A program made the translations under genes and the position numbers. Positions 1-64,000 of a stretch of 64,000 nucleotides of DNA are shown piece after piece. This stretch comes from a virus, in the IMG/VR virus record IMGVR_UViG_3300021376_000029, positions 1 to 64,000 of that record. One strand, given 5' to 3'. A model generated the notes under the pieces. The model worked only from the letters and a program-made list of their open reading frames with translations, was not told the origin of the DNA and searched no databases. Position 1 is the stretch's first letter, and the number at the start of each line of letters is the position of its first letter.

Positions 1-2
1 TT

Positions 3-947
3 TCATTTAAACTCACACTCCATCATAATTTCCGTTAAACAAGCAAGTAAATTAATCTCCTGGTCAGCAGCAAATGCTGCCTGATATTGATACTTTGCAA
101 TCACAAGAACTGCAGCAGGAATTGTACTGGGAATGAGAGCATCATACATTGATTCATAAATTCTATGAATAACCATATTGAAGTCATTGTCTAGATTAGC
201 AACAACCCATTTACGAACAGTATTGAACTCTTTATTCTTCAAAGAAGTAATCAATTCCTTTATATTAACATCAGAAATCTCTACCAGAATTCCAGTGTCA
301 ATAGAACCAGTGTTACCATACTTCTGAAGTTGATTCAGCACACGACGCCAATCAGGGAAATGTTTCTGAATTAATTCAGCAACTACCTTAACATCGTACT
401 CAACACCTTCATCAGCCAAGATTTCCCGTGCTCGGTCAAAGAATTTGGCAGCGACGGATGCTCGCTCCTTTCCTTTGAAAGTGAAATCAATGACAGAGCA
501 ACGGGATTGGATTGGTTCAATGATTTTATTTTTGTAGTTGCAAGTGAAGATGAATCTACAGTTGCTATGATACGCCTCAATACTACTCCGTAGGAGGAGT
601 TGTACATCTGGGGTTGTGTTATCAGCTTCGTCAATAATAATGACCTTGTGTTTACCAGTCGCTTGAAGTGATACGGTTGTTGCAAAAATTTTTGCTGTGT
701 TCCGTACCGTGTCCAAAAATCGTCCTTCGTCAGATCCATTAATTACAATATAAGATAGTTTTAGTTCGTTACAGAGTGCTTTAGCAGCAGTGGTTTTACC
801 TACACCAGGAGGACCAGTGAGAAGAAGATTATTCAGTTCACCAGCACTCACCTGTTGTAGCAAATCTCGCTTGATATTATCAGGCAAGATACATTCTTCA
901 ATTGTCTGTGGGCGGTATTTCTCCACCCAAAGATACTTGTCTCGCAT
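3..947 (-). CDS. gp44: Clamp loader large subunit (RFC-like AAA+ ATPase)
   Basis: LWVEKYRP N-terminus, Walker A GPPGVGKT, Walker B IIIDEAD, SRC motif; follows gp45. Confidence 0.97.
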   Translation of the reverse strand: MRDKYLWVEKYRPQTIEECILPDNIKRDLLQQVSAGELNNLLLTGPPGVGKTTAAKALCNELKLSYIVINGSDEGRFLDTVRNTAKIFATTVSLQATGKHKVIIIDEADNTTPDVQLLLRSSIEAYHSNCRFIFTCNYKNKIIEPIQSRCSVIDFTFKGKERASVAAKFFDRAREILADEGVEYDVKVVAELIQKHFPDWRRVLNQLQKYGNTGSIDTGILVEISDVNIKELITSLKNKEFNTVRKWVVANLDNDFNMVIHRIYESMYDALIPSTIPAAVLVIAKYQYQAAFAADQEINLLACLTEIMMECEFK

Positions 948-964
948 TATATAAAAAGTAAAGG

Positions 965-1624
965 TCAGTTAGAATCAGGTTCCAGAGCAATCCAGTAGAT
1001 GACAGGAATGCTTTGATGAGTAAAGCGACTGATGAGACGCTTTGACATCACCACATCATAATCTCCTTTGAGGAGTTTGATGTTCTCCACCTTCAAGTTT
1101 AGCACGAACTCATCAGAGGTCTTGCCGACATTGACGGAAAAAGTGTTGGAAGTATCGTTCTCTTTATCACGAGCGACGATATTAATCTCATCACCATCAC
1201 CAATTACAGAGAAATCAGGCAGTTGATATACTGCTGCTGCTCGCTGCAGACTGTTCAGGTCAGATTCAGTCAAAACAAAACTCACATCTTCATCAGGAAG
1301 TTTGATTTCCTTTTCAGGTGCTTGTTTAATCAGACTGGAATCGGCAAAGAAGTATTTGATAGATGAACGATTGCTTTTAATGCGAACATAATCATTATCA
1401 CCAAACTCAATATCAGCACCCTTCATCAGGGACATTCCACCAAGAAACTCATTTAAGTCATAAATGGAAAAGTTTTGAGGGAACTTCTCTTCTACTTTTG
1501 CTACAGCAAAGATATTCTCTGCCACAGAAATAGTACGAAGAGTATTGCCTTCTTTCACAGAAATTGACTGGTTGATGCCAGAGAAGTTCTTGAGAATATT
1601 AAAAGTGTTTTCAGATAGTTTCAT
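965..1624 (-). CDS. gp45: Sliding clamp
   Basis: MKLSxxTxxILKNFSGINQSI start, IYDLNEFL, YWIALE end; synteny with gp44/gp46. Confidence 0.96.
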   Translation of the reverse strand: MKLSENTFNILKNFSGINQSISVKEGNTLRTISVAENIFAVAKVEEKFPQNFSIYDLNEFLGGMSLMKGADIEFGDNDYVRIKSNRSSIKYFFADSSLIKQAPEKEIKLPDEDVSFVLTESDLNSLQRAAAVYQLPDFSVIGDGDEINIVARDKENDTSNTFSVNVGKTSDEFVLNLKVENIKLLKGDYDVVMSKRLISRFTHQSIPVIYWIALEPDSN

Positions 1625-1626
1625 AA

Positions 1627-1938
1627 TTAGGATTTAAATTCAGTTAGACCGTTATCAGTGCGTGAGTAATGGCGATCAAAGTGAAGCAGTAGCATAGCAT
1701 AATGAATCACTTTAAGAAGGTCTCGCTTGTTACGACCATCCTTATCACCATAGCGGGAACCATACTTCAGGATATTTGCCTGACAGAAATCTGGTGCCAG
1801 ATCTTTTGCTGCCATTAGATCAATTGTTTGAATGTCCATATAGGCATCATTATGACCACAGTAGTGACTACCGTAGGTGCTCACAACATACTCCTCAACT
1901 TCTTTGAGGATTTTTTCCTCATTATACTTCCACTGCAT
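1627..1938 (-). CDS. DUF3310-like protein (T7 gp1.7 nucleotide kinase-like family)
   Basis: HY...NILKYxxRYGxKxG..DLLKVIHYA pattern. Confidence 0.7.
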   Translation of the reverse strand: MQWKYNEEKILKEVEEYVVSTYGSHYCGHNDAYMDIQTIDLMAAKDLAPDFCQANILKYGSRYGDKDGRNKRDLLKVIHYAMLLLHFDRHYSRTDNGLTEFKS

Positions 1939-3655
1939 TAGTCACTTCCTCCATTTTACTAAAGTTTTTTACTTTGTTGAACTTGAGAACCCGATCAAAT
2001 TTCTCAACCATGTGTTCCCTATGGGAAATGATAAAGAGATTTACCTCTTTGGTAAAAGTTCTCAGAATATATGATAACTCATCAGTGCCCGTGCTGTCAA
2101 GTGAACTGTCAAAAATTTCATCCAGAATCAGCAGGTTTGTATCCACACTGTTCTTAAGTTTTGCTACAGAACGCCAGGTCAACATCAGAGCGATGTCAAT
2201 ACGAGACTTTTCTCCTTCTGAGAACGACGAGTAACTGAACTCGTCCCGATAACGGGACTTAATGCTTTCTTCAAAACTTTCACTCAAGGTAAAGTTTACA
2301 AAGAAATCCATTTGCTGAAGATACTGATTGATGAGTTTGTTCATCACAGGTAGATATCGTTTGATAATCCTAGTTTTAATACCAGTGTCCTTCAGTAGGT
2401 TAGCGGCAACGCTATAATAATCTTTATTTTCTTTATGTGCAGCAAGAATGCCTTCATAGTTCTTTAGTTGTTTTTCAAGTTTTTTTAAGACTTGATATTC
2501 TTCACCAGAGTTATCTTTTTGTTGATTGAGTTCATCAATCTCTTTTTCAAGTTCGTTGATTTGACCCTGAAGATGATTGATAAGATTATTATTTTTATCA
2601 ATCTGAGAATATTTACTAGTAATATCTGAACTAATTGATTTGAACGTGATGAGTTGTTCTTTCACCTTTTCCATTTCTTCTTCTAGTTTACCCCAAGCAA
2701 TCTCTGTTTCTTTGAGTACGCTTTCATTTTTATTGATTTTATCTAACTTGAAATGTTTATCAATACCCTGTTTACAGGTAGGACAGTTATCGTTGTCTTT
2801 ATAAAATTTATTTTCTTTGATTAAATTATCAACTTTATTTTTAAATTTAAATTTAAATTCTTTTAAATTGTCAAACTTATTTACAACTTTATCCTGACCA
2901 TCTAGTTGAGATTGTTTTTCAGATATATAAGAGTTCAAATCCGTATTCTCCTCAAGAAGAAAGTATGATTTTTTTCTGAACTCTTCAATCTTATTAAATT
3001 TATCTTGAATAATACTTTCGCTTTTGTTTTCCAGTTCCTTGATCATATTAGTTTGAAGAACAATCTTGTGATTGGTCAAATCAATATTGTTTTCTGTGAA
3101 GCGAATATCGTCTGCTAATCGCTTCATTCTATCCTTTAAGTTAGTATTCATCAGACTGAACACCTGAATATCCAGGAGGTCCTCAATAATTTCACGGCGA
3201 GATGCCAGAGGTAACTGCATAAAGGGAACAAAGGTAGAAGAACCCAGAACAACAATCTGCGTAAAGGATTTATAATTTAGTTTGAGAATTGTTTGTTCTA
3301 AGAATTTCTGCTGATCTCCTGTAGCAGCATCTTGATTGAGCATCTGACCATTGATATAAAGCTGAAAAATATTAGGTTTCATACCACGGACAACTTTATA
3401 ATCTTTTTTACCAATAGAAAAGTCTACCTCCACCACACATTCTTTTTCATTGATGGAGTTAACTAACTGCGGTTTATTAATCTTTCGGAATGGTTTATTA
3501 AACAGCACAAAAGTAAGAGCATCCAGAATGGTACTCTTACCCGCACCATTAGTACCTACAATAATACTGTTATGATGACTATCTAAAGATATCTCAGTAA
3601 AAGTATTTCCAGCAGAAAGAAAGTTTTTAAATCGTACAGTTTTAAATAAAATCAT
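1922..3655 (-). CDS. gp46: Recombination endonuclease ATPase subunit (Rad50/SbcC-like)
   Basis: Walker A GTNGAGKS, coiled coil with CPTC zinc hook, FSEGE signature, LLILDEIFD, ISH. Confidence 0.97.
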   Translation of the reverse strand: MILFKTVRFKNFLSAGNTFTEISLDSHHNSIIVGTNGAGKSTILDALTFVLFNKPFRKINKPQLVNSINEKECVVEVDFSIGKKDYKVVRGMKPNIFQLYINGQMLNQDAATGDQQKFLEQTILKLNYKSFTQIVVLGSSTFVPFMQLPLASRREIIEDLLDIQVFSLMNTNLKDRMKRLADDIRFTENNIDLTNHKIVLQTNMIKELENKSESIIQDKFNKIEEFRKKSYFLLEENTDLNSYISEKQSQLDGQDKVVNKFDNLKEFKFKFKNKVDNLIKENKFYKDNDNCPTCKQGIDKHFKLDKINKNESVLKETEIAWGKLEEEMEKVKEQLITFKSISSDITSKYSQIDKNNNLINHLQGQINELEKEIDELNQQKDNSGEEYQVLKKLEKQLKNYEGILAAHKENKDYYSVAANLLKDTGIKTRIIKRYLPVMNKLINQYLQQMDFFVNFTLSESFEESIKSRYRDEFSYSSFSEGEKSRIDIALMLTWRSVAKLKNSVDTNLLILDEIFDSSLDSTGTDELSYILRTFTKEVNLFIISHREHMVEKFDRVLKFNKVKNFSKMEEVTNAVEV

Positions 3656-3918
3656 AATTCATTATTTTCAGGAGGAATAATAAGTTCATCAGGAGACACA
3701 ATCATATAATCATATCCTGTTTTGTTGCACATTTCCATCATACCATCTGGGTCAACCTCTACAGCAATTAATGACGGAAAATCATCTGCCTCTAGAAGAC
3801 CAGCATATCTAACGGCATCATCTTCTTCTTCAAACATCAGAAGAATTCTATGACCTTGCTGGTTTGATATCGCATAAGCACCTTCATCTTCTTTCCCCCT
3901 GAGGCATAAAATGTACAT
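3652..3918 (-). CDS. Small conserved cyanophage protein (DUF3110-like)
   Basis: EGAYA...LMFEEEDDAxRYAGLLEADDFP pattern; lies between gp47 and gp46. Confidence 0.65.
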   Translation of the reverse strand: MYILCLRGKEDEGAYAISNQQGHRILLMFEEEDDAVRYAGLLEADDFPSLIAVEVDPDGMMEMCNKTGYDYMIVSPDELIIPPENNEL

Positions 3919-4967
3919 TATACCACCTCCAGTGCCTCCACATAAAGAGATTTCATAATTTCTTTTAATTTAATCAAATCTAAATTAACATTTAATTCAT
4001 CAATATATTTTTCCAAAATAGTGACAGTATCTTCATGTTCTAGTTGAACATCATCATTATCTTCCTCAGTATCAGTAGAAAAGTCTTCTATGATCTTAAG
4101 ATCAAGAACATAATCTTGAATACTATTCACAATATATTCAAATTGTGTATAGTCATTTTTGTTTTCTACCACTAATTTAACACACGTATTTTTATATTGA
4201 CTTAGATCTAATTCATAGTAATCATTTTTACTATCATCATAAAAAATCTTATAAAACATTTCATAAGGATTTTGAACGTAAGTTAACTTAAGAGTTTTAG
4301 TGTCAAAGATATGAAATCCTCTACGATCATCATAGTCGTTCCAATACATTTGATAGGGATTCCCCAGGTACTGAACATTTCCTTTTTTACTTTTTGTATG
4401 GAAATGACCAGACATTACCAACTTAAATTGGTCAAATATTTCAGAATTATAACCATGCTCGCAAGTCCATTTTGGATTAGCTGCAAATCCTTTTAATTCT
4501 AAATGACCCATCACAATTTCTGCTTTAGTAGTATGAATTAAGTCAAGAGTTTTTTCTTCATTCTCCGAACAAATCCATGGCAGATATAGAATTTCTCTGT
4601 CTCCTATCTTAACTTCAGTAGGTCTACTATACACACGAAGATTACTATATTCCATGAGCAAACACTCCACAGAATTAATCTCTAAAGTGTTCTTATAAAA
4701 TGCATCATGATTACCAACCATAATGTCACATGTGACACCCATACTTTCCAGAGTGTCAAAAATATTTTGCTTTGCCCAATTCAGACTCCAGAAATCAATC
4801 TGACGACGAATATCAAACACATCACCCATGTGAATAACGTGCTTGATTTTATTCTTCAATAGAGTTGGGAAAAATACATCATCATAAAAACGTTTGAAGT
4901 AATCATGATAATCTTGATTACCTTTCTTGAATCCATAATGTGTATCAGTAATGATAGCAACTTTCAT
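3918..4967 (-). CDS. gp47: Recombination endonuclease nuclease subunit (Mre11/SbcD-like)
   Basis: Metallophosphoesterase motifs DTH, GDVFD, GNHD, GH, SGHFH. Confidence 0.97.
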   Translation of the reverse strand: MKVAIITDTHYGFKKGNQDYHDYFKRFYDDVFFPTLLKNKIKHVIHMGDVFDIRRQIDFWSLNWAKQNIFDTLESMGVTCDIMVGNHDAFYKNTLEINSVECLLMEYSNLRVYSRPTEVKIGDREILYLPWICSENEEKTLDLIHTTKAEIVMGHLELKGFAANPKWTCEHGYNSEIFDQFKLVMSGHFHTKSKKGNVQYLGNPYQMYWNDYDDRRGFHIFDTKTLKLTYVQNPYEMFYKIFYDDSKNDYYELDLSQYKNTCVKLVVENKNDYTQFEYIVNSIQDYVLDLKIIEDFSTDTEEDNDDVQLEHEDTVTILEKYIDELNVNLDLIKLKEIMKSLYVEALEVV

Positions 4968-5440
4968 TTTCTAGTTTTTTGCTCAATGGATTGTTTAATG
5001 CCGTTGTAATCTGAACTGGAAAAATTCAACTCATTACGATCTGCATATAATACTTCATCATACCCAGATCTTTCCAGAATTTTAGATTTAATTTCTAATT
5101 GCTTTTTTTCTTTTTGTATCCTTCTGAGAAAAGCATAGTAGATAATTTGAGTAAAGTAGGCAAATGGATTACCTCTGTCTGGGTCAAAGTTATCAATATA
5201 CTGAACACAATTTTCAATTCCATCACTAATCATATCCTCTCGGAAAGGATAGTTAATGAAGTTTGGGCGATAAGAAAGATGAGTCGCAATTTTCAGAAAG
5301 CATTCTCCAATATAATTTGGAATCATAGGGCGAGTGGTGCCATCTGTCAATGCTGCATTAACTTTATTTTTATATGCAGACAGTGCAGATAAGAATTCCT
5401 TATTGTCTACATAATGCTCTGGTTTCTTTTTGACTCTCAT
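4964..5440 (-). CDS. gp55: Late transcription sigma factor
   Basis: HYVDNKEF, YIGECFLKIA, NFINY, MISDGIENC, NPFAYFTQI. Confidence 0.97.
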   Translation of the reverse strand: MRVKKKPEHYVDNKEFLSALSAYKNKVNAALTDGTTRPMIPNYIGECFLKIATHLSYRPNFINYPFREDMISDGIENCVQYIDNFDPDRGNPFAYFTQIIYYAFLRRIQKEKKQLEIKSKILERSGYDEVLYADRNELNFSSSDYNGIKQSIEQKTRK

Positions 5441-5473
5441 TAGTTTCCATTATCCTTAATTGAATGTGAATAC

Positions 5474-5503
5474 ATTATAACACACTTCACGAGGGCTTGA
5501 CAA
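5474..5503 (-). promoter_or_regulatory. Sigma70-like promoter for gp55
   Basis: Minus strand TTGTCA (5498-5503), 18 bp, extended TGnTATAAT (-10 at 5474-5479). Confidence 0.7.
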
Positions 5504-5525
5504 GAATCAAAATTATGAGTAGGAT
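5497..5525 (+). promoter_or_regulatory. Divergent sigma70-like promoter pointing antisense into the uvsW operon
   Basis: TTGACA (5497-5502), 17 bp, TAGGAT (5520-5525); no plus-strand gene downstream. Confidence 0.55.
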
Positions 5526-5558
5526 AACTCTGTCAAGGTTCAAAGTTAATAATAGCTT

Positions 5559-5957
5559 TTAATAATCATCAAATAATTTTTCAAATTTAATACGTGCCTC
5601 TTTGACCGTACTTTTATTACCATTATATCTTTCTCTCTTTTTTACTCTTGGTGGTCTTTTATCTGCTCTAGATATATCTACCACTGCTTTTTTATAAAAA
5701 CTTAATCCAGGTTCTTTTAATTCGCTTATAGTAATAATTTTATTATCATTAATAAAAAGAGTATCATCAGTGGATGATTTTAACCATTTTGAAAGTTTTA
5801 AACTTACATTACCTGTATCTATAATACCTTCAAAGATACTCATGTCTTCAAGCAATAAAGAGTTTTCAATAGTAATGCCATCATCAAACACACTAATTAG
5901 ACCGAGAATTTCTTCCCCTGTGATAAGTTTTACTGTGGCAAAAAATTCATCATTCAT
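5559..5957 (-). CDS. Conserved hypothetical protein (possible Sm-like N-terminal domain)
   Basis: FFATVKLITGEEILG start; ATGA overlap with uvsW. Confidence 0.7.
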   Translation of the reverse strand: MNDEFFATVKLITGEEILGLISVFDDGITIENSLLLEDMSIFEGIIDTGNVSLKLSKWLKSSTDDTLFINDNKIITISELKEPGLSFYKKAVVDISRADKRPPRVKKRERYNGNKSTVKEARIKFEKLFDDY

Positions 5958-7420
5958 TTTTTTATGTTTACTGGAATAATTTCGTAGTTAAAATTCTCCT
6001 CATTATAAATCTTGATTCTTTCTTTTAGGTGATTCAAAGTGTAATTGTTATAGTTACCTTTTGAAAAATCATCAGCAATATCATAAAGAACTGCTTGTGA
6101 CTTGTTTTCTCCTTTCCTCAACACCCTACCAATTGATTGTAGGTTTCTGATTCTTGATTTACTAGGAGATGCAAATATAATATTATGAAGGTTCTTAATA
6201 TTAATGCCAGTAGAGAATGTTCCGTAACTAGCAATAATAATGCAATTATTTTGTTGTTCCGTTAGTTGACGGATTTGTTCTCGTTTTTCGGCTTCTACAC
6301 CACCATGAACAAAAAAAACTTTTCGTTCTAACCCGATGGTACTATTTATAAGGTCATAAAGTGGTTCACCGTGTTTCTCTACATAATTAAAAAGTACCAG
6401 AGTGTTTCCTTTTAAATCACGAACAAGATTACGAGTGAATACATTTCGTTTCTGATGTGATACGATATAGTTCATTTCATCTTGATAGTTAGGGAATCTG
6501 AATGATTCGTGCTTTAATAAAAGAATTTTAATTTTTAGATCAGACAGTTGACCACGTTTCATAAGGTCAGCGGTATTGGTGACTTTGTTTGAAAGTCCAA
6601 ACAGACCCTCCAAGACTAAACGATGTGTTTTAGTTCCATCTAGAGTTCCAGTGAAACCAATCCTATACTTTGCCTCATGCAGTTTAGTCATAATGCTTGT
6701 GAGAGATTTTGCCTTAAAAGTATGGCACTCATCTCCAATCACTGCAGTATAACTGTCAAAATATTTCTTGGGAAGTTTGTAGATACTTTGCCAAGTAGTT
6801 ATGACTACAGGCATATCAGATAGTTTTGCTTCACCACCATAAATTTGATGGCAGTAATTTTCTGCATCCCATCCGTAATCAACAAAATCATTAAACAGTT
6901 GCGTGACCAATGATATGGTAGGTACAACAATAAGAGTCTTAAGATTGGCGGCAGTGAAGTATCGTATCAAAGAATAAATCATAAATGATTTACCAGAACC
7001 AGTTGGCGATAGAATAATCCTGCGATAATTCTTCAGTCCTTTGTAGACTGCATCATACTGATAGTCTCGTGGTTTAATCTTTGGCGTAAGGTAGTCCATA
7101 TATTCCTTAATCGCTTCTCTAGAGATATAAGGATTTGTTTCATCAGGTTTACCATAAAATTTATTGTCTTCAAATGCACAGGTGTACTCTCGTTCCTCTG
7201 CCCACTCCATAAGGTAAGACAATAATCCGATGTACAGTTCTCCGTTAGATGGACTGAATAAACGAATTTTTCCATCCCACATTCTGTTTTTGAACTGTGG
7301 CATAAACTTGGCATCAGGTACTTCAAATGTAAAGTATTCTGAGAGTTCATATTTGATGTGTGGTTCACATTCAAGTTGAAAGTAAACTTCATTGCGCTTT
7401 TGAATAGTAATGTCTGCCAT
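5954..7420 (-). CDS. uvsW: SF2 DNA/RNA helicase
   Basis: PRDYQ, SPTGSGKS, GDECH, TGT, STGINI, QSIGRVLR motifs. Confidence 0.97.
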   Translation of the reverse strand: MADITIQKRNEVYFQLECEPHIKYELSEYFTFEVPDAKFMPQFKNRMWDGKIRLFSPSNGELYIGLLSYLMEWAEEREYTCAFEDNKFYGKPDETNPYISREAIKEYMDYLTPKIKPRDYQYDAVYKGLKNYRRIILSPTGSGKSFMIYSLIRYFTAANLKTLIVVPTISLVTQLFNDFVDYGWDAENYCHQIYGGEAKLSDMPVVITTWQSIYKLPKKYFDSYTAVIGDECHTFKAKSLTSIMTKLHEAKYRIGFTGTLDGTKTHRLVLEGLFGLSNKVTNTADLMKRGQLSDLKIKILLLKHESFRFPNYQDEMNYIVSHQKRNVFTRNLVRDLKGNTLVLFNYVEKHGEPLYDLINSTIGLERKVFFVHGGVEAEKREQIRQLTEQQNNCIIIASYGTFSTGINIKNLHNIIFASPSKSRIRNLQSIGRVLRKGENKSQAVLYDIADDFSKGNYNNYTLNHLKERIKIYNEENFNYEIIPVNIKK

Positions 7421-7848
7421 TAAGTAATACCGTCAATATATGATTTCCATTGGATAGCATTTTTGATTTGGTATGAACGATTAGAAATCATTTTAATTAC
7501 TCCATCTAGGTATTCAATAATGATTTCATACATATCAATCTTTAGTTGTAGGTCTTTAATCTCTGGATCCGATTCAATGTATAGTGATAAATCTGTTTTA
7601 AGAATTTTTAAATCAAAAGGATTTTCTTTATACTTTTCAGGTTCTGCTTTGCCTGTATAGTATTCAAATTTTTTGCGAGTTAATTGTTTAAGATTAAGCG
7701 TTGCTTGTTTTTTCTTAAATCTGTAGTCTGAAAAAATTTTAAAATATTTTGCGTGTAACGAAGGAATAGATAGAGAAGCAGTATCCAGTTCTACGGGGTC
7801 AATCTTAGAATCCTGCTCCCACATCGTTTGAATTTCATCAAAAGTCAT
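7420..7848 (-). CDS. uvsY: Recombination mediator protein
   Basis: SLHAKY, EYYTGKA, NRSYQIKNAIQW; upstream of uvsW. Confidence 0.93.
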   Translation of the reverse strand: MTFDEIQTMWEQDSKIDPVELDTASLSIPSLHAKYFKIFSDYRFKKKQATLNLKQLTRKKFEYYTGKAEPEKYKENPFDLKILKTDLSLYIESDPEIKDLQLKIDMYEIIIEYLDGVIKMISNRSYQIKNAIQWKSYIDGIT

Positions 7849-8366
7849 TAACTAATCACAACTCCATTTTTGTTCTTAATTCTATATATCTTATATTTAA
7901 AAGTCGCCTGAGCAACCATGTACTCTACGTTTTGATCAGTAACATCAAAGTCAAGTGGAGTTAATGAAATGGGAAATAAATTTTCAAACTCTACTATAAT
8001 TGATGGTCTCCAATTGCTATTAAGTATTTCTAAAATACCGTTTCCTTCAATAGGATATCTATCAGTATCAAAATTTTCTGCTAATCCAGTTTTACGCAAC
8101 CATTTATGAATAGTTGAATAGTTAGTCATATCTTCATCAACTAAAAATTTTACATTAAGATCTTCAAATTCAGTTTCAGTTCCAGCAACTGAATAATCTC
8201 TGAAGGGGTTTGCAACTGTAATATCAGGAATACTGATACCAGGAATATTTGCTGACTGACAGAAGAAAGATACTTTTGGGAAATTAATTAAAGATAATTT
8301 AAATCCGTTTGGGGCAAGAAAATTTCTATTTTGAATACGATCTTTAACCCACTTTGATTGTGACAT
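7848..8366 (-). CDS. gp3: Tail completion / tube terminator protein
   Basis: NRNFLAPxGF, FFCQSANIPGI, FLVDEDMxNY, FENLFPISL; follows gp23. Confidence 0.9.
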   Translation of the reverse strand: MSQSKWVKDRIQNRNFLAPNGFKLSLINFPKVSFFCQSANIPGISIPDITVANPFRDYSVAGTETEFEDLNVKFLVDEDMTNYSTIHKWLRKTGLAENFDTDRYPIEGNGILEILNSNWRPSIIVEFENLFPISLTPLDFDVTDQNVEYMVAQATFKYKIYRIKNKNGVVIS

Positions 8367-8378
8367 TTTAAATAAAAA

Positions 8379-8384
8379 TATTTA
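8379..8384 (-). promoter_or_regulatory. Late promoter (TAAATA) for gp3
   Basis: CTAAATA on minus strand just after the gp23 terminator. Confidence 0.6.
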
Positions 8385-8387
8385 GAT

Positions 8388-8412
8388 AAAAAAAACCCCT
8401 CGTGAGAGGGGT
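8388..8412 (-). terminator. Intrinsic terminator after gp23
   Basis: ACCCCTC-TCAC-GAGGGGT stem-loop followed by a T run on the minus strand. Confidence 0.9.
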
Positions 8413-8436
8413 CCAGGAGCGTCTGTAAGAAAAGAA

Positions 8437-9792
8437 TCACATCAAGTTGGTGACTCTTACACGACGGTAGTAAACGTTGGTAGAGAGGTTTCCTGATGCT
8501 ACTGGATCAGAATCTACAAGTGCAGTCTCACCCTTTGCGAATGGATTCAGGACCATGCCGTAGCGAGTCTTGAAGCCAATCTTGGGCTGGAAGGTATCCT
8601 GACCGATTGCACGTACCATCTGGAGAGGTACATATGGGCAATAGAACAGACCAGCATCATAAGGGGAAGTACCCTTATAACCAGCGATGAAGAATTGAGC
8701 AGCAGTGTTACCCTCTGAAGGCAGTGCCGAATAAGGATCAATATAAACCTTAATACGACCGTTCAGAGTACCAACAAAGGTGTTGCCAGTGTCATCAACG
8801 TTCAGGTTGGTGTTGAGAGCAGGGGTGTAATCCAGAACACCTGCCATTGACAGAGCTGATGCAACATCTGAAGAACAGATGAGCATATTGCCCTTCCCTC
8901 TACGAGTCTCTTTAGCGATAGCGTTCATTTCACGCTCAATCTGGAACAGAAGACCCTTGAACTTCTCAACTGACCAACGACCGTTGGAGTCAACATCAAG
9001 GTCAAAAGTACCTTGAGTTGCAACGTTCTGCTGAGCACCAGCTTTAGCGGAACGGAATACTGTACGAACAACTTCACGATTGATTTCAGTGAGGATTTCA
9101 GCCGAAAGGATGTTTGCCAGTTCGGTTTCAGCATCCAGACCATGAATTGCCTTCAGATCTTGTGCGAGTTCAATGCTATATTCTGCTTTCAGTGCGCGTG
9201 ACTTAGCAGTAACAGCAATCTTCTCAATGCTAAATGCCATTTCTGGGAATGCATTGTTTGCTGCATCACCGAGAGCTTCTGCGGTTGCAGTGCTCATTGC
9301 TGAACCAGAGGTATAAGTACCTGAAGCGTTCAGAACAGCAGGGTTGGTGCCTGACTGTGCAGTACCAGTTGAACCAGAAGCGGTTACATAAGGTGAACCA
9401 GAGAACTGACCATTTACTTCGTTGAAGAAAGTCTCGGTGCCAGTCTGACTATCATAGCGTGAACGCATTGCAAAGATGAGTCCAGTAGGACCGTTCATTG
9501 GTTGAACACCACAGATATCATAAGCAATCAGGTTAGGCATTGAACGACGGATCAATGAGATCAGTACGGGATCAAAACCTGCAATGTTGCCAGTGCCTGT
9601 GGTTTGAGTATTGATAGGACCGTGGTTAGTAGGTGCAGCCTCGGTCAGCATTCTCTCCTCACGGAGGAATTTTTCTTGGTTTTCAAGCAGGATTGAAGTG
9701 ACGGCTTTTTTGTAATTATCCTTAATCTCGGGCAGATTGCCGTGAGACAGAACAGGTGCCCACTTTTCCTGCAGATGCTCGGTATTGAACAT
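8437..9792 (-). CDS. gp23: Major capsid protein
   Basis: EKWAPVL, FDPVLISLIRR, GVQPMNGPTG, SRALKAEYS, FYCPYVPL, GFKTRYG. Confidence 0.99.
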   Translation of the reverse strand: MFNTEHLQEKWAPVLSHGNLPEIKDNYKKAVTSILLENQEKFLREERMLTEAAPTNHGPINTQTTGTGNIAGFDPVLISLIRRSMPNLIAYDICGVQPMNGPTGLIFAMRSRYDSQTGTETFFNEVNGQFSGSPYVTASGSTGTAQSGTNPAVLNASGTYTSGSAMSTATAEALGDAANNAFPEMAFSIEKIAVTAKSRALKAEYSIELAQDLKAIHGLDAETELANILSAEILTEINREVVRTVFRSAKAGAQQNVATQGTFDLDVDSNGRWSVEKFKGLLFQIEREMNAIAKETRRGKGNMLICSSDVASALSMAGVLDYTPALNTNLNVDDTGNTFVGTLNGRIKVYIDPYSALPSEGNTAAQFFIAGYKGTSPYDAGLFYCPYVPLQMVRAIGQDTFQPKIGFKTRYGMVLNPFAKGETALVDSDPVASGNLSTNVYYRRVRVTNLM

Positions 9793-9831
9793 TTGCTTTA
9801 ACTCCTTGGAAAATGTTAGGTAGGTTTGAAC

Positions 9832-9839
9832 TATTTATA
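9832..9839 (-). promoter_or_regulatory. Late promoter TATAAATA for gp23
   Basis: Exact T4 late consensus, followed by an AGGAG RBS. Confidence 0.85.
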
Positions 9840-9841
9840 AA

Positions 9842-10996
9842 TTACTTAGAATAACGAGCGATTGCTTGTACATAAGCAGCCATATGAGCAGGAACTTCCT
9901 GTTCAATTACAGGCTCAGATGCTTCAGCACTTTCAGTAATTTGAGTTTTGGGGAAATAATTTTCCTTAATAGTCTCAATCTTTTCACGATAAGTTTCCTC
10001 ATCGGTAAACTCTACACCCTCTGAGAGAGATGCAAGTTTTTCTTTCTGAGTATCTGCAAGACCTTGTGATACTTCAACAACGATTGACTCTTTGATGAAG
10101 TCTCCCAGTGCAGAATTCAGTTCAATATTTTTTTCAATTTGTTCGTTGAGTTTTTGTTCCATCTCATCAAGTTTTTCTGTCATACCCTCAACCATGTCAT
10201 ACTTCTCTTCAGGAATGTCCATGTAGTGCTCTACAAAAACTTCCTTCAGTGCTGACATAAACGATTCTGCGATCTCGGTGCGAACACCATGATCAACAGC
10301 GAGTTTATTATCCTGAATCCATTGCTCTACAACGTAATTAAGGAAAGCGTCAACCTTAGCTGTCATTTCCTCTTTTGTCACTTCAATTTGCTCATTCAGT
10401 TGAGCAGCATACTGCTCTTCAAGTTTCTCAATTTCTTCATTGATCTTAGAAACAAGAGCAGCTTCAAAAATAGTAGTTGCTTTTTCTTTGAACTCTTCTG
10501 AAAGATCTTCGCCGTTTACCAGAGCATTTACATCTGCAGTAACGTCAACATCTTCTTTCTTAAGCATTTTTTTAACAAGTTTCTTATCTTCCTTCCCGTC
10601 CTCGCACTCTGTCTCCTCTTTTTTAAGAGTTGGCATTGCGTCCCCGCCACCACGGGTGGTTCCTTTTCCACCACGATCACCTGGGAATGATGAACCCAAT
10701 TTAGGCATTGGGTCTTGTCCACCCTCACCCGAATTAACTTGAGTTCTGGACTTTTTGACAGGAGCTGCTGCCTTAGCGCCAGAGTTTTCAAACTTACCAT
10801 TATACTCAGCAGATGAACCTGCTGCCATGGGTTCTACGTTAGCAACAGCAACTTCGGACCCAGAAGCACTTGGAAGATGTGATTTCTCTGCGGGTGCAGC
10901 ACCAGCAGTTACAGCATTTTTCATTTCTGTAACGGTCTCCGTATCAATATTGTCTGATACGAACTCCTCAAATTTCTCGTTTAACGAATTTGCCAT
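9842..10996 (-). CDS. gp22: Prohead core scaffold protein
   Basis: LSEEFKEKATTIFEAA, acidic coiled coil, KENYF; between gp21 and gp23. Confidence 0.95.
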   Translation of the reverse strand: MANSLNEKFEEFVSDNIDTETVTEMKNAVTAGAAPAEKSHLPSASGSEVAVANVEPMAAGSSAEYNGKFENSGAKAAAPVKKSRTQVNSGEGGQDPMPKLGSSFPGDRGGKGTTRGGGDAMPTLKKEETECEDGKEDKKLVKKMLKKEDVDVTADVNALVNGEDLSEEFKEKATTIFEAALVSKINEEIEKLEEQYAAQLNEQIEVTKEEMTAKVDAFLNYVVEQWIQDNKLAVDHGVRTEIAESFMSALKEVFVEHYMDIPEEKYDMVEGMTEKLDEMEQKLNEQIEKNIELNSALGDFIKESIVVEVSQGLADTQKEKLASLSEGVEFTDEETYREKIETIKENYFPKTQITESAEASEPVIEQEVPAHMAAYVQAIARYSK

Positions 10997-11034
10997 TAAA
11001 ATTACCCCTACGGATACTTTGATTTTCTAATACT

Positions 11035-11040
11035 TATTTA
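11035..11040 (-). promoter_or_regulatory. Late promoter (TAAATA) for gp22
   Basis: AATAAATA upstream of the start codon. Confidence 0.7.
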
Positions 11041-11046
11041 TTAATT

Positions 11047-11691
11047 TTATAAGTTAAACAGAAGTTTTTCAAACGACTCAAGGATTTTGCCCTCAAGTTG
11101 ATTGCGTGAAACTCTATCTAACTCTTCTTTAACTCTTTGAATTTCAGCTTCTTTAAGAAGACCATTATCCCATACCCACTCCTTTCCTTCCATGATTCCA
11201 TTTACAAAAGCATCTGGAGCAGAAGGATCTGCTACAATATCTGCAGCAGTAGTGAGCATAAAATCATCACGAACATAATTAGAACCACCTTTAGATTCCA
11301 AACTGCCAACACCTCTAGAAGAAACTCCTAGTTGAACACCTTCACGCAGAAGGTTCTTGGCAATACTACCCATCGGGGTTTCAAGTAATTTTGCTTTGCC
11401 GATGAAGTTGGAACCATCTTGATAAAGTTCTACAATTTTATGAGATACTCTATCAAGATTAATAGTGGGTCCATCAGGGTGACCTAGTTCACCGAGAGCA
11501 CGAGATTTTTCAATATAATTTGAATTATAGTTAGTTACCTCACGCTGGAGAACAGGCATAGGATATACACGACCATTACGGTTCTTAATATCCCCCTGCA
11601 GGAATACTCCCTGAATATATGTATATTCTTTTCCGTCCTTCTCTTCTGTGAGGAACTGAATGTCCTCAATGTGTTCTACAATAAGTTTCAT
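11047..11691 (-). CDS. gp21: Prohead protease
   Basis: NRNGRVYP, ALGELGHP, GVSSRGVGS, DIVADPSAPDA. Confidence 0.97.
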   Translation of the reverse strand: MKLIVEHIEDIQFLTEEKDGKEYTYIQGVFLQGDIKNRNGRVYPMPVLQREVTNYNSNYIEKSRALGELGHPDGPTINLDRVSHKIVELYQDGSNFIGKAKLLETPMGSIAKNLLREGVQLGVSSRGVGSLESKGGSNYVRDDFMLTTAADIVADPSAPDAFVNGIMEGKEWVWDNGLLKEAEIQRVKEELDRVSRNQLEGKILESFEKLLFNL

Positions 11692-11888
11692 TGGTTTTCT
11701 TCGGTGGGTTCTTCCTCAGTTTCTTCTTCAGATTCTTCTGCAGAATTCATCAGTTGTGATGCATACTCCTTCTTATAACGATCAAGTTGCTCTACAGATT
11801 TTTGATAGAGTAGATCAATCACTTCATCAGCAGCATCAGAGTTTTGTCCAGAGACAATTTTATCAATTAATTCTTTAGTAACAGACAT
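11688..11888 (-). CDS. Small acidic prohead core protein (gp67-like position)
   Basis: Between gp20 and gp21, acidic C-terminus, TAAATA at 11912-11917. Confidence 0.7.
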   Translation of the reverse strand: MSVTKELIDKIVSGQNSDAADEVIDLLYQKSVEQLDRYKKEYASQLMNSAEESEEETEEEPTEENQ

Positions 11889-11914
11889 AGTTATATTGTG
11901 GATGTGTTAATTAT

Positions 11915-13561
11915 TTAGTTTTCTAACTCTTTATTGTTAATTTTTTTTGGCGTTTGTGCTTTCAAAGAATCTTTTGTTTTAGTTTCTTTGGGTCCATTTT
12001 TAGGTGGAGGTGGTGCCATTGGGTCTTGCTCTACAGGTGCAACAGGAATATCCATAAGTTCACCAGATGTTTTTTCTTTCTTAATTTGGTTTGCTATATC
12101 AATAATTTCCTGTTCAGTTTGTTGCAGAATTTGACGCTTGATATAATCATTAGAATAATAAACACCAAGGAAAGGTTGCATTTGATTGACGAGATTTAAA
12201 CGCTCGTTAATCATTTCAATTTCTTTCAGTTCAGTAAAATGATTATCAAATAGGAAGTCATATTGAATATGCTCTTCCATAAATTCCCAATCATCTGTGG
12301 TAATGACACCTTTTAAAACTAATTGAGTTTTTAACATATCATTAAACAAATGTGCAAATTGCTTACGCAGTCTGCCCACAAATTTAATGAACTTAAGTTC
12401 ATCACGTAGGATTTCATTAGAACGACCTAGACTAAATCCCTTTTCCTCGCCTACGCGAGATGGAGGGAGGTTCAGCGATTTATAAAGTTTTTTAAGGAAA
12501 TACTCAACGTCCTTCAGTTCTCCAAGATTTTGAGCACCAGGAAGTGTAGTAATTTCCGTACCTCTGCCACCCTCACGACGAGGTAACCAGAAATCTTCAA
12601 GCATACTCATAAATTTCTTGTCATCACGAATCTCGCCTGTACTTGCATCATATACAAGTTTGTTTCTATAGCGAGACATAACCTCTCTGAGGTATTGTTC
12701 TGCTTTGACTTTAGGTAGATTACCTACATCAATGTAAAAAATTCTACGCTCTGGGGCACGAGACATACGATAGATAACCAGAGAATCTTCAATCATTCTC
12801 AGTTGGTTAACTGCCTTTAGTGCCTTATGAAGATATGATAAAGGAATGTTCATGTTCAAATCCATCAGACCTGAAGGAACAAATGTGATAGCATCAAGGG
12901 AAATCTTGATTCCCATATGATCACGAGGACCTTGTACCGTAGAAGTACTAGTAAAAATACCTTTTGGATTAAACAGATAATATTCTTTTACATCACCAAA
13001 ATCTACTTTTGCTTGTTCCTGAGTAGGAGGAGTTACTGGTTTCTTGACCTCCCTCATTTTCTTGATCTTCAGGGGATCAATATAACGGAGTTCTTTAATA
13101 CCTTCTGTAGGTTTGTTGACATCAATTACTTTATGATAATACATTCTGCCATCAATGTACCAGCGACGGAACAACTGGTAGCATTTTTTGTCAAACTGTA
13201 AAAGTCTTTTAATTTCTTTAAATTCTTCACGAATTCTTTTTTTGATTGAATCACTAATTTCCAGATTAGAAAGTTCAATTTCCACTGGGGAATCATCACC
13301 ATCTGCTACAATAGCTTCGTTAACAACTTCGTCAATTGCTGAGTCAACTTCAGGATGCAGTGATACTTCACGATATTTACGAATCATCTCAAATTCATTT
13401 TTTGAAATACCCTCAATATCAACATATTGACCGTAATAACCCCCAGCGGAGATTGTTACGGTCCCATCATCGTTATTAGGAGCAACAGGAGAAAGTAACC
13501 CCTGCTGCTTCTTTTTCTTTTCGTTATCTTTATCTAAAGAAAACCCAAACAATTCTGCCAT
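11915..13561 (-). CDS. gp20: Portal protein
   Basis: MAELFGF, RRWYIDGR, YRMSRAPERRIFYIDVGNLP, EDFWLPRREGGRGTEI. Confidence 0.99.
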   Translation of the reverse strand: MAELFGFSLDKDNEKKKKQQGLLSPVAPNNDDGTVTISAGGYYGQYVDIEGISKNEFEMIRKYREVSLHPEVDSAIDEVVNEAIVADGDDSPVEIELSNLEISDSIKKRIREEFKEIKRLLQFDKKCYQLFRRWYIDGRMYYHKVIDVNKPTEGIKELRYIDPLKIKKMREVKKPVTPPTQEQAKVDFGDVKEYYLFNPKGIFTSTSTVQGPRDHMGIKISLDAITFVPSGLMDLNMNIPLSYLHKALKAVNQLRMIEDSLVIYRMSRAPERRIFYIDVGNLPKVKAEQYLREVMSRYRNKLVYDASTGEIRDDKKFMSMLEDFWLPRREGGRGTEITTLPGAQNLGELKDVEYFLKKLYKSLNLPPSRVGEEKGFSLGRSNEILRDELKFIKFVGRLRKQFAHLFNDMLKTQLVLKGVITTDDWEFMEEHIQYDFLFDNHFTELKEIEMINERLNLVNQMQPFLGVYYSNDYIKRQILQQTEQEIIDIANQIKKEKTSGELMDIPVAPVEQDPMAPPPPKNGPKETKTKDSLKAQTPKKINNKELEN

Positions 13562-13593
13562 AGTATAGAGATAAAACTACTTTTTACTGTAGT

Positions 13594-13599
13594 TATTTA
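13594..13599 (-). promoter_or_regulatory. Late promoter (TAAATA) for gp20
   Basis: ATAAATA immediately after the gp19 stop. Confidence 0.7.
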
Positions 13600-14211
13600 T
13601 CAGATCCCGCTGCTACCATTAATTTCAGCACCCGCTGCTCCAGCACCATTCTTTGATTCCCACCAGTCGTATTGGAACTCTACTGTATATTCAGCAATGG
13701 TATTATTGTTGTCATAGGACAAATCAATCTGAGATACATTAGTTGGGAATGCATTTTTAAATGTATACTCTTTGATAACTTTATGAGGATCAGCAGTATT
13801 TGCTCCTGTTGAAGTACCTCTAGCTAATTGCTCAACTCTTAATGTTGCAGCAAAGTTGGTAGTATAACCAGCACCGTTATCATGCTTGTTAAGATGATCC
13901 ATCCATTTTTCAAAGAATGATCTGACTGACATATTTTCGTCAGCCATGATAGTGACGGTCCATGATTCAAATGTTCTGTCACCAGGAAGTTTAATTACTC
14001 TTCCTCTAAATGGAACTTCTACAGTTCCAATAGAAGCAGCTGGGATTCCTGCGGAACGACAAAGAAATGTAAACTTTGGATCTGTTCCTTTTACATCAGT
14101 ACTTGCAGCAATACCACTGATACTAGAACCTAAATCTGCTACAGAAACCATGAAAAGATTTGGTCTAATACCATAACCAATTTTTTCTTTGAATAAACTT
14201 AAGTTTGCCAT
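13600..14211 (-). CDS. gp19: Tail tube protein
   Basis: RPNLF, VPFRGR, GDRTFESWTVT, AFPTNVSQIDLSYD, EYTVEFQYDWW. Confidence 0.97.
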   Translation of the reverse strand: MANLSLFKEKIGYGIRPNLFMVSVADLGSSISGIAASTDVKGTDPKFTFLCRSAGIPAASIGTVEVPFRGRVIKLPGDRTFESWTVTIMADENMSVRSFFEKWMDHLNKHDNGAGYTTNFAATLRVEQLARGTSTGANTADPHKVIKEYTFKNAFPTNVSQIDLSYDNNNTIAEYTVEFQYDWWESKNGAGAAGAEINGSSGI

Positions 14212-14232
14212 TGTTTGATTACTCCTTGTAAG

Positions 14233-14238
14233 TATTTA
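14233..14238 (-). promoter_or_regulatory. Late promoter (TAAATA) for gp19
   Basis: AATAAATA followed by an AGGAG RBS. Confidence 0.7.
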
Positions 14239-14247
14239 TTTTGTTAA

Positions 14248-16200
14248 TCAAACTCTACCAACTACTTCGTCAAAACTTACACCCGTGCGTGTGGCAACGA
14301 ATGTCAGGGTGATGAAGTTAATTGAACGAGATGGTTTTACATAGATGTCAGCAATAAATTCATTTCTATCAATAACATCTGGTGTGTTATTGGAAGCATC
14401 GGCAACAACAAGGAAATCAGTCATACCTCTTCTTGCCTGTACTTCACTCAAATAATTAGTTACCTGGGTGGTAAAATTATTACGAGTCGTTTCATCATTT
14501 AATTCAAACAGAACATTCTTGGAGAAATCTTTAATTGTTCTTTCCAGAATAAGGAACAGACGACGGACGTTAATTCTATCAAAAGCAGAAGGACTACGAA
14601 GTGCGGTCTTATCGCCAAAGAGAACAATTCCTTGACCAGGGAATGAAACGATAGGGTTTACACGTTTTGCATAAAGTTCATCTCTCTGATCTTTAGTTGG
14701 GTTGAATGCAATCTTAACAGCATTACGAATATTGCCTCTGTTGAAACCAGCTGGTGAATACCAGGGTTCTGAAACAGTAGCAGTATTCACACAAAGTCCA
14801 GCAACATCAGCATTTGTTGGAATCCAACGGAAAGTATCATTAAAACGATCATAAATGTACTTATAGTTGTTATCAAATACTGCATAAGAAGAACTATCAC
14901 TAATTCCCTCAAAGAAAGCAACTACGTTATTTTTTTGCGCTGTTGTGCTAGATGCATCACTACCAATTACATCAGATCTTTTTGGTGAAATAAATGCAAT
15001 ACAATCTTTTCTTGTTGTTGCAAGATTGATTAATGTATTTGCCTTTGAAGCAGTTATAGGACCAGCAAGAATATAATCAAGTTGAAGAGTCTCAACGTCT
15101 GAGAATACATCTAGATAAGTTTGTGTTTCATTTCCTACATTATAATTTTGATAATCTGAACCTGCTGAAAAATCATATGATTTTGGTCCAAGTAATTTAA
15201 AGTTAGAACTTGCGCTAGAAACTTCAGTAATTGATACAGAACCTGCTGGTTCATAATCATAAGATGTTTCATGTGCTCCAGAATAAACATACTTAGAACG
15301 ACCTTTGATTACTCTCTTATAAAAATTATTTTCACCTTCAGTTGTTTTTGCATCAAATGCTTTTGAAACATATAAGATTTTTTCTAAAATAGTATTTGAC
15401 GCTCCAGTAATAGAACCATCGTCATCAATTATTACTACATGGACTTCATCATTTTTACCATTTTTTGATGCTGCAAATGGAGAAGTTCCTGGACGAGGAG
15501 CAATTGAATTCCACTTAATCAATCCTGGAATTACAGTTTGCTCATCATACCAATCAGTCGCTGCTGAAACTGTAGTACCAGAAACTGAATCATTAGCAGC
15601 AAATTTTGCTGATCCAGTATCAAGAACTACTGCTACTTTTGTAGTGTCGCTATTATTTGTTTGGTAAACTTTTCCTGATTTGCTGCCACTGGTAATTGAA
15701 TCACCTTGAGTAAAGGATACACCAGATGCCAAGGTTAAAATTTGATCAGCACCAGCATCAATGATGCAAACCTTCAAACCGTTTCCCCACGTACCTGGAG
15801 TTTTTGCAACATACTTGTAACTTGGAGTTGTGTTCTCTACGCTTGTCTCATATACCGAAAGATTATTTACTTTGATACTAGAAACTCCACTTGCAACTGC
15901 ACCAGTGGAATTTGCATTTGTCAAATAAGAAGCATTTGCTGAAGAGATTCTTGCTACCTGAAGATTACCGCCATAGTTTAAAAACTCTGATGCAGTAAAC
16001 CACCACTCATAATTATCACTCGTTGGTTTACCAAAATTTTCTACCAATTCTTTCTCGTTTGTAATAAGTTTTGCTATGCCTACTTCACCTTTTGTGAAAG
16101 GACCAGCAATAGCTGCCACATTAGTAATCGTTTCCTGGAGGCGTGAGTTGGTAAAGTCACGCTCCTGAACAATAATACCTGGCGATGTTTGTGATGCCAT
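14248..16200 (-). CDS. gp18: Tail sheath protein
   Basis: SPGIIVQERD, PWYSPAGFNRG, FDRINVRRLF, YVKPSRSINFI. Confidence 0.98.
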   Translation of the reverse strand: MASQTSPGIIVQERDFTNSRLQETITNVAAIAGPFTKGEVGIAKLITNEKELVENFGKPTSDNYEWWFTASEFLNYGGNLQVARISSANASYLTNANSTGAVASGVSSIKVNNLSVYETSVENTTPSYKYVAKTPGTWGNGLKVCIIDAGADQILTLASGVSFTQGDSITSGSKSGKVYQTNNSDTTKVAVVLDTGSAKFAANDSVSGTTVSAATDWYDEQTVIPGLIKWNSIAPRPGTSPFAASKNGKNDEVHVVIIDDDGSITGASNTILEKILYVSKAFDAKTTEGENNFYKRVIKGRSKYVYSGAHETSYDYEPAGSVSITEVSSASSNFKLLGPKSYDFSAGSDYQNYNVGNETQTYLDVFSDVETLQLDYILAGPITASKANTLINLATTRKDCIAFISPKRSDVIGSDASSTTAQKNNVVAFFEGISDSSSYAVFDNNYKYIYDRFNDTFRWIPTNADVAGLCVNTATVSEPWYSPAGFNRGNIRNAVKIAFNPTKDQRDELYAKRVNPIVSFPGQGIVLFGDKTALRSPSAFDRINVRRLFLILERTIKDFSKNVLFELNDETTRNNFTTQVTNYLSEVQARRGMTDFLVVADASNNTPDVIDRNEFIADIYVKPSRSINFITLTFVATRTGVSFDEVVGRV

Positions 16201-16235
16201 CTTTTACCCCTAAAGTTCAGATTTTATTCTAAACT

Positions 16236-16243
16236 TATTTATA
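16236..16243 (-). promoter_or_regulatory. Late promoter TATAAATA for gp18
   Basis: Exact consensus. Confidence 0.85.
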
Positions 16244-16255
16244 AATTACTCTATT

Positions 16256-17926
16256 TCAGAGGTAGGTTGCCATGTAAGTGAATTCGCTTGCTACATCTCC
16301 GTATTCATCTAGATACCAACGGTCTCCATCTACATCCACAAAACTTTTCTCTTCATCGTTAATACCATCAGAGATAAAACCAAAAGGTGACATATCTTGT
16401 TCAATTTGATTTTTCTGTTCTTCGTAGATTCTTTGACGAACATCATTGTCCGTCATTTCTTTAAAATAATCTTGGACTGCCAACCAACAAAAGATTACCA
16501 AACACATTGCAAGGTCATCATGACAACCCTCTTCTGCTTCAAATGAATTATTTTTCTGAATAAATGTCGTTAGTTCTGCGATAGTAGCATAGTCTGGAAT
16601 TACCAGTTTATCATCTTCAATAAATGTTTTTAAGTTCAGACATCCAACCTTCTTAACAGTCTTAGACATTTTCACACCCAACTGTGTTTTCTTTCCAGAA
16701 AATCCTGTGCCTACAATTTGTCCTGCACGACCTCTCATTGCACACATAAGTACGTGGTCATACTCAAGATCAAAGTGAATCATCCCAGCAACTTGGTCAC
16801 CAATATCATTAACCTCTGTTAGGATGTATGCTTTGTTATAAGACCTAGCAAGTTCTACAATAATATTTGGAAAAAGTATTGGTTTAATTTCGTTGTTTTT
16901 ATATCTTGCTACTAATTTATAAGGAAATTTTGTGATATCAAAGATCAAGAACGCAGAGTAATCATTTCCTACACCACGAGCAACGTCAACAGTGACAATA
17001 TAATCATGTTCTTTTTGTGGTTCTTCATAAACTACTAGACCTTTTCCATTATCTTTAAGTGGATCTTCATAAACCATTGTACGAAGTTTGCTTGCAGCAA
17101 TCAAAGTATCAACAGATCCTAGGAATTCGCACTCAAATTCTTGTATGAACTGTCTCTGTGAAGTGTTTGCAATTGTTTGTTCCTTCCATTTGGCATCTCT
17201 ACCAGGAACTTGAGACCAATGAACTTCAGTCGTTACATATTCGTTCTTACCGCGCTCGGCATCATGCCAAAGTTTGTAGAACATATTCATCCCGTTTGGT
17301 GTAGAGATGATAATAACCTTTGTAGATTTACCAGACGAGATGGTAGGATATACAGACGAGAAGAACTGTTCTGCAATATGAGTTGGAACGAACGCAAATT
17401 CATCCAGGAAGATGATGTTGAATGACATTCCTCGGACAGCAGAACTTGAAGTAGATGCTGCCATGATCTTGGAACCGTTCTCAAGCTCTAGTGAACCTTT
17501 GTTCCAAGAAATAATACCTTGCTGCATCCACTTTGGCAAATTCTCATATGCCAACTGCAGTCTACCAAGCAGTTCTCTGGACGTTGATAGTTTGTTTGCC
17601 AGAATACCTATATTTACATTAGCATTAAACAACGAATAGTGTAGAAGGTAAGAGACCACTGTGGTGGATTTTCCTGTCTGACGAGGAAGTTTAGCAATAT
17701 TAAAACGATTCTCGTGGAACTTACGAATCATATCCTCCTGAAAATCCCACATTTCAAAGGGGACTAAACCTTCATCAAGAGAAACAATTTTGATATAATT
17801 TTCGGTAAAATATACGGGGTCGTTCTCACACTTCAACCACTCCTCAATCTGTTTGGGAGTAAATTGCATCTGCACATTCGCCGCTTTAAGATTAGGCGAA
17901 CCTTTGTATACTTGATTTTGACTCAT
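16256..17926 (-). CDS. gp17: Terminase large subunit
   Basis: PRQTGKST Walker A, IFLDEFAF Walker B, STPNG, DVARG, HDDL nuclease motifs. Confidence 0.99.
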   Translation of the reverse strand: MSQNQVYKGSPNLKAANVQMQFTPKQIEEWLKCENDPVYFTENYIKIVSLDEGLVPFEMWDFQEDMIRKFHENRFNIAKLPRQTGKSTTVVSYLLHYSLFNANVNIGILANKLSTSRELLGRLQLAYENLPKWMQQGIISWNKGSLELENGSKIMAASTSSSAVRGMSFNIIFLDEFAFVPTHIAEQFFSSVYPTISSGKSTKVIIISTPNGMNMFYKLWHDAERGKNEYVTTEVHWSQVPGRDAKWKEQTIANTSQRQFIQEFECEFLGSVDTLIAASKLRTMVYEDPLKDNGKGLVVYEEPQKEHDYIVTVDVARGVGNDYSAFLIFDITKFPYKLVARYKNNEIKPILFPNIIVELARSYNKAYILTEVNDIGDQVAGMIHFDLEYDHVLMCAMRGRAGQIVGTGFSGKKTQLGVKMSKTVKKVGCLNLKTFIEDDKLVIPDYATIAELTTFIQKNNSFEAEEGCHDDLAMCLVIFCWLAVQDYFKEMTDNDVRQRIYEEQKNQIEQDMSPFGFISDGINDEEKSFVDVDGDRWYLDEYGDVASEFTYMATYL

Positions 17927-18093
17927 GGTATTTGTCTAATTACTAATTTTCCAGATGGATCACCAAAAACTAATTCTTCTGGTTTTTCTACTATTATGAT
18001 TCTATTTGCTGGTATATTAATAATTTGATAAGTAACCCCACTTAAAGTTATTCCAATATCTTCATCGGTAGGGTTTTCAATTTCATAATACAT
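17923..18093 (-). CDS. 56-aa hypothetical protein missing from the ORF track
   Basis: Manual translation MYYEIENPTDEDIGITLSGVTYQIINIPANRIIIVEKPEELVFGDPSGKLVIRQIP*; fills the gap exactly, its TGA overlaps the gp17 ATG. Confidence 0.75.
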   Translation of the reverse strand: MYYEIENPTDEDIGITLSGVTYQIINIPANRIIIVEKPEELVFGDPSGKLVIRQIP

Positions 18094-18094
18094 A

Positions 18095-18619
18095 TCAACA
18101 ATTCCAAGCTCTTAGTGACTTATTGATTCTTGAATTAGGGTCTCTAGAAGTTTTCTTTGATGTAAGTTTCTTTTTCATCCCCCTCATTCTAGCGCAGAAT
18201 GATGCCCTGCGGGGATTTCCAACCTTCTTTGAAGGTGCTTTGAGGTCGCTTCCAGGATTTTCTCTTTCGTAAGATTTTCTTCCTTTTTCGTTGAGTCCTC
18301 CGTTTTTATTTTTTCCTGATGATTTTGTCCAAGCTGCTCCTTCATCTAGTTCAACAAACTCCCTAAAGGATAATTTATTTAGTTCAGGTTGAACTTCTTC
18401 GTTATATTTGCTAGACATATAATTTGCGACGGAATCCATATAATCAGTGGCAAGAGTAACTTTTGCTTGTACCCATGCTGGTATCTGCATCGTTGGAGAT
18501 TTAATTTCTTCTCTCAACCTTTTACAGTGCATCTCAAGTTGGTCTAACTGATTAAGAATCATAGAACCTTCATCATCAAGCTCTCTACCCATTGCTACAT
18601 CAATATGATTTTCGTTCAT
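18095..18619 (-). CDS. Hypothetical protein with basic C-terminal DUF6321-like domain; possible internal head protein
   Basis: AAWTxxxGKNxxGGLNEKGRKSYERENPGSDLKAP...SFCARM...RAWNC; GAGG RBS. Confidence 0.7.
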   Translation of the reverse strand: MNENHIDVAMGRELDDEGSMILNQLDQLEMHCKRLREEIKSPTMQIPAWVQAKVTLATDYMDSVANYMSSKYNEEVQPELNKLSFREFVELDEGAAWTKSSGKNKNGGLNEKGRKSYERENPGSDLKAPSKKVGNPRRASFCARMRGMKKKLTSKKTSRDPNSRINKSLRAWNC

Positions 18620-18651
18620 CTTTTTACCTCTTATTTTTTAGTAAAAATTTT

Positions 18652-18918
18652 TTATCCTAGGTAATCAACTGAAGTTGCAGAAACATCAGAACCACTATCC
18701 ACTTTTATTTTTTGGTCTGCCCTTTTACAAACTACTAAAACTGTTCCAGGGATTGAATTATAAGTTCCAATTAATGTTGTTCCGTCATTTTCATAGACAC
18801 TAATAGTTCTTGATGCATTACCTCCTGCATCATGACTAATTAAAATATCTGTTCCTGAAGCAACTACATTAGGTGTAGCGTTAAGTGTTACACCAGCTGC
18901 TAATACTTTTACTCTCAT
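18652..18918 (-). CDS. Small beta-rich hypothetical protein, probably virion-associated
   Basis: Coupled to gp16; Gly/Thr/Val-rich. Confidence 0.65.
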   Translation of the reverse strand: MRVKVLAAGVTLNATPNVVASGTDILISHDAGGNASRTISVYENDGTTLIGTYNSIPGTVLVVCKRADQKIKVDSGSDVSATSVDYLG

Positions 18919-18920
18919 TT

Positions 18921-19346
18921 TTACTTGCCTTTTTGATTATTTAGGTTTTTTGATGCGTTCTTAAGCATCTTTGCGAGGTCTGCTGTGGAACCAACAAACA
19001 TAGTATTATTGACAGTAGTAGGAGAAGATTTTTTATCTTCCGATTTAATGTCTTTCATTTTCTTTTGAAGGTCTGCTAACTTATCTGTGATATCGGCAAC
19101 ATTCTTAATCCCCTGGAATGCAACCTCGTATGCTCTGGGGTGATTGCTGCTGCGAGCAACTTCAATCAGTTCATCAATCGCAACTTGACCTTTCTGAATA
19201 AGTTCATAAAGTTCTGTGCGAGCATACTTATAATCAACATCAATATCACCCTCGTTTTCTGCGGGAGGTTGGATAGAAACCACTTCAGTTTCTACTGATT
19301 CAATATCAAAAAGGTCTTCCATATTCTCTTGAAATTTATGGTCCAT
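18921..19346 (-). CDS. gp16: Terminase small subunit
   Basis: DYKYAR, HPRAYEV, NNTMFVGSTADLAKML. Confidence 0.95.
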   Translation of the reverse strand: MDHKFQENMEDLFDIESVETEVVSIQPPAENEGDIDVDYKYARTELYELIQKGQVAIDELIEVARSSNHPRAYEVAFQGIKNVADITDKLADLQKKMKDIKSEDKKSSPTTVNNTMFVGSTADLAKMLKNASKNLNNQKGK

Positions 19347-20142
19347 AGTAAGTTATACCCTCATTAAATCCAAAATCGTCTTCTGCTGTAAGTAGTGATG
19401 TATCAATAGCATCTACATCTCCATCACCATCCTGATCACTAATTGCTTTTGGTTGAACTTCATACTTAAGAACCCTAGCATTAGTAACCTTATCACCAAC
19501 ATTGATATTGGAAATAGATTTCTTAATGATGTTACCAGCAGTGACAGGACCGTACAGATAAGTCTTCGCAGTAAAACGAAGTGTCCAAGTTATATATCTT
19601 CGTGTGGAATAGTCACCTTCATAATCATCACTATAATCAACACTATTTAAAATAATTGGAATGTCACGACTCTCTTCCATTTCAGGAATAAGATTTACGG
19701 TGACTGTAAACTGTGGTTGAAAGTATGGTAAAATTTGTTCAATAATTTGAAGACCATCATCTTGTGTTTTTGTGATAATTGACAATTCAAATTCTATGTT
19801 ATAAGGAACAGGCATATACTGTTTCTTACCTACAGACCCAGTATTATCTGAAAATGCTCTATTAAACTGTGTAGGTGGAACTTTTCTGCCGCCGTCATAA
19901 GAAATTCCTGTCATTTCAAATGACATTCTTGGAATTGTGATAGTAAATTTTCTATCAATGTCTGGCGCCTGTTGAAGTCTTGTTAAAAACTTTTGAGCAG
20001 GACCATATGCCAAGGGAACTTTTTCTTGTTTTACAAACTTACCTTGTTCATCATAAGTGTTTAGTTGAATATTATTAAACAGTGTACCAAATGTGGTAAC
20101 TGTTTTACGAATAATTTTGTGATAAAAATAATTACCTAACAT
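19336..20142 (-). CDS. gp15: Tail sheath stabilizer / completion protein
   Basis: YFYHKIIRK, FGTLFNNI, VPLAYGP, PRMSFE, QIIEQILPYFQP. Confidence 0.96.
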   Translation of the reverse strand: MLGNYFYHKIIRKTVTTFGTLFNNIQLNTYDEQGKFVKQEKVPLAYGPAQKFLTRLQQAPDIDRKFTITIPRMSFEMTGISYDGGRKVPPTQFNRAFSDNTGSVGKKQYMPVPYNIEFELSIITKTQDDGLQIIEQILPYFQPQFTVTVNLIPEMEESRDIPIILNSVDYSDDYEGDYSTRRYITWTLRFTAKTYLYGPVTAGNIIKKSISNINVGDKVTNARVLKYEVQPKAISDQDGDGDVDAIDTSLLTAEDDFGFNEGITYYGP

Positions 20143-21245
20143 TAGAAGCTACCTTTAATATCTCCGAATTCACCGAAAGGATTGCTTTCAGTGAAATCAA
20201 TAATTAAATCGCCCTTAGATTCAATCTCTCTATTTTCAGAATAGGCGTCAGTCATATTTAGGGTGTCGTAAGATTGTACTCTCCACCTAGCACCTGATTC
20301 CTGACCCCTGATTAATTCATTAGGAGCAAAGTTTCCAGTGATATAAGCAACATTAAGTACTCTTTCAGTAGGTCTCCATTCACCAACCCTTGCTGTATAA
20401 TTCGCAGGTGAAGGATCTATAATGACTGTAGGCGCCCCAGAATAAGTATATGAAACTGAAGGAGGATTCACTGCAGTAACTATTCCGCCAGAAATAGTCG
20501 TTGTAGATGTAGCGATATAATTACCAAAAGAGTCATAGTAAAATACTGATGGAGCAGTTATATAACCACTTCCAGGATTGGTAATAGTAAGTGCTCCTAG
20601 TGTACCTCCACTTAATACTGCAGATGAAACAGTTGCAGTAAATCTTGTACCAAGAAGTTTTTCATCTGGTTGGTAATTGCCTAGACCACTTGGCATCATA
20701 AGGATTGGGAATACACCAGATTCCCGTTCAAGATTATCAATTTTTTCAATTCCTGTTTCAAATATACTGTCCCCATATTCAAAGATTTCACACGACATTG
20801 TGTAGACATATAAACTATTTAATTGATAGAATGGTTTTTGATTCTCTACATATTTGATTTCAAAAACAGTTTGATTTAATGGGAACCAAATTAAATCACC
20901 ATCATTAGGTCTACCAGCCACAATTTTATTTGTAGCAAGGTCAACAAAATCTTTCCATCTACGACGTGATACTGTTAATGTGATTTCATCAGTAACACGT
21001 AATCCGAACTTGGAAAGCATGTCTCCCTTACCACCAAAATTTTCAAAGTTCTCAAGATACATTTCAATAAGATAACTATCTCTATATTGAGAATGATAGA
21101 TATCATTCCACAGTTTATCTTCATAAACTTTTCTAGGAATGTAATAACATTCAATACCATACATCTTGATTTGCTCTTCAATCAAGTCATGTATTAAATT
21201 TTGCTCACCTTTTGTTCCTTGAGTGAAGTAAAGATTTCTAGTCAT
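20142..21245 (-). CDS. gp14: Neck protein with inserted beta-rich domain
   Basis: EQIKMYG, SKFGL, RPNDGDLIWFP, FEIKYVE, PFYQL, DFTESNPFG. Confidence 0.95.
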   Translation of the reverse strand: MTRNLYFTQGTKGEQNLIHDLIEEQIKMYGIECYYIPRKVYEDKLWNDIYHSQYRDSYLIEMYLENFENFGGKGDMLSKFGLRVTDEITLTVSRRRWKDFVDLATNKIVAGRPNDGDLIWFPLNQTVFEIKYVENQKPFYQLNSLYVYTMSCEIFEYGDSIFETGIEKIDNLERESGVFPILMMPSGLGNYQPDEKLLGTRFTATVSSAVLSGGTLGALTITNPGSGYITAPSVFYYDSFGNYIATSTTTISGGIVTAVNPPSVSYTYSGAPTVIIDPSPANYTARVGEWRPTERVLNVAYITGNFAPNELIRGQESGARWRVQSYDTLNMTDAYSENREIESKGDLIIDFTESNPFGEFGDIKGSF

Positions 21246-22039
21246 TATCCGATCATATCCAGAGGTGGAAGTTCTGCTGCGAGTTGGAACTCTGCCAGAA
21301 TTTTTTCAATCTCTACCTCAGCATCTTCATAAATTTCTCTACCATTTAATGTAATACCTCCAGGAAGAGATACATTTCTAAACTTAATTAAGTTCTGTCC
21401 CCACTGACGTTTGATAAGTGCAGTTGCATACTTCTTCATCCAAACATCATTCCACACCTCAGTGCATTGAGCGGGGTCAAGCATTCTGTAACAATCAATT
21501 AAGATATAATTACCTGACGTTAGTTGATCAAAATCAGTATCCAGCCAAAGTTTATTTTCTCTTTTATTAAAACGAATCGGTTTGAAGTTTGAAATAACCC
21601 AATCAAGAGTTTCCAAGTAACTCTTAATCATATAGTAATTAAGAATTTCCATTGAACCAAAGTTATAAAAATCATTCAAAAACAATTGATACTTGATACT
21701 AAAAATATTTCCTGATACTGATGATACACTATTATCCTGAGCATATACTTGAGTAATGCCAAGAATATGATCTGGAATTTGAATGTAATTATTTTGTTCT
21801 ATTAATGTTGTGCCTGATATTGTTGTATTAGTTTTTGCTGCAGCAACCATCTGAGGTGTAATCTGCATTTTAAGAATGGTACGAATACTACCATCAAAGT
21901 GACGCTCTTGAAAGAATTGAATAGCATCATCAATCGCATCTTCAATCTGATCATCATCCACATTAATTTCAAGCACAGGAAAACCAAGTTTCCTTAAGCA
22001 ATAATCAATTAATTGTTGTCTGGAGGCGGGACGAGCCAT
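21245..22039 (-). CDS. gp13: Neck protein
   Basis: LIDYCLRKLGFPVLEINVDDDQ, QWGQNLIKF, LPGGITLNG. Confidence 0.96.
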   Translation of the reverse strand: MARPASRQQLIDYCLRKLGFPVLEINVDDDQIEDAIDDAIQFFQERHFDGSIRTILKMQITPQMVAAAKTNTTISGTTLIEQNNYIQIPDHILGITQVYAQDNSVSSVSGNIFSIKYQLFLNDFYNFGSMEILNYYMIKSYLETLDWVISNFKPIRFNKRENKLWLDTDFDQLTSGNYILIDCYRMLDPAQCTEVWNDVWMKKYATALIKRQWGQNLIKFRNVSLPGGITLNGREIYEDAEVEIEKILAEFQLAAELPPLDMIG

Positions 22040-22072
22040 GAATACAAAAATAACCCTTAGTTTCCTAAAAGA

Positions 22073-22080
22073 TATTTATA
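22073..22080 (-). promoter_or_regulatory. Late promoter TATAAATA for the gp13 operon
   Basis: Exact consensus, adjoining a GAAA-loop hairpin and T run (22046-22072). Confidence 0.8.
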
Positions 22081-22082
22081 AA

Positions 22083-23318
22083 TTAATATTTAAATTCAGC
22101 ACCAGACCATCTGATTTTAGGTCGGTTTTCATCAGTCCAAGTATCTGTCATCCAACGATGAACATATGCAAGGTCTTCTCTTGAATGCATAAAAATTCTT
22201 TGAAGTGTATTAGTAGCAACCTCTCCATTGTTCACAACCTCAGTCAATTTATCAATACCAGCGGAAGGATGATAATATGTTACACGCTTAGCTTCTTCAG
22301 ATTTATCTTGCCAAAATTTACTATCTTTGAAAATTGAACCATATTGATAATGAAAAGCTAATTCTTGTTCATAACTAATCATTAACCTTTCATACTTGAC
22401 ATTATAGATGCATCTCTTAAGATAATCTATTTTTTCATTAAGATAGTCACAAATTTGACTAGCAAATTCAACATACATTAAAATTGAATATGCTTGTAAA
22501 GGTTCTACGAAAAATAAACGATTTCCATTTGCTGCAACTCTGGGGGATTCAAGAATAAATCTTGCTCTTTTTGGATTCCAAGTTATAACTTTTCCTTTTT
22601 TACCACGACTCTCTAATTTATATGTAACTTCTTCGGGAGAAATATAATTTGTATTGAATAAGTATCCCTTTCTTACAACATTTTCTTTTGGAAATGGTAA
22701 ATTAAATTCCCATCCATCCTCAGTAGCATTATGAACGGTACAATCTTTGCTTATAATTCCTGGATAAACTTCAAAATCGTCATCTCTATATAAGTATCCT
22801 GCATTTACGGTGTGAAAAGCAGGTGTTACGGATTTGTTATGATCATAATTCCAACCAGTACAATTAATAACAAAATCGTACCTTTTATCATTGACCATCA
22901 CATAATCACCATAATCTTTTAAATCTGAAACTTTTTCAGCATGATACTTTATTCCACGTTCTTCTAATGCATCATTTAAAAATTTATTTAATACTACAGT
23001 ATCAAAATGAAATGAACCTATACCACTGTTTGCATCTGGAGGATGCCCACCAAATCCATGTACCCACGGAACACCAGTACCCCAGTTAATAAATGTAACA
23101 CCACGTTTTCTGGACATCAATCCTTTTTCAATAAGATCATCCATACGAAAACCAAGTGCTTCATAAAGAAGATTTGGGAAATGTGGAGTTGTTGATTCTC
23201 CTACAGAAACAGGAGGGATATCTGGATCATAAAAAATTTCTATATCATGTTTATTCAATATACAAACACACGCTTGAATAATAGAAGAAGTGCCTTTACC
23301 AATGATTGCGATTTTCAT
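22083..23318 (-). CDS. Tryptophan halogenase-like flavoprotein (PrnA family, divergent)
   Basis: IAIIGKGTS FAD loop, VGESTTP, KxGxxFxNW, INCTG, GWEFNLP, FFVEPLQ. Confidence 0.85.
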   Translation of the reverse strand: MKIAIIGKGTSSIIQACVCILNKHDIEIFYDPDIPPVSVGESTTPHFPNLLYEALGFRMDDLIEKGLMSRKRGVTFINWGTGVPWVHGFGGHPPDANSGIGSFHFDTVVLNKFLNDALEERGIKYHAEKVSDLKDYGDYVMVNDKRYDFVINCTGWNYDHNKSVTPAFHTVNAGYLYRDDDFEVYPGIISKDCTVHNATEDGWEFNLPFPKENVVRKGYLFNTNYISPEEVTYKLESRGKKGKVITWNPKRARFILESPRVAANGNRLFFVEPLQAYSILMYVEFASQICDYLNEKIDYLKRCIYNVKYERLMISYEQELAFHYQYGSIFKDSKFWQDKSEEAKRVTYYHPSAGIDKLTEVVNNGEVATNTLQRIFMHSREDLAYVHRWMTDTWTDENRPKIRWSGAEFKY

Positions 23319-23323
23319 AATAG

Positions 23324-23869
23324 TTATCTAAGATTAAATGATAAAATAGTACGTTTAGAATTATTAAAACTAGGAACAGTAAAATGCAGTAAAGATGCTG
23401 GAAAAAGTATTAGAGATCCTTCAAATATATTTTTGGGTACAAATATTTGCTGAGAACCTGTTACAAAATCATTGTATGGGCATATAAAGTGAGTGGGTTT
23501 ATGGTATTTGGGATCAAAATCCATGAAACAAACCGCACTAAATCCAAGACCACCATGATTATGAACTTGATGAAACATATCGTTGTAGGTAGTTTCAATC
23601 CAAGAATCACTAATTTTATATGGTGGTAATCTAAATTGAATTAAAAATTGATTAATTTCTGGTTTTAAAATATTATAAACTTTTTCAGAGTAGTTATATT
23701 TTGCTTCTGCATTTTTATGATAGTCCGTTATTAAATTTTCAGTATTATGTGATGGTGCTCCTTCAAATTTTTTTAAAGATAATAATTTTTGTTTTTTATT
23801 ATCCCAATCACTTATTCTAAAATGAACAAGTGGTATTTTAAACATATCAAATACACTGACCGTACTCAT
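23324..23869 (-). CDS. 2OG-Fe(II) oxygenase (TIGR02466-like)
   Basis: W...HxH (VHNH), FSAVCF, EGSLILFP, LLH, RTILSFN. Confidence 0.85.
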   Translation of the reverse strand: MSTVSVFDMFKIPLVHFRISDWDNKKQKLLSLKKFEGAPSHNTENLITDYHKNAEAKYNYSEKVYNILKPEINQFLIQFRLPPYKISDSWIETTYNDMFHQVHNHGGLGFSAVCFMDFDPKYHKPTHFICPYNDFVTGSQQIFVPKNIFEGSLILFPASLLHFTVPSFNNSKRTILSFNLR

Positions 23870-23889
23870 ACTTTGAATCTCACTTAAAA

Positions 23890-24513
23890 TTATTTATGGT
23901 TAAAAAAGAAAACTTGATTTACTCTGTAAGTATCAAAATAGTAATCATCTTCAATATTCATTCCATGTAAAAATTTCAATCCATCAAATAGTACAAGACT
24001 ATTGAATGTTGATTTAAAAGTTTTAATAACTCTCCATTTGTTTTTATCTCTCCAAGGACAATTATGTTCACTGGTTGTTATACTGTCATTTATATTTTCA
24101 TATAAGTTAGTTCCAGCATTTTCATTTTCAGTAAAGTATACAATACCATTGTATCCATTATCTCTATGAGGCCACCAATAATTATTTTTATAATCGTTAA
24201 AATCTTTACTTATAAATTTGGTAATATTATTGACAATATAATTTTGTTTTTGAGAAGATTGAATGCAAATATTTTCTAGGTAACGATTGACATGTATTAT
24301 TTGATCAGTTTCAATCCTTTGTCTTCTATCATCAAAATGCACACCATTATAAGATGGTTTTTGATCTGCTTTCCATAAAGAAGTTTGATATTGACTAAAA
24401 AAATTAAAAACTTCTATAGGATATTTGTAAAAATTTTGTATAGTATACACAGGTGAATTGTCAATGTATTCTATATTAATTTCACTAGATGTATTGATTT
24501 CAAAAATATTCAT
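23890..24513 (-). CDS. 2OG-Fe(II) oxygenase (DUF6445-like)
   Basis: IQNFYKYP, PHRD, GTNLY, FNSLVLF, LH, RVNQVFF. Confidence 0.8.
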   Translation of the reverse strand: MNIFEINTSSEINIEYIDNSPVYTIQNFYKYPIEVFNFFSQYQTSLWKADQKPSYNGVHFDDRRQRIETDQIIHVNRYLENICIQSSQKQNYIVNNITKFISKDFNDYKNNYWWPHRDNGYNGIVYFTENENAGTNLYENINDSITTSEHNCPWRDKNKWRVIKTFKSTFNSLVLFDGLKFLHGMNIEDDYYFDTYRVNQVFFFNHK

Positions 24514-25106
24514 GTTTTTTTATTTTCTAATACTATGTTAAATGAAACTACAATTTTTTCACCAGGATTATACTGAATGGGTGTTGAGTGTTCTAAATTG
24601 CTATGAAATATAAGTAATCTTCCTGGTTCACATTTTACAGGATGTATCATGGTACTCAATTCATTCATCTTTTCTGGATTTTCATAAAAATTTTTCTGTT
24701 CGTCATGAAAAAGAATATGATTTTCTTGAGTAGTTTTTATATAGTATGCTCCAGATAAGAAAGAACCAGGATGTAAATGAGGAAATAAGAAATCACCTTT
24801 ATCACTAATATTAAACCACATTGTCTGTATGAATGCTTGAGGAATCCTTGAGCGTTGATATCCATATTCAATCATAAATTCTTTTGTTGATTTAATAATT
24901 TCATCAGCAAGTAAATTAAATGGTTGCATCTTGTGCAAATTATCAGCTCCTCCATGAGAAGAGTTGACATTAAAGTTTGCTGCTCTTCTAGTTCTAGATT
25001 TTAAATTATGAACACTTTTTTCTAATTCAGATAAAATTTCAGAACAAACATTATCTTTTATGTAATAACATTTGGGAAATATTGGTAAGATTTTACCACT
25101 CATCAT
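24510..25106 (-). CDS. 2OG-Fe(II) oxygenase (TIGR02466-like); start probably ATG at 25106 or 25103
   Basis: ILPIFP start, WFN, PHLHP, LSGAYY, GRLLIF, LEH, VSFN. Confidence 0.85.
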   Translation of the reverse strand: MMSGKILPIFPKCYYIKDNVCSEILSELEKSVHNLKSRTRRAANFNVNSSHGGADNLHKMQPFNLLADEIIKSTKEFMIEYGYQRSRIPQAFIQTMWFNISDKGDFLFPHLHPGSFLSGAYYIKTTQENHILFHDEQKNFYENPEKMNELSTMIHPVKCEPGRLLIFHSNLEHSTPIQYNPGEKIVVSFNIVLENKKT

Positions 25107-25425
25107 TTTCAGATTCCTCTCCATCTCTAGGTACAAAATCAATTACAACTTCAGGTCCTTTTCCAGTTTTTACAGCTTCTTCTAAAAGAAAATGTTTTAC
25201 CATATTAAAAGTTTCAAATACTAATTGCTGATATTCAAATTCAACCCACCATAACACATCTTCTTCATCAACATTATCATAATCTGTATCAAACGTTTCG
25301 TCATTTTCATCTACTTCCTTTGGTTTTTTTAAAACAACTTCAATTACCATGTGAGTATCAACGCCATGTTTTTCTTCTGCTTGTAAAGCAATGTCCATTA
25401 TAGGAAGTTCAGAAACTAATGCCAT
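25093..25425 (-). CDS. Acidic hypothetical protein, first gene of the minus-strand oxygenase operon
   Basis: GGAG RBS; overlaps the next gene. Confidence 0.75.
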   Translation of the reverse strand: MALVSELPIMDIALQAEEKHGVDTHMVIEVVLKKPKEVDENDETFDTDYDNVDEEDVLWWVEFEYQQLVFETFNMVKHFLLEEAVKTGKGPEVVIDFVPRDGEESENDEW

Positions 25426-25540
25426 ATAAAATCTCCGTTTATAATCTATGTAGGAACAATAAATTTATGTATATGTAGTAATAGCACTACATTTAATCTA
25501 AAATTCAAGTACTAAATAATTTAAATTCCTTAAGTATATA

Positions 25541-25574
25541 TTGACTTGACGGGATTGACTTTTTATACTAAAAT
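25541..25574 (+). promoter_or_regulatory. Two staggered sigma70-like promoters
   Basis: TTGACT(25541)-17-TATACT and TTGACG(25546)-17-TAAAAT; also TAAATA at 25513-25518. Confidence 0.75.
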
Positions 25575-25597
25575 TGTAGTTAGAGATTTTTAAAACA

Positions 25598-26068
25598 ATG
25601 AGTGTTAAACTTTGCTTACTTAAAACAGGTCAAACTGTAATTGGCGATCTTAAAGAGGTAGTTGATCATGCAGAAAACAAAACCATGGGATATAAAATTA
25701 TTGAACCCTATTCAATAGATTTTGAATACAGAAACACACTTACTGTTGATGGGAATGAAAAAGTTAAAAATTCAACTTTAGATAACGCAGGGGTAAAGTT
25801 TAATTTTTGGGCTCCTCTTTCTGCACAAAGAGAATTTAATTTTCCATATGAATTTATTGATGTAATTTATGAACCACATCAAGAAATTGTAAGTTTATAT
25901 AATTCTGTAGTTAATCATTACATTGAAGAAAATACAATTACTCAAACCGTTAATGGTGAAGATGTAATCATTACTTACAATCAAGATCTTGAAGAAAAAA
26001 TTCAAGAATCAAATCAGGTTAGATTAAAAGAAGCAGAAAATAACGAAGAACCTGAAAATCTTAACTAA
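25598..26068 (+). CDS. Hypothetical protein (possible Sm-like N-terminal domain)
   Basis: VKLCLLKTGQTVIGDL start, resembling the 5559-5957 protein. Confidence 0.75.
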   Translation: MSVKLCLLKTGQTVIGDLKEVVDHAENKTMGYKIIEPYSIDFEYRNTLTVDGNEKVKNSTLDNAGVKFNFWAPLSAQREFNFPYEFIDVIYEPHQEIVSLYNSVVNHYIEENTITQTVNGEDVIITYNQDLEEKIQESNQVRLKEAENNEEPENLN

Positions 26069-26078
26069 AGAGGTTATT

Positions 26079-26906
26079 ATGTTTGAAAATATTGACGAAA
26101 TTAAAAAAATAGATTTTACTAAACTGTTTGAAATAAATGGTTCTGAAGTTCAGTCTCAAATTTATGATAATTTAAATTATATCACCATTGACAATTTTTT
26201 TAAAAATCCACATGATATAGTTGATGTATTGAAATTATTTCCAATAAATGACAAAAGTAAATTTTACGAAAAAATTTCCGAACTGAAAAAAACTAAGTGG
26301 TTACAGCAACCAGGACTACAACAGTTTTTTCCAATTAACTACCTAGAAAGTCTTTCATTTACTTTATATAAACTTCTCGCAGAATATGATTATGTTCCAT
26401 ATGATATTGAAAATAGTGGAGACTATCTGCGTTTAGGTAGACAATTATCTCAATTTGTATATTATAGTAATATTTTTTACCCAGGAATTTTAAAAATAAG
26501 CAATAACAACCTACCTCATTTTGATCAAAGTCAATTTGCATTTAATATTTTTCTTAGCGAAAATGTTGGTGGAGGGACATCATTCTATAACTTAGTCTAC
26601 AACAATAAGAGATATGCAAGTTTAAATGCTGTTTTATCAGAAACAGATCCTGCAATGAAAGAGGGCATCAAAAATGAATTAAATAAGATGAATGATACTT
26701 GCGAAGTTGCACCTTATGATGCTTTTGAAGGAAATGAAATGTGGGAAAAATACCACACCATTGAATATAAATTTAATAGACTATGCCTTTATAAAGGTAA
26801 CTTTTGGCATAATGTATATTATGACGCAAATACAGAAACTAATATAAGATATTCTTTATCAGCTACTTACTCGCCATCAATGGATCCAAATGAAGAACAT
26901 TATTGA
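26079..26906 (+). CDS. 2OG-Fe(II) oxygenase (DUF6445-like)
   Basis: IDNFFKNP, LPHFD, GGTSFY, FNRLCLY, FWH, IRYSL; GAGG RBS. Confidence 0.8.
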   Translation: MFENIDEIKKIDFTKLFEINGSEVQSQIYDNLNYITIDNFFKNPHDIVDVLKLFPINDKSKFYEKISELKKTKWLQQPGLQQFFPINYLESLSFTLYKLLAEYDYVPYDIENSGDYLRLGRQLSQFVYYSNIFYPGILKISNNNLPHFDQSQFAFNIFLSENVGGGTSFYNLVYNNKRYASLNAVLSETDPAMKEGIKNELNKMNDTCEVAPYDAFEGNEMWEKYHTIEYKFNRLCLYKGNFWHNVYYDANTETNIRYSLSATYSPSMDPNEEHY

Positions 26907-27678
26907 TCATAAAAATAATATTTCAATATCTGATTTTAATTTATTTTCTATAAAAGAATTAGAAAATCTATTTTCTATTAATGATAATATTGAAATTAAT
27001 TTTCATAGAGCTGATCAATTAGAGTATATAACAATATCTGATTTTTTAAGGTATCCAGAAGATGTAAAAAAATTTCTAATCAAATTTCCTTCCGAAGATA
27101 GATTACAAAGTATTATAGAAATAAATCAGATAGTAGTAAATAAAGCTCCTGGATTTCAACAACCATTTAATAATATATTCTTTCTTCCATTATCAAATGC
27201 ATTACATAAAATAGCTTTTGATCATGGATTCTGTAACTATGAATATGATAAAAGATATTGGGATTTTTATTCCAATTGTCTTCATTCGGGAATGCCCTCA
27301 TTCAAGAAAAATTATTTACCGCACATTGATTCATTTGCTTTAGCTGCAAATTTATACCTTACTGATATTGAAGATACTTATACAGCATTCTTTAAATTTA
27401 TTGACTGTCAAGGAAATCAATATCCTAGCGTGCATAAATTAAAACTAAATCAACTTGCGATGAATGAATATATTAGTACGATGGCAGATTACTCTGCATC
27501 TGAAGATTTAGGTGAGTGGCAAGTATTTCGTGGCAATAAACATTTTGTTGAGTATCATAGAATACCTTCTAACTTTAATTGCATAAGTATGTACAGAGGT
27601 AAGTTCTGGCATAATGTACAGTTTGATGCTACTATACCAGACAGAATAAGATATTCTTTAGTTTGTGTACTTAAATAA
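26890..27678 (+). CDS. 2OG-Fe(II) oxygenase (DUF6445-like), paralog of the preceding gene
   Basis: ISDFLRYP, LPHID, TAFF, FN, FWH, IRYSL. Confidence 0.8.
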   Translation: MKNIIDHKNNISISDFNLFSIKELENLFSINDNIEINFHRADQLEYITISDFLRYPEDVKKFLIKFPSEDRLQSIIEINQIVVNKAPGFQQPFNNIFFLPLSNALHKIAFDHGFCNYEYDKRYWDFYSNCLHSGMPSFKKNYLPHIDSFALAANLYLTDIEDTYTAFFKFIDCQGNQYPSVHKLKLNQLAMNEYISTMADYSASEDLGEWQVFRGNKHFVEYHRIPSNFNCISMYRGKFWHNVQFDATIPDRIRYSLVCVLK

Positions 27679-27709
27679 AAAGAAACCCTCCTTTCGGAGG
27701 GTCTTTTTT
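27677..27709. terminator. Bidirectional intrinsic terminator
   Basis: A-rich run, ACCCTCC-TTTC-GGAGGGT, T run; lies between convergent genes. Confidence 0.9.
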
Positions 27710-27713
27710 ATGC

Positions 27714-28016
27714 TTATGATGGCAGTTGATATTTTACTGGTACGTGTTGATTATATACTTTTTTAATCTTAGCACTAAGAATAGGATCTTCAAAATATTT
27801 AAGTGTCAATGCATCTTTACACGATATAACTTTTTCATAAGATTGTTTTGCTGGAAGAAATTCTTCCGATTCTGGATCTATCATATGCCAATCAAAATCA
27901 CATGCTTGAATTGCTTCAACTAAATCTTCAAGGGTTACTTTATATTGTTTTGCTGAAGTATTTTCATATGGTTGAAGTGAAATATTAAGTTGTTTTGGAT
28001 CTTGGATTTCTTCCAT
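27714..28016 (-). CDS. Hypothetical protein downstream of the large fibre gene
   Basis: AGGAG RBS and TAAATA at 28044-28049. Confidence 0.75.
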   Translation of the reverse strand: MEEIQDPKQLNISLQPYENTSAKQYKVTLEDLVEAIQACDFDWHMIDPESEEFLPAKQSYEKVISCKDALTLKYFEDPILSAKIKKVYNQHVPVKYQLPS

Positions 28017-28051
28017 TTTAATTCTCCTAGTGTTTAAATTATATATTTAAA

Positions 28052-31000
28052 TTATGCCTGTGATTCTTTCCAGGTAACACGAGCGGTAGCTGAATATGGG
28101 TTTGCACTTGAAACACCAGTAGAGTCAATAACTTCCGCCACAAGTGTCAGAAGGTCAGGTCCATTTGGATATACACCATCACCACCGAGAATAGAGTTGC
28201 CCAGAGCACTGAGTTCACTAAGATCATAGGCAGTTGCAGCAGCAAGTCTTCTTGTACCTTCAATAGGACCACCAGCGGCTCTGAAGGCAAGAATCTTTTG
28301 GCCTCCAGATAAAGTTTCATTAGAGTTGTGTCTAACTAATTGACATAAAGAAGGACTATCAACATTAGCGAATGCATCAGTACTCAGTTCTGGATTAATA
28401 ATCAATGAAATTTCAGTTTCATGAGTAACTTGAACTCCAACTGACTGAAGATTTAATTGCATTCTATTAATAATTTCTCTTTGACCAACACTTCCAGTGA
28501 TAGAAGAATCAACAGAAGGTGCAAGACGAATACTCAGAAGAGGAATATATGATGGAATCAAGTTGTCACTACCAGCAGGAGCGCCAACGTTAAACGATGT
28601 CGTAGTTGGAACTGCGGGGTTTCCTATTCTGGCATTGATAGTTGAAGCATAGCCTCTGGGGAAGACGGTTGCAGAACCTTCTTGATACTGAATATAAACA
28701 AAGTAAGTTGAACCACTAACGAACGAACGAGAATTAATATTTCTTCCGTTTGAGAAATATCCCTGTGCAATTGCTGTATTATAGATTAGAGTATTAATGG
28801 TCAATTTACTTGCTTCACTGCTCGGAAATGGGATTCTAATAAAGTATTGTGAGTTGAAAGTATTGATTCTTTCTTCAATAATAACAGAATTTCCATTAGA
28901 TGATGAAGTTTGAGTTGTTGCATTAGTAAACTTAAGAACATTACCAGATGCAGTAAACAGATATGCTTCGTCATCCTGGAACATACCGTCCATAATTACC
29001 GAAGTACCCCAGTGGAACAAGGAAGGAACAAATGTTGGTGTTCCAATATTTTCAATTTCATAACGAGCAGGCAGGTTACCAGAACGGAAGTAAGATTCAA
29101 GAAGTTTATTATTGTGTTTGAACTCATGAACATACTTTACATGACCATGTTGGTCTTTAAATCCAAAACGAATCTTACCAGCACCATACCATGAATAATC
29201 TGCATAGCACATTTGAATTCTACCAATATTTAATACATAACCAGATGGACCAGATCCATCACACTTATCAATATTCCATTGAAGTTGTGGAACTCTTACA
29301 TCAATCGTCTTAGTTCCAATAACGTTACTATTTGTTACACCCTTATATGATGGTTGAACCGTTATTGAAGTGTTATTGGTTATTTTTACAACCTTGTGAG
29401 TCATACCACGAATAACAATTTTATCACCTTTTTGAAGTTGTGAACTAAACTGAGTACTCGTGCCTACGATAATTCCAGATCCTTTTGTTACTGAAAGAGT
29501 ACCCGTCAACTGTTGTACTGAAGATCTTCTGACACAATTTATATTTTGACCATCAAATTCAAAGAAGAATCCATTTTGGAAATCAAACATTCCAGCACGT
29601 ACTGAGGAATTATTCCATTTTTCTACAGCAAATGATGGGAATCCACCTGAAGTACTAACTCCAGCAGGAACATCTTTAAGTTGAACTCTAAATGTAAAGT
29701 CATCAATTATAGTAGCAACAGAAACTTTCTTATTAAATACATCATTATCAGATCCTACAATACATACATATGAACCAACGATACAATTATGAGGTCTATT
29801 TGATACAATTGTTGCTAATTTTGCTGGTTCTAATGTAATAGGAACATCAGTTATAGATGCAGTTAATGTTTGTGATAAGACAAGAGTGGTACTATTTAAT
29901 ACAGAATCAATTTGACAAGCATCAAGTGTTACACCAGAGGGAAGTCCAGTGATTTCCATGTAAGGAACAACACCAGCAGTTGAACCACTGACCACAGTAA
30001 GTCTATTTTCCCCTGAAACACCAGTAACACGCAGTGAAGTTGTAGTTCCTTGTGGAGTATATGCTAAGGATGTAATTGGATTTTGTGGAATAAAGTTAAT
30101 AGCAAATGAAGTTTGAATACCTTTACCTGACTGATAACGGAAATACTTACGAGTTTGACGGCAAATAAGACCATCAGGAGATTTAGAAGTACCAATTTCC
30201 ATACCACCATCAAATGGTCTATGTAGATAGTAACCATCAGGTCTTACATAAATGAATGTAGGAATGAAGTACTTGAGACTACTTCCAGTAAATGTAAATG
30301 GCGTATCAACTAATATAGAACCATCATCTTTAATTGCATTAATAGATCTTGTGACAATAGTTCCAGGGGTCGTTGCACTATTAACAATACGAATAGTATC
30401 ACCTACTTTAAAGTAACGTTTAAAGTTGGTATTATTACCAAGGATTGTTCTTGCTGTAATAGTAGTACCACTAGTGACTGATACAGTACCAGCGCCAGTG
30501 ATTAATCCTGAAAGATTTGCTGTGATTAATTGATGTGAACCAGAGCCAGTAGAAGTCATTGTTACAGCAGTGCCACTTTGAGCATTAGCAAGAGTAGTGG
30601 CAAGTCTAATTCTGGTATCATCAAGTACAATGACAAAATAATCTGTATTATGTGTCAAACCACCAATCGCAGTGCCACCAGCAGTATTGTAAATAATTCT
30701 TGTTCCTGGTGAGAAGAAGTGATTTGGTATTGTAAGGAATCCATTAGCACCTGTTGTTACTGCAAGAGCAGCATTGAAAGGTTTATTACCTGGAGATAAT
30801 TTAAATGGAAGGGTAATTTCAAGAGTTTTATCATTGATTGCTCTAGTAGTGGTATAAGAACCGTCAACTGCACCAAATGTTGCGGATGCATTTTCAAATG
30901 ACTGAATGCCAGTACCAGTGCTTGTAAGTACAATTTCATTAGTAAATCCTACCGTAGTTCCGAGTTGGAATCTATTGTTATTAATTGCCTTGAGGTAGTA

Positions 31001-33742
31001 AGTACCGTTATTTGATAAACCACTGACAACAGTTGCTGGAGAGGCAAAAGTATAAAGAATAAGTTCGTTATTTGAGAATTGATTATTGCCAATGTAGATA
31101 CTATTCTTGAAAGGATTAATAATAGTAGCAGCCATAATGTAATTACCATCAGCAGCAGCTAGTCTATATGGAGTATCATTTACTCCAGGTTTAATTCTCC
31201 ATCTAGTGCTATCAATTTTTTCTACATAGAATTGTGCGCCTGTACCTAAAGTAGCAGTACCGCCTGCATTATCATTCCAATATCTAATATTATTGCCTGA
31301 AGTTACTGTCAGCGTAATGAGATTATTTGTTTCAAATCCATGATCTTGTTTGAAGAATGAATCATTAGTACTTGTGTTTCTCTTCATCAACATGAAGTAC
31401 ATGTTGGTACTACCATCAGAACTAACATCACCGAAATATCTATCATTACTATTGCTATATCCATTTCTTCCTGCCCACCAACCATTGGTATCACCTTGAT
31501 ATGCCCAATAGTAATATTCATTACCATACAATCTCAAGTATGCGGAGTTCATGAAATTAGCCGAGAAGGTAGATGTCCAATAAGTTCTTCCGTTTACATC
31601 ATTATATCCACCTACGGTATATCCATGGCCTTGGCCACCATTATTATTACCATTTACTCCAAAATTATTATTGTCAGTGATAAAATCATAAGAACCCTGA
31701 TAAATTGCAGTAGTACCTAAAGGTAATGTTTGCAGGTGATATCCATATGTTCTCCAGGAAGTTCCAAAGACGTTATACCAAGTCCAGTTATATATGTATT
31801 GGTTATGTCCACCATATCCAGGTCTTGCACATGAGAAGTATGCAACGTTATCCCACGCCTGACCACCTAATCCAAAGGTGCCATTTACGTTTGCAAAATC
31901 ATGTCCTGAATATGTTCCTTGCCAGTTCCAATAATAAGTATAATAGTAAGCATAGAAATCACCCCATTGCTTGTATTCTCTATAGCAGTTATATACCAAA
32001 CCTAAAGTATGTTTACCATAATTAAATGTACCACCAGTTTGAAGATCCTTGAGAATATTCATTCTCTGAGAATCATGTAATCTAATAGTATTATCATTAA
32101 TTCTTTCTGCATAATATACAAGCATTCTATTTAAACCACCAATTGGAGTATCTCCAGGTGCAGGATAATAGAGCACTGCATAACTATTTCGTAAACCGTG
32201 ATTTGGAATAGTAATAGTATTTGCGGCATAATCAATATCATTAGCACCAAACCTTAAGGTATATGTTGATTCATTGTTGTAAGGAATAGTTTCAGTTGCT
32301 ACAGGAACATTTTGTACTACGATTGAATTTACAGTATCAATAAAAGGTCTGCCATCAGGCGCTGTTGCAGTTGGATCAGTAACTTCAAGAATTTTTGGTG
32401 CAATACTATTTACAAAGTAAAAATTAGTATTGTCTGCAAAACCATGTTCGTTTGTTGTTGTCAAATAAATTTTAGATTCCGTAGCAGTAACTACTGGCAG
32501 ATCACCGCCCATGCCAGTATGTAGTGTGCAATAATATGTAAGTAAATTTGGCGTTCCCTGAGTTATATAAAGTCTTATAAAAGCACCAGGAGTTCCAGCA
32601 GTCCCTTGTGAATAAACAAAAGTGGTATATGGTGACCCATCAGTTGCAGTACCAATTTCAAAAGTATGACCAGTTATAGTAGGACTGGAAATATCAAAAA
32701 TATAAATTGCCTTTCTATTTAAATTTAAAGCTGGTTGTTGCACTCCATCAATGAAGAATTTATTGCTGGTGGAGCCTACAGTAGCAATTGTCCTAGTGAA
32801 AGAAGATCCAGTTGCAGATAGAGTATTACCATTGCCAAAAGAACCAGAAGCAGTTATAACACTAATTACTAAACCATCAATTTTAGTTATAGTACCAGAG
32901 GCACCAGATGGTGAACTAATGGTTGCTCCAACTGCCCAAGTATAATGAGGAGCTGATGTAAGTGTAAGTTCTATTACTGCGATTCTTGTTACAACTTTTG
33001 TAAAAGTATCTGACACAATACCAATTGCTTCATCAACAGCAATTTGTGAACCTTGGAAAAACTGACCAGGAATAATAGAGGTGTAAGTACCCTGAAGTTC
33101 TCTAGTGGATATTTGTTTTGCCCTTGCTTTATATGTAAAGGTTTTAGTAGTAGGAACAGATTGAATTAGATAAGTTCCTTCTGCTGTAACACTTGAAAGA
33201 CCAGTTACAGTAATTGGCGTACCAGTAGTTAAGTTATGCTCAAATGTAGTAGTAATAGTAATCAGTTCACTATTTGAAGTTGATTCTACTTTCTCAATAA
33301 ATGGAATAGTAGTATCAGCTGTACTTGAAAAGAATGATGGGATTTGGTTAATTAATTGAAGAGTTTCCCACTTAGAAGCCTGTGGACCATATTCAAAGTC
33401 AGTATCAATCAGGTTTTGTGGCGTTGAAACACGGAACTTTGAAACGGGGTCAACATATGTTTCAGACGGTTCTATTTCAACATGATCCTGTTCATAAAAA
33501 ATTTGCAGAGTGTCTGTAGCACTCATTAAGTTACAATCTTTATCAAGAACTACTGTTGTAGATTCAGTAGAATCATTATAAGTAACAGTGCCACCCGCTT
33601 GTTCATCAGCAAAATTATAAAGGACAACACCTGTCGTTACGTTAGTGATCAGCAGTAATCTTTTGTGTGCTACATGACCGTCAATGATTACGGTGTCCAG
33701 TGAAGGAACGAAAGTGTATTTTTGTACTAAATGCTTTGCCAT
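28052..33742 (-). CDS. Large virion structural / fibre protein (1896 aa)
   Basis: Thr/Gly/Ser-rich beta repeats (HGL/HNL...G motifs), LIDTDFEYG, RQTRKYFRYQSGKG, YSWYGAG blocks typical of cyanophage structural proteins. Confidence 0.85.
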   Translation of the reverse strand: MAKHLVQKYTFVPSLDTVIIDGHVAHKRLLLITNVTTGVVLYNFADEQAGGTVTYNDSTESTTVVLDKDCNLMSATDTLQIFYEQDHVEIEPSETYVDPVSKFRVSTPQNLIDTDFEYGPQASKWETLQLINQIPSFFSSTADTTIPFIEKVESTSNSELITITTTFEHNLTTGTPITVTGLSSVTAEGTYLIQSVPTTKTFTYKARAKQISTRELQGTYTSIIPGQFFQGSQIAVDEAIGIVSDTFTKVVTRIAVIELTLTSAPHYTWAVGATISSPSGASGTITKIDGLVISVITASGSFGNGNTLSATGSSFTRTIATVGSTSNKFFIDGVQQPALNLNRKAIYIFDISSPTITGHTFEIGTATDGSPYTTFVYSQGTAGTPGAFIRLYITQGTPNLLTYYCTLHTGMGGDLPVVTATESKIYLTTTNEHGFADNTNFYFVNSIAPKILEVTDPTATAPDGRPFIDTVNSIVVQNVPVATETIPYNNESTYTLRFGANDIDYAANTITIPNHGLRNSYAVLYYPAPGDTPIGGLNRMLVYYAERINDNTIRLHDSQRMNILKDLQTGGTFNYGKHTLGLVYNCYREYKQWGDFYAYYYTYYWNWQGTYSGHDFANVNGTFGLGGQAWDNVAYFSCARPGYGGHNQYIYNWTWYNVFGTSWRTYGYHLQTLPLGTTAIYQGSYDFITDNNNFGVNGNNNGGQGHGYTVGGYNDVNGRTYWTSTFSANFMNSAYLRLYGNEYYYWAYQGDTNGWWAGRNGYSNSNDRYFGDVSSDGSTNMYFMLMKRNTSTNDSFFKQDHGFETNNLITLTVTSGNNIRYWNDNAGGTATLGTGAQFYVEKIDSTRWRIKPGVNDTPYRLAAADGNYIMAATIINPFKNSIYIGNNQFSNNELILYTFASPATVVSGLSNNGTYYLKAINNNRFQLGTTVGFTNEIVLTSTGTGIQSFENASATFGAVDGSYTTTRAINDKTLEITLPFKLSPGNKPFNAALAVTTGANGFLTIPNHFFSPGTRIIYNTAGGTAIGGLTHNTDYFVIVLDDTRIRLATTLANAQSGTAVTMTSTGSGSHQLITANLSGLITGAGTVSVTSGTTITARTILGNNTNFKRYFKVGDTIRIVNSATTPGTIVTRSINAIKDDGSILVDTPFTFTGSSLKYFIPTFIYVRPDGYYLHRPFDGGMEIGTSKSPDGLICRQTRKYFRYQSGKGIQTSFAINFIPQNPITSLAYTPQGTTTSLRVTGVSGENRLTVVSGSTAGVVPYMEITGLPSGVTLDACQIDSVLNSTTLVLSQTLTASITDVPITLEPAKLATIVSNRPHNCIVGSYVCIVGSDNDVFNKKVSVATIIDDFTFRVQLKDVPAGVSTSGGFPSFAVEKWNNSSVRAGMFDFQNGFFFEFDGQNINCVRRSSVQQLTGTLSVTKGSGIIVGTSTQFSSQLQKGDKIVIRGMTHKVVKITNNTSITVQPSYKGVTNSNVIGTKTIDVRVPQLQWNIDKCDGSGPSGYVLNIGRIQMCYADYSWYGAGKIRFGFKDQHGHVKYVHEFKHNNKLLESYFRSGNLPARYEIENIGTPTFVPSLFHWGTSVIMDGMFQDDEAYLFTASGNVLKFTNATTQTSSSNGNSVIIEERINTFNSQYFIRIPFPSSEASKLTINTLIYNTAIAQGYFSNGRNINSRSFVSGSTYFVYIQYQEGSATVFPRGYASTINARIGNPAVPTTTSFNVGAPAGSDNLIPSYIPLLSIRLAPSVDSSITGSVGQREIINRMQLNLQSVGVQVTHETEISLIINPELSTDAFANVDSPSLCQLVRHNSNETLSGGQKILAFRAAGGPIEGTRRLAAATAYDLSELSALGNSILGGDGVYPNGPDLLTLVAEVIDSTGVSSANPYSATARVTWKESQA

Positions 33743-33780
33743 CTCTTAATTACCGTGCAGAATTGTGTTTAAAATATAAA

Positions 33781-33969
33781 TTACCAACCCATCCCAACGG
33801 ACAGGGCTACTACAAGTGTTTTTTGTGCTAACTCATGCCCACCCGCTTTCTGACCATCATGAACGATGGCAGTATTTTTGTCGGTGTCAACTGTAATTTC
33901 ACCTTCAGCACCAGTGAACGTTTGATGTTGAATGGTAGTTCCTCTTCGGAATTGTACTTGGGTTGTCAT
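33781..33969 (-). CDS. Small virion protein, stand-alone Mtd-N-like domain
   Basis: VQFRRGT...FTGAEGEITVDTDK..VHDG...GG; hydrophobic C-terminus. Confidence 0.75.
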   Translation of the reverse strand: MTTQVQFRRGTTIQHQTFTGAEGEITVDTDKNTAIVHDGQKAGGHELAQKTLVVALSVGMGW

Positions 33970-33997
33970 TGACTAGCTCTGTAGTTTTTTCTTCTTT

Positions 33998-34005
33998 TAT
34001 TTATA
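33998..34005 (-). promoter_or_regulatory. Late promoter TATAAATA
   Basis: Exact consensus upstream of the 62-aa ORF and the fibre gene. Confidence 0.8.
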
Positions 34006-34012
34006 ACAATTG

Positions 34013-37000
34013 TTATATTATACTTCCGAATATTCTTGCGGGGCTAAAGAGAATAACAATATCTTTTGAAGCACCACTAATTTCAATATTAAATTTATTC
34101 GTAACAGAAATTCTTGAATAACTATTGCGTTCAATACCACTAATTCTGAACAGAGAAGTTCTAGTATCAGTTTCCTCAACAACAAGTCTGTTGATAGATG
34201 CATTACCGATTCCAAACAGAGATCCTTTACCACGATAAGAATCTGTTTGCTTCTCAATTCCGATTCCAGAAATAAATTCTGTACCCGAACCAGGGTATCT
34301 GGAGATATACTTGAATTTAGATTCCCCATTAAATCTAAACAGAATAGTATTTTCAGGAGTTTGTGCAACAAACGCTATGACAGCGGTATTAGTACCGAAG
34401 GAAATATTTCCTTTACCAACATAGGATCTCGTGAACTTAGCAGCAACATTGCCAGAAATTGTTGCATTACCAGAACCCTTATAATTCTCTGTATTTTTCT
34501 CAACCGCAGATCCAGTAAATTTAAAGAGTGCCGCTTCTTCTGGTGGGTTAGAAGTCTTAGATTCTGCAGCACCTTGGAATGCAAACAGAGAACCTGAACC
34601 TTGATATGGTGCCTTACTATATTTTTCCTGAATGTAACCAGTAAGATTAATATTACCTGATGCTTTTTCAATTACTGTTCTAGATTCAATCTTCTCACCA
34701 ACAGTAAAGATATTGCCAGTACCAACATAATTCTCAGTGTTCTTCTCAATCGCTGAACCAGAGAATCTGAAGAGTTGAACATTTGCTGATATAGCAAATA
34801 CTACAGACTCACTAGTTTCATTAAATGCGAACAGCGAACCTGTGCCGATGTAATTCTCAGTATTCTTCTCTGTTGCAGAACCAGTAAATCTGAAGAGTAT
34901 AGTTTCTTCTGATGGATTAAATGATACTTTGCTTTCTGACTGCAAGAATGAGAAGATATTGCCAGTACCAACATAATTCTCAGTGTTCTTCTCAATTGCA
35001 CTTCCAGAAATTTGTGCTGAACCTGTGCTGATATATCTTTCGGTGTGAGATTCAATAGCAGAACCATATACATTAAACAGTTGAACATTTTCAGTTGGGT
35101 TAAATGCTACTGCTGCAGCACTTGAACCAACAGTTAGAATATTTCCTGTTCCTAGGTAATTCTCAGTATTTTTTTCAATAAGAGTTCCAGTGATATCAAT
35201 CTGACCAGAACCATCATGCTTATTAGATTTCTTGAGTGTCCCAGAACCACTAATTTGATATAAAGCAGTATTTTCAACAGGGTTAAATACTACTTTGCTT
35301 GTGGATTCTCCATAATTGAACAGGAAACCAGAGCCATAATGTAAGAGTGAAATAACTGGAATTGCGGCGCCAGAAACTTTGAACAGTGCTGTGGATACTG
35401 CAGCAGAAATAAGGATAGTTTCCGTTGCAGTTCCAAATGAGAATGCTGAACCAGAACCTCTGTATTTCTCTGTATTTTTCTCTACCGCAGAACCAGAGAA
35501 TGTATAAAGGAATGTATTTTCTGGGGTCTGTGCAGAGAATGCTTCTGCAACACCCTTAAGAACAGAGAATCTTCCTGTAGATGAGTATGCTCTTGCTCTA
35601 TCAGTATCACCATTTCCAGAAACATTGATCTTGCCAGTTCCATACCAAGAATCTGTTTGTTTCTCAATGATATAACCACTAATAAATTCTACACCAGAAC
35701 CAACCTTAGTATAAACTCTAATTGGTTTTGTAATTCCATCACCAGAAACATTAAGTGTACCACCAATATTTCCATGGATTGCACTAACATAACGAGGTGT
35801 TGGTCTGTAGTTACGGAACTCAGGGAATCTGCCAGTTGAAAGTCTGATATTTCCTTTACCAACATAAGATTCTGTATTTGCTTCAGACGCTGCAGGGAAT
35901 CTTTCTTCAAATACAAGACTTACATAACCAACATAAGATTCAGTATGTCTTTCTATAACATTACCAGTGACTTTTACTGCATCGCCAGAACCAATAAATT
36001 CTCTGGTACGAGGAGTTATAGCAGAACCAAAGAATGTATAAAGGAATGTATTCTCTGGAGTCTGTGCAGAGAATGCTTCTGCAGCATTACCAATAGCAAA
36101 TAGTGAACCAGATCCATAATAGGATCTTTCAAATGGTGTAACAGCAATACCACTAATTCTGAATAATCCAAATGGTTTTTCACTACCGATAGTATTAATT
36201 ACAGAACCATAATCAATTTCACCACCATCAGCATTACTGGTTATTAAACCATTATCAAGATTTTGTGTTGAATTAGAAAGATTACCATAATCAACTTCAT
36301 TGACTGCATCAATTTCAGATGATGTATTATATGAGAAGGTTCTTCTCTCAACTCTGTCACCAATGTGGAACAGTGAACCTGAAGCAACATAAGACTTATT
36401 ACGTGATTCGTTAGCGTTACCAGAAACATTATAAAGGAATGTATTCTCTGGAGTCTGTGCAGAGAATGCTTCTGCAGCATTACCAATAGCAAATAGTGAA
36501 CCAGATCCAACTTTGGTGAATACTTGAATCCAGCGATCATCAGAGTTACCGTTAACTTTGAATAGACCAAATGGATATGTGATGTCAAGATTAATTATCG
36601 CACCATAATCAATTTCACCACTAGTTGCTGTTTGAGTTACATATCCATTGTCAATAATTGTTCCTGATGCAGTAATAAGACCATAATCAGATGCATCATA
36701 TTCAGATACTGATGAAGAATTATAAGAGAATGTTCTTTTCTCAATTCTGTCACCAATGTGGAACAGTGAACCTGAAGCAACATAAGACTTATTACGTGAT
36801 TCGTTAGCGTTACCAGAAACATTATAAAGCAATGTATTCTCTGGAATCCGTGCAGAGAAGGACTCGGTGAGACCATTAAATTCAAACAGTGATCCAGATC
36901 CAACTTTGGTGAATACTTGGATCCAGCGATCATCAGAGTCACCGCTAACTTTGAACAGACCAAATGGATATGTAATATTAAGATCAATTACATTACCAAG

Positions 37001-40000
37001 ATCAACTTCACCACCAGTTGCTGTCTGAGTTACATATCCATGGTCAATAATTGTTCCTGATGTAGTAACAAAACCATAATCAAATGAGTCATAATCAGAT
37101 ACTGATGAAGAGTTATAGGAGAACGTTGCTTTTTCAACTCTGTCGCCAATGTGGAACAGTGAACCTGAAGCGACATAAGAATTGTTACGTGATTCTGATA
37201 ATGTACCATCAACAAATAATCCACCAACTGATCTCCAATGTGGTCTAAATCTGACAAAGGTGCGATCAGAAGCAATTGTGAATCTACCAGAACCTTTATG
37301 AGCAAATGCTGGTTTATATTGATCCTCTGCCGCCCCAGTAAATTTAAAGAGTACATTTACTGGATAATCATAATCATATAAAGTAACTGAACCATAATCA
37401 ATTTCACCATCAGTTGCTATTTGATTTACATAACCAAGATCTATAGTTATTCCCGAAGTTGTTACAGAACCATAGTCAACTTCAGTTTCATAAGCAACTA
37501 TTGAAGACTCATTATAATTATAAGTTACTCTCTCAACTTTATCGCCTACTTCAAATAGAGATCCAAAACCTACATAAGAGTTATTTCTACTTTCAATTGC
37601 GTTACCAGAAACATTATAAAGGAATGTATTCTCTGGAGTCTGTGCAGAGAATGCTTCTGTTGCGCCAGTGAATTCAAACAGTGATCCAGATCCAATCTTA
37701 GTAAATACTTGAATCCAACGATCATCAGAGTTACCACTAACTTTGAATAGACCAAATGGATATGTAATATCAAGATTAATTATCGCACCATAATCAATTT
37801 CACCACCAGACGATACTTTGGTAATTAATCCATAATCATTAGTTAATCCTGATGCAGTAATAAGACCATAATCAAGTTCATCATAATCAGATACTGATGA
37901 AGAATTATAAGAGAACGTTGCTTTTTCAACTCTGTCACCAATATGGAACAGAGATCCAAAACCTACATAAGAGTTATTTCTACTCTCAATTGCGTTACCA
38001 GAAACATTATAAAGGAATGTATTCTCTGGAATCCTTGCGGAGAATGACTCAGTGAGACCATTAAATTCAAACAGTGATCCAGATCCAACCTTAGTAAATA
38101 CTTGAATCCAACGATCATCAGAGTTACCGTTAACTTTGAATAGACCAAATGGATATGTGATATCAAGATTAATTACATTACCATAATTAACCTCTCCACC
38201 AAAAGTAGACTGAGTAATCTGACCCAGATCAATAGGTGTTCCTGACGCAGTAATAAGACCATAATCAAGTTCATCATAATCAGATACTGATGAAGAATTA
38301 TAAGAGAATGTTCTTTTCTCAACTTTGTCGCCAATGTGGAACAGTGAACCTGAAGCAACATAAGATTTTGATTCAGATTGATTTGCAGAACCATCAACAA
38401 ATAATCCACCAACTGATCTCCAATGTGGTCTAAATCTGACAAAGGTACGATCAGATTGAATATTGATTATTCCTTTTCCTTTGAAATTAAAGGAAGGTTT
38501 AAGTTCAGTAAATGCAGCACTACCAAATTTAAACAATACATTTACAGGATAATCATAATCATGTAAAGTAACTGAACCATAATCAATTTCGCCGCCATCA
38601 GTTACTTGATTAATTAAACCGTAATCAATAGTAGAACCAGAAGTAGTGACTAATCCATAATCTACTTCGGGTTCATATACAACTATAGATGAAGTATTAT
38701 AGGAGAATGTCGCTCTTTCAATTCTATCCCCAACATGGAATAGAGATCCAAAACCTACATAAGAGTTATTTTTACTTTCAACCGCACCACCACCAGAAAT
38801 ACTATAAAGAAGTGTATTCTCTGGAATCTGTGCAGAGAATGCTTCTGTTGCGCCATTGAATTCAAAGAGAGATCCAGATCCAACTTTGGTGAACACTTGG
38901 ATCCAGCGATCATCAGAGTTACCGCTAACTTTGAACAGACCAAATGGATATGTAATATTAAGATCAATTACATTACCATAATTAATCTCTCCCCCAGAAG
39001 CAGACTGGGTAATTTGACCAAGATCAACAGGTGTTCCTGATGCAGTAATAAGACCATAATCAGATGCATCATAATCAGATACTGATGAAGAATTATAAGA
39101 GAACGTTGCTTTTTCAACTCTGTCACCAATATGGAACAGCGATCCAGATCCAACATATTTTTCTGTATTCTTTTCGTCTGCAGAACCAGTAATTCTTACA
39201 TTTAAATTGCCCCGCCATGCATCACTTTGACGAATAGAATGATAACCAGCAAATTGAATTCCACCTCTTCCTCTATAAGGACCACGAATAAATTGTCCTA
39301 TACCCTCTCCAGAGAAGTTATAAAGGACATTGAGAGGATAAACAATATCAAGATTAACTATGCTTGAATAATCAATTACAGCAGTATTATCTTCATTTAC
39401 ATGACCAAGATCTACAGAAGTTCCTGATGTGGTTATAGTTCCATAGTTTTCTGTATTGAAATATTCAATGGAAGTAGAATTATAATCATATGTTACACTC
39501 TCAACTTTATCGCCAATACTGAACAATCTTCCCTTACCAATGTAAGGTCTAGAGAAAGCATCTGGAATAATTCTGTTAGAAACAATAAATTCTCCATATC
39601 CTCTCCACCAAGGAATAAATCTTGTATCAGTAGGAGATGGTTGATGATGAACTTTAAATCCACCAGAACCAGTTTGTGCAAAAATTGGTTTGTACTGAAC
39701 AGTTGCGTTACCAGTAAATGTGAATAATGGATTAGTAGCATACTCAGTTAAACCAGTGTTGATAAATCCATAATTAATTTCACCTTGATTTACTACTTGA
39801 TTGATCAAGCCATGGTCAATTGTAGATCCAGAAGTAGTAACTAATCCATAATCAGATTCTGAATATTCAACTATTGCAGATGAGTTATATGCATATGTTG
39901 CTCTTTCAATTCTATCACCAACATGGAATAGAGATCCAAAACCAATAAATGGTCTAGTAAATGAATTATGTCCCGTTCCTCTGAGTTCAAATAAATATGT

Positions 40001-41539
40001 TGATTTATAAGATGATTGTTTAGATTCTGATAAACCTTTAAATGCAAATAGATTGCCAGAACCCGAATATTTTCCGTAAATAAATCTTTCTGTTTTAGAT
40101 CCATTGATATTCAGAGAACCAAAAGCATAATTAGTTTGAGAAGAAGTTACGTCACCGTAATTAATATCGCCAACATTAGTTTGAGTTACAGTACCATAAT
40201 CTTGTGTGGTTGTGGTTGATCCTAATGATCCATAATTAGTTTCACTGTAAACACTTACAGAAGATGTATTATAGTCAAAGGTTACATTCTCAGTTGATCC
40301 TGTAAATGAATACAGTGAACCAAATCCATTATATGGTGCTTTGCTAAATTTATTTTGTACTGTTCCAGAAATTTTAAATAAATCAGTGCTTGTGATTTTA
40401 TAAATCTGTGGCGTTGGTTCTTGCAATGCAGTAACTGCAGAACCAGAAAGTGATATTGATCCTTGTGATTGATGACCAAAAGATCTCAGGAGATTACTAA
40501 ATCCTCCTTGTGAAACAAGAGTTCCATATGGATATATTGTTTGAGTATTAAATGTATATCCATATATTATTGATCCTCCAGAATTAATAATATATCCATA
40601 ATCAATAGTAGAACCTGAGGTAGTTATAGATCCTGAATCTAAAATATTGAAATATGAAATAGAAAATTCATTATAAGTAAATAACACATTTTCATTTGCT
40701 TTATCAGATATTCCAAAATTAATAAATCCATCATAAGTTTTTCTGACAAACGCTTCATTTGCAGAACCACGTACTCGTATATTATCCTTAGTTTTTACTA
40801 AGTAAATTTGTGGTGTTGGTTCGTTGAATATTACAGATGCTGAACCAGAAACACCAATAATGCCTGAAGATTGATGCCCAAATGCAAGAGTAAGATTTGA
40901 GAAATTACCATTAAACGAGAACAGTCCATAAGGATATGTAATGTCGGTTATTACAATAGATCCTTGATCTATTTCGCCAGATGTAACTTCTGTAATTTGT
41001 CCATAATTACTAGAAGTATTGTTTGTAGAGGAAACACTTCCATAGTCACCCGAAGAAAATACAGCAATTGCTGAGTTGTTATATTGATAAACCGCTGACG
41101 ATGCAGCACTTCCTGATACTCGGAGCGGTCCTGAGGATCCAACCCAAGGTGCAACAATTCTTTCTTGACCCCCAGCAATTTCAAACAGACTACCTGAACC
41201 AACCCAAGCAGATCTTAGTTTTACTTTATAAGTACCGTCAAGTTTTATTTGAGGTTGAGCAGCAACAAATTTAACAGATGCAGAGACTTTTGTTGCATTT
41301 GAAATATTTAAACCACCGAAAGGATATGTAGTTTCGGTAAATACTATAAATCCATAACTTGGCTCAATAGCGTAATCACTAACAATATAATCATTTGTTA
41401 CGATAAAATCTGCAGAGGGTTCTAACTCACTATAAACTGTACCATCATCCACTAATGATGTTGGAGTATCACCTATACTTCCTAAATCTTGAGTGGTATA
41501 ATAGTTTATAGAGGTTGAGTTGTATTGGAATGTGTTCAT
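34013..41539 (-). CDS. Giant repeat-containing structural protein (2508 aa)
   Basis: Continuous ORF of DYG / GSGSLF repeats within the virion module. Confidence 0.85.
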   Translation of the reverse strand: MNTFQYNSTSINYYTTQDLGSIGDTPTSLVDDGTVYSELEPSADFIVTNDYIVSDYAIEPSYGFIVFTETTYPFGGLNISNATKVSASVKFVAAQPQIKLDGTYKVKLRSAWVGSGSLFEIAGGQERIVAPWVGSSGPLRVSGSAASSAVYQYNNSAIAVFSSGDYGSVSSTNNTSSNYGQITEVTSGEIDQGSIVITDITYPYGLFSFNGNFSNLTLAFGHQSSGIIGVSGSASVIFNEPTPQIYLVKTKDNIRVRGSANEAFVRKTYDGFINFGISDKANENVLFTYNEFSISYFNILDSGSITTSGSTIDYGYIINSGGSIIYGYTFNTQTIYPYGTLVSQGGFSNLLRSFGHQSQGSISLSGSAVTALQEPTPQIYKITSTDLFKISGTVQNKFSKAPYNGFGSLYSFTGSTENVTFDYNTSSVSVYSETNYGSLGSTTTTQDYGTVTQTNVGDINYGDVTSSQTNYAFGSLNINGSKTERFIYGKYSGSGNLFAFKGLSESKQSSYKSTYLFELRGTGHNSFTRPFIGFGSLFHVGDRIERATYAYNSSAIVEYSESDYGLVTTSGSTIDHGLINQVVNQGEINYGFINTGLTEYATNPLFTFTGNATVQYKPIFAQTGSGGFKVHHQPSPTDTRFIPWWRGYGEFIVSNRIIPDAFSRPYIGKGRLFSIGDKVESVTYDYNSTSIEYFNTENYGTITTSGTSVDLGHVNEDNTAVIDYSSIVNLDIVYPLNVLYNFSGEGIGQFIRGPYRGRGGIQFAGYHSIRQSDAWRGNLNVRITGSADEKNTEKYVGSGSLFHIGDRVEKATFSYNSSSVSDYDASDYGLITASGTPVDLGQITQSASGGEINYGNVIDLNITYPFGLFKVSGNSDDRWIQVFTKVGSGSLFEFNGATEAFSAQIPENTLLYSISGGGAVESKNNSYVGFGSLFHVGDRIERATFSYNTSSIVVYEPEVDYGLVTTSGSTIDYGLINQVTDGGEIDYGSVTLHDYDYPVNVLFKFGSAAFTELKPSFNFKGKGIINIQSDRTFVRFRPHWRSVGGLFVDGSANQSESKSYVASGSLFHIGDKVEKRTFSYNSSSVSDYDELDYGLITASGTPIDLGQITQSTFGGEVNYGNVINLDITYPFGLFKVNGNSDDRWIQVFTKVGSGSLFEFNGLTESFSARIPENTFLYNVSGNAIESRNNSYVGFGSLFHIGDRVEKATFSYNSSSVSDYDELDYGLITASGLTNDYGLITKVSSGGEIDYGAIINLDITYPFGLFKVSGNSDDRWIQVFTKIGSGSLFEFTGATEAFSAQTPENTFLYNVSGNAIESRNNSYVGFGSLFEVGDKVERVTYNYNESSIVAYETEVDYGSVTTSGITIDLGYVNQIATDGEIDYGSVTLYDYDYPVNVLFKFTGAAEDQYKPAFAHKGSGRFTIASDRTFVRFRPHWRSVGGLFVDGTLSESRNNSYVASGSLFHIGDRVEKATFSYNSSSVSDYDSFDYGFVTTSGTIIDHGYVTQTATGGEVDLGNVIDLNITYPFGLFKVSGDSDDRWIQVFTKVGSGSLFEFNGLTESFSARIPENTLLYNVSGNANESRNKSYVASGSLFHIGDRIEKRTFSYNSSSVSEYDASDYGLITASGTIIDNGYVTQTATSGEIDYGAIINLDITYPFGLFKVNGNSDDRWIQVFTKVGSGSLFAIGNAAEAFSAQTPENTFLYNVSGNANESRNKSYVASGSLFHIGDRVERRTFSYNTSSEIDAVNEVDYGNLSNSTQNLDNGLITSNADGGEIDYGSVINTIGSEKPFGLFRISGIAVTPFERSYYGSGSLFAIGNAAEAFSAQTPENTFLYTFFGSAITPRTREFIGSGDAVKVTGNVIERHTESYVGYVSLVFEERFPAASEANTESYVGKGNIRLSTGRFPEFRNYRPTPRYVSAIHGNIGGTLNVSGDGITKPIRVYTKVGSGVEFISGYIIEKQTDSWYGTGKINVSGNGDTDRARAYSSTGRFSVLKGVAEAFSAQTPENTFLYTFSGSAVEKNTEKYRGSGSAFSFGTATETILISAAVSTALFKVSGAAIPVISLLHYGSGFLFNYGESTSKVVFNPVENTALYQISGSGTLKKSNKHDGSGQIDITGTLIEKNTENYLGTGNILTVGSSAAAVAFNPTENVQLFNVYGSAIESHTERYISTGSAQISGSAIEKNTENYVGTGNIFSFLQSESKVSFNPSEETILFRFTGSATEKNTENYIGTGSLFAFNETSESVVFAISANVQLFRFSGSAIEKNTENYVGTGNIFTVGEKIESRTVIEKASGNINLTGYIQEKYSKAPYQGSGSLFAFQGAAESKTSNPPEEAALFKFTGSAVEKNTENYKGSGNATISGNVAAKFTRSYVGKGNISFGTNTAVIAFVAQTPENTILFRFNGESKFKYISRYPGSGTEFISGIGIEKQTDSYRGKGSLFGIGNASINRLVVEETDTRTSLFRISGIERNSYSRISVTNKFNIEISGASKDIVILFSPARIFGSII
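36386..39151 (-). repeat. Intragenic tandem array of seven 393-399 bp units (A-B-A-A-B-A-A)
   Basis: Units start at 39151, 38755, 38356, 37963, 37570, 37171 and 36778; long identical DNA tracts. Confidence 0.9.
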
Positions 41540-41555
41540 CCAGACCCTCTACAAT

Positions 41556-41580
41556 AAAAAGGGGGATAAAAGAATCCCCC
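41556..41580 (-). terminator. Intrinsic terminator after the 392-aa structural gene
   Basis: GGGGGAT-loop-ATCCCCC followed by TTTTT on the minus strand. Confidence 0.85.
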
Positions 41581-41614
41581 AGAAAATCATAATGTAAAGT
41601 ATATAGTTAAAATA

Positions 41615-42793
41615 TCAGTCAAGGCTAACATTCAGAGTAATCTTAATTTGGTCACCCTGGTTTTGAATTGGGTATGGACCATTAGTGAATCTTTCAGCAA
41701 ACATGATGCTGCTGTAAAGAGTTGCAGCTCCAAGACCATCAAGTGCAGGAGTAAGATTGAACTCGTTTGCACTAGGGACTGAGAATACAGTATATGTTCC
41801 TGCAGTGGTTGTAGTATTACCAGCAGCACGAGCGATGTAAATAACATCACCAGCAACAAGACCATGTGCAGTTGCAGTTACTTTGGAGAACTCCAGAGTG
41901 ATGGATGAGTCAGTTGCAACCTGAACGTTATCAGTTAATGCATTACTAAGGTGAATAATTCTTTGCAGAAGATCAATACCGATGATCTTAGTTCCAGCTG
42001 GTACAGCGTTGTTGCCGCCAACTACTTGACCTACCGTAATGTCATCCATAATTGATGCTACGTTAGGCAGAGTAATGTAACTATTTCCGATAACGCCGAT
42101 ACAAGGATTAGTATTATCACCTTTATTCAGAACTGTTCCAGCAGCAATAGTTGCGCCACCCTCATAACCATGGAGTGCCACAGGCATATTGTTTGCTCTT
42201 ACCAGATAATAACCATAAACATTACCAGCAGCGCCTTGGAATGTGAAAGTTTGTTCTGGATAAGTAGCAGTAGTAACTCCACCAGCGAAGTTAATTACAC
42301 CACTTACTGCACCAGAATTTTTAACCGTAAGAATTATAGTATTACCAGAAACTCTTGATACTTTAGCGCCAGCTGCGATACCAGTACCAGTAACAGTGTT
42401 ACCAACACTGACAGTTCCTGAGAGACCTGATACTGTGATTTCGTATGAATCCTGTGCGCCACTTGAATTAGTTGTAGTAGCTACTGGATCTGAAGCAGTT
42501 GTGATCGCCCAACGCGAACCATTGAGCAGAATACCATATTGTCCAGCATAGTTCTGATCCGCACGATTATTGATAACTGATGGATAACCTGTATTTGGTG
42601 CAGTGCCATAAGTGTTTTGATTACCATCAGCATATGGCTCGTAATAAGCAGTTGCCGAAGGAACATCTGCTTCGTCTGGTGTGGTGTTTGACGTAAAAAG
42701 TTTCAGAATTAAATTTCTTGGGATATTATGAGTAGAATTCAACAGATAACGAAGTGATTCTACCTCACCAATATTAGGTACTAAAAGTGCCAT
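41615..42793 (-). CDS. Virion structural protein
   Basis: MALLVPNIGE...LKLF...YGYY...FAERF...GDQIKIT frame with inserted beta domains; GGAGG RBS. Confidence 0.8.
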   Translation of the reverse strand: MALLVPNIGEVESLRYLLNSTHNIPRNLILKLFTSNTTPDEADVPSATAYYEPYADGNQNTYGTAPNTGYPSVINNRADQNYAGQYGILLNGSRWAITTASDPVATTTNSSGAQDSYEITVSGLSGTVSVGNTVTGTGIAAGAKVSRVSGNTIILTVKNSGAVSGVINFAGGVTTATYPEQTFTFQGAAGNVYGYYLVRANNMPVALHGYEGGATIAAGTVLNKGDNTNPCIGVIGNSYITLPNVASIMDDITVGQVVGGNNAVPAGTKIIGIDLLQRIIHLSNALTDNVQVATDSSITLEFSKVTATAHGLVAGDVIYIARAAGNTTTTAGTYTVFSVPSANEFNLTPALDGLGAATLYSSIMFAERFTNGPYPIQNQGDQIKITLNVSLD

Positions 42794-42838
42794 TTAAATG
42801 TTCCTCCAGGGATTTCTGTTTTTTTAAATATCTAGTTA

Positions 42839-42846
42839 TATTTATA
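42839..42846 (-). promoter_or_regulatory. Late promoter TATAAATA
   Basis: Exact consensus upstream of 42793. Confidence 0.8.
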
Positions 42847-43546
42847 ATTTTACTTTCAAAGCAATAGAGAATTTATTGATGACAGTACTGGTATTTATAA
42901 CTTCATAGTTTAAAATATCACCAGCATTTAATGTTCTATTCCATCCCGTTAAAATATCATCAGTATTTTTATTCTGACTACTTAAAGTAGGTCTATTTGA
43001 TCCGCATATACTAACAAGATTAGGATAATCATTAAAAGAGCATTTTTTTATATCAACAACTAAATTTCCTATTTTATCCGCAACAATTAACCATGATTGA
43101 ATTGTACCAGTAACATCAATTGATAGAGATCCTTTGTCGCCAATAGTCATAGGCAAAGAACCATAATCAACAACAAAATTAATAGTTCGGGTTAAGTCTG
43201 CAGTGTTTGCCATACCAATACCAAAAAATTGTGTATTGCAAGGCGCTGTAGCAAAAGTAATAGTACTACCAGAAATAGAATATCCTACTCCTGGTTGTAA
43301 AATAACATTATTAACAGATATAATTAACTGTTGATCATTCAGGGGAAAATATGGAACTCCATTTACTTTTATGTCAAAAGTTTTTCGTACACAGTCAAAC
43401 TGAGCTGAAATATTATCTAAAAGTAAATTTTGATATTGAATGCCTTTTGATGGTGGTTCATAATTAAGTCCAACTTTATATAAATCGGGACTTGCTTGAA
43501 CTACATTATAATTTGTAGGGTTTAGCGTTACCTGATAATTTGACAC
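42842..43546 (-). CDS. Virion structural protein sharing a domain with gp7
   Basis: LDNISAQFD...LIISVNNVILQPG..Y.ISGSTITF..AP also recurs in gp7; GTG start. Confidence 0.75.
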   Translation of the reverse strand: MSNYQVTLNPTNYNVVQASPDLYKVGLNYEPPSKGIQYQNLLLDNISAQFDCVRKTFDIKVNGVPYFPLNDQQLIISVNNVILQPGVGYSISGSTITFATAPCNTQFFGIGMANTADLTRTINFVVDYGSLPMTIGDKGSLSIDVTGTIQSWLIVADKIGNLVVDIKKCSFNDYPNLVSICGSNRPTLSSQNKNTDDILTGWNRTLNAGDILNYEVINTSTVINKFSIALKVKL

Positions 43547-43878
43547 TATGTTACTCCTGGTGTTACAGTTGCAATTCCTTCAATTACTCTTGTTTTTACT
43601 CCACTAGGAGATGTCAAAATAATATCATAAACATATCTTTTAGGACTGAGCGTAGTGGTTACACTAGCAGGTAACGATAATGTAATAACTCCTTCTGGTC
43701 TGTTAGTGAATGAAACACTTAACGGAACTGAAGTAGAAGTATAATAACTCTTCTTCATTTTACTTTCAGCGGTAAAACCGAGAAGATTGAGATATGAATT
43801 ATCTGCAGTCTTAATCGTAAAGGTCGCTGAAAAATCAGACCCCTGCTCTATTACTATGTTAATCGTTATAGCAGACAT
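43546..43878 (-). CDS. Small virion structural protein
   Basis: NIVIEQGSDF...RYVYDI...RVIEG.ATVTPGVT. Confidence 0.8.
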   Translation of the reverse strand: MSAITINIVIEQGSDFSATFTIKTADNSYLNLLGFTAESKMKKSYYTSTSVPLSVSFTNRPEGVITLSLPASVTTTLSPKRYVYDIILTSPSGVKTRVIEGIATVTPGVT

Positions 43879-43883
43879 GTAAT

Positions 43884-43916
43884 AAAAAAACCTTCCTTGT
43901 TATTTATAAAGAAGGT
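43884..43916 (-). terminator. Terminator hairpin with a late promoter TATAAATA (43901-43908) largely in its loop
   Basis: ACCTTCTTT-ATAAATAAC-AAGGAAGGT followed by a T run. Confidence 0.7.
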
Positions 43917-43925
43917 CTGTATTTA

Positions 43926-44111
43926 TCACTCTTCTGGGGATTCTTCCTGAGGCGGTTCGCCATTCTCAAGAATAGTTAATGCTTCAAGTGCCCCTTTAAG
44001 TTTCAGTGCTAATTCACGTTTAGCATTGAGTTGAGATTCAAGATTTTTGATTTCATCAACCACTGTACTAAATTGATTAGTAAAATTTTCTTCAAGTTCT
44101 TTAGCGTTCAT
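43926..44111 (-). CDS. Small coiled-coil protein
   Basis: Heptad pattern, GGAG RBS, directly after the glycosyltransferase. Confidence 0.75.
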   Translation of the reverse strand: MNAKELEENFTNQFSTVVDEIKNLESQLNAKRELALKLKGALEALTILENGEPPQEESPEE

Positions 44112-44113
44112 TT

Positions 44114-45298
44114 TTAGTCTCCTAAATTAGTTAAATAACCAAGCATTTTGTTGGCAATTACATCCCAAGTATATCTGGGATCGCTTGCCATAGTAGAACA
44201 TGCTTTTGCTTTTTCAGCATAATACTTTTTATCTGAATATAATTTATTCAGTTTTTCAACAACACTATCAACAGATACATATGCTCTGTCAATACCATAG
44301 TTGACATCTTTACCCATGAAAATAATTTCAGCAAGTTCACCGCAATTAGCAAAAAGTTCAGCACTTGCTGCATAATCGGGAAGAACTTGTGGGCACCCAG
44401 TTGCTGCCATTTCAAATGGCACCAGACCCCATCCTTCACCCTCTGAAGTATTTACTCCAACATCACATGAATTATAAATGACGTTCAAGACTTGTGGAGT
44501 AATTGTATTTTTTTCTGGTGTCATTTCTAACCCAGAAAGATATAATTTTCCCTGAGGATCAAGACCATTCCTTTCCATCTCAACATTGAACAGTGGAATA
44601 ATATCCCATCCACAATCTTTAGTCCCCATATGGAGATATAACTTTGCATTTGGTTTGCCAACTGCAAACTTGGCAAATGCTATAATAGTCAAATCAATTC
44701 TTTTACGAGGTTGGTTTCTATTGCCATTAAAGACAATAAAATCATCCTTTTTCATTTGACCAATCAATTCTCTACATTCCTGTTTATTCTTTCTGAAAAA
44801 AATGTCAGTATCAACACCATGCTCTAGTGTTTCAATACGTCCAGTATATCCAGCATCTTTCATTACTTGTTTGCCGAAATCAGTATAAGTAATTGAAAGA
44901 TCAAAATCATTTAAGAATGAAACAACAGAAGGGAACCATCCTCCGCCATCAATAGGGAAGTACGCTACAAATTTAAAATCATCAGTCTCTTTATATTTTT
45001 TTAGAATATCCCAATAAAATTTAATAATCCAAACATCATTGAAAGCAACAATAATGTCAGGTTTAATTTCATTATAAAGTTCGTCAATATAATTGAAACC
45101 ATAGGGATCTTGGGAACCACCCTTCTTTGATGCTTGGTAAATCTTAAAGTCAAAGGTATGTACTTGCCCAAAATAGTTGATACCCATAACATGAGTATCA
45201 AATTCTTTATGAATCCTTGTCAGGATAGATTCAGAAACTCTACCAAATCCACTCGGAATAACACAATCACCAATCCACAATAATTTTTTCTTTCTCAT
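44114..45298 (-). CDS. Glycosyltransferase (GT-B fold, GT4-like)
   Basis: SGFGRV, HGVD, NRNQPRKRID, EGWGLVPFE (E-x7-E) motifs. Confidence 0.9.
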   Translation of the reverse strand: MRKKKLLWIGDCVIPSGFGRVSESILTRIHKEFDTHVMGINYFGQVHTFDFKIYQASKKGGSQDPYGFNYIDELYNEIKPDIIVAFNDVWIIKFYWDILKKYKETDDFKFVAYFPIDGGGWFPSVVSFLNDFDLSITYTDFGKQVMKDAGYTGRIETLEHGVDTDIFFRKNKQECRELIGQMKKDDFIVFNGNRNQPRKRIDLTIIAFAKFAVGKPNAKLYLHMGTKDCGWDIIPLFNVEMERNGLDPQGKLYLSGLEMTPEKNTITPQVLNVIYNSCDVGVNTSEGEGWGLVPFEMAATGCPQVLPDYAASAELFANCGELAEIIFMGKDVNYGIDRAYVSVDSVVEKLNKLYSDKKYYAEKAKACSTMASDPRYTWDVIANKMLGYLTNLGD

Positions 45299-45321
45299 AG
45301 AAATGACAATTTTTCATAAAC

Positions 45322-45350
45322 ATCATACTATAATTTATAAGGGTTGTCAA
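45322..45350 (-). promoter_or_regulatory. Sigma70-like promoter for the glycosyltransferase
   Basis: TTGACA (45345-45350), 17 bp, TATGAT (45322-45327). Confidence 0.8.
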
Positions 45351-45356
45351 GGACTA

Positions 45357-47510
45357 TTATGAAATGCTTCCTCCAATCGTACCATTAGCATTAAATACTG
45401 TGACAACAGCAGTTCCAGTATTTGCTGATAAAGTTACAGATGTTTGACTTGTGCCACCTGCATCACCTTTTGAAAGGTTTACTGCCGAAAACCCTGTAGT
45501 TGTTGTACTTGCAGTAATATTAATTTGCTTTGTTGAAGAATTAGTATTTCTTAAATAAATTTGAATCATTCTGCCTGCAGTAAGGTTACTAATATTAATA
45601 GTTCTTGTTGAACTGCTAGCACTTTGAACATATGCATAATATGACGTAGTTGCAGAATCTACAGTTGCATCTGCATCACTTGTTGAACTTGAGTTTCCGT
45701 AGGTTGCACCATTAACTACTGGAGCGGTTAACGTTTTAGTTGTCAGTGTTTGTGTATCATCAATTGTTACAATATCACCAGCAGTTGTTCCTCCAGGAGT
45801 TCTGCCAAGAACCGCAGTAGATGAAAGAACTGTAGTTCCAGCAATCTGATATGTCTTCCCTGTTGCAATATTTAAGTTTTCTGTTGATGACCAACGAGTT
45901 CCAGTGTTTGAATAAGTGAAAGTAATACCAGTTGTTCCGAGTGTAATACCAGCACCATCTACTGCTGCAGAAGTCGTTGCACCATCAGCAAGAACAATAT
46001 TAACATCATCAATGCTTAATACTGTTGAATTAATTGTTGTTGTAGATCCATTAACAACTAGATCTCCCGAAAGAGTTAATCCCGAAGCAACAATATCTCC
46101 AGATACTGTAATACCAGTAGAAGTAGTCTCTAGTTTTTTAGAATTATCATAATAAAGTTCTACAGAACCATCAGGTACTGCTTTCAGAAAATAATCACTA
46201 CTTGCATAAGATCTTAGTGCCAGTTGATCTCCATTCGTTTGAATATAAAGACCACCAGTTCCTTGATCGTTGATATAAGAAACTGATCCATCATGATATA
46301 GTGCTAAATCACTACCATCACCCAAAATAATACTATCATTATCACCAAAATAAGCATTGCTTGCAAAATTTACATTTTTATGGAAAATAACTTTTTCGGC
46401 AGTAACAGTAGTTTGTATACTTAAATAATCATTAGATCCTTCTTTAATTGTTAATGCAGGATTTAAATTATCCTTTACTGATATAGTAACACCTTGATTA
46501 GATAAATCAAGAGTTGAACCCTTTACCTTAAAAGAATTATTGATTATAGTGGTGCCAGTTCCTGTTGCCGCTCCGATTCTTACATCACCGTTGTTGATTA
46601 ACAGATCAAACGTATTTTCACTTGAAAGTATTTCACCACCATTAACGTTCAAGTCTCCCACAAGAATTGTGTCATTACTGTAAATTGTAAAGTTACTATT
46701 ACTTCCTGGAACACCACTTAAGGTTGTTCCCATATGAACATTAGAAGCGTTCCCAAAAGCATAAACCGTGGTGGGAACAGTGTTAAAAAGATCTTGTATT
46801 AACTGTGTTCCTTCTATAAAAGGATTTCTTAAAGTCAGTGTACCATTTGTTGCACCGATTCTAATACTAGTCGCTGCTCCAAATGCTTCAACTGTAGTTG
46901 CATAATCATCAAAGAAATCAACAGTTGTTACACCAGAACTTACTGAGATAGTTCCAGTATCGCTTGTTAAAGTTCCTGCAATTGTAGCATCCTCATCTAC
47001 TTGTAACGTATCAACTTGAGCAATCCCATCAATATAAATGTCTCTCCATTCTTGTGTTGAACTACCTAAATCATAGGTGTCATCTAAATTTGGGAGAGCG
47101 TTTGAATTTAAATCAGCATTAAAAACAATATTATCAGTATTTAAATCCCCAAAGATAATACTACCAGCACTGCTATTACCAGCTCTAAATGTAATATCTC
47201 CTTCTACTGTAAGACCACTGGCAACATAGAGACTTTTGCTAACACCAAGAGTATTTGAATCTACTTTATAAAGACCTAAATCAGTTGTACTATCAAAAGA
47301 TAAACTCGGTGCATTTAATGTGCCGTCTTCAAGTTGAATGGTTTGTCCTGAAAGAGTTACAAAACCAGCAACTACCTGATTAATTGAAGTAGATAATACT
47401 TTTGATGGTGTTACTAAAAGTGCAGCATCGCCTATATCAGTGCCGATGAGGTTAATCATCTGACGCTGTTGTTCAAAAGTATTGCTTATTAAAACTTCTC
47501 TAATTGCCAT
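45357..47510 (-). CDS. Tail fibre-like protein
   Basis: TFEQQRQMIN start, GTxxAPSLSF, LGSSTQEWRDIY, LGDGSDLALYHDG, GDLVVNGSTTTINS fibre motifs; Ser/Thr-rich. Confidence 0.85.
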   Translation of the reverse strand: MAIREVLISNTFEQQRQMINLIGTDIGDAALLVTPSKVLSTSINQVVAGFVTLSGQTIQLEDGTLNAPSLSFDSTTDLGLYKVDSNTLGVSKSLYVASGLTVEGDITFRAGNSSAGSIIFGDLNTDNIVFNADLNSNALPNLDDTYDLGSSTQEWRDIYIDGIAQVDTLQVDEDATIAGTLTSDTGTISVSSGVTTVDFFDDYATTVEAFGAATSIRIGATNGTLTLRNPFIEGTQLIQDLFNTVPTTVYAFGNASNVHMGTTLSGVPGSNSNFTIYSNDTILVGDLNVNGGEILSSENTFDLLINNGDVRIGAATGTGTTIINNSFKVKGSTLDLSNQGVTISVKDNLNPALTIKEGSNDYLSIQTTVTAEKVIFHKNVNFASNAYFGDNDSIILGDGSDLALYHDGSVSYINDQGTGGLYIQTNGDQLALRSYASSDYFLKAVPDGSVELYYDNSKKLETTSTGITVSGDIVASGLTLSGDLVVNGSTTTINSTVLSIDDVNIVLADGATTSAAVDGAGITLGTTGITFTYSNTGTRWSSTENLNIATGKTYQIAGTTVLSSTAVLGRTPGGTTAGDIVTIDDTQTLTTKTLTAPVVNGATYGNSSSTSDADATVDSATTSYYAYVQSASSSTRTINISNLTAGRMIQIYLRNTNSSTKQINITASTTTTGFSAVNLSKGDAGGTSQTSVTLSANTGTAVVTVFNANGTIGGSIS

Positions 47511-47706
47511 TTGTAAGTTTCTTTAATAGTTGCTTGATTTCATCAAGTTCTTGCTTCAAAGTATTTATCTCATTATTCATATTGTCGCGGTTTGCTTTTG
47601 CTTTCATATAATGTTCATACTCATCACGATTAGAGTTGATCACAGCACCACTATTTGTATCTCTATAAAGATTGCTGTGACCCTCTACTTTAAGTTTATC
47701 TATCAT
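47500..47706 (-). CDS. Small conserved protein with coiled coil
   Basis: KVEGHxNLYRD..SGAVIN; overlaps both neighbours. Confidence 0.8.
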   Translation of the reverse strand: MIDKLKVEGHSNLYRDTNSGAVINSNRDEYEHYMKAKANRDNMNNEINTLKQELDEIKQLLKKLTNGN

Positions 47707-50700
47707 GAGTGTGCAATTACGCGAAGATCTTCAAGACGAGGAGCAAGTGCTGGATTTGATCCGACAAATACAATTTTGATTGCAAAAGAACCGAATGGAC
47801 TTAAGTTATTTGCAGTATACTTATATTCAATGTAAGAATCTAAATCTTCAGAACTTGATGAGAAAGCTCTTAGATTAGATGGAGTAATTGACGCAGTATT
47901 ATCGGAATAACCAGTTTGATTAAAATATGTCCAATTTATCTTATTGAAATCTTCAGAACTTCCATCAGGTCTTAATTTATACATAACCTTGATATCTCTG
48001 TTGTTAAAAAGATTTGCAGTTATCTTACAATCAAGAGATGTAGCTGGAGCATCAAGGGTGATCTCTTTAGTCACATACTTAGAAACTGATGAACTTCCAT
48101 AAGAGTTTGTCTCAGGAACAAATAAGAATCCTCCAGTATCAGAAACACTAGAAACTGTTCTACCAGTAACTGGAACTGTTCCTGCGTCTGTATCATTAAC
48201 AATATCACCAGATACAAATGGATTTGGTGATGTTAATTTAATTTTCAGTGAACCAGTTCCAGAATCCCAACCAATAATTTGACCACTCTTAAGAGTTACT
48301 GTAGTAGAATTAGCAACAACAGATCCTTGAGTTACAGGATTATTTCCTACAAAATCACCAACAATATCAATCACTTTGATCTTGCGATTAATAGAGTCTA
48401 CACTTACAATTTGTCCAGATGCACCACTGACTGCTTGTGTTAGTCTCGTATTACTATCAACAGTATTAGTAAATGATCCTCCACTAATATTGCTATAATC
48501 AATAATAACACTCCTAACAAATTTTGCAATATTTGTGATAGTATATGCAGAACTAGTTGGTACTATTAAAGTTTGTGATTTAGTACCAAAACGATCTTCA
48601 CTACCTGTGGGGGCATCAATTCTAGATCCAATAGTGATTACATTCGCTCTATTTACATCTAAAACAGGAGATACATTATCTTTTGTTGTTTCCAGGGAAA
48701 CAAAATACGATAATGATGATTTTCTATTCAATAAATTTGGATTAGCACGATAAACTTCATTTACTCTTGAAGCAATTACTCTACTGTCTTCAAAATAATA
48801 ATTATCATTTGAAGTAACAGTAACAGGTAATGCTAAAGTATATTCGTTCGTTGTTCTAGAATCAACTGATTTACCATATGCAGTTTCAATTGTAGTTGAG
48901 ACATTTGAAGATGGGAATGATACTATAGAAATTTGTGATTGCAGAATTTCATATACTTTATTAGTTGTTGCAAAAACATTATTTCCACCACCACCACCAG
49001 CACCAGTCATGGCTGGATTAGCAGTATTCCAAAGAGTAGAATCAATTTGAATGCAATATGTATCATAACCAACATTACTTACTGAATGTAATCCATTAAT
49101 TAAGGATACTGGAATTCCAAAAATATTTTCTGGAGTTCCAATACCAGAAACATTAGATAATACTACAACGTCACCTTCTTTCATTCCATGATTTGGTTGT
49201 GTTACTCTAATTACTTTTTGATTTGCACCAAACAGTGAAGAAGTGCCAAGAGTATTATCTACTTGTATTGGGTTAATAGGAAGTTTTACAGATCCTATTA
49301 CATCATTTGTTAATTGAATTGTAGATGTAGTAGAAGTATTAAATACACATCTATTGATATTAAACTTGAGATCTTCAATTTCATCTTCAACCCAAGCAGA
49401 TGAATTTTGAGACTTGAATAAAGACCCAACGTTTGGTTGGTTAGATGATACAATAATACTATTAAGAAGTGGACTTCCTACTCGTGAACTATAAAGTTTA
49501 TAGTCAGAACTTGGCGTAGAAACAACGAAAGCATAAGTTGCATTGTTTTCAAGATAAACTGGTGATTTAAACTTGAAGGTAGTTTTTACACTAGCATCTG
49601 TTGAAGTAGCAACACCCATTTTCACAGCTGGGTTAGTGATTCTTAAAATAGATTCAGCAGTTGCAAGACCATCACCACCAATAATTGTTACAGTAGGTGG
49701 TGTATAATATCCAGAACCAGAGTTTGTAATATTAATTTCATAAATTTTTCCACCATAAATTTTTGGTGATGCTGTAGCAACAGACCCAAATGTTCCGCCA
49801 TTATCACCATTAATTGTTACTGTAGTCGCGCCTGATACTGTAGAATAACTAGAACCAAAAGTATTAACTTTAATAGATTCAATAATTCCAGAATCTTGAT
49901 CTATAAAGAAAGAAGTAGATGTTATAGCAGGTGATCTGTTGACAACAAATTCTTCACCAGCAATGAAAGAAACACCATTATGATTTGAAAGTATTAGATT
50001 ATATCTAGTATTTGCTGAAGAAACAATAGACTGTTTCTTAATAACACCAGTAGCACCAGAAGTTTTTCCAGTTATAGTTTCACCAACAAAGAGAGTTATT
50101 CCTTGTGGAATAGTCGTTGAAATCTTTATTCTAAGGATAGTATCAGAATTCAATGAAACTTCACTAAATGGTAAAATATTTCTAGTAGGAATTCCTCCAT
50201 TGGTTTCTACTAAGTAGAGAGATACAGGACGTTCAGTGTCTGCGTTAGTTGGATTTAATTTATTTTGGAAATAAAGATTAACACTAGAAAGGAAGACTCC
50301 TTCATCAAAACCTGTTACGGCAAAAGTTTGTGCCAGAGGATCTAGAAGACCAGATTGGTTAATATTTACTTGAGAACTTCCGATAAGTTGGACTGTATCT
50401 GAATTTAGTACAGATCTTCTGCTGATAGATGTAAATCTACTAGAACCTAAAGAAGTTTCTACCAAACCAGCAGCACGATATTCTGTTTCTGCAAATGTAG
50501 AAACTTTAGTATTATCGTTAGAGTTTATTGAACTTGACGTTAATCTGAAAGACTTACTACCACAAACAAATCTTCTTTGATTTCCAGATGTCTGGAAGAA
50601 TGTTTCAACTGAGGAGTTTAAATCAAATGTCTTTTTGCCTAAAACAGGTGCATATCCAGTAGGAATTAAAAACTGTCCGCTTATATTACCATTTATATCA

Positions 50701-53700
50701 GTAATAATAGAAGTTCCAAAACCTTTTTCTGCATATCCAGCAATTCCAGTGAATGGAGTAGTTATATTAGTAACATCATCTGGGTTTATCCACGACGAAA
50801 CATCAATGCCGTCAAAGAATGCATATAATCTAGTTTCTGGTTCTAATCCTCTAGCAACAAACTTAACTACATTTCGGCGCATATATGGATTATATGCTGT
50901 AGATAAAACTCTGTCGTTTGCAGATACAGTCGCTGCCCCATATGGGGTCAATCTATTCTGAGTTCCATTTCTAGTTCTAGTCCTTGTTTTTCCTTTGAGA
51001 ACTGAGGTAGAATTATTACTGATAGAATTGAATTGAGAACCTGAGGTTGAATTGCTCAAAGAATAATTAGCAGATCCAGTCCAAGCAAACTGCCATTCAT
51101 TCCAAATAGTTCCCCATGAACCAGGAATATTATTTTGAATGGTATCAAAAATTGAATTTTCATTTACAATCAATTCTGGTGCAATGGTAGTATCTTTCCA
51201 TTCATCAATATTTGGTTCTAATGTTACTATCCCACCAAATTTTGCTGCTCTTCCAGGATTAATTGTAATCGTGGTTGAAGCATGTGGGTTATTAATAGTA
51301 GACTGTTCTGTGAATGGAAGAGTAATTAATTCACCAGTTTTCTTATATCCACTTGCAGATCTTTGTAAATCATTAGTATTTTTTTCAATTAATTTTGTTT
51401 GAGATGCATAGTAACTTGGTCTTGCAACTCCTGTTTGCATATCAATAGAACATGAGTAATCAATTGAATTAGTATTGCCAATATTATGACCTTCAAAATT
51501 ATCTACTAAAATACCATTCTTAAATCTTTCATTTCCAAATTCATCACGAACTTGGGTGTTAAATGTATCTTGCTCAAGAAGACTTAATACAGTATAGTAT
51601 TCAAGTTTTTCAATCCTCTTTTCAAGTTTACCAATATCACGCATTGTATAGCGACGATTATCAATGCTCTTGGTTTTGATATCAAAAATATTAAAAGTAT
51701 ATGCAGGAATATTGAAATAGTATAAAAGCATTCCATCTGAAATTTCAGAAGGTACTTGAGGATTCAGTGAAGGTGTTCCTTTAGATACAGTAAATGAACC
51801 ATCTTTAGTGAGATATAAAGCATCAATTCTATTCAGATAAAATCTATATCCAGTATCATATGAAGTTCCAAATAAAGGAATTGCTGGAGAAGCAGAACCA
51901 ACACCATTGAACTTGAGGGCATCAGTAGTTTTCTTATCACTATATCCTGGAAGAACAGTTTCAGTATCAAGTCCAGTGTAGTCTGAAACTCTAGGTCTGA
52001 AATCAACTACATCTCTCAGAGAAATTTCTCCATATACAGATGAAGTAAATGAAGGTATATTTTTATAATTAATGTTCGTATAAGAATCTACAGTAAAGTA
52101 ATCACCAGTATTTGTATTACCAATATGTCTAAAGTAATCATACACTACTAAAAGTTTATTGGTAGGAATTTGAGCATCTGGTTTTCTAATAATTCTTGCT
52201 AAATCATAATGAGTATCTCTTTGACCACCATCAAAAATAAATCTATCAGTTACATTAGTATCATTTTTAGTGGCATCAGCTCCACTGGAAGACATGTATA
52301 TTGCTTGTAATGTATAACCATCTGCATATTGTAGAGGAATAACTGGATCAGAAAATCCTGTCGCTACTTGATATTCTTGTGAATATACTAATACTTTAGT
52401 TTTTGGTATAGTATCACTTTTGTTAACAGGAGCAATTAACTTAAATGGTGCCGAAGCAAATGATCCAGTTAATGTAATAGTAAGAGATTTATTGCTATTT
52501 GAATACGAAACTACGCCAGATCCTGATATATCAATTAAGTTACCATTAGATGGATTGCTAAGAATATAATTATCAGATGAATAATTTAAGAAACTTTCAT
52601 TAGTACCTACAGTTACAGTAAATGCTCCTGATGCATCAAAATTACCAATGAATTCTTTCTGAACAGTATAATTGATATTTGTATTATTAGGATTAAGAAT
52701 TGTAGTTTGTACATTCTTATTTGGTAAAGGAAGTAATAAGGAATTGCCTGTCAGACCATTCAGTTTTGTTCTGACTCTTGAAATAACTTTACCTGTAAAT
52801 GAACTTAAGATTAGACCATAAACATAAATTCTGCTGGTAAAACCTGAACCCTCTCTTACAGCAAATCTTACTAAGTATTTTCTAGTAATACCAGCGTTAT
52901 CTGTAACTTCAATAATATCACCTTTACTTAAGTCTAGATCAGGACGTGAGGCTAAATTATCAGCACTAATATAGTATGATCCTTCTACTGCATTAAATGT
53001 TGCGCCGTTAGCAACATTGAATATATCCTGTTTAGATGTAATATCACCAGCAAATGGATTCCCCGTAGTAGAACCATAAAAACTTTTAATATATGAAGCA
53101 TCATAAGAAATAACGTTATTTTTATTCAGAATAGCTTCAAATGCACACCCATTTCCTCCATAATTACTAGTAACAGTCACTACAGGAGATGAATTATAAT
53201 TACCTAAAGATAAACGAGCTGCGTTAGTTATTCTAATAGATCTTAATTCACCGTTCGTTATAGTAATATTAGATGCTTGAATAATAGAAGTTACATCAGT
53301 ACCACCAATTGATATAGTTAGACTACTAGCAGTAGTATAACCACTTCCAAATGATTTTGGTTTTAAATATGCAATAGTGCTATCTTCTTCAATAATATTG
53401 TATGGAGTAGAAGTGCCATCCAGTTCAGACAATATAGTTTCATTATCCTGAAAAATTCCATTAACACGAGATAATACTACTTCATTTGTATCTGATAAAA
53501 TTTGTTCAACAATACCCTCTGCTCCACTAGATTGTCCTGTAACGAATTTTCCTACGCTAAAGTTTACAGGATTTTTGCATAATACTTTAGTATAATACTC
53601 AGTACCAAAAAGACCTAATTTATATAATGATGATGTTTTATCGTAAATATTAGCATTTGAATTGCCAGTTAAAAATTTCAGATATTTTGTTTTTGAAATA

Positions 53701-55277
53701 CCAATATATGATGTGGTAATTCTATCTGCATCCATCAGTGTTCCACTAACAGAACCCATAGTTATCGTTTGACCAATTATAAAATCAACACTGGATGGTT
53801 TTGTTACCAAAACAACTGCTTTAGTTTGTGAAGCATTTTGTTGATAAACTCTGACTTCACCGCTAATAGATCCAATAGAATATGGCGTATTTACTGCAAC
53901 CTGACCAGATGAAGAAATGTTAGATACTGTTAAAATCCAGAATTTTTCACTTTCTGGTGAATCTGCGTTTAAGTTTGCTGTTGTATCACCATATAATACA
54001 TCACTATGAGTATCATAAAGTTTAATTTCTTGATATGGATTAGTACTTAATAATCCAGAACCAGTTAAGTTTTGAGTTTTACCTTCAATATCAGGAAAAG
54101 AATATAGATTTTTTACTGTATAATTAGAACCTTCTAAAGGTGATATGAAAATATTTTCTTGAGTTTCTGTATCTCTTGCCTTGTCAACTACAATATATTT
54201 TGTAGAGGTTGTTTCTATTTCATATCCTCTAACATATGCTTTTCCAGGATTTAATGAAATGGCAAATTTATTTTCATCACCACCTTGTTGAGTAGTATAA
54301 AGTCCATTGTTTGATCCATTATTTAAATGTTCTTGCAGATTTATTGTAAAGTCTCTTACAATATAATCTCCAGATTCATCCTGGGTTCTTCTAGCAAGAA
54401 TGGCGAGAATATCATTAACACTAAAATTAAGATTTCCAATTGGGGTTGTAATTTGACTATTACCACCAATAATGACCATTAACTGAACAAAATCTTTTTG
54501 ATCAGGACTTGAAATATCTCTTTTTACCAATGAAACAGTGATCTTTAATCTATGTGATCCAGGAGCACTAAAATTTGAATATCCCTGAGCATTATCAAGA
54601 AGAGAAAGATCTTCTTCTGAAGTTACCAACTGTTCATTTATAACAAAACCAACTTTGTATGAAGGAGTATTGCTATATTTGTCTAATATTACTGTTTCAG
54701 TATTATTTCTTACTAATGTGCCGTTTATGAAATAAACTCCTTCTTTTACAGTTACCGCAGATCCAAATCCCATGGCTGGACTTGATGTTGGTTTTACATT
54801 ACCAGTAATACCAACAATTGCTGTCGGTGATCCAGGAGAATTTGCAATAATCGTTTCGCCTTCTGCAAATGTTTTTTGAACATTTGAAGTTCCGCTGTTT
54901 TCATATTTGACAAATAATGTTGCTGAATCTGTATCAGTAAAAGCAGTAGCATCTATGACTGTTGCAACAATTCCAGTAGTTGCACCAGTCATTTTTTTAC
55001 CAATGTAATCAGTAATTTGTAAATTATTGGTAAAAGAACTTACTTTAACATAAGAATATTGACTATCAAAAATAATTTCCCCAGGTACTACTACAGAACC
55101 TTGCTTAAACTTTGATTTAGCAAGAGTTTCTATTTGAGTTTGTAATATTGATTGTAATGTAGTTAATTCTCTTGATTGGATTGAATATCCAGGTCTAAAC
55201 AGAACCCTATAAAAATTTTTTAAGGGATCAAAATCATCAAAATATGGAGCTTTATTAAGATTCGTACTCTGGGGCAT
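47703..55277 (-). CDS. Large baseplate-associated structural protein (VrlC/DUF4815-like)
   Basis: MPQxTNLNxAPYFDDF, VLFRPG, QSRELT, DFRPRV, RYTMRDIGKLEKRI, FKNGILVDNF, DPLAQTF. Confidence 0.9.
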   Translation of the reverse strand: MPQSTNLNKAPYFDDFDPLKNFYRVLFRPGYSIQSRELTTLQSILQTQIETLAKSKFKQGSVVVPGEIIFDSQYSYVKVSSFTNNLQITDYIGKKMTGATTGIVATVIDATAFTDTDSATLFVKYENSGTSNVQKTFAEGETIIANSPGSPTAIVGITGNVKPTSSPAMGFGSAVTVKEGVYFINGTLVRNNTETVILDKYSNTPSYKVGFVINEQLVTSEEDLSLLDNAQGYSNFSAPGSHRLKITVSLVKRDISSPDQKDFVQLMVIIGGNSQITTPIGNLNFSVNDILAILARRTQDESGDYIVRDFTINLQEHLNNGSNNGLYTTQQGGDENKFAISLNPGKAYVRGYEIETTSTKYIVVDKARDTETQENIFISPLEGSNYTVKNLYSFPDIEGKTQNLTGSGLLSTNPYQEIKLYDTHSDVLYGDTTANLNADSPESEKFWILTVSNISSSGQVAVNTPYSIGSISGEVRVYQQNASQTKAVVLVTKPSSVDFIIGQTITMGSVSGTLMDADRITTSYIGISKTKYLKFLTGNSNANIYDKTSSLYKLGLFGTEYYTKVLCKNPVNFSVGKFVTGQSSGAEGIVEQILSDTNEVVLSRVNGIFQDNETILSELDGTSTPYNIIEEDSTIAYLKPKSFGSGYTTASSLTISIGGTDVTSIIQASNITITNGELRSIRITNAARLSLGNYNSSPVVTVTSNYGGNGCAFEAILNKNNVISYDASYIKSFYGSTTGNPFAGDITSKQDIFNVANGATFNAVEGSYYISADNLASRPDLDLSKGDIIEVTDNAGITRKYLVRFAVREGSGFTSRIYVYGLILSSFTGKVISRVRTKLNGLTGNSLLLPLPNKNVQTTILNPNNTNINYTVQKEFIGNFDASGAFTVTVGTNESFLNYSSDNYILSNPSNGNLIDISGSGVVSYSNSNKSLTITLTGSFASAPFKLIAPVNKSDTIPKTKVLVYSQEYQVATGFSDPVIPLQYADGYTLQAIYMSSSGADATKNDTNVTDRFIFDGGQRDTHYDLARIIRKPDAQIPTNKLLVVYDYFRHIGNTNTGDYFTVDSYTNINYKNIPSFTSSVYGEISLRDVVDFRPRVSDYTGLDTETVLPGYSDKKTTDALKFNGVGSASPAIPLFGTSYDTGYRFYLNRIDALYLTKDGSFTVSKGTPSLNPQVPSEISDGMLLYYFNIPAYTFNIFDIKTKSIDNRRYTMRDIGKLEKRIEKLEYYTVLSLLEQDTFNTQVRDEFGNERFKNGILVDNFEGHNIGNTNSIDYSCSIDMQTGVARPSYYASQTKLIEKNTNDLQRSASGYKKTGELITLPFTEQSTINNPHASTTITINPGRAAKFGGIVTLEPNIDEWKDTTIAPELIVNENSIFDTIQNNIPGSWGTIWNEWQFAWTGSANYSLSNSTSGSQFNSISNNSTSVLKGKTRTRTRNGTQNRLTPYGAATVSANDRVLSTAYNPYMRRNVVKFVARGLEPETRLYAFFDGIDVSSWINPDDVTNITTPFTGIAGYAEKGFGTSIITDINGNISGQFLIPTGYAPVLGKKTFDLNSSVETFFQTSGNQRRFVCGSKSFRLTSSSINSNDNTKVSTFAETEYRAAGLVETSLGSSRFTSISRRSVLNSDTVQLIGSSQVNINQSGLLDPLAQTFAVTGFDEGVFLSSVNLYFQNKLNPTNADTERPVSLYLVETNGGIPTRNILPFSEVSLNSDTILRIKISTTIPQGITLFVGETITGKTSGATGVIKKQSIVSSANTRYNLILSNHNGVSFIAGEEFVVNRSPAITSTSFFIDQDSGIIESIKVNTFGSSYSTVSGATTVTINGDNGGTFGSVATASPKIYGGKIYEINITNSGSGYYTPPTVTIIGGDGLATAESILRITNPAVKMGVATSTDASVKTTFKFKSPVYLENNATYAFVVSTPSSDYKLYSSRVGSPLLNSIIVSSNQPNVGSLFKSQNSSAWVEDEIEDLKFNINRCVFNTSTTSTIQLTNDVIGSVKLPINPIQVDNTLGTSSLFGANQKVIRVTQPNHGMKEGDVVVLSNVSGIGTPENIFGIPVSLINGLHSVSNVGYDTYCIQIDSTLWNTANPAMTGAGGGGGNNVFATTNKVYEILQSQISIVSFPSSNVSTTIETAYGKSVDSRTTNEYTLALPVTVTSNDNYYFEDSRVIASRVNEVYRANPNLLNRKSSLSYFVSLETTKDNVSPVLDVNRANVITIGSRIDAPTGSEDRFGTKSQTLIVPTSSAYTITNIAKFVRSVIIDYSNISGGSFTNTVDSNTRLTQAVSGASGQIVSVDSINRKIKVIDIVGDFVGNNPVTQGSVVANSTTVTLKSGQIIGWDSGTGSLKIKLTSPNPFVSGDIVNDTDAGTVPVTGRTVSSVSDTGGFLFVPETNSYGSSSVSKYVTKEITLDAPATSLDCKITANLFNNRDIKVMYKLRPDGSSEDFNKINWTYFNQTGYSDNTASITPSNLRAFSSSSEDLDSYIEYKYTANNLSPFGSFAIKIVFVGSNPALAPRLEDLRVIAHS

Positions 55278-55315
55278 ATTATTAAACTATTAATGAGTTT
55301 GATCTATGATATATA

Positions 55316-56878
55316 TTAGAATTCTACAACTAGTTTAACATCTTCAATTTGATCAACTGCTCTTGAGACAGTTCTTCTATTTTCAACATAAAGAATATCA
55401 CCTGTATATTTTTCAATTTCTGGTCTTGAATAACCAGTAGTAAAAGTCAAATTAGATACAGTTAAACTATAGGTAATATCTGGAGTTTCTGATGCTGTTG
55501 ATGTAGCTCCAGTGATTGCATTTGCGCCAGAAAACTGAGGAAGAGAACCTCCCTGGGCTCCAGTTTGAATATGCTCATAGCTACTTTGATATACTTTTAA
55601 AATCTTAGTAGTAGGATCCCATGAAACTACTCTTCCTTTTGCATTAGTATTTGCTTGAGTAACGACTTCATCAAGGCTAAAAGATGCAGTAGTTGAACTT
55701 GGGAATTTGATTGAGGTAAGAGCACTATAAGTAGATGATGTAGCACTTACACCTGATGATTCTTTAGGATCTCTCACAATACCAATTCTTCTAAAATCAG
55801 TGTCAATTGGGAATTCAAAGTTTTCATCATACTGAACTCTGGAGTTAATCATAACTCTCTTAGTCCCAAGTTCTTTGTATATATTAAATCCATGGCCGCC
55901 AGGAGGTGGAATAATTACTTCAAGAACTGCACCAGATCCAGCTCCAATGCCAGAAATTTCGGTGGAGTTGACATTTACAGAGCCGAAAGTATACCCAGAT
56001 CCGTTAGTCGTCACTGTAACACTAGTAACTGCACCACTAACAATAACAATAGTACACAATGCTTGAACACCACCAGTTATAGAAGTATAGTCTCCGCGAA
56101 TAGGAACGTTAGTATATGTGCCGTCAGTATATCCACTACCAGCATTTTTAATAATTACTGTATCAATAGAACCATTGATTGCTGCTGTTTTTACGTCTGT
56201 ACCATTCGCAGGATCGCCTGCAGCACCTGTTCCCCAAGTTGCTGGTACGGGAATATAGGATGTAGTGAAAAACTTGATAACATCGTCTGTACCGATGCTG
56301 TACATAAACTTCCACCTATAACCATCTGCAGTATTAAAAGTAGAAGTTCCTGTTCCAGTTGGTGCTACCGAAGAAGCAATACCATTTGGGTTTGCAACCG
56401 TAGAACCATTATAAATGCACTTGTAAACTTTATAGTTATGTACTACATAAAATTTTGCATTATATAAATTTGTAGCATTTTGCCCTGATGAAACTGCTCT
56501 ATAATCAACACTATAATTAGGACGGTACATATCATAAATTTGTCCCGAAGTCCAATTATAACGAGGAATTACAAGTCTCACATCAGAGGATTGAATTCTC
56601 TTAAGAGAAATCATATCATCAAAGGTTTCTCTTTCATAATCAAAATTATCAATAGGTGTTGGGGGATTATTTTCGTTTGGAGTAGCAAGATATGAAGCAC
56701 TATGTTGACTGCCCGCAGGTTGTCCTACATATGCTGTTGCGCCAGGCGCCGCCGCAGTATCCCAATTTTGGGGTCTGCCCATGAAAAAGTACATATTTGT
56801 AGCAGCAGTTTCACTAAAAGCTTCTTCAAACTGCTGTGCATTATGAATTCTAAACTGTTCAGAAATAAGTGCTGGCAT
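55316..56878 (-). CDS. gp8: Baseplate wedge subunit
   Basis: FRIHNAQQF, RYNWTSG, VYKCIYN, DGYRWKFMY, PPPGGHG, GDILYVENR, EDVKLVVEF. Confidence 0.93.
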   Translation of the reverse strand: MPALISEQFRIHNAQQFEEAFSETAATNMYFFMGRPQNWDTAAAPGATAYVGQPAGSQHSASYLATPNENNPPTPIDNFDYERETFDDMISLKRIQSSDVRLVIPRYNWTSGQIYDMYRPNYSVDYRAVSSGQNATNLYNAKFYVVHNYKVYKCIYNGSTVANPNGIASSVAPTGTGTSTFNTADGYRWKFMYSIGTDDVIKFFTTSYIPVPATWGTGAAGDPANGTDVKTAAINGSIDTVIIKNAGSGYTDGTYTNVPIRGDYTSITGGVQALCTIVIVSGAVTSVTVTTNGSGYTFGSVNVNSTEISGIGAGSGAVLEVIIPPPGGHGFNIYKELGTKRVMINSRVQYDENFEFPIDTDFRRIGIVRDPKESSGVSATSSTYSALTSIKFPSSTTASFSLDEVVTQANTNAKGRVVSWDPTTKILKVYQSSYEHIQTGAQGGSLPQFSGANAITGATSTASETPDITYSLTVSNLTFTTGYSRPEIEKYTGDILYVENRRTVSRAVDQIEDVKLVVEF

Positions 56879-56907
56879 TTTTATTTAATCTTTAGAAATT
56901 TCTGTGT

Positions 56908-56915
56908 TATTTATA
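56908..56915 (-). promoter_or_regulatory. Late promoter TATAAATA for gp8
   Basis: Exact consensus. Confidence 0.8.
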
Positions 56916-56919
56916 TTTA

Positions 56920-59900
56920 TCATCCTCGCCAAGCAAGTCTCATATAATCACCTTGATTATGAGATGTTGAAGATGTATTGAGTACACCACGCTGGCAATT
57001 CAATAATTGACCGCTAAAGATAGATGAATAGAAAATGGTTTCATCACCAAATTCAATATATCCTGAAGGAGGCAAATTATAAGTATTTCCACTAATTAAA
57101 ATAGTTTGATCAAGATCAGTAATTCCAGAGGCAAGAGTTAATCCAAAACTGATATAAGAATCTTCACCGTAATTAATAATTATATTATCGCTAGCGCCAG
57201 TAGTACTCCCAGGTCTATTTACAAAATCAGCAATAGTTAAATTAGGTGCATAACGAGAAACATTTTCAATATTTACATTTGTTCCCAAATAAGAAGATAA
57301 AGGATCATTAATATTCAATGGTTCATACTTAAATTTATTTTCTTCAAATGTATTCAAGACATAGGCTAATGCTGGTCGTGAAACATCACGATTTGTTCTA
57401 TTTTCTGTTTCAATAGTTGTAACTTTTGTGCTACTGATACTTGTTTGTATCACAGGAATTTCATATTTTTCTTCGCTTCCAATTGCAGTGCTTCCAGTTA
57501 ATCCAGCAGAAGTAAGTAATGCAATACCATCATTTGCTTTCATATCTATTATTATATCTTTAAAGTCATAAACTGGTTTCTTTCTGATTAATTCATATCG
57601 TTTAGCAAAAATAATTTCTGGTGCTGTTGTATAACCAGATCCAGGATTTGTAATAGTTACCGATACCACACGACCATTTTCAATTGTAGAATACGCTTCT
57701 GCACCTGTTCCTGGATTACCACATGCTGGTTTGAATAAAACTATAGGTGCTGTTTCATATTCCATACCACCATTATTGACATCAATTCTTGTAATTAGGT
57801 TATTATAAACTGATGGAATAGAAACAGTTCCTGAAATTGAAGTAGTTCCGCTTACTGAAACTGGATTAGCACCAGATACAGCGACTCCAGAAACTACTGC
57901 AGTTGCAACAGCATTTTTACCCTTAATATATGAGTTATCGGTATAAACAAAAGCAGTATAAAGTAAATCATCTCCTTGTTCCAAAACATTTTGTTCTATA
58001 GAAATAAGTTCTTTAGGTGTTTCGCCTTGGATTTTAATTAAATCTCCTGGTTTGAGATATTCATAAGTCTGATTAACTTTTTTCAAATATCTACATCCAT
58101 CTATAGTATTTTCACCAATATAATGGATATCCTCAAAAACTTTACCATTCCATATAGAGATAGTTTTATCAAATGTTTTTCCGTAGAAATATAATAAATT
58201 ACACTTTTTACCCTTGGTAGGAGCTTCCTTGAATGTCAGAATATTATCTGATATAGTATAAGTGTCATTTTCATTTTGAGGAACACCATCAAGAAGTATT
58301 AATAATTGATGAACATCAGGAAGTTTTATAATATCATCCTGATATTTCAGTTCAAAAACAGTTTGCCTGTCATTAAATTGATCTGAAATATTATTAAGCA
58401 TTTTGTACTTACTAAAAGAGTATCCAAAGAAATTACGACTTGCATCAAAAGATTCATAAAAAACTATTTTATTTGGATAAACCGATCTATTAATAATATA
58501 ACTTTCTCCATAAATTTGCAGAACGCCATCAACAAATATCAAGAGATTTTCATCTTGCTCTGTAACAAGATTTGCTCCATCTAGTTTATAAAGATTAAAT
58601 TCTTTGGTGACTCCATCAAATAAAATATTCTTCAATTTATAAGAATACCTAATGTCATCAGAAGAATTAGTCAACTTATATAATACCGAATAGAAAGTAG
58701 AACCTTCTTTTGGTGGTTCATACATTCTAAGAGTATTATTTGTAGTATTGAACTCAAATTGTCCTTTAATTACTTTAGCATTTGTTAATCTTGAACTCAA
58801 TATAGTATCAGAAGTTCCTAAGAAATCAGGTAAAATATTAAAATCCTTAACATACAATTGATTTGCTAATGCAAGTTTCATCATATTTTTTGCCTTATTA
58901 AAGGCAACAATAGATTCTGATACTTCACCCTGAACACCATTTGAAATTAATGTGTTTCCAGATGTAGTTAAATATGAATTTGTAGCATCAAGTATATTAG
59001 AATTACCGCCATAGAAAAGATCTAAAACAACAGCATCAACAATAATTCCAATATCTCTTTTACACTTTGTTTCTCCTGATGCTGTGGTTCCAGAAGATAC
59101 CGCTGGAATAGGAGTTGGATATGTTAAAGATCCTTGATTTAAATGGAATGTTACGATTCCAGAAAGAATATCAATATTATTTCTGACATTAGTACATGAT
59201 GTTGGATTAGTATTTGAAGAAACACCAGATGCAGGTAATGGATCTGCAGTAATTGTAAGATCTTTAGTAAACAACTGGTTGGTGATTGCCAGTTTCATTA
59301 CATCACGAGCTTTGTTGAATGCTGTGATAGATTCAGCTATTTCTCCTTGAAGTCCGTTAGAAGTTAATGAAGTTCCAGTAGCATTAAAATATTGTTTTAA
59401 AAATTCAATAACATATCTATTGCTTCCTACATGTACATCTAAAGAAACTGCATCAATAAAAATACCGATATCTCTCTTGCATTTTGCCTCTCCAGCAGGA
59501 ACAGTAGTTGATACTGATTCAGCAGGAAGACCAGTTACGTTACCAGCAGTAATATGAGAAGTAATAATTAATGTTAGGTTTGTAATAGCAGTTTGAATAT
59601 CTGAGCAAGCAGTTGGACTAGTATTACTAACATTACCGCCAGTGCCACCATAATTAGCTGCACCACTAGTAATAGTGAGATCTTTGATTGTCAGTTGGTT
59701 AGCAACTGCCTTTTTCATTTCATCTCTTGCCTTATTAAAAGCAAGAACTGATTGTGCTTCTTCTCCCACAAGACCATTTGTAATAGGACTGCCATTATTA
59801 AAATATGAAAGAACAAATTGACGACTGTATACATTTCCGCCAGCTTGAGCAATGTCTAAAGATACAGAATCAATGAAGATACCAATATCTCTCTTACACT

Positions 59901-62900
59901 TATCTGTATTTGTTGCATTGATGACAAAAGTTGGGAATGCAGGAGCAATTGCAGCAAAAGCAGTATCAATAATTTCCTGTCTGTTTAGTTGGATTAATCG
60001 GTAACCATCCTTAAATCTAGATACAGCAGTTGTTTGTGGATCACCAGGATAGGAAAAATCTGGATGTTGAACTGCAATTTCAGCAGCAGCACGGTCAATA
60101 ATTTCTCGTCTATTTTGCTGGATTAATCTATAAGAATCTTTGAACCTACTTTTATCAGTAGTTTGAGGATCATTAGGATAATAAAAATCAGGGAATAAAA
60201 CAGAAATTTCTGCATTTGCACGATCTACAATTTCTTGTTTATTTGCAGAAATCAAAGCACTAGCATCACGATGTCTATTAGCACTAACTATTGTAGATAC
60301 ACCAGAAGTTGTCCAGATACCAGTATTTCTAATTGGTAAAGTGATTCCAGATGGATTTGCTAATTTTGTAGTTAAAATGCCGACTAAATTATCAACCGTA
60401 TTCTGAACATCAGCACACACACCAGGATCATTATTAGTCAAATATCCATTAGGATTATTGAATAATACCGTAAATGTATTTGAAGAGTTTACAGAATAAA
60501 TTTCAAACTTATCATTGAAGTTTATATTGCCAGATGGTGTTACACCTGAGATATGAACATATAAATCTGTTGGATAAGTTACACCTGAATAAGTATATGC
60601 ATATCCATGATCTCCTACTGTAGTTATAGTAGCAAGATTGTTTACATATGATATATCTGAAATATTTCTCAATTCATATGGTTCTTGGAAAATCTCATTT
60701 ATTGCTAATAATATAGAAGTATTTTTTATATTTTCTGGGAATGTTCCGTCTTGAGTAGTTAATGGGTAATTAGTTTTAACATTATCAAAAGTATTTGAAA
60801 TATCAGTCAGTTTAACTGCTTCTACTTGATTATCTAAGAAATTCAAAAGACTAGCTCCCAGACCTTCTATTTTCTGGGTCAATGCAGTATTTACAATTTG
60901 AACTTCATATTTTCTATAACTTAACTGAGATTCTACAGTTATGCCACTTACTGGTATAACAATTACTGAATTTGCACTATAATCTCTCGGCAGAGTAACA
61001 CTTCCAGAACCAGTGAGACCAGAATTGGTAATGCTAGAAAAATTTTCAACAGATACTTCACCAAAAAGTTTGAATCCAAGAGGATGAAGACTCTTATCAA
61101 CAATTGACTTATAATCTCTTAATGACTTTGTACTTCTTATTACATAGGAAAAATCCTGATAATATCTACTGTCAATTATTTTTTGTGATGATGCATTCAG
61201 TTTTCCAAGATCACTGTCAAAAAATCCTACTCTACTTAAATAACCAGAAATATTTCCAAAAATATCAGCAAGTTTAACTTCATGAATTTTTGATGTAGTT
61301 TGTCTGATGGATCCCGTTAAAATAGTATCAGCAAGTAGGACTCCAGTTAATAACTTAACATCAAGTAAATATGAGTTATTTCCTATTTTTTGTGTTGCAT
61401 CTACTCGCACAACAGCACCATTTGATGCAGTCAAAAATTCAGAATTGCTGTAAATTTGATTAGATAAATTTGTTATAATTAATTTATAATTAAGTATTAA
61501 TTGCTTCTGTAATGTTCTATCAGAACTATACTGTGTTCCATAGTTGGCAAATCTTGTAGTCTTTACTTTTGCTATTGTATTGCTAATTGGAAAGATTTCT
61601 GGATTTGTATCAACAGCAAGGATATAATCATTATTAGTATAATTTCTACCACCATTGGTAACTTCTACAGAAACTATTCTACCATTAACTATTGTTGGTT
61701 TTATTATAGCGCCAGAACCCGTAGAACTGATAACTTTTAATATAGTATTAGAAGAATATCTTCTTCCTTGATTTAATACTGAAATATTGTTGGTTAAAGA
61801 ACCAGAAGAAAGAGAATATGTAAATTTAGCGTTATCAAGATCAGAATGAATTATACCTTCAACTAAAGGAAGTTTTTTATATCCTTCGCCACCATCAATA
61901 TTTTTTATTTTTGAAATTTTACCTATAGATGATATTGATGTAGTAGTGTAAGAAACATTGCTATAAGATAAACTTTCAAGTTGCGATGAAATACTAAATT
62001 TAAACTTAGTAGGAGATATAACATCAATTACATGAGAACTAATAAAATAATTATCTCTAATATTAAAGTATGTTTTATTGTTTTCAATTCTATTAGTTTT
62101 ATCAAAATAATAAACTCTTGAAATAGAATTTATATTAAAGATTGAATAATTTATAGTAATTGTAGATCCAGAAACTCCTGGTGTACCTGATCTAACAATA
62201 TTAGGTATAGCACTAATATTGCTTGAATCTTCGCTAAAAGACATAACATTACCAAAATTACTTCCATCACTTATATCAAATACATAAGTGCTACCTCTAA
62301 TCATGTCTAGAGACAAATCTCTGACATAATAATTTCCTGTATTTGTTGGATCTATTTCCCAATAAATTTTTTTGGGAGTAACTGATGATATTGTTATCTG
62401 TCTTGCACTAGGAGTAGATGAATCTGATACTACACTAGTATTAATGATAGTACCTGATAAGATTTTAACTTCTATTTTAGAATTAAGCTTATCAATACTA
62501 TAAATTGTTCCAGAAATTCCAGATGAAATTAAAGAATTTCCAATTTGAATGTTATAATCATTTTGAAAATCGGGAATGTATAATTTTACACTATTTGTTG
62601 CAGCATGTAATCTCAAAGGAGAATTTAATTGTGCTCTACTAACTGTAAACTGATTATTAGTATAATTGATACTAATAATTCTCATAATTTCATCATTAAT
62701 TAAAATATAATCATTATTTCTATATTGAGAGGCATTAATAACGTTAATTGTAGACTGATTCAAAGATACATCAACATCAAGAGTTGTTGTAATGTTAGGT
62801 TTTGTATAATGTATTGTTTGATATGTACCTACTCTTACTTTAAATGTTTTGGTTGTTTGTAAAACATTATTATCAATATTTAAAATTACAGAATCTCTGT

Positions 62901-63999
62901 TTGATAATAGATGTGGTTGAGTAGTAGTAACAATGGCTTCATAAGGAATAGAATATTGAGGAGCACTAATTTTAGTTGGGTATGGAAATTGAGAAATGCC
63001 ATTTGTAATAGTAACACCAGAGGCAGTATATCCAGAAAGAACTGCATAAGTAACAGAACTCACAGTAACACCAAATATAGATTCAATACTAGCTAAAGAA
63101 CCAGAACCTTCAGTATTATCGCTGTTAATAAAAAGAAAATCATTAACTTTATAATCAGAACTTGAATTTGAACAAATATATGAATCTACAGATCCTCTTT
63201 CAACGCTATTAATTAAAATTCGTGCATCAAATCCCTTATTTGGTGTATTTAAAGTTCTTATTCTTTTTGCGTCTTGTGGTAAATTAGATTCAATTTGATT
63301 GTGTGATATAGTATTGTTTAATTTTGATGGTACTGAATTATAATTTTTTCCTATAATATAAGGGAATATTCCTTCACCAAAAGGATCAACTGATATAAAA
63401 TATGCATAAGTTCCATTCGGAAACTCAGGAGTCTTGCAAAAACGACCATTATTTTCATCTAAATCTCCAAGAGCAGAAACAAAATCATAGTCTTCAATAA
63501 ATGCTCCAAATGGATACTCAGAAACACTAGGACGATTTGATGTAGTAGTATTCAACGAATAACTACTCACCATTCTTCTTATAGTAGAAACACTGGCAGG
63601 GTTAGTATAACCATATGGACCATAAATTGGATTTCCATCATACGCCCATCCTAAAATAGGAGAATGACTAAAATTAGAATCTATTTCAGCATAATCAAAA
63701 GAAGGACCCTTAACATTATCATTTAATTCACTTCTAAGTAATTTTGGGTTAAGTGCATATGCATATTGCAATCCATAACGAACATCTGCACTATTATACA
63801 AGTAACCATTACCACCATCAACCCTTTTATTTTGAGATAACTGCCATTGTCCAGAAGTATTTCTGACATATTTTAATTTAAATACTCTATCATAATTCCA
63901 TCTTCTTACTTTTGCTGTTGCCTGTACTCCAGTACCATTTGATATTAAAGAAATTCTAATATTACTTCTATTTGAATAGTCAATTCCACCAGATATCAC
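56920..63999 (-). CDS. gp7: Baseplate wedge initiator (giant, 5' end outside the window)
   Basis: HSPILGWAYDGNPIYGPYG, IIDSRYYQDFSYVI...HPLGFKLFGE; directly upstream of gp8; ORF open to the window edge. Confidence 0.85.
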   Translation of the reverse strand: MISGGIDYSNRSNIRISLISNGTGVQATAKVRRWNYDRVFKLKYVRNTSGQWQLSQNKRVDGGNGYLYNSADVRYGLQYAYALNPKLLRSELNDNVKGPSFDYAEIDSNFSHSPILGWAYDGNPIYGPYGYTNPASVSTIRRMVSSYSLNTTTSNRPSVSEYPFGAFIEDYDFVSALGDLDENNGRFCKTPEFPNGTYAYFISVDPFGEGIFPYIIGKNYNSVPSKLNNTISHNQIESNLPQDAKRIRTLNTPNKGFDARILINSVERGSVDSYICSNSSSDYKVNDFLFINSDNTEGSGSLASIESIFGVTVSSVTYAVLSGYTASGVTITNGISQFPYPTKISAPQYSIPYEAIVTTTQPHLLSNRDSVILNIDNNVLQTTKTFKVRVGTYQTIHYTKPNITTTLDVDVSLNQSTINVINASQYRNNDYILINDEIMRIISINYTNNQFTVSRAQLNSPLRLHAATNSVKLYIPDFQNDYNIQIGNSLISSGISGTIYSIDKLNSKIEVKILSGTIINTSVVSDSSTPSARQITISSVTPKKIYWEIDPTNTGNYYVRDLSLDMIRGSTYVFDISDGSNFGNVMSFSEDSSNISAIPNIVRSGTPGVSGSTITINYSIFNINSISRVYYFDKTNRIENNKTYFNIRDNYFISSHVIDVISPTKFKFSISSQLESLSYSNVSYTTTSISSIGKISKIKNIDGGEGYKKLPLVEGIIHSDLDNAKFTYSLSSGSLTNNISVLNQGRRYSSNTILKVISSTGSGAIIKPTIVNGRIVSVEVTNGGRNYTNNDYILAVDTNPEIFPISNTIAKVKTTRFANYGTQYSSDRTLQKQLILNYKLIITNLSNQIYSNSEFLTASNGAVVRVDATQKIGNNSYLLDVKLLTGVLLADTILTGSIRQTTSKIHEVKLADIFGNISGYLSRVGFFDSDLGKLNASSQKIIDSRYYQDFSYVIRSTKSLRDYKSIVDKSLHPLGFKLFGEVSVENFSSITNSGLTGSGSVTLPRDYSANSVIVIPVSGITVESQLSYRKYEVQIVNTALTQKIEGLGASLLNFLDNQVEAVKLTDISNTFDNVKTNYPLTTQDGTFPENIKNTSILLAINEIFQEPYELRNISDISYVNNLATITTVGDHGYAYTYSGVTYPTDLYVHISGVTPSGNINFNDKFEIYSVNSSNTFTVLFNNPNGYLTNNDPGVCADVQNTVDNLVGILTTKLANPSGITLPIRNTGIWTTSGVSTIVSANRHRDASALISANKQEIVDRANAEISVLFPDFYYPNDPQTTDKSRFKDSYRLIQQNRREIIDRAAAEIAVQHPDFSYPGDPQTTAVSRFKDGYRLIQLNRQEIIDTAFAAIAPAFPTFVINATNTDKCKRDIGIFIDSVSLDIAQAGGNVYSRQFVLSYFNNGSPITNGLVGEEAQSVLAFNKARDEMKKAVANQLTIKDLTITSGAANYGGTGGNVSNTSPTACSDIQTAITNLTLIITSHITAGNVTGLPAESVSTTVPAGEAKCKRDIGIFIDAVSLDVHVGSNRYVIEFLKQYFNATGTSLTSNGLQGEIAESITAFNKARDVMKLAITNQLFTKDLTITADPLPASGVSSNTNPTSCTNVRNNIDILSGIVTFHLNQGSLTYPTPIPAVSSGTTASGETKCKRDIGIIVDAVVLDLFYGGNSNILDATNSYLTTSGNTLISNGVQGEVSESIVAFNKAKNMMKLALANQLYVKDFNILPDFLGTSDTILSSRLTNAKVIKGQFEFNTTNNTLRMYEPPKEGSTFYSVLYKLTNSSDDIRYSYKLKNILFDGVTKEFNLYKLDGANLVTEQDENLLIFVDGVLQIYGESYIINRSVYPNKIVFYESFDASRNFFGYSFSKYKMLNNISDQFNDRQTVFELKYQDDIIKLPDVHQLLILLDGVPQNENDTYTISDNILTFKEAPTKGKKCNLLYFYGKTFDKTISIWNGKVFEDIHYIGENTIDGCRYLKKVNQTYEYLKPGDLIKIQGETPKELISIEQNVLEQGDDLLYTAFVYTDNSYIKGKNAVATAVVSGVAVSGANPVSVSGTTSISGTVSIPSVYNNLITRIDVNNGGMEYETAPIVLFKPACGNPGTGAEAYSTIENGRVVSVTITNPGSGYTTAPEIIFAKRYELIRKKPVYDFKDIIIDMKANDGIALLTSAGLTGSTAIGSEEKYEIPVIQTSISSTKVTTIETENRTNRDVSRPALAYVLNTFEENKFKYEPLNINDPLSSYLGTNVNIENVSRYAPNLTIADFVNRPGSTTGASDNIIINYGEDSYISFGLTLASGITDLDQTILISGNTYNLPPSGYIEFGDETIFYSSIFSGQLLNCQRGVLNTSSTSHNQGDYMRLAWRG
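58815..60435 (-). repeat. Three phycobiliprotein/globin-like helical repeats inside gp7
   Basis: Three 43-aa units (129 bp period) followed by three KCKRDIG units (417 bp period). Confidence 0.8.
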
Positions 64000-64000
64000 G

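What the first reader, a model, noticed from the sequence alone, without database searches (positions are those of the whole stretch)
58815..60435. Phycobiliprotein-like domains with both bilin-type cysteines inside the baseplate protein gp7: a possible chromophore-carrying virion
Seen: a helical insert in otherwise beta-rich gp7 has three copies of KCKRDIG..(I/V)D.V.LD...G(G/S)N, with Cys codons at 59896-59898, 59479-59481 and 59062-59064. It also has three R..D...LI..N..EI.D.A...I....P segments and three C..(V/I)...(V/I)..L helices (Cys at 60415-60417, 59605-59607, 59194-59196). Known, recalled from memory: phycocyanin alpha reads DKCARDIG...AGG at the bilin-binding Cys84/Arg86/Asp87 site (phage: DKCKRDIG). 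Allophycocyanin alpha has RLRIAQTLTENRERIVKQA...P in helices A-B (phage: RHRDASALISANKQEIVDRA...P). Beta subunits carry a second bilin Cys (153/155) at the start of the last helix, which T-type lyases serve. Many cyanophages encode ho1, pebS/pcyA and a CpeT-like lyase of unclear purpose, and light-dependent adsorption has been reported for some. Inference: the baseplate may carry up to six bilin sites, acting as a light sensor, photoprotectant or host mimic, and could be the real substrate of phage bilin enzymes. No bilin genes lie in this window.
Basis: partly seen in the sequence, partly recalled or inferred. Interest (0 to 1): 0.92.

Follow-up and report, generated by a model that had tools for sequence, protein, structure and literature searches.

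The report
Phycobiliprotein-like domains in cyanophage baseplate
The giant baseplate protein of this virus of marine cyanobacteria contains domains that are true relatives of its host's light-harvesting pigment proteins and keep the pigment-attachment residues almost without exception, so it can now be tested whether the virus particle carries pigment and uses light to decide when to attach; pigment binding itself has not been shown.

Summary
The segment is truly related to phycobiliproteins. It passes Pfam PF00502 (37.4 bits, cut-off 22.2). Profiles of the phage units hit only phycobiliproteins in the PDB (best E 2.6e-6). An AlphaFold model of one unit (pLDDT 88, pTM 0.87) matches only phycobiliproteins (Foldseek TM 0.62-0.68; VIA Z 15.7).

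The real domain runs A/B helices, then the KCxRD helix, then the following Cys helix as the last helix. The element order c-aaa-K-c-K-c-K suggests three domains nested in one another; this is inferred, not folded.

Among 2,410 domain copies the Cys84/Arg86/Asp87 equivalents are kept in 98.6/95.6/99.5%. The second Cys is kept in 76%, so a disulfide is not obligatory.

The domain is present in 15 of 19 T4-like cyanophages tested (own record included). It is absent from their Pelagibacter and Ochrobactrum phage relatives. The phage lyase gene cpeT never occurs without it, but the four domain-free cyanophages form one clade. Bilin reductases do not track it.

Published light-dependent adsorbers (P-HM1, P-HM2, S-PM2) carry it; dark adsorbers (P-SSM2, P-SSP7) lack it.

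Bilin binding is untested. This scan has already noted the same thing in at least 31 other genomes.

The parts
56920..63999 (-). gp7-position giant baseplate protein (2,359 codons in the window; the open frame is 3,034 codons in the whole record and the 5' end lies beyond the window)
   Evidence: ORF list and translation. Pfam YHYH PF14240 near the window-side N-terminus. PHROG baseplate wedge and tail fibre families. It lies directly upstream of the gp8-like gene, as gp7 does in annotated relatives.
60358..60426 (-). c1: Cys-helix (Cys codon 60415-60417). Proposed last helix, moved to the front, of the outermost nested domain.
   Evidence: Sub-HMM hit E 3.6e-5; Cys position. The pairing with a1 and K3 is inferred from element order only.
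60190..60288 (-). a1: A/B-helix-like segment (RHRDASALISANKQEIVDRA...P)
   Evidence: Sub-HMM E 1.4e-4. PF00502 profile positions 27-69 match at 60157-60285.
60061..60162 (-). a2: A/B-helix-like segment
   Evidence: Sub-HMM E 2.2e-14. PF00502 positions 33-69 match at 60028-60138.
59932..60033 (-). a3: A/B-helix-like segment of the innermost, contiguous domain
   Evidence: Sub-HMM E 2e-18. Helices 8-21 and 23-32 of the AlphaFold model.
59686..59916 (-). K1: helix E with KCKRDIG (Cys codon 59896-59898), then F' and G-like helices and the KDLTIT strand
   Evidence: Sub-HMM E 2.3e-36. PF00502 positions 36-94 match at 59842-60000. Model helices 45-67, 73-80 and 97-115.
59536..59616 (-). c2: Cys-helix (Cys codon 59605-59607), the last (H-like) helix of the domain a3-K1-c2
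   Evidence: Sub-HMM E 6e-12. Model helix 149-168 at pLDDT about 95, packed into the domain. The whole model aligns to phycoerythrin beta residues 25-184.
59527..60048 (-). Complete contiguous phycobiliprotein-like domain (a3-K1-c2, 174 aa) that was modelled
   Evidence: AlphaFold2 pLDDT 88.1, pTM 0.87. The Foldseek top 50 are all phycobiliproteins, TM 0.62-0.68. VIA-align Z 15.7, 14.1 and 13.8 to phycoerythrin beta, ApcE and allophycocyanin.
59245..59499 (-). K2: second KCKRDIG unit (Cys codon 59479-59481)
   Evidence: Sub-HMM E 2.4e-34; alignment A1.
59125..59205 (-). c3: Cys-helix (Cys codon 59194-59196), proposed last helix of the K2 domain
   Evidence: Sub-HMM E 4.3e-7.
58849..59082 (-). 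K3: third KCKRDIG unit (Cys codon 59062-59064), with no Cys-helix after it
   Evidence: Sub-HMM E 2.2e-28. PDB phmmer aligns seg 435-482 to phycocyanin alpha residues 61-108.
55316..56878 (-). gp8-like baseplate wedge gene, immediately downstream; fixes the gp7 identity by synteny
   Evidence: tblastn finds 473 phage records annotated as gp8 or baseplate wedge. The order gp7-gp8-giant structural protein recurs in relatives.

Best explanation
Shown: the gp7-position baseplate protein of this T4-like cyanophage carries phycobiliprotein-derived globin-fold domains. One domain is contiguous (a3-K1-c2, window 59527-60048). It lacks the X-Y arm that light-harvesting subunits use to pair. It keeps the chromophore triad Lys-Cys-x-Arg-Asp on helix E and has a second Cys at the start of the last helix.

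Inferred from element order (c aaa K c K c K): the other two KCxRD units are completed by the upstream A/B segments. That would give three domains nested in each other's B-E loop, with the outermost one circularly permuted.

Proposed mechanism (inferred, untested): during assembly in the infected cell, a host- or phage-made bilin is attached by a thioether bond to the Cys84-type cysteines. Attachment could be autocatalytic, as in ApcE, or use host lyases. The phage CpeT-type lyase may serve the second cysteine. The pigmented baseplate would then act as a light-responsive module that gates baseplate or fibre deployment. This would give the light-dependent adsorption known for P-HM1, P-HM2 and S-PM2.
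For: Homology:
- PF00502 scores 37.4 bits against a cut-off of 22.2.
- Phage-unit profiles hit only phycobiliproteins in the PDB: 43 of 43 and 70 of 70 hits, best E 2.6e-6. The alignment covers helix B, the loop and helix E of phycocyanin alpha residues 39-103, with the same Cys-to-GG spacing.

Fold:
- The model has pLDDT 88 and pTM 0.87.
- The Foldseek top 50 are all phycobiliproteins.
- VIA Z is 15.7 to 13.0 for eight phycobiliprotein entries, against 11 or less for other globin-like proteins.

Site conservation in 2,410 copies:
- Cys 98.6%, Arg 95.6%, Asp 99.5%.
- 24% of copies keep this Cys without the second one, so it is not held by a disulfide partner.
- The six motif cysteines are the only Cys in the 540 aa.

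Host link:
- All 263 and 115 tblastn-positive phage records are cyanophages.
- HMM searches are negative in Pelagibacter phage Mosig and an Ochrobactrum phage, which share the gp7-gp8 module.

Lyase:
- A cpeT-like gene lies in the same record.
- Among 18 cyanophages, cpeT occurs in 11 of 14 with the domain and 0 of 4 without it.

Phenotype:
- Liu et al. 2019 (PMC6628666) report no dark adsorption for P-HM1 and P-HM2, and cite Jia 2010 for S-PM2. These carry 5, 5 and 13 domains.
- P-SSM2 and P-SSP7 adsorb in the dark and carry none.
Against: - No bilin attachment, pigment or light response of the protein has been shown anywhere.
- The model coordinates could not be read, so neither a pocket nor the Cys-Cys distance was measured.
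- Only helices A/B to E match PBPs by sequence. The G-to-H half does not.
- The X-Y arm is missing.
- The B-E loop, which covers the chromophore in PBPs, is 6 to 9 residues shorter in the HMM alignments. In the nested model it would also host whole inserted domains.
- The 85-kb record holds no bilin reductase or heme oxygenase.
- Reductases do not track the domain.
- Three domain-bearing phages lack a detectable cpeT (ACG-2014f, S-BM3, P-SSM7).
- From my own knowledge, T-type lyases serve the beta-153/165 site, not Cys84.
- The cpeT and phenotype correlations rest on one or two evolutionary events. All four domain-free cyanophages sit in one gp8 clade with 100/100 support.
- P-SSM2 also adsorbs better in light although it lacks the domain.
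- The nesting was not folded.
Confidence: 0.45

Rival explanations
1. Apo scaffold. A phycobiliprotein gene fragment captured from the host was reused as a compact helical building block (spacer, rod or receptor-contact module) of giant baseplate and fibre proteins. It carries no bilin. The Cys/Arg/Asp, Asp+14 and Tyr+30 residues are kept for folding, for packing of the nested domains against each other, or for contacts between subunits.
For: - The domain is multiplied up to 34 times in proteins of up to 7,903 aa, like a structural repeat.
- Two further invariant residues, Asp at +14 and Tyr at +30 from the Cys, have no counterpart that I know of in PBPs. This points to a family-specific structural network.
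- The X-Y arm is lost and the B-E loop is remodelled.
- Most carriers encode no bilin-synthesis gene.
- I know of no report of coloured cyanophage preparations, and four literature searches found none.
Against: - A purely structural role does not predict that exactly the three chromophore-binding residues stay at 96-99.5% while the overall identity of units to the window's unit falls to 21-30%.
- Nor does it predict restriction to phages of bilin-making hosts.
- Nor does it predict the shared distribution with cpeT.
Confidence: 0.4
2. Redox or metal site. The two cysteines of each unit form a disulfide, or bind a metal, after release into oxic sea water. This would stabilise the extracellular baseplate.
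For: - There are exactly two conserved Cys per unit and no other Cys in the 540 aa.
- The virion works outside the cell.
Against: - In 24% of 1,150 copies that cover both positions, the first Cys is kept while the second is Ala, Thr, Gly, Ser or Val.
- 15% or more of KCxRD units have no Cys-helix before them.
- In the model the two Cys lie at the N-terminal ends of helix E and of the last helix. These correspond to the two separate bilin sites of beta subunits, but the distance could not be measured.
Confidence: 0.08
3. Intracellular decoy. The domains mimic apo-phycobiliproteins inside the infected cell and soak up host lyases, bilins or NblA-type factors. Their presence in the virion would be incidental.
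For: - The sequence is closest to the host's phycocyanin alpha at the lyase-recognised site.
- Cyanophages are known to manipulate phycobilisomes, for example through NblA (paper listed).
Against: - The domains sit in late structural proteins annotated as virion, fibre or baseplate proteins in relatives such as Syn9 gp101.
- They are embedded in beta-rich structural sequence.
- A decoy would not need up to 34 tandem or nested copies fixed in a baseplate.
Confidence: 0.05

Closest known systems
Phycobiliprotein subunits (Pfam PF00502): closest by sequence to C-phycocyanin alpha (CpcA), closest by fold to beta subunits (CpeB, CpcB, cryptophyte beta chains)
   Same: - Globin-type fold covering helices A, B, E, F', G and H. 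The model aligns to phycoerythrin beta residues 25-184 with Z 15.7.
- K-C-x-R-D-I-G on helix E, with the same spacing to the GG turn.
- A second Cys at the start of the last helix, about where beta subunits carry Cys-153/155/165.
   Different: - No X-Y arm.
- A shorter B-E loop.
- No sequence similarity in the G-H half.
- Extra invariant Asp and Tyr residues.
- Embedded, repeated and apparently nested in 2,000-8,000-aa virion proteins, rather than free 160-180-aa subunits that form discs.
- No bilin has been shown.
ApcE (core-membrane linker) bilin-binding domain, PDB 4xxi
   Same: - A phycobiliprotein domain built into a large multidomain protein.
- A loop is inserted between helices B and E, the same site where the phage domains appear to be inserted into each other.
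- Second-best structural match: Z 14.1, rmsd 2.1.
- From my own knowledge, ApcE attaches its bilin without a lyase, which shows that a lyase-free route is possible.
   Different: - ApcE belongs to the phycobilisome and has linker repeats.
- From my own knowledge, its attachment Cys is not at the position-84 equivalent.
- It has no virion context.
Photocobilin bilin-binding globin-like domains (PDB 8j2w, 8j2y) and globin-coupled sensors
   Same: Globin-like helical domains that hold a tetrapyrrole and act as sensory modules inside larger proteins (Z 11.1 and 10.7; globin sensors about 10).
   Different: Lower structural scores than to PBPs, no sequence relation detected here, and no KCxRD motif.
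T4 gp7 baseplate wedge protein
   Same: Same position next to gp8. Relatives are annotated gp7 or baseplate wedge initiator.
   Different: The cyanophage protein is about three times longer. It carries YHYH and phycobiliprotein-like inserts that non-cyanobacterial relatives lack.

Membership tests
Phycobiliprotein family (Pfam PF00502) | Sequence match to the family profile above the curated threshold | tested here: met
   37.4 bits for the 540-aa segment and 27 bits for the whole window ORF, against a cut-off of 22.2. The score is the sum of several weak stretches of 13.6, 10 and 8.9 bits. Most homologues carry a precomputed PF00502 hit.
Phycobiliprotein family (Pfam PF00502) | Reciprocal search: a profile of the phage units finds phycobiliproteins and nothing else among solved structures | tested here: met
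   A1: 43 hits, all PBPs, best E 2.6e-6. A2: 70 hits, all PBPs or PBP-derived fluorescent proteins, best E 1.7e-5.
Phycobiliprotein family (Pfam PF00502) | Globin-type core fold (helices A, B, E, F', F/G, H) | tested here: met
   AlphaFold2 model pLDDT 88.1, pTM 0.87. Foldseek top 50 all PBPs, TM 0.62-0.68, rmsd 2.5-3 over 165-170 columns. VIA Z 15.7. This is a predicted structure, not a solved one.
Phycobiliprotein family (Pfam PF00502) | N-terminal X-Y helical arm that forms the alpha-beta monomer | tested here: not met
   Structural alignments start at chain residues 25-48 and sequence alignments at residue 33-39 or later. Nothing in the unit precedes the A helix.
Phycobiliprotein family (Pfam PF00502) | Cys84 with Arg86 and Asp87 on helix E | tested here: met
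   All three window copies read KCKRDIG. In 2,410 copies Cys is 98.6%, Arg 95.6% and Asp 99.5%. They align residue for residue with KCARDIG of phycocyanin alpha.
Phycobiliprotein family (Pfam PF00502) | Second attachment Cys of beta subunits (beta-153/155/165) in the G-H loop or at the start of helix H | tested here: inconclusive
   The Cys lies one residue before the last model helix (149-168), and counting back from the alignment ends gives about residue 165 of phycoerythrin beta. No residue-level alignment is available, and the C-terminal half shows no sequence match to PBPs. The Cys is kept in 76% of copies.
Phycobiliprotein family (Pfam PF00502) | Covalently bound bilin chromophore | not testable with these tools
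   This needs expression with bilin synthesis genes, Zn-blot, spectroscopy and mass spectrometry.
Phycobiliprotein family (Pfam PF00502) | Assembly into (alpha-beta)3 discs and phycobilisome rods with linkers | not tested
T4-type gp7 baseplate wedge protein | Position in the baseplate gene module next to gp8 | tested here: met
   The downstream ORF 55316-56878 is gp8-like in 473 records. The order gp7-gp8-giant structural protein is seen in eight relatives.
T4-type gp7 baseplate wedge protein | Sequence or fold homology to T4 gp7 itself | not tested
   Only PHROG 'baseplate wedge subunit' families matched. The 5' end of the gene lies outside the window.
Bilin-based photoreceptor | Light-induced change coupled to an output | not testable with these tools
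   There is only an indirect link: published light-dependent adsorbers carry the domain and dark adsorbers lack it.

The most novel reading that the evidence does not exclude
The baseplate and fibres of most T4-like cyanophages carry covalently bound bilins on nested phycobiliprotein-derived domains. The phage CpeT lyase loads the second site. This virion-borne photoreceptor keeps the baseplate locked in the dark and permits adsorption in green or blue light. It would be the first light sensor built into a virus particle, and it would explain both light-dependent adsorption and the orphan phage cpeT gene.
Probability: 0.22. Interest if true: 0.95.

Novelty: new variant of a known kind. Interest (0 to 1): 0.8.

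Why it matters
Two old puzzles of cyanophage biology become directly testable with one protein.

- Why do many marine cyanomyoviruses adsorb only in the light, independently of host photosynthesis? [quoted passage not shown]
- What is the substrate of the phage-encoded CpeT-like lyase? Its role is described as unresolved in PMC3037559.

A pigmented virion would be a new kind of sensory device. It would also matter for the daily rhythm of viral mortality of the ocean's main primary producers.

Even if the domains carry no pigment, two things would be notable. One is the capture of a host antenna protein as a virion building block. The other is its Russian-doll nesting, an unusual example of domain evolution. 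The small, possibly self-loading domains could also be of use as fluorescent tags.

Tried and rejected
1. Unit defined as Cys-helix followed by KCxRD (alignment A1). The AlphaFold model was poor (pLDDT 77, pTM 0.49). Foldseek found nothing and VIA gave only Z 6.4 or less. I rejected this unit in favour of A/B + KCxRD + following Cys-helix, which folds with pTM 0.87.

Nesting therefore rests on element order only. In 169 blocks, the number of K units equals the number of a segments in 68 and differs by at most one in 115; r = 0.67.

3. Profile of the C-terminal half (G helix to Cys-helix, A5) against the PDB. There was no phycobiliprotein hit, only one chance hit at E 0.61.

4. Search for short stand-alone relatives or host PBPs with A1 in the 5.8-billion-protein collection. 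It returned only fragments of phage proteins.

The context of the most divergent tandem arrays (P0123, P0126) is therefore unknown. A tblastn of one such unit found only cyanophages.

6. Co-occurrence with bilin reductase was rejected. There is no association, and two genomes have a reductase but no domain.

7. The association with cpeT gives a one-sided Fisher p of 0.011 (11/3/0/4). I do not take this at face value, because all four negative genomes fall in one gp8 clade.

8. Four literature searches for a prior description found none. Jia et al. 2010 is not held in the library.

I dropped that step and recomputed the consensus inside the script.

10. Model coordinates are not exposed by the tools, so pocket volume and the Cys-Cys distance could not be measured.

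Full report
WHAT IS THERE

The window belongs to an 85,288-base viral record, about 46% complete. It is a T4-like cyanomyovirus. The finding lies in one minus-strand frame, 56920-63999 in the window and 3,034 codons in the full record. The gene directly downstream (55316-56878) is a gp8-type baseplate wedge gene, matched in 473 phage records. In annotated relatives the order is gp7, gp8, then a giant structural protein. The gene is therefore the gp7-position baseplate protein. Pfam finds a YHYH domain (PF14240) and PF00502 'Phycobilisome protein' in it.

THE OBSERVATION

Three are in KCKRDIG and three start C..(V/I)...(V/I)..L helices. The three A/B-like segments are present as well. The only slip is one extra residue between LD and GGN in the first copy.

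IS IT RELATED TO PHYCOBILIPROTEINS?

By sequence, yes.
- PF00502 scores 37.4 bits (E 3.1e-9) against a cut-off of 22.2. The score is a sum of weak stretches.
- I built two profiles from IMG/VR loci: 64 units in A1 and 47 units in A2.
- Against all PDB sequences these profiles hit only phycobiliproteins or fluorescent proteins derived from them: 43 of 43 and 70 of 70 hits, best E 2.6e-6 and 1.7e-5.
- The alignment runs from helix A/B through the B-E loop to the end of helix E of C-phycocyanin alpha (residues 39-103). K-C-x-R-D-I-G lies on K83-C84-A85-R86-D87-I88-G89, with the same 18-residue spacing to the GG turn.
- The phage loop is 6 to 9 residues shorter.
- The C-terminal half of the unit has no detectable sequence similarity to PBPs.

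THE FOLD AND THE TRUE DOMAIN BOUNDARIES

A unit defined as 'Cys-helix then KCxRD' folded poorly (pTM 0.49) and found nothing clear. A unit defined as 'A/B segment, KCxRD unit, following Cys-helix' (window 59527-60048) behaved very differently.
- It gave pLDDT 88.1 and pTM 0.87 in all five models.
- All of the top 50 Foldseek matches are phycobiliproteins, mostly beta subunits: TM 0.62-0.68, rmsd 2.5-3 Å, 165-170 columns, probability 1.00, E about 7e-3.
- The Foldseek-independent aligner puts eight phycobiliprotein entries on top. Phycoerythrin beta scores Z 15.7, with model 2-167 on chain 25-184. The ApcE bilin domain scores Z 14.1 and a far-red allophycocyanin Z 13.8.
- Photocobilins (Z 11) and globin-coupled sensors (about 10) follow.

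The Cys-helix is therefore the last (H-like) helix of the preceding unit. Its Cys sits at the helix start, about where beta subunits carry Cys-153/155/165. That last equivalence is extrapolated from alignment ends only. The X-Y arm of light-harvesting subunits is absent.

ARCHITECTURE

Sub-profiles for the three elements read the window protein as c aaa K c K c K. Its orthologues (L044-L047, L056) read the same way. Other proteins read aaaKcKcKc, aKc, or ten a's followed by seven Kc units. In 169 blocks the number of K units equals the number of a's in 68 and is within one in 115; r = 0.67.

This fits domains inserted into one another's B-E loop. In this protein the outermost one would be circularly permuted: c1-a1 ... 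K3. I could not fold this arrangement. A more divergent branch of the family has plain tandem units of about 108 aa, up to 34 per protein, with the same C.RD...D...GGN...Y signature.

CONSERVATION OF THE SITE

I searched the A2 HMM against some 290 distinct proteins returned by the large searches. It gave 2,410 copies that cover the motif.
- Cys 98.6%, Arg 95.6%, Asp 99.5%.
- Asp at +14: 98.5%. Tyr at +30: 99%. Asn of GGN: 88%.
- The second Cys is kept in 76% of the 1,150 copies that cover it. The other 24% keep the first Cys alone, so an obligatory disulfide is excluded.

Unit identities to the window's unit go down to 21-30%. That the three chromophore-contacting residues stay fixed across this divergence is the strongest argument that the site is still in use. 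The extra invariant Asp and Tyr have no PBP counterpart that I know of. They are compatible with a family-specific structural network, which is the main support for the apo-scaffold rival.

DISTRIBUTION AND CONTROLS

- tblastn with the segment finds 263 phage records, and with a divergent tandem unit 115. All are Synechococcus or Prochlorococcus myoviruses.
- HMM searches of whole records find the domain in S-PM2 (13 hits), P-HM1 (5), P-HM2 (5), Syn9, P-SSM4, P-SSM7, P-RSM4, S-CAM22, ACG-2014a, ACG-2014b (3 each), S-SSM5 (2) and S-BM3 (1). S-CAM7 and ACG-2014f give three weak hits each.
- The domain is not found in P-SSM2, P-TIM68, S-SSM7, S-SM2 or the podovirus P-SSP7.
- It is also absent from Pelagibacter phage Mosig and Ochrobactrum phage vB_OspM_OC. 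These belong to the same virus family and share the gp7-gp8 module.

The finding passes that test.

BILIN GENES

The record has a CpeT-like gene at 84204-84653 (-), outside the window. It has no bilin reductase and no heme oxygenase in its 85 kb.

Across 18 cyanophages, cpeT is present in 11 of 14 with the domain and 0 of 4 without it. The one-sided Fisher p is 0.011. However, a gp8 tree places all four negatives in one clade with 100/100 support, together with the two weakest positives. The pattern therefore amounts to one or two events.

Ferredoxin-dependent bilin reductases do not follow the domain. P-SSM2 and the SAR11 phage Mosig have one without the domain, and most carriers have none. 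It remains open for CpeT, whose role is called unresolved in PMC3037559. In S-PM2, cpeT lies 1.45 kb upstream of a second giant PBP-domain gene.

LINK TO A PHENOTYPE

Liu et al. 2019 (PMC6628666) report the following.
- P-HM1 and P-HM2 do not adsorb in the dark.
- P-SSM2 does adsorb in the dark, though less than in light.
- The podoviruses P-SSP7 and P-GSP1 also adsorb in the dark.
- Citing Jia et al. 2010, S-PM2 adsorption is light-dependent and independent of host photosynthesis. The suspected causes are light-sensitive host receptors or phage tail fibres.

The preprint version adds that dim red light does not affect adsorption.

My searches give 5, 5 and 13 domains for the three light-dependent phages, and none for P-SSM2 and P-SSP7. 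That is five of five concordant. It contains only one within-family contrast, and P-SSM2 still responds somewhat to light, so it is a lead and not proof.

VERDICT

It is shown that the baseplate protein carries true phycobiliprotein-derived domains with an almost invariant attachment triad, in cyanophages only. It is inferred that the domains are nested. Bilin attachment is untested; I put it at about 0.45. Control of adsorption by light is more speculative still, at about 0.2. The chief rival is an apo structural module, at 0.4.

I found no paper that describes these domains, although databases already carry the automatic PF00502 label. This scan has noted and followed up the same feature in at least 31 other genomes with the same conclusion. 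This report adds:
- the census of the attachment site;
- the negative controls in non-cyanobacterial relatives;
- the reductase counter-examples;
- the phylogenetic caveat on cpeT;
- the match with published adsorption phenotypes.

Noticed in passing
L115 record MT647606.1 (Pelagibacter phage Mosig), 39713-40231 (-): A myovirus of the non-photosynthetic SAR11 host encodes a ferredoxin-dependent bilin reductase (PF05996, E 1.5e-18, 230-aa frame) but no phycobiliprotein-like domain and no CpeT. Phage bilin synthesis therefore has a role that does not depend on the virion domains. From memory, it is probably of the PcyX type described from marine viral metagenomes.
   Followed up: partly
L130 (S-PM2 NC_006820.1 162500-177500): cpeT (163952-164479) lies 1.45 kb upstream of a second giant PBP-domain gene annotated 'short tail fiber protein' (165928-177267). 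The same record lists 16 tRNA features at coordinates inside that CDS, under the shared locus tag S-PM2t009. This looks like a coordinate or annotation error in the record.
   Followed up: no
P0126 (4,384 aa) and P0123 (5,984 aa), metagenomic proteins: A divergent branch of the family has plain tandem units of about 108 aa (P0126; spacing is more variable, about 136-260 aa, in P0123), up to 34 per protein.
   Followed up: partly
window 63400-63800 (-), aa 69-205 of the window ORF: A YHYH domain (PF14240, E 7.9e-29) sits in the same baseplate protein. Precomputed Pfam annotations of this protein and its orthologues also list PF23786.
   Followed up: no
window 47703-55277 (-): A 2,524-aa ORF downstream of gp8. 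It corresponds in position to the 'VrlC', 'virulence-associated structural protein' or 'baseplate wedge tail fibre connector' genes of relatives.
   Followed up: no
P0171, P0252, P0081 (NCBI MAG proteins): Fragments of these phage proteins are filed in MAGs named Candidatus Nanopelagicaceae and Minisyncoccia, on contigs of 1.4-5.5 kb. This is most likely cyanophage DNA binned by mistake.
   Followed up: no
gp8 tree: S-SSM7, S-SM2, P-TIM68, P-SSM2, S-CAM7 and ACG-2014f form one clade with 100/100 support. Four of them have no PBP-like domain and no cpeT, and the other two have only weak, partial domain matches. This may mark a lineage in which the module is being lost.
   Followed up: partly
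NC_015290.1 (P-SSM7): My PF06206 search found no CpeT at E <= 1e-3 (two candidates were scored). Table 3 of PMC3037559 lists a CpeT-like protein in 12 of 16 genomes, possibly including this one. A divergent copy may have been missed.
   Followed up: no
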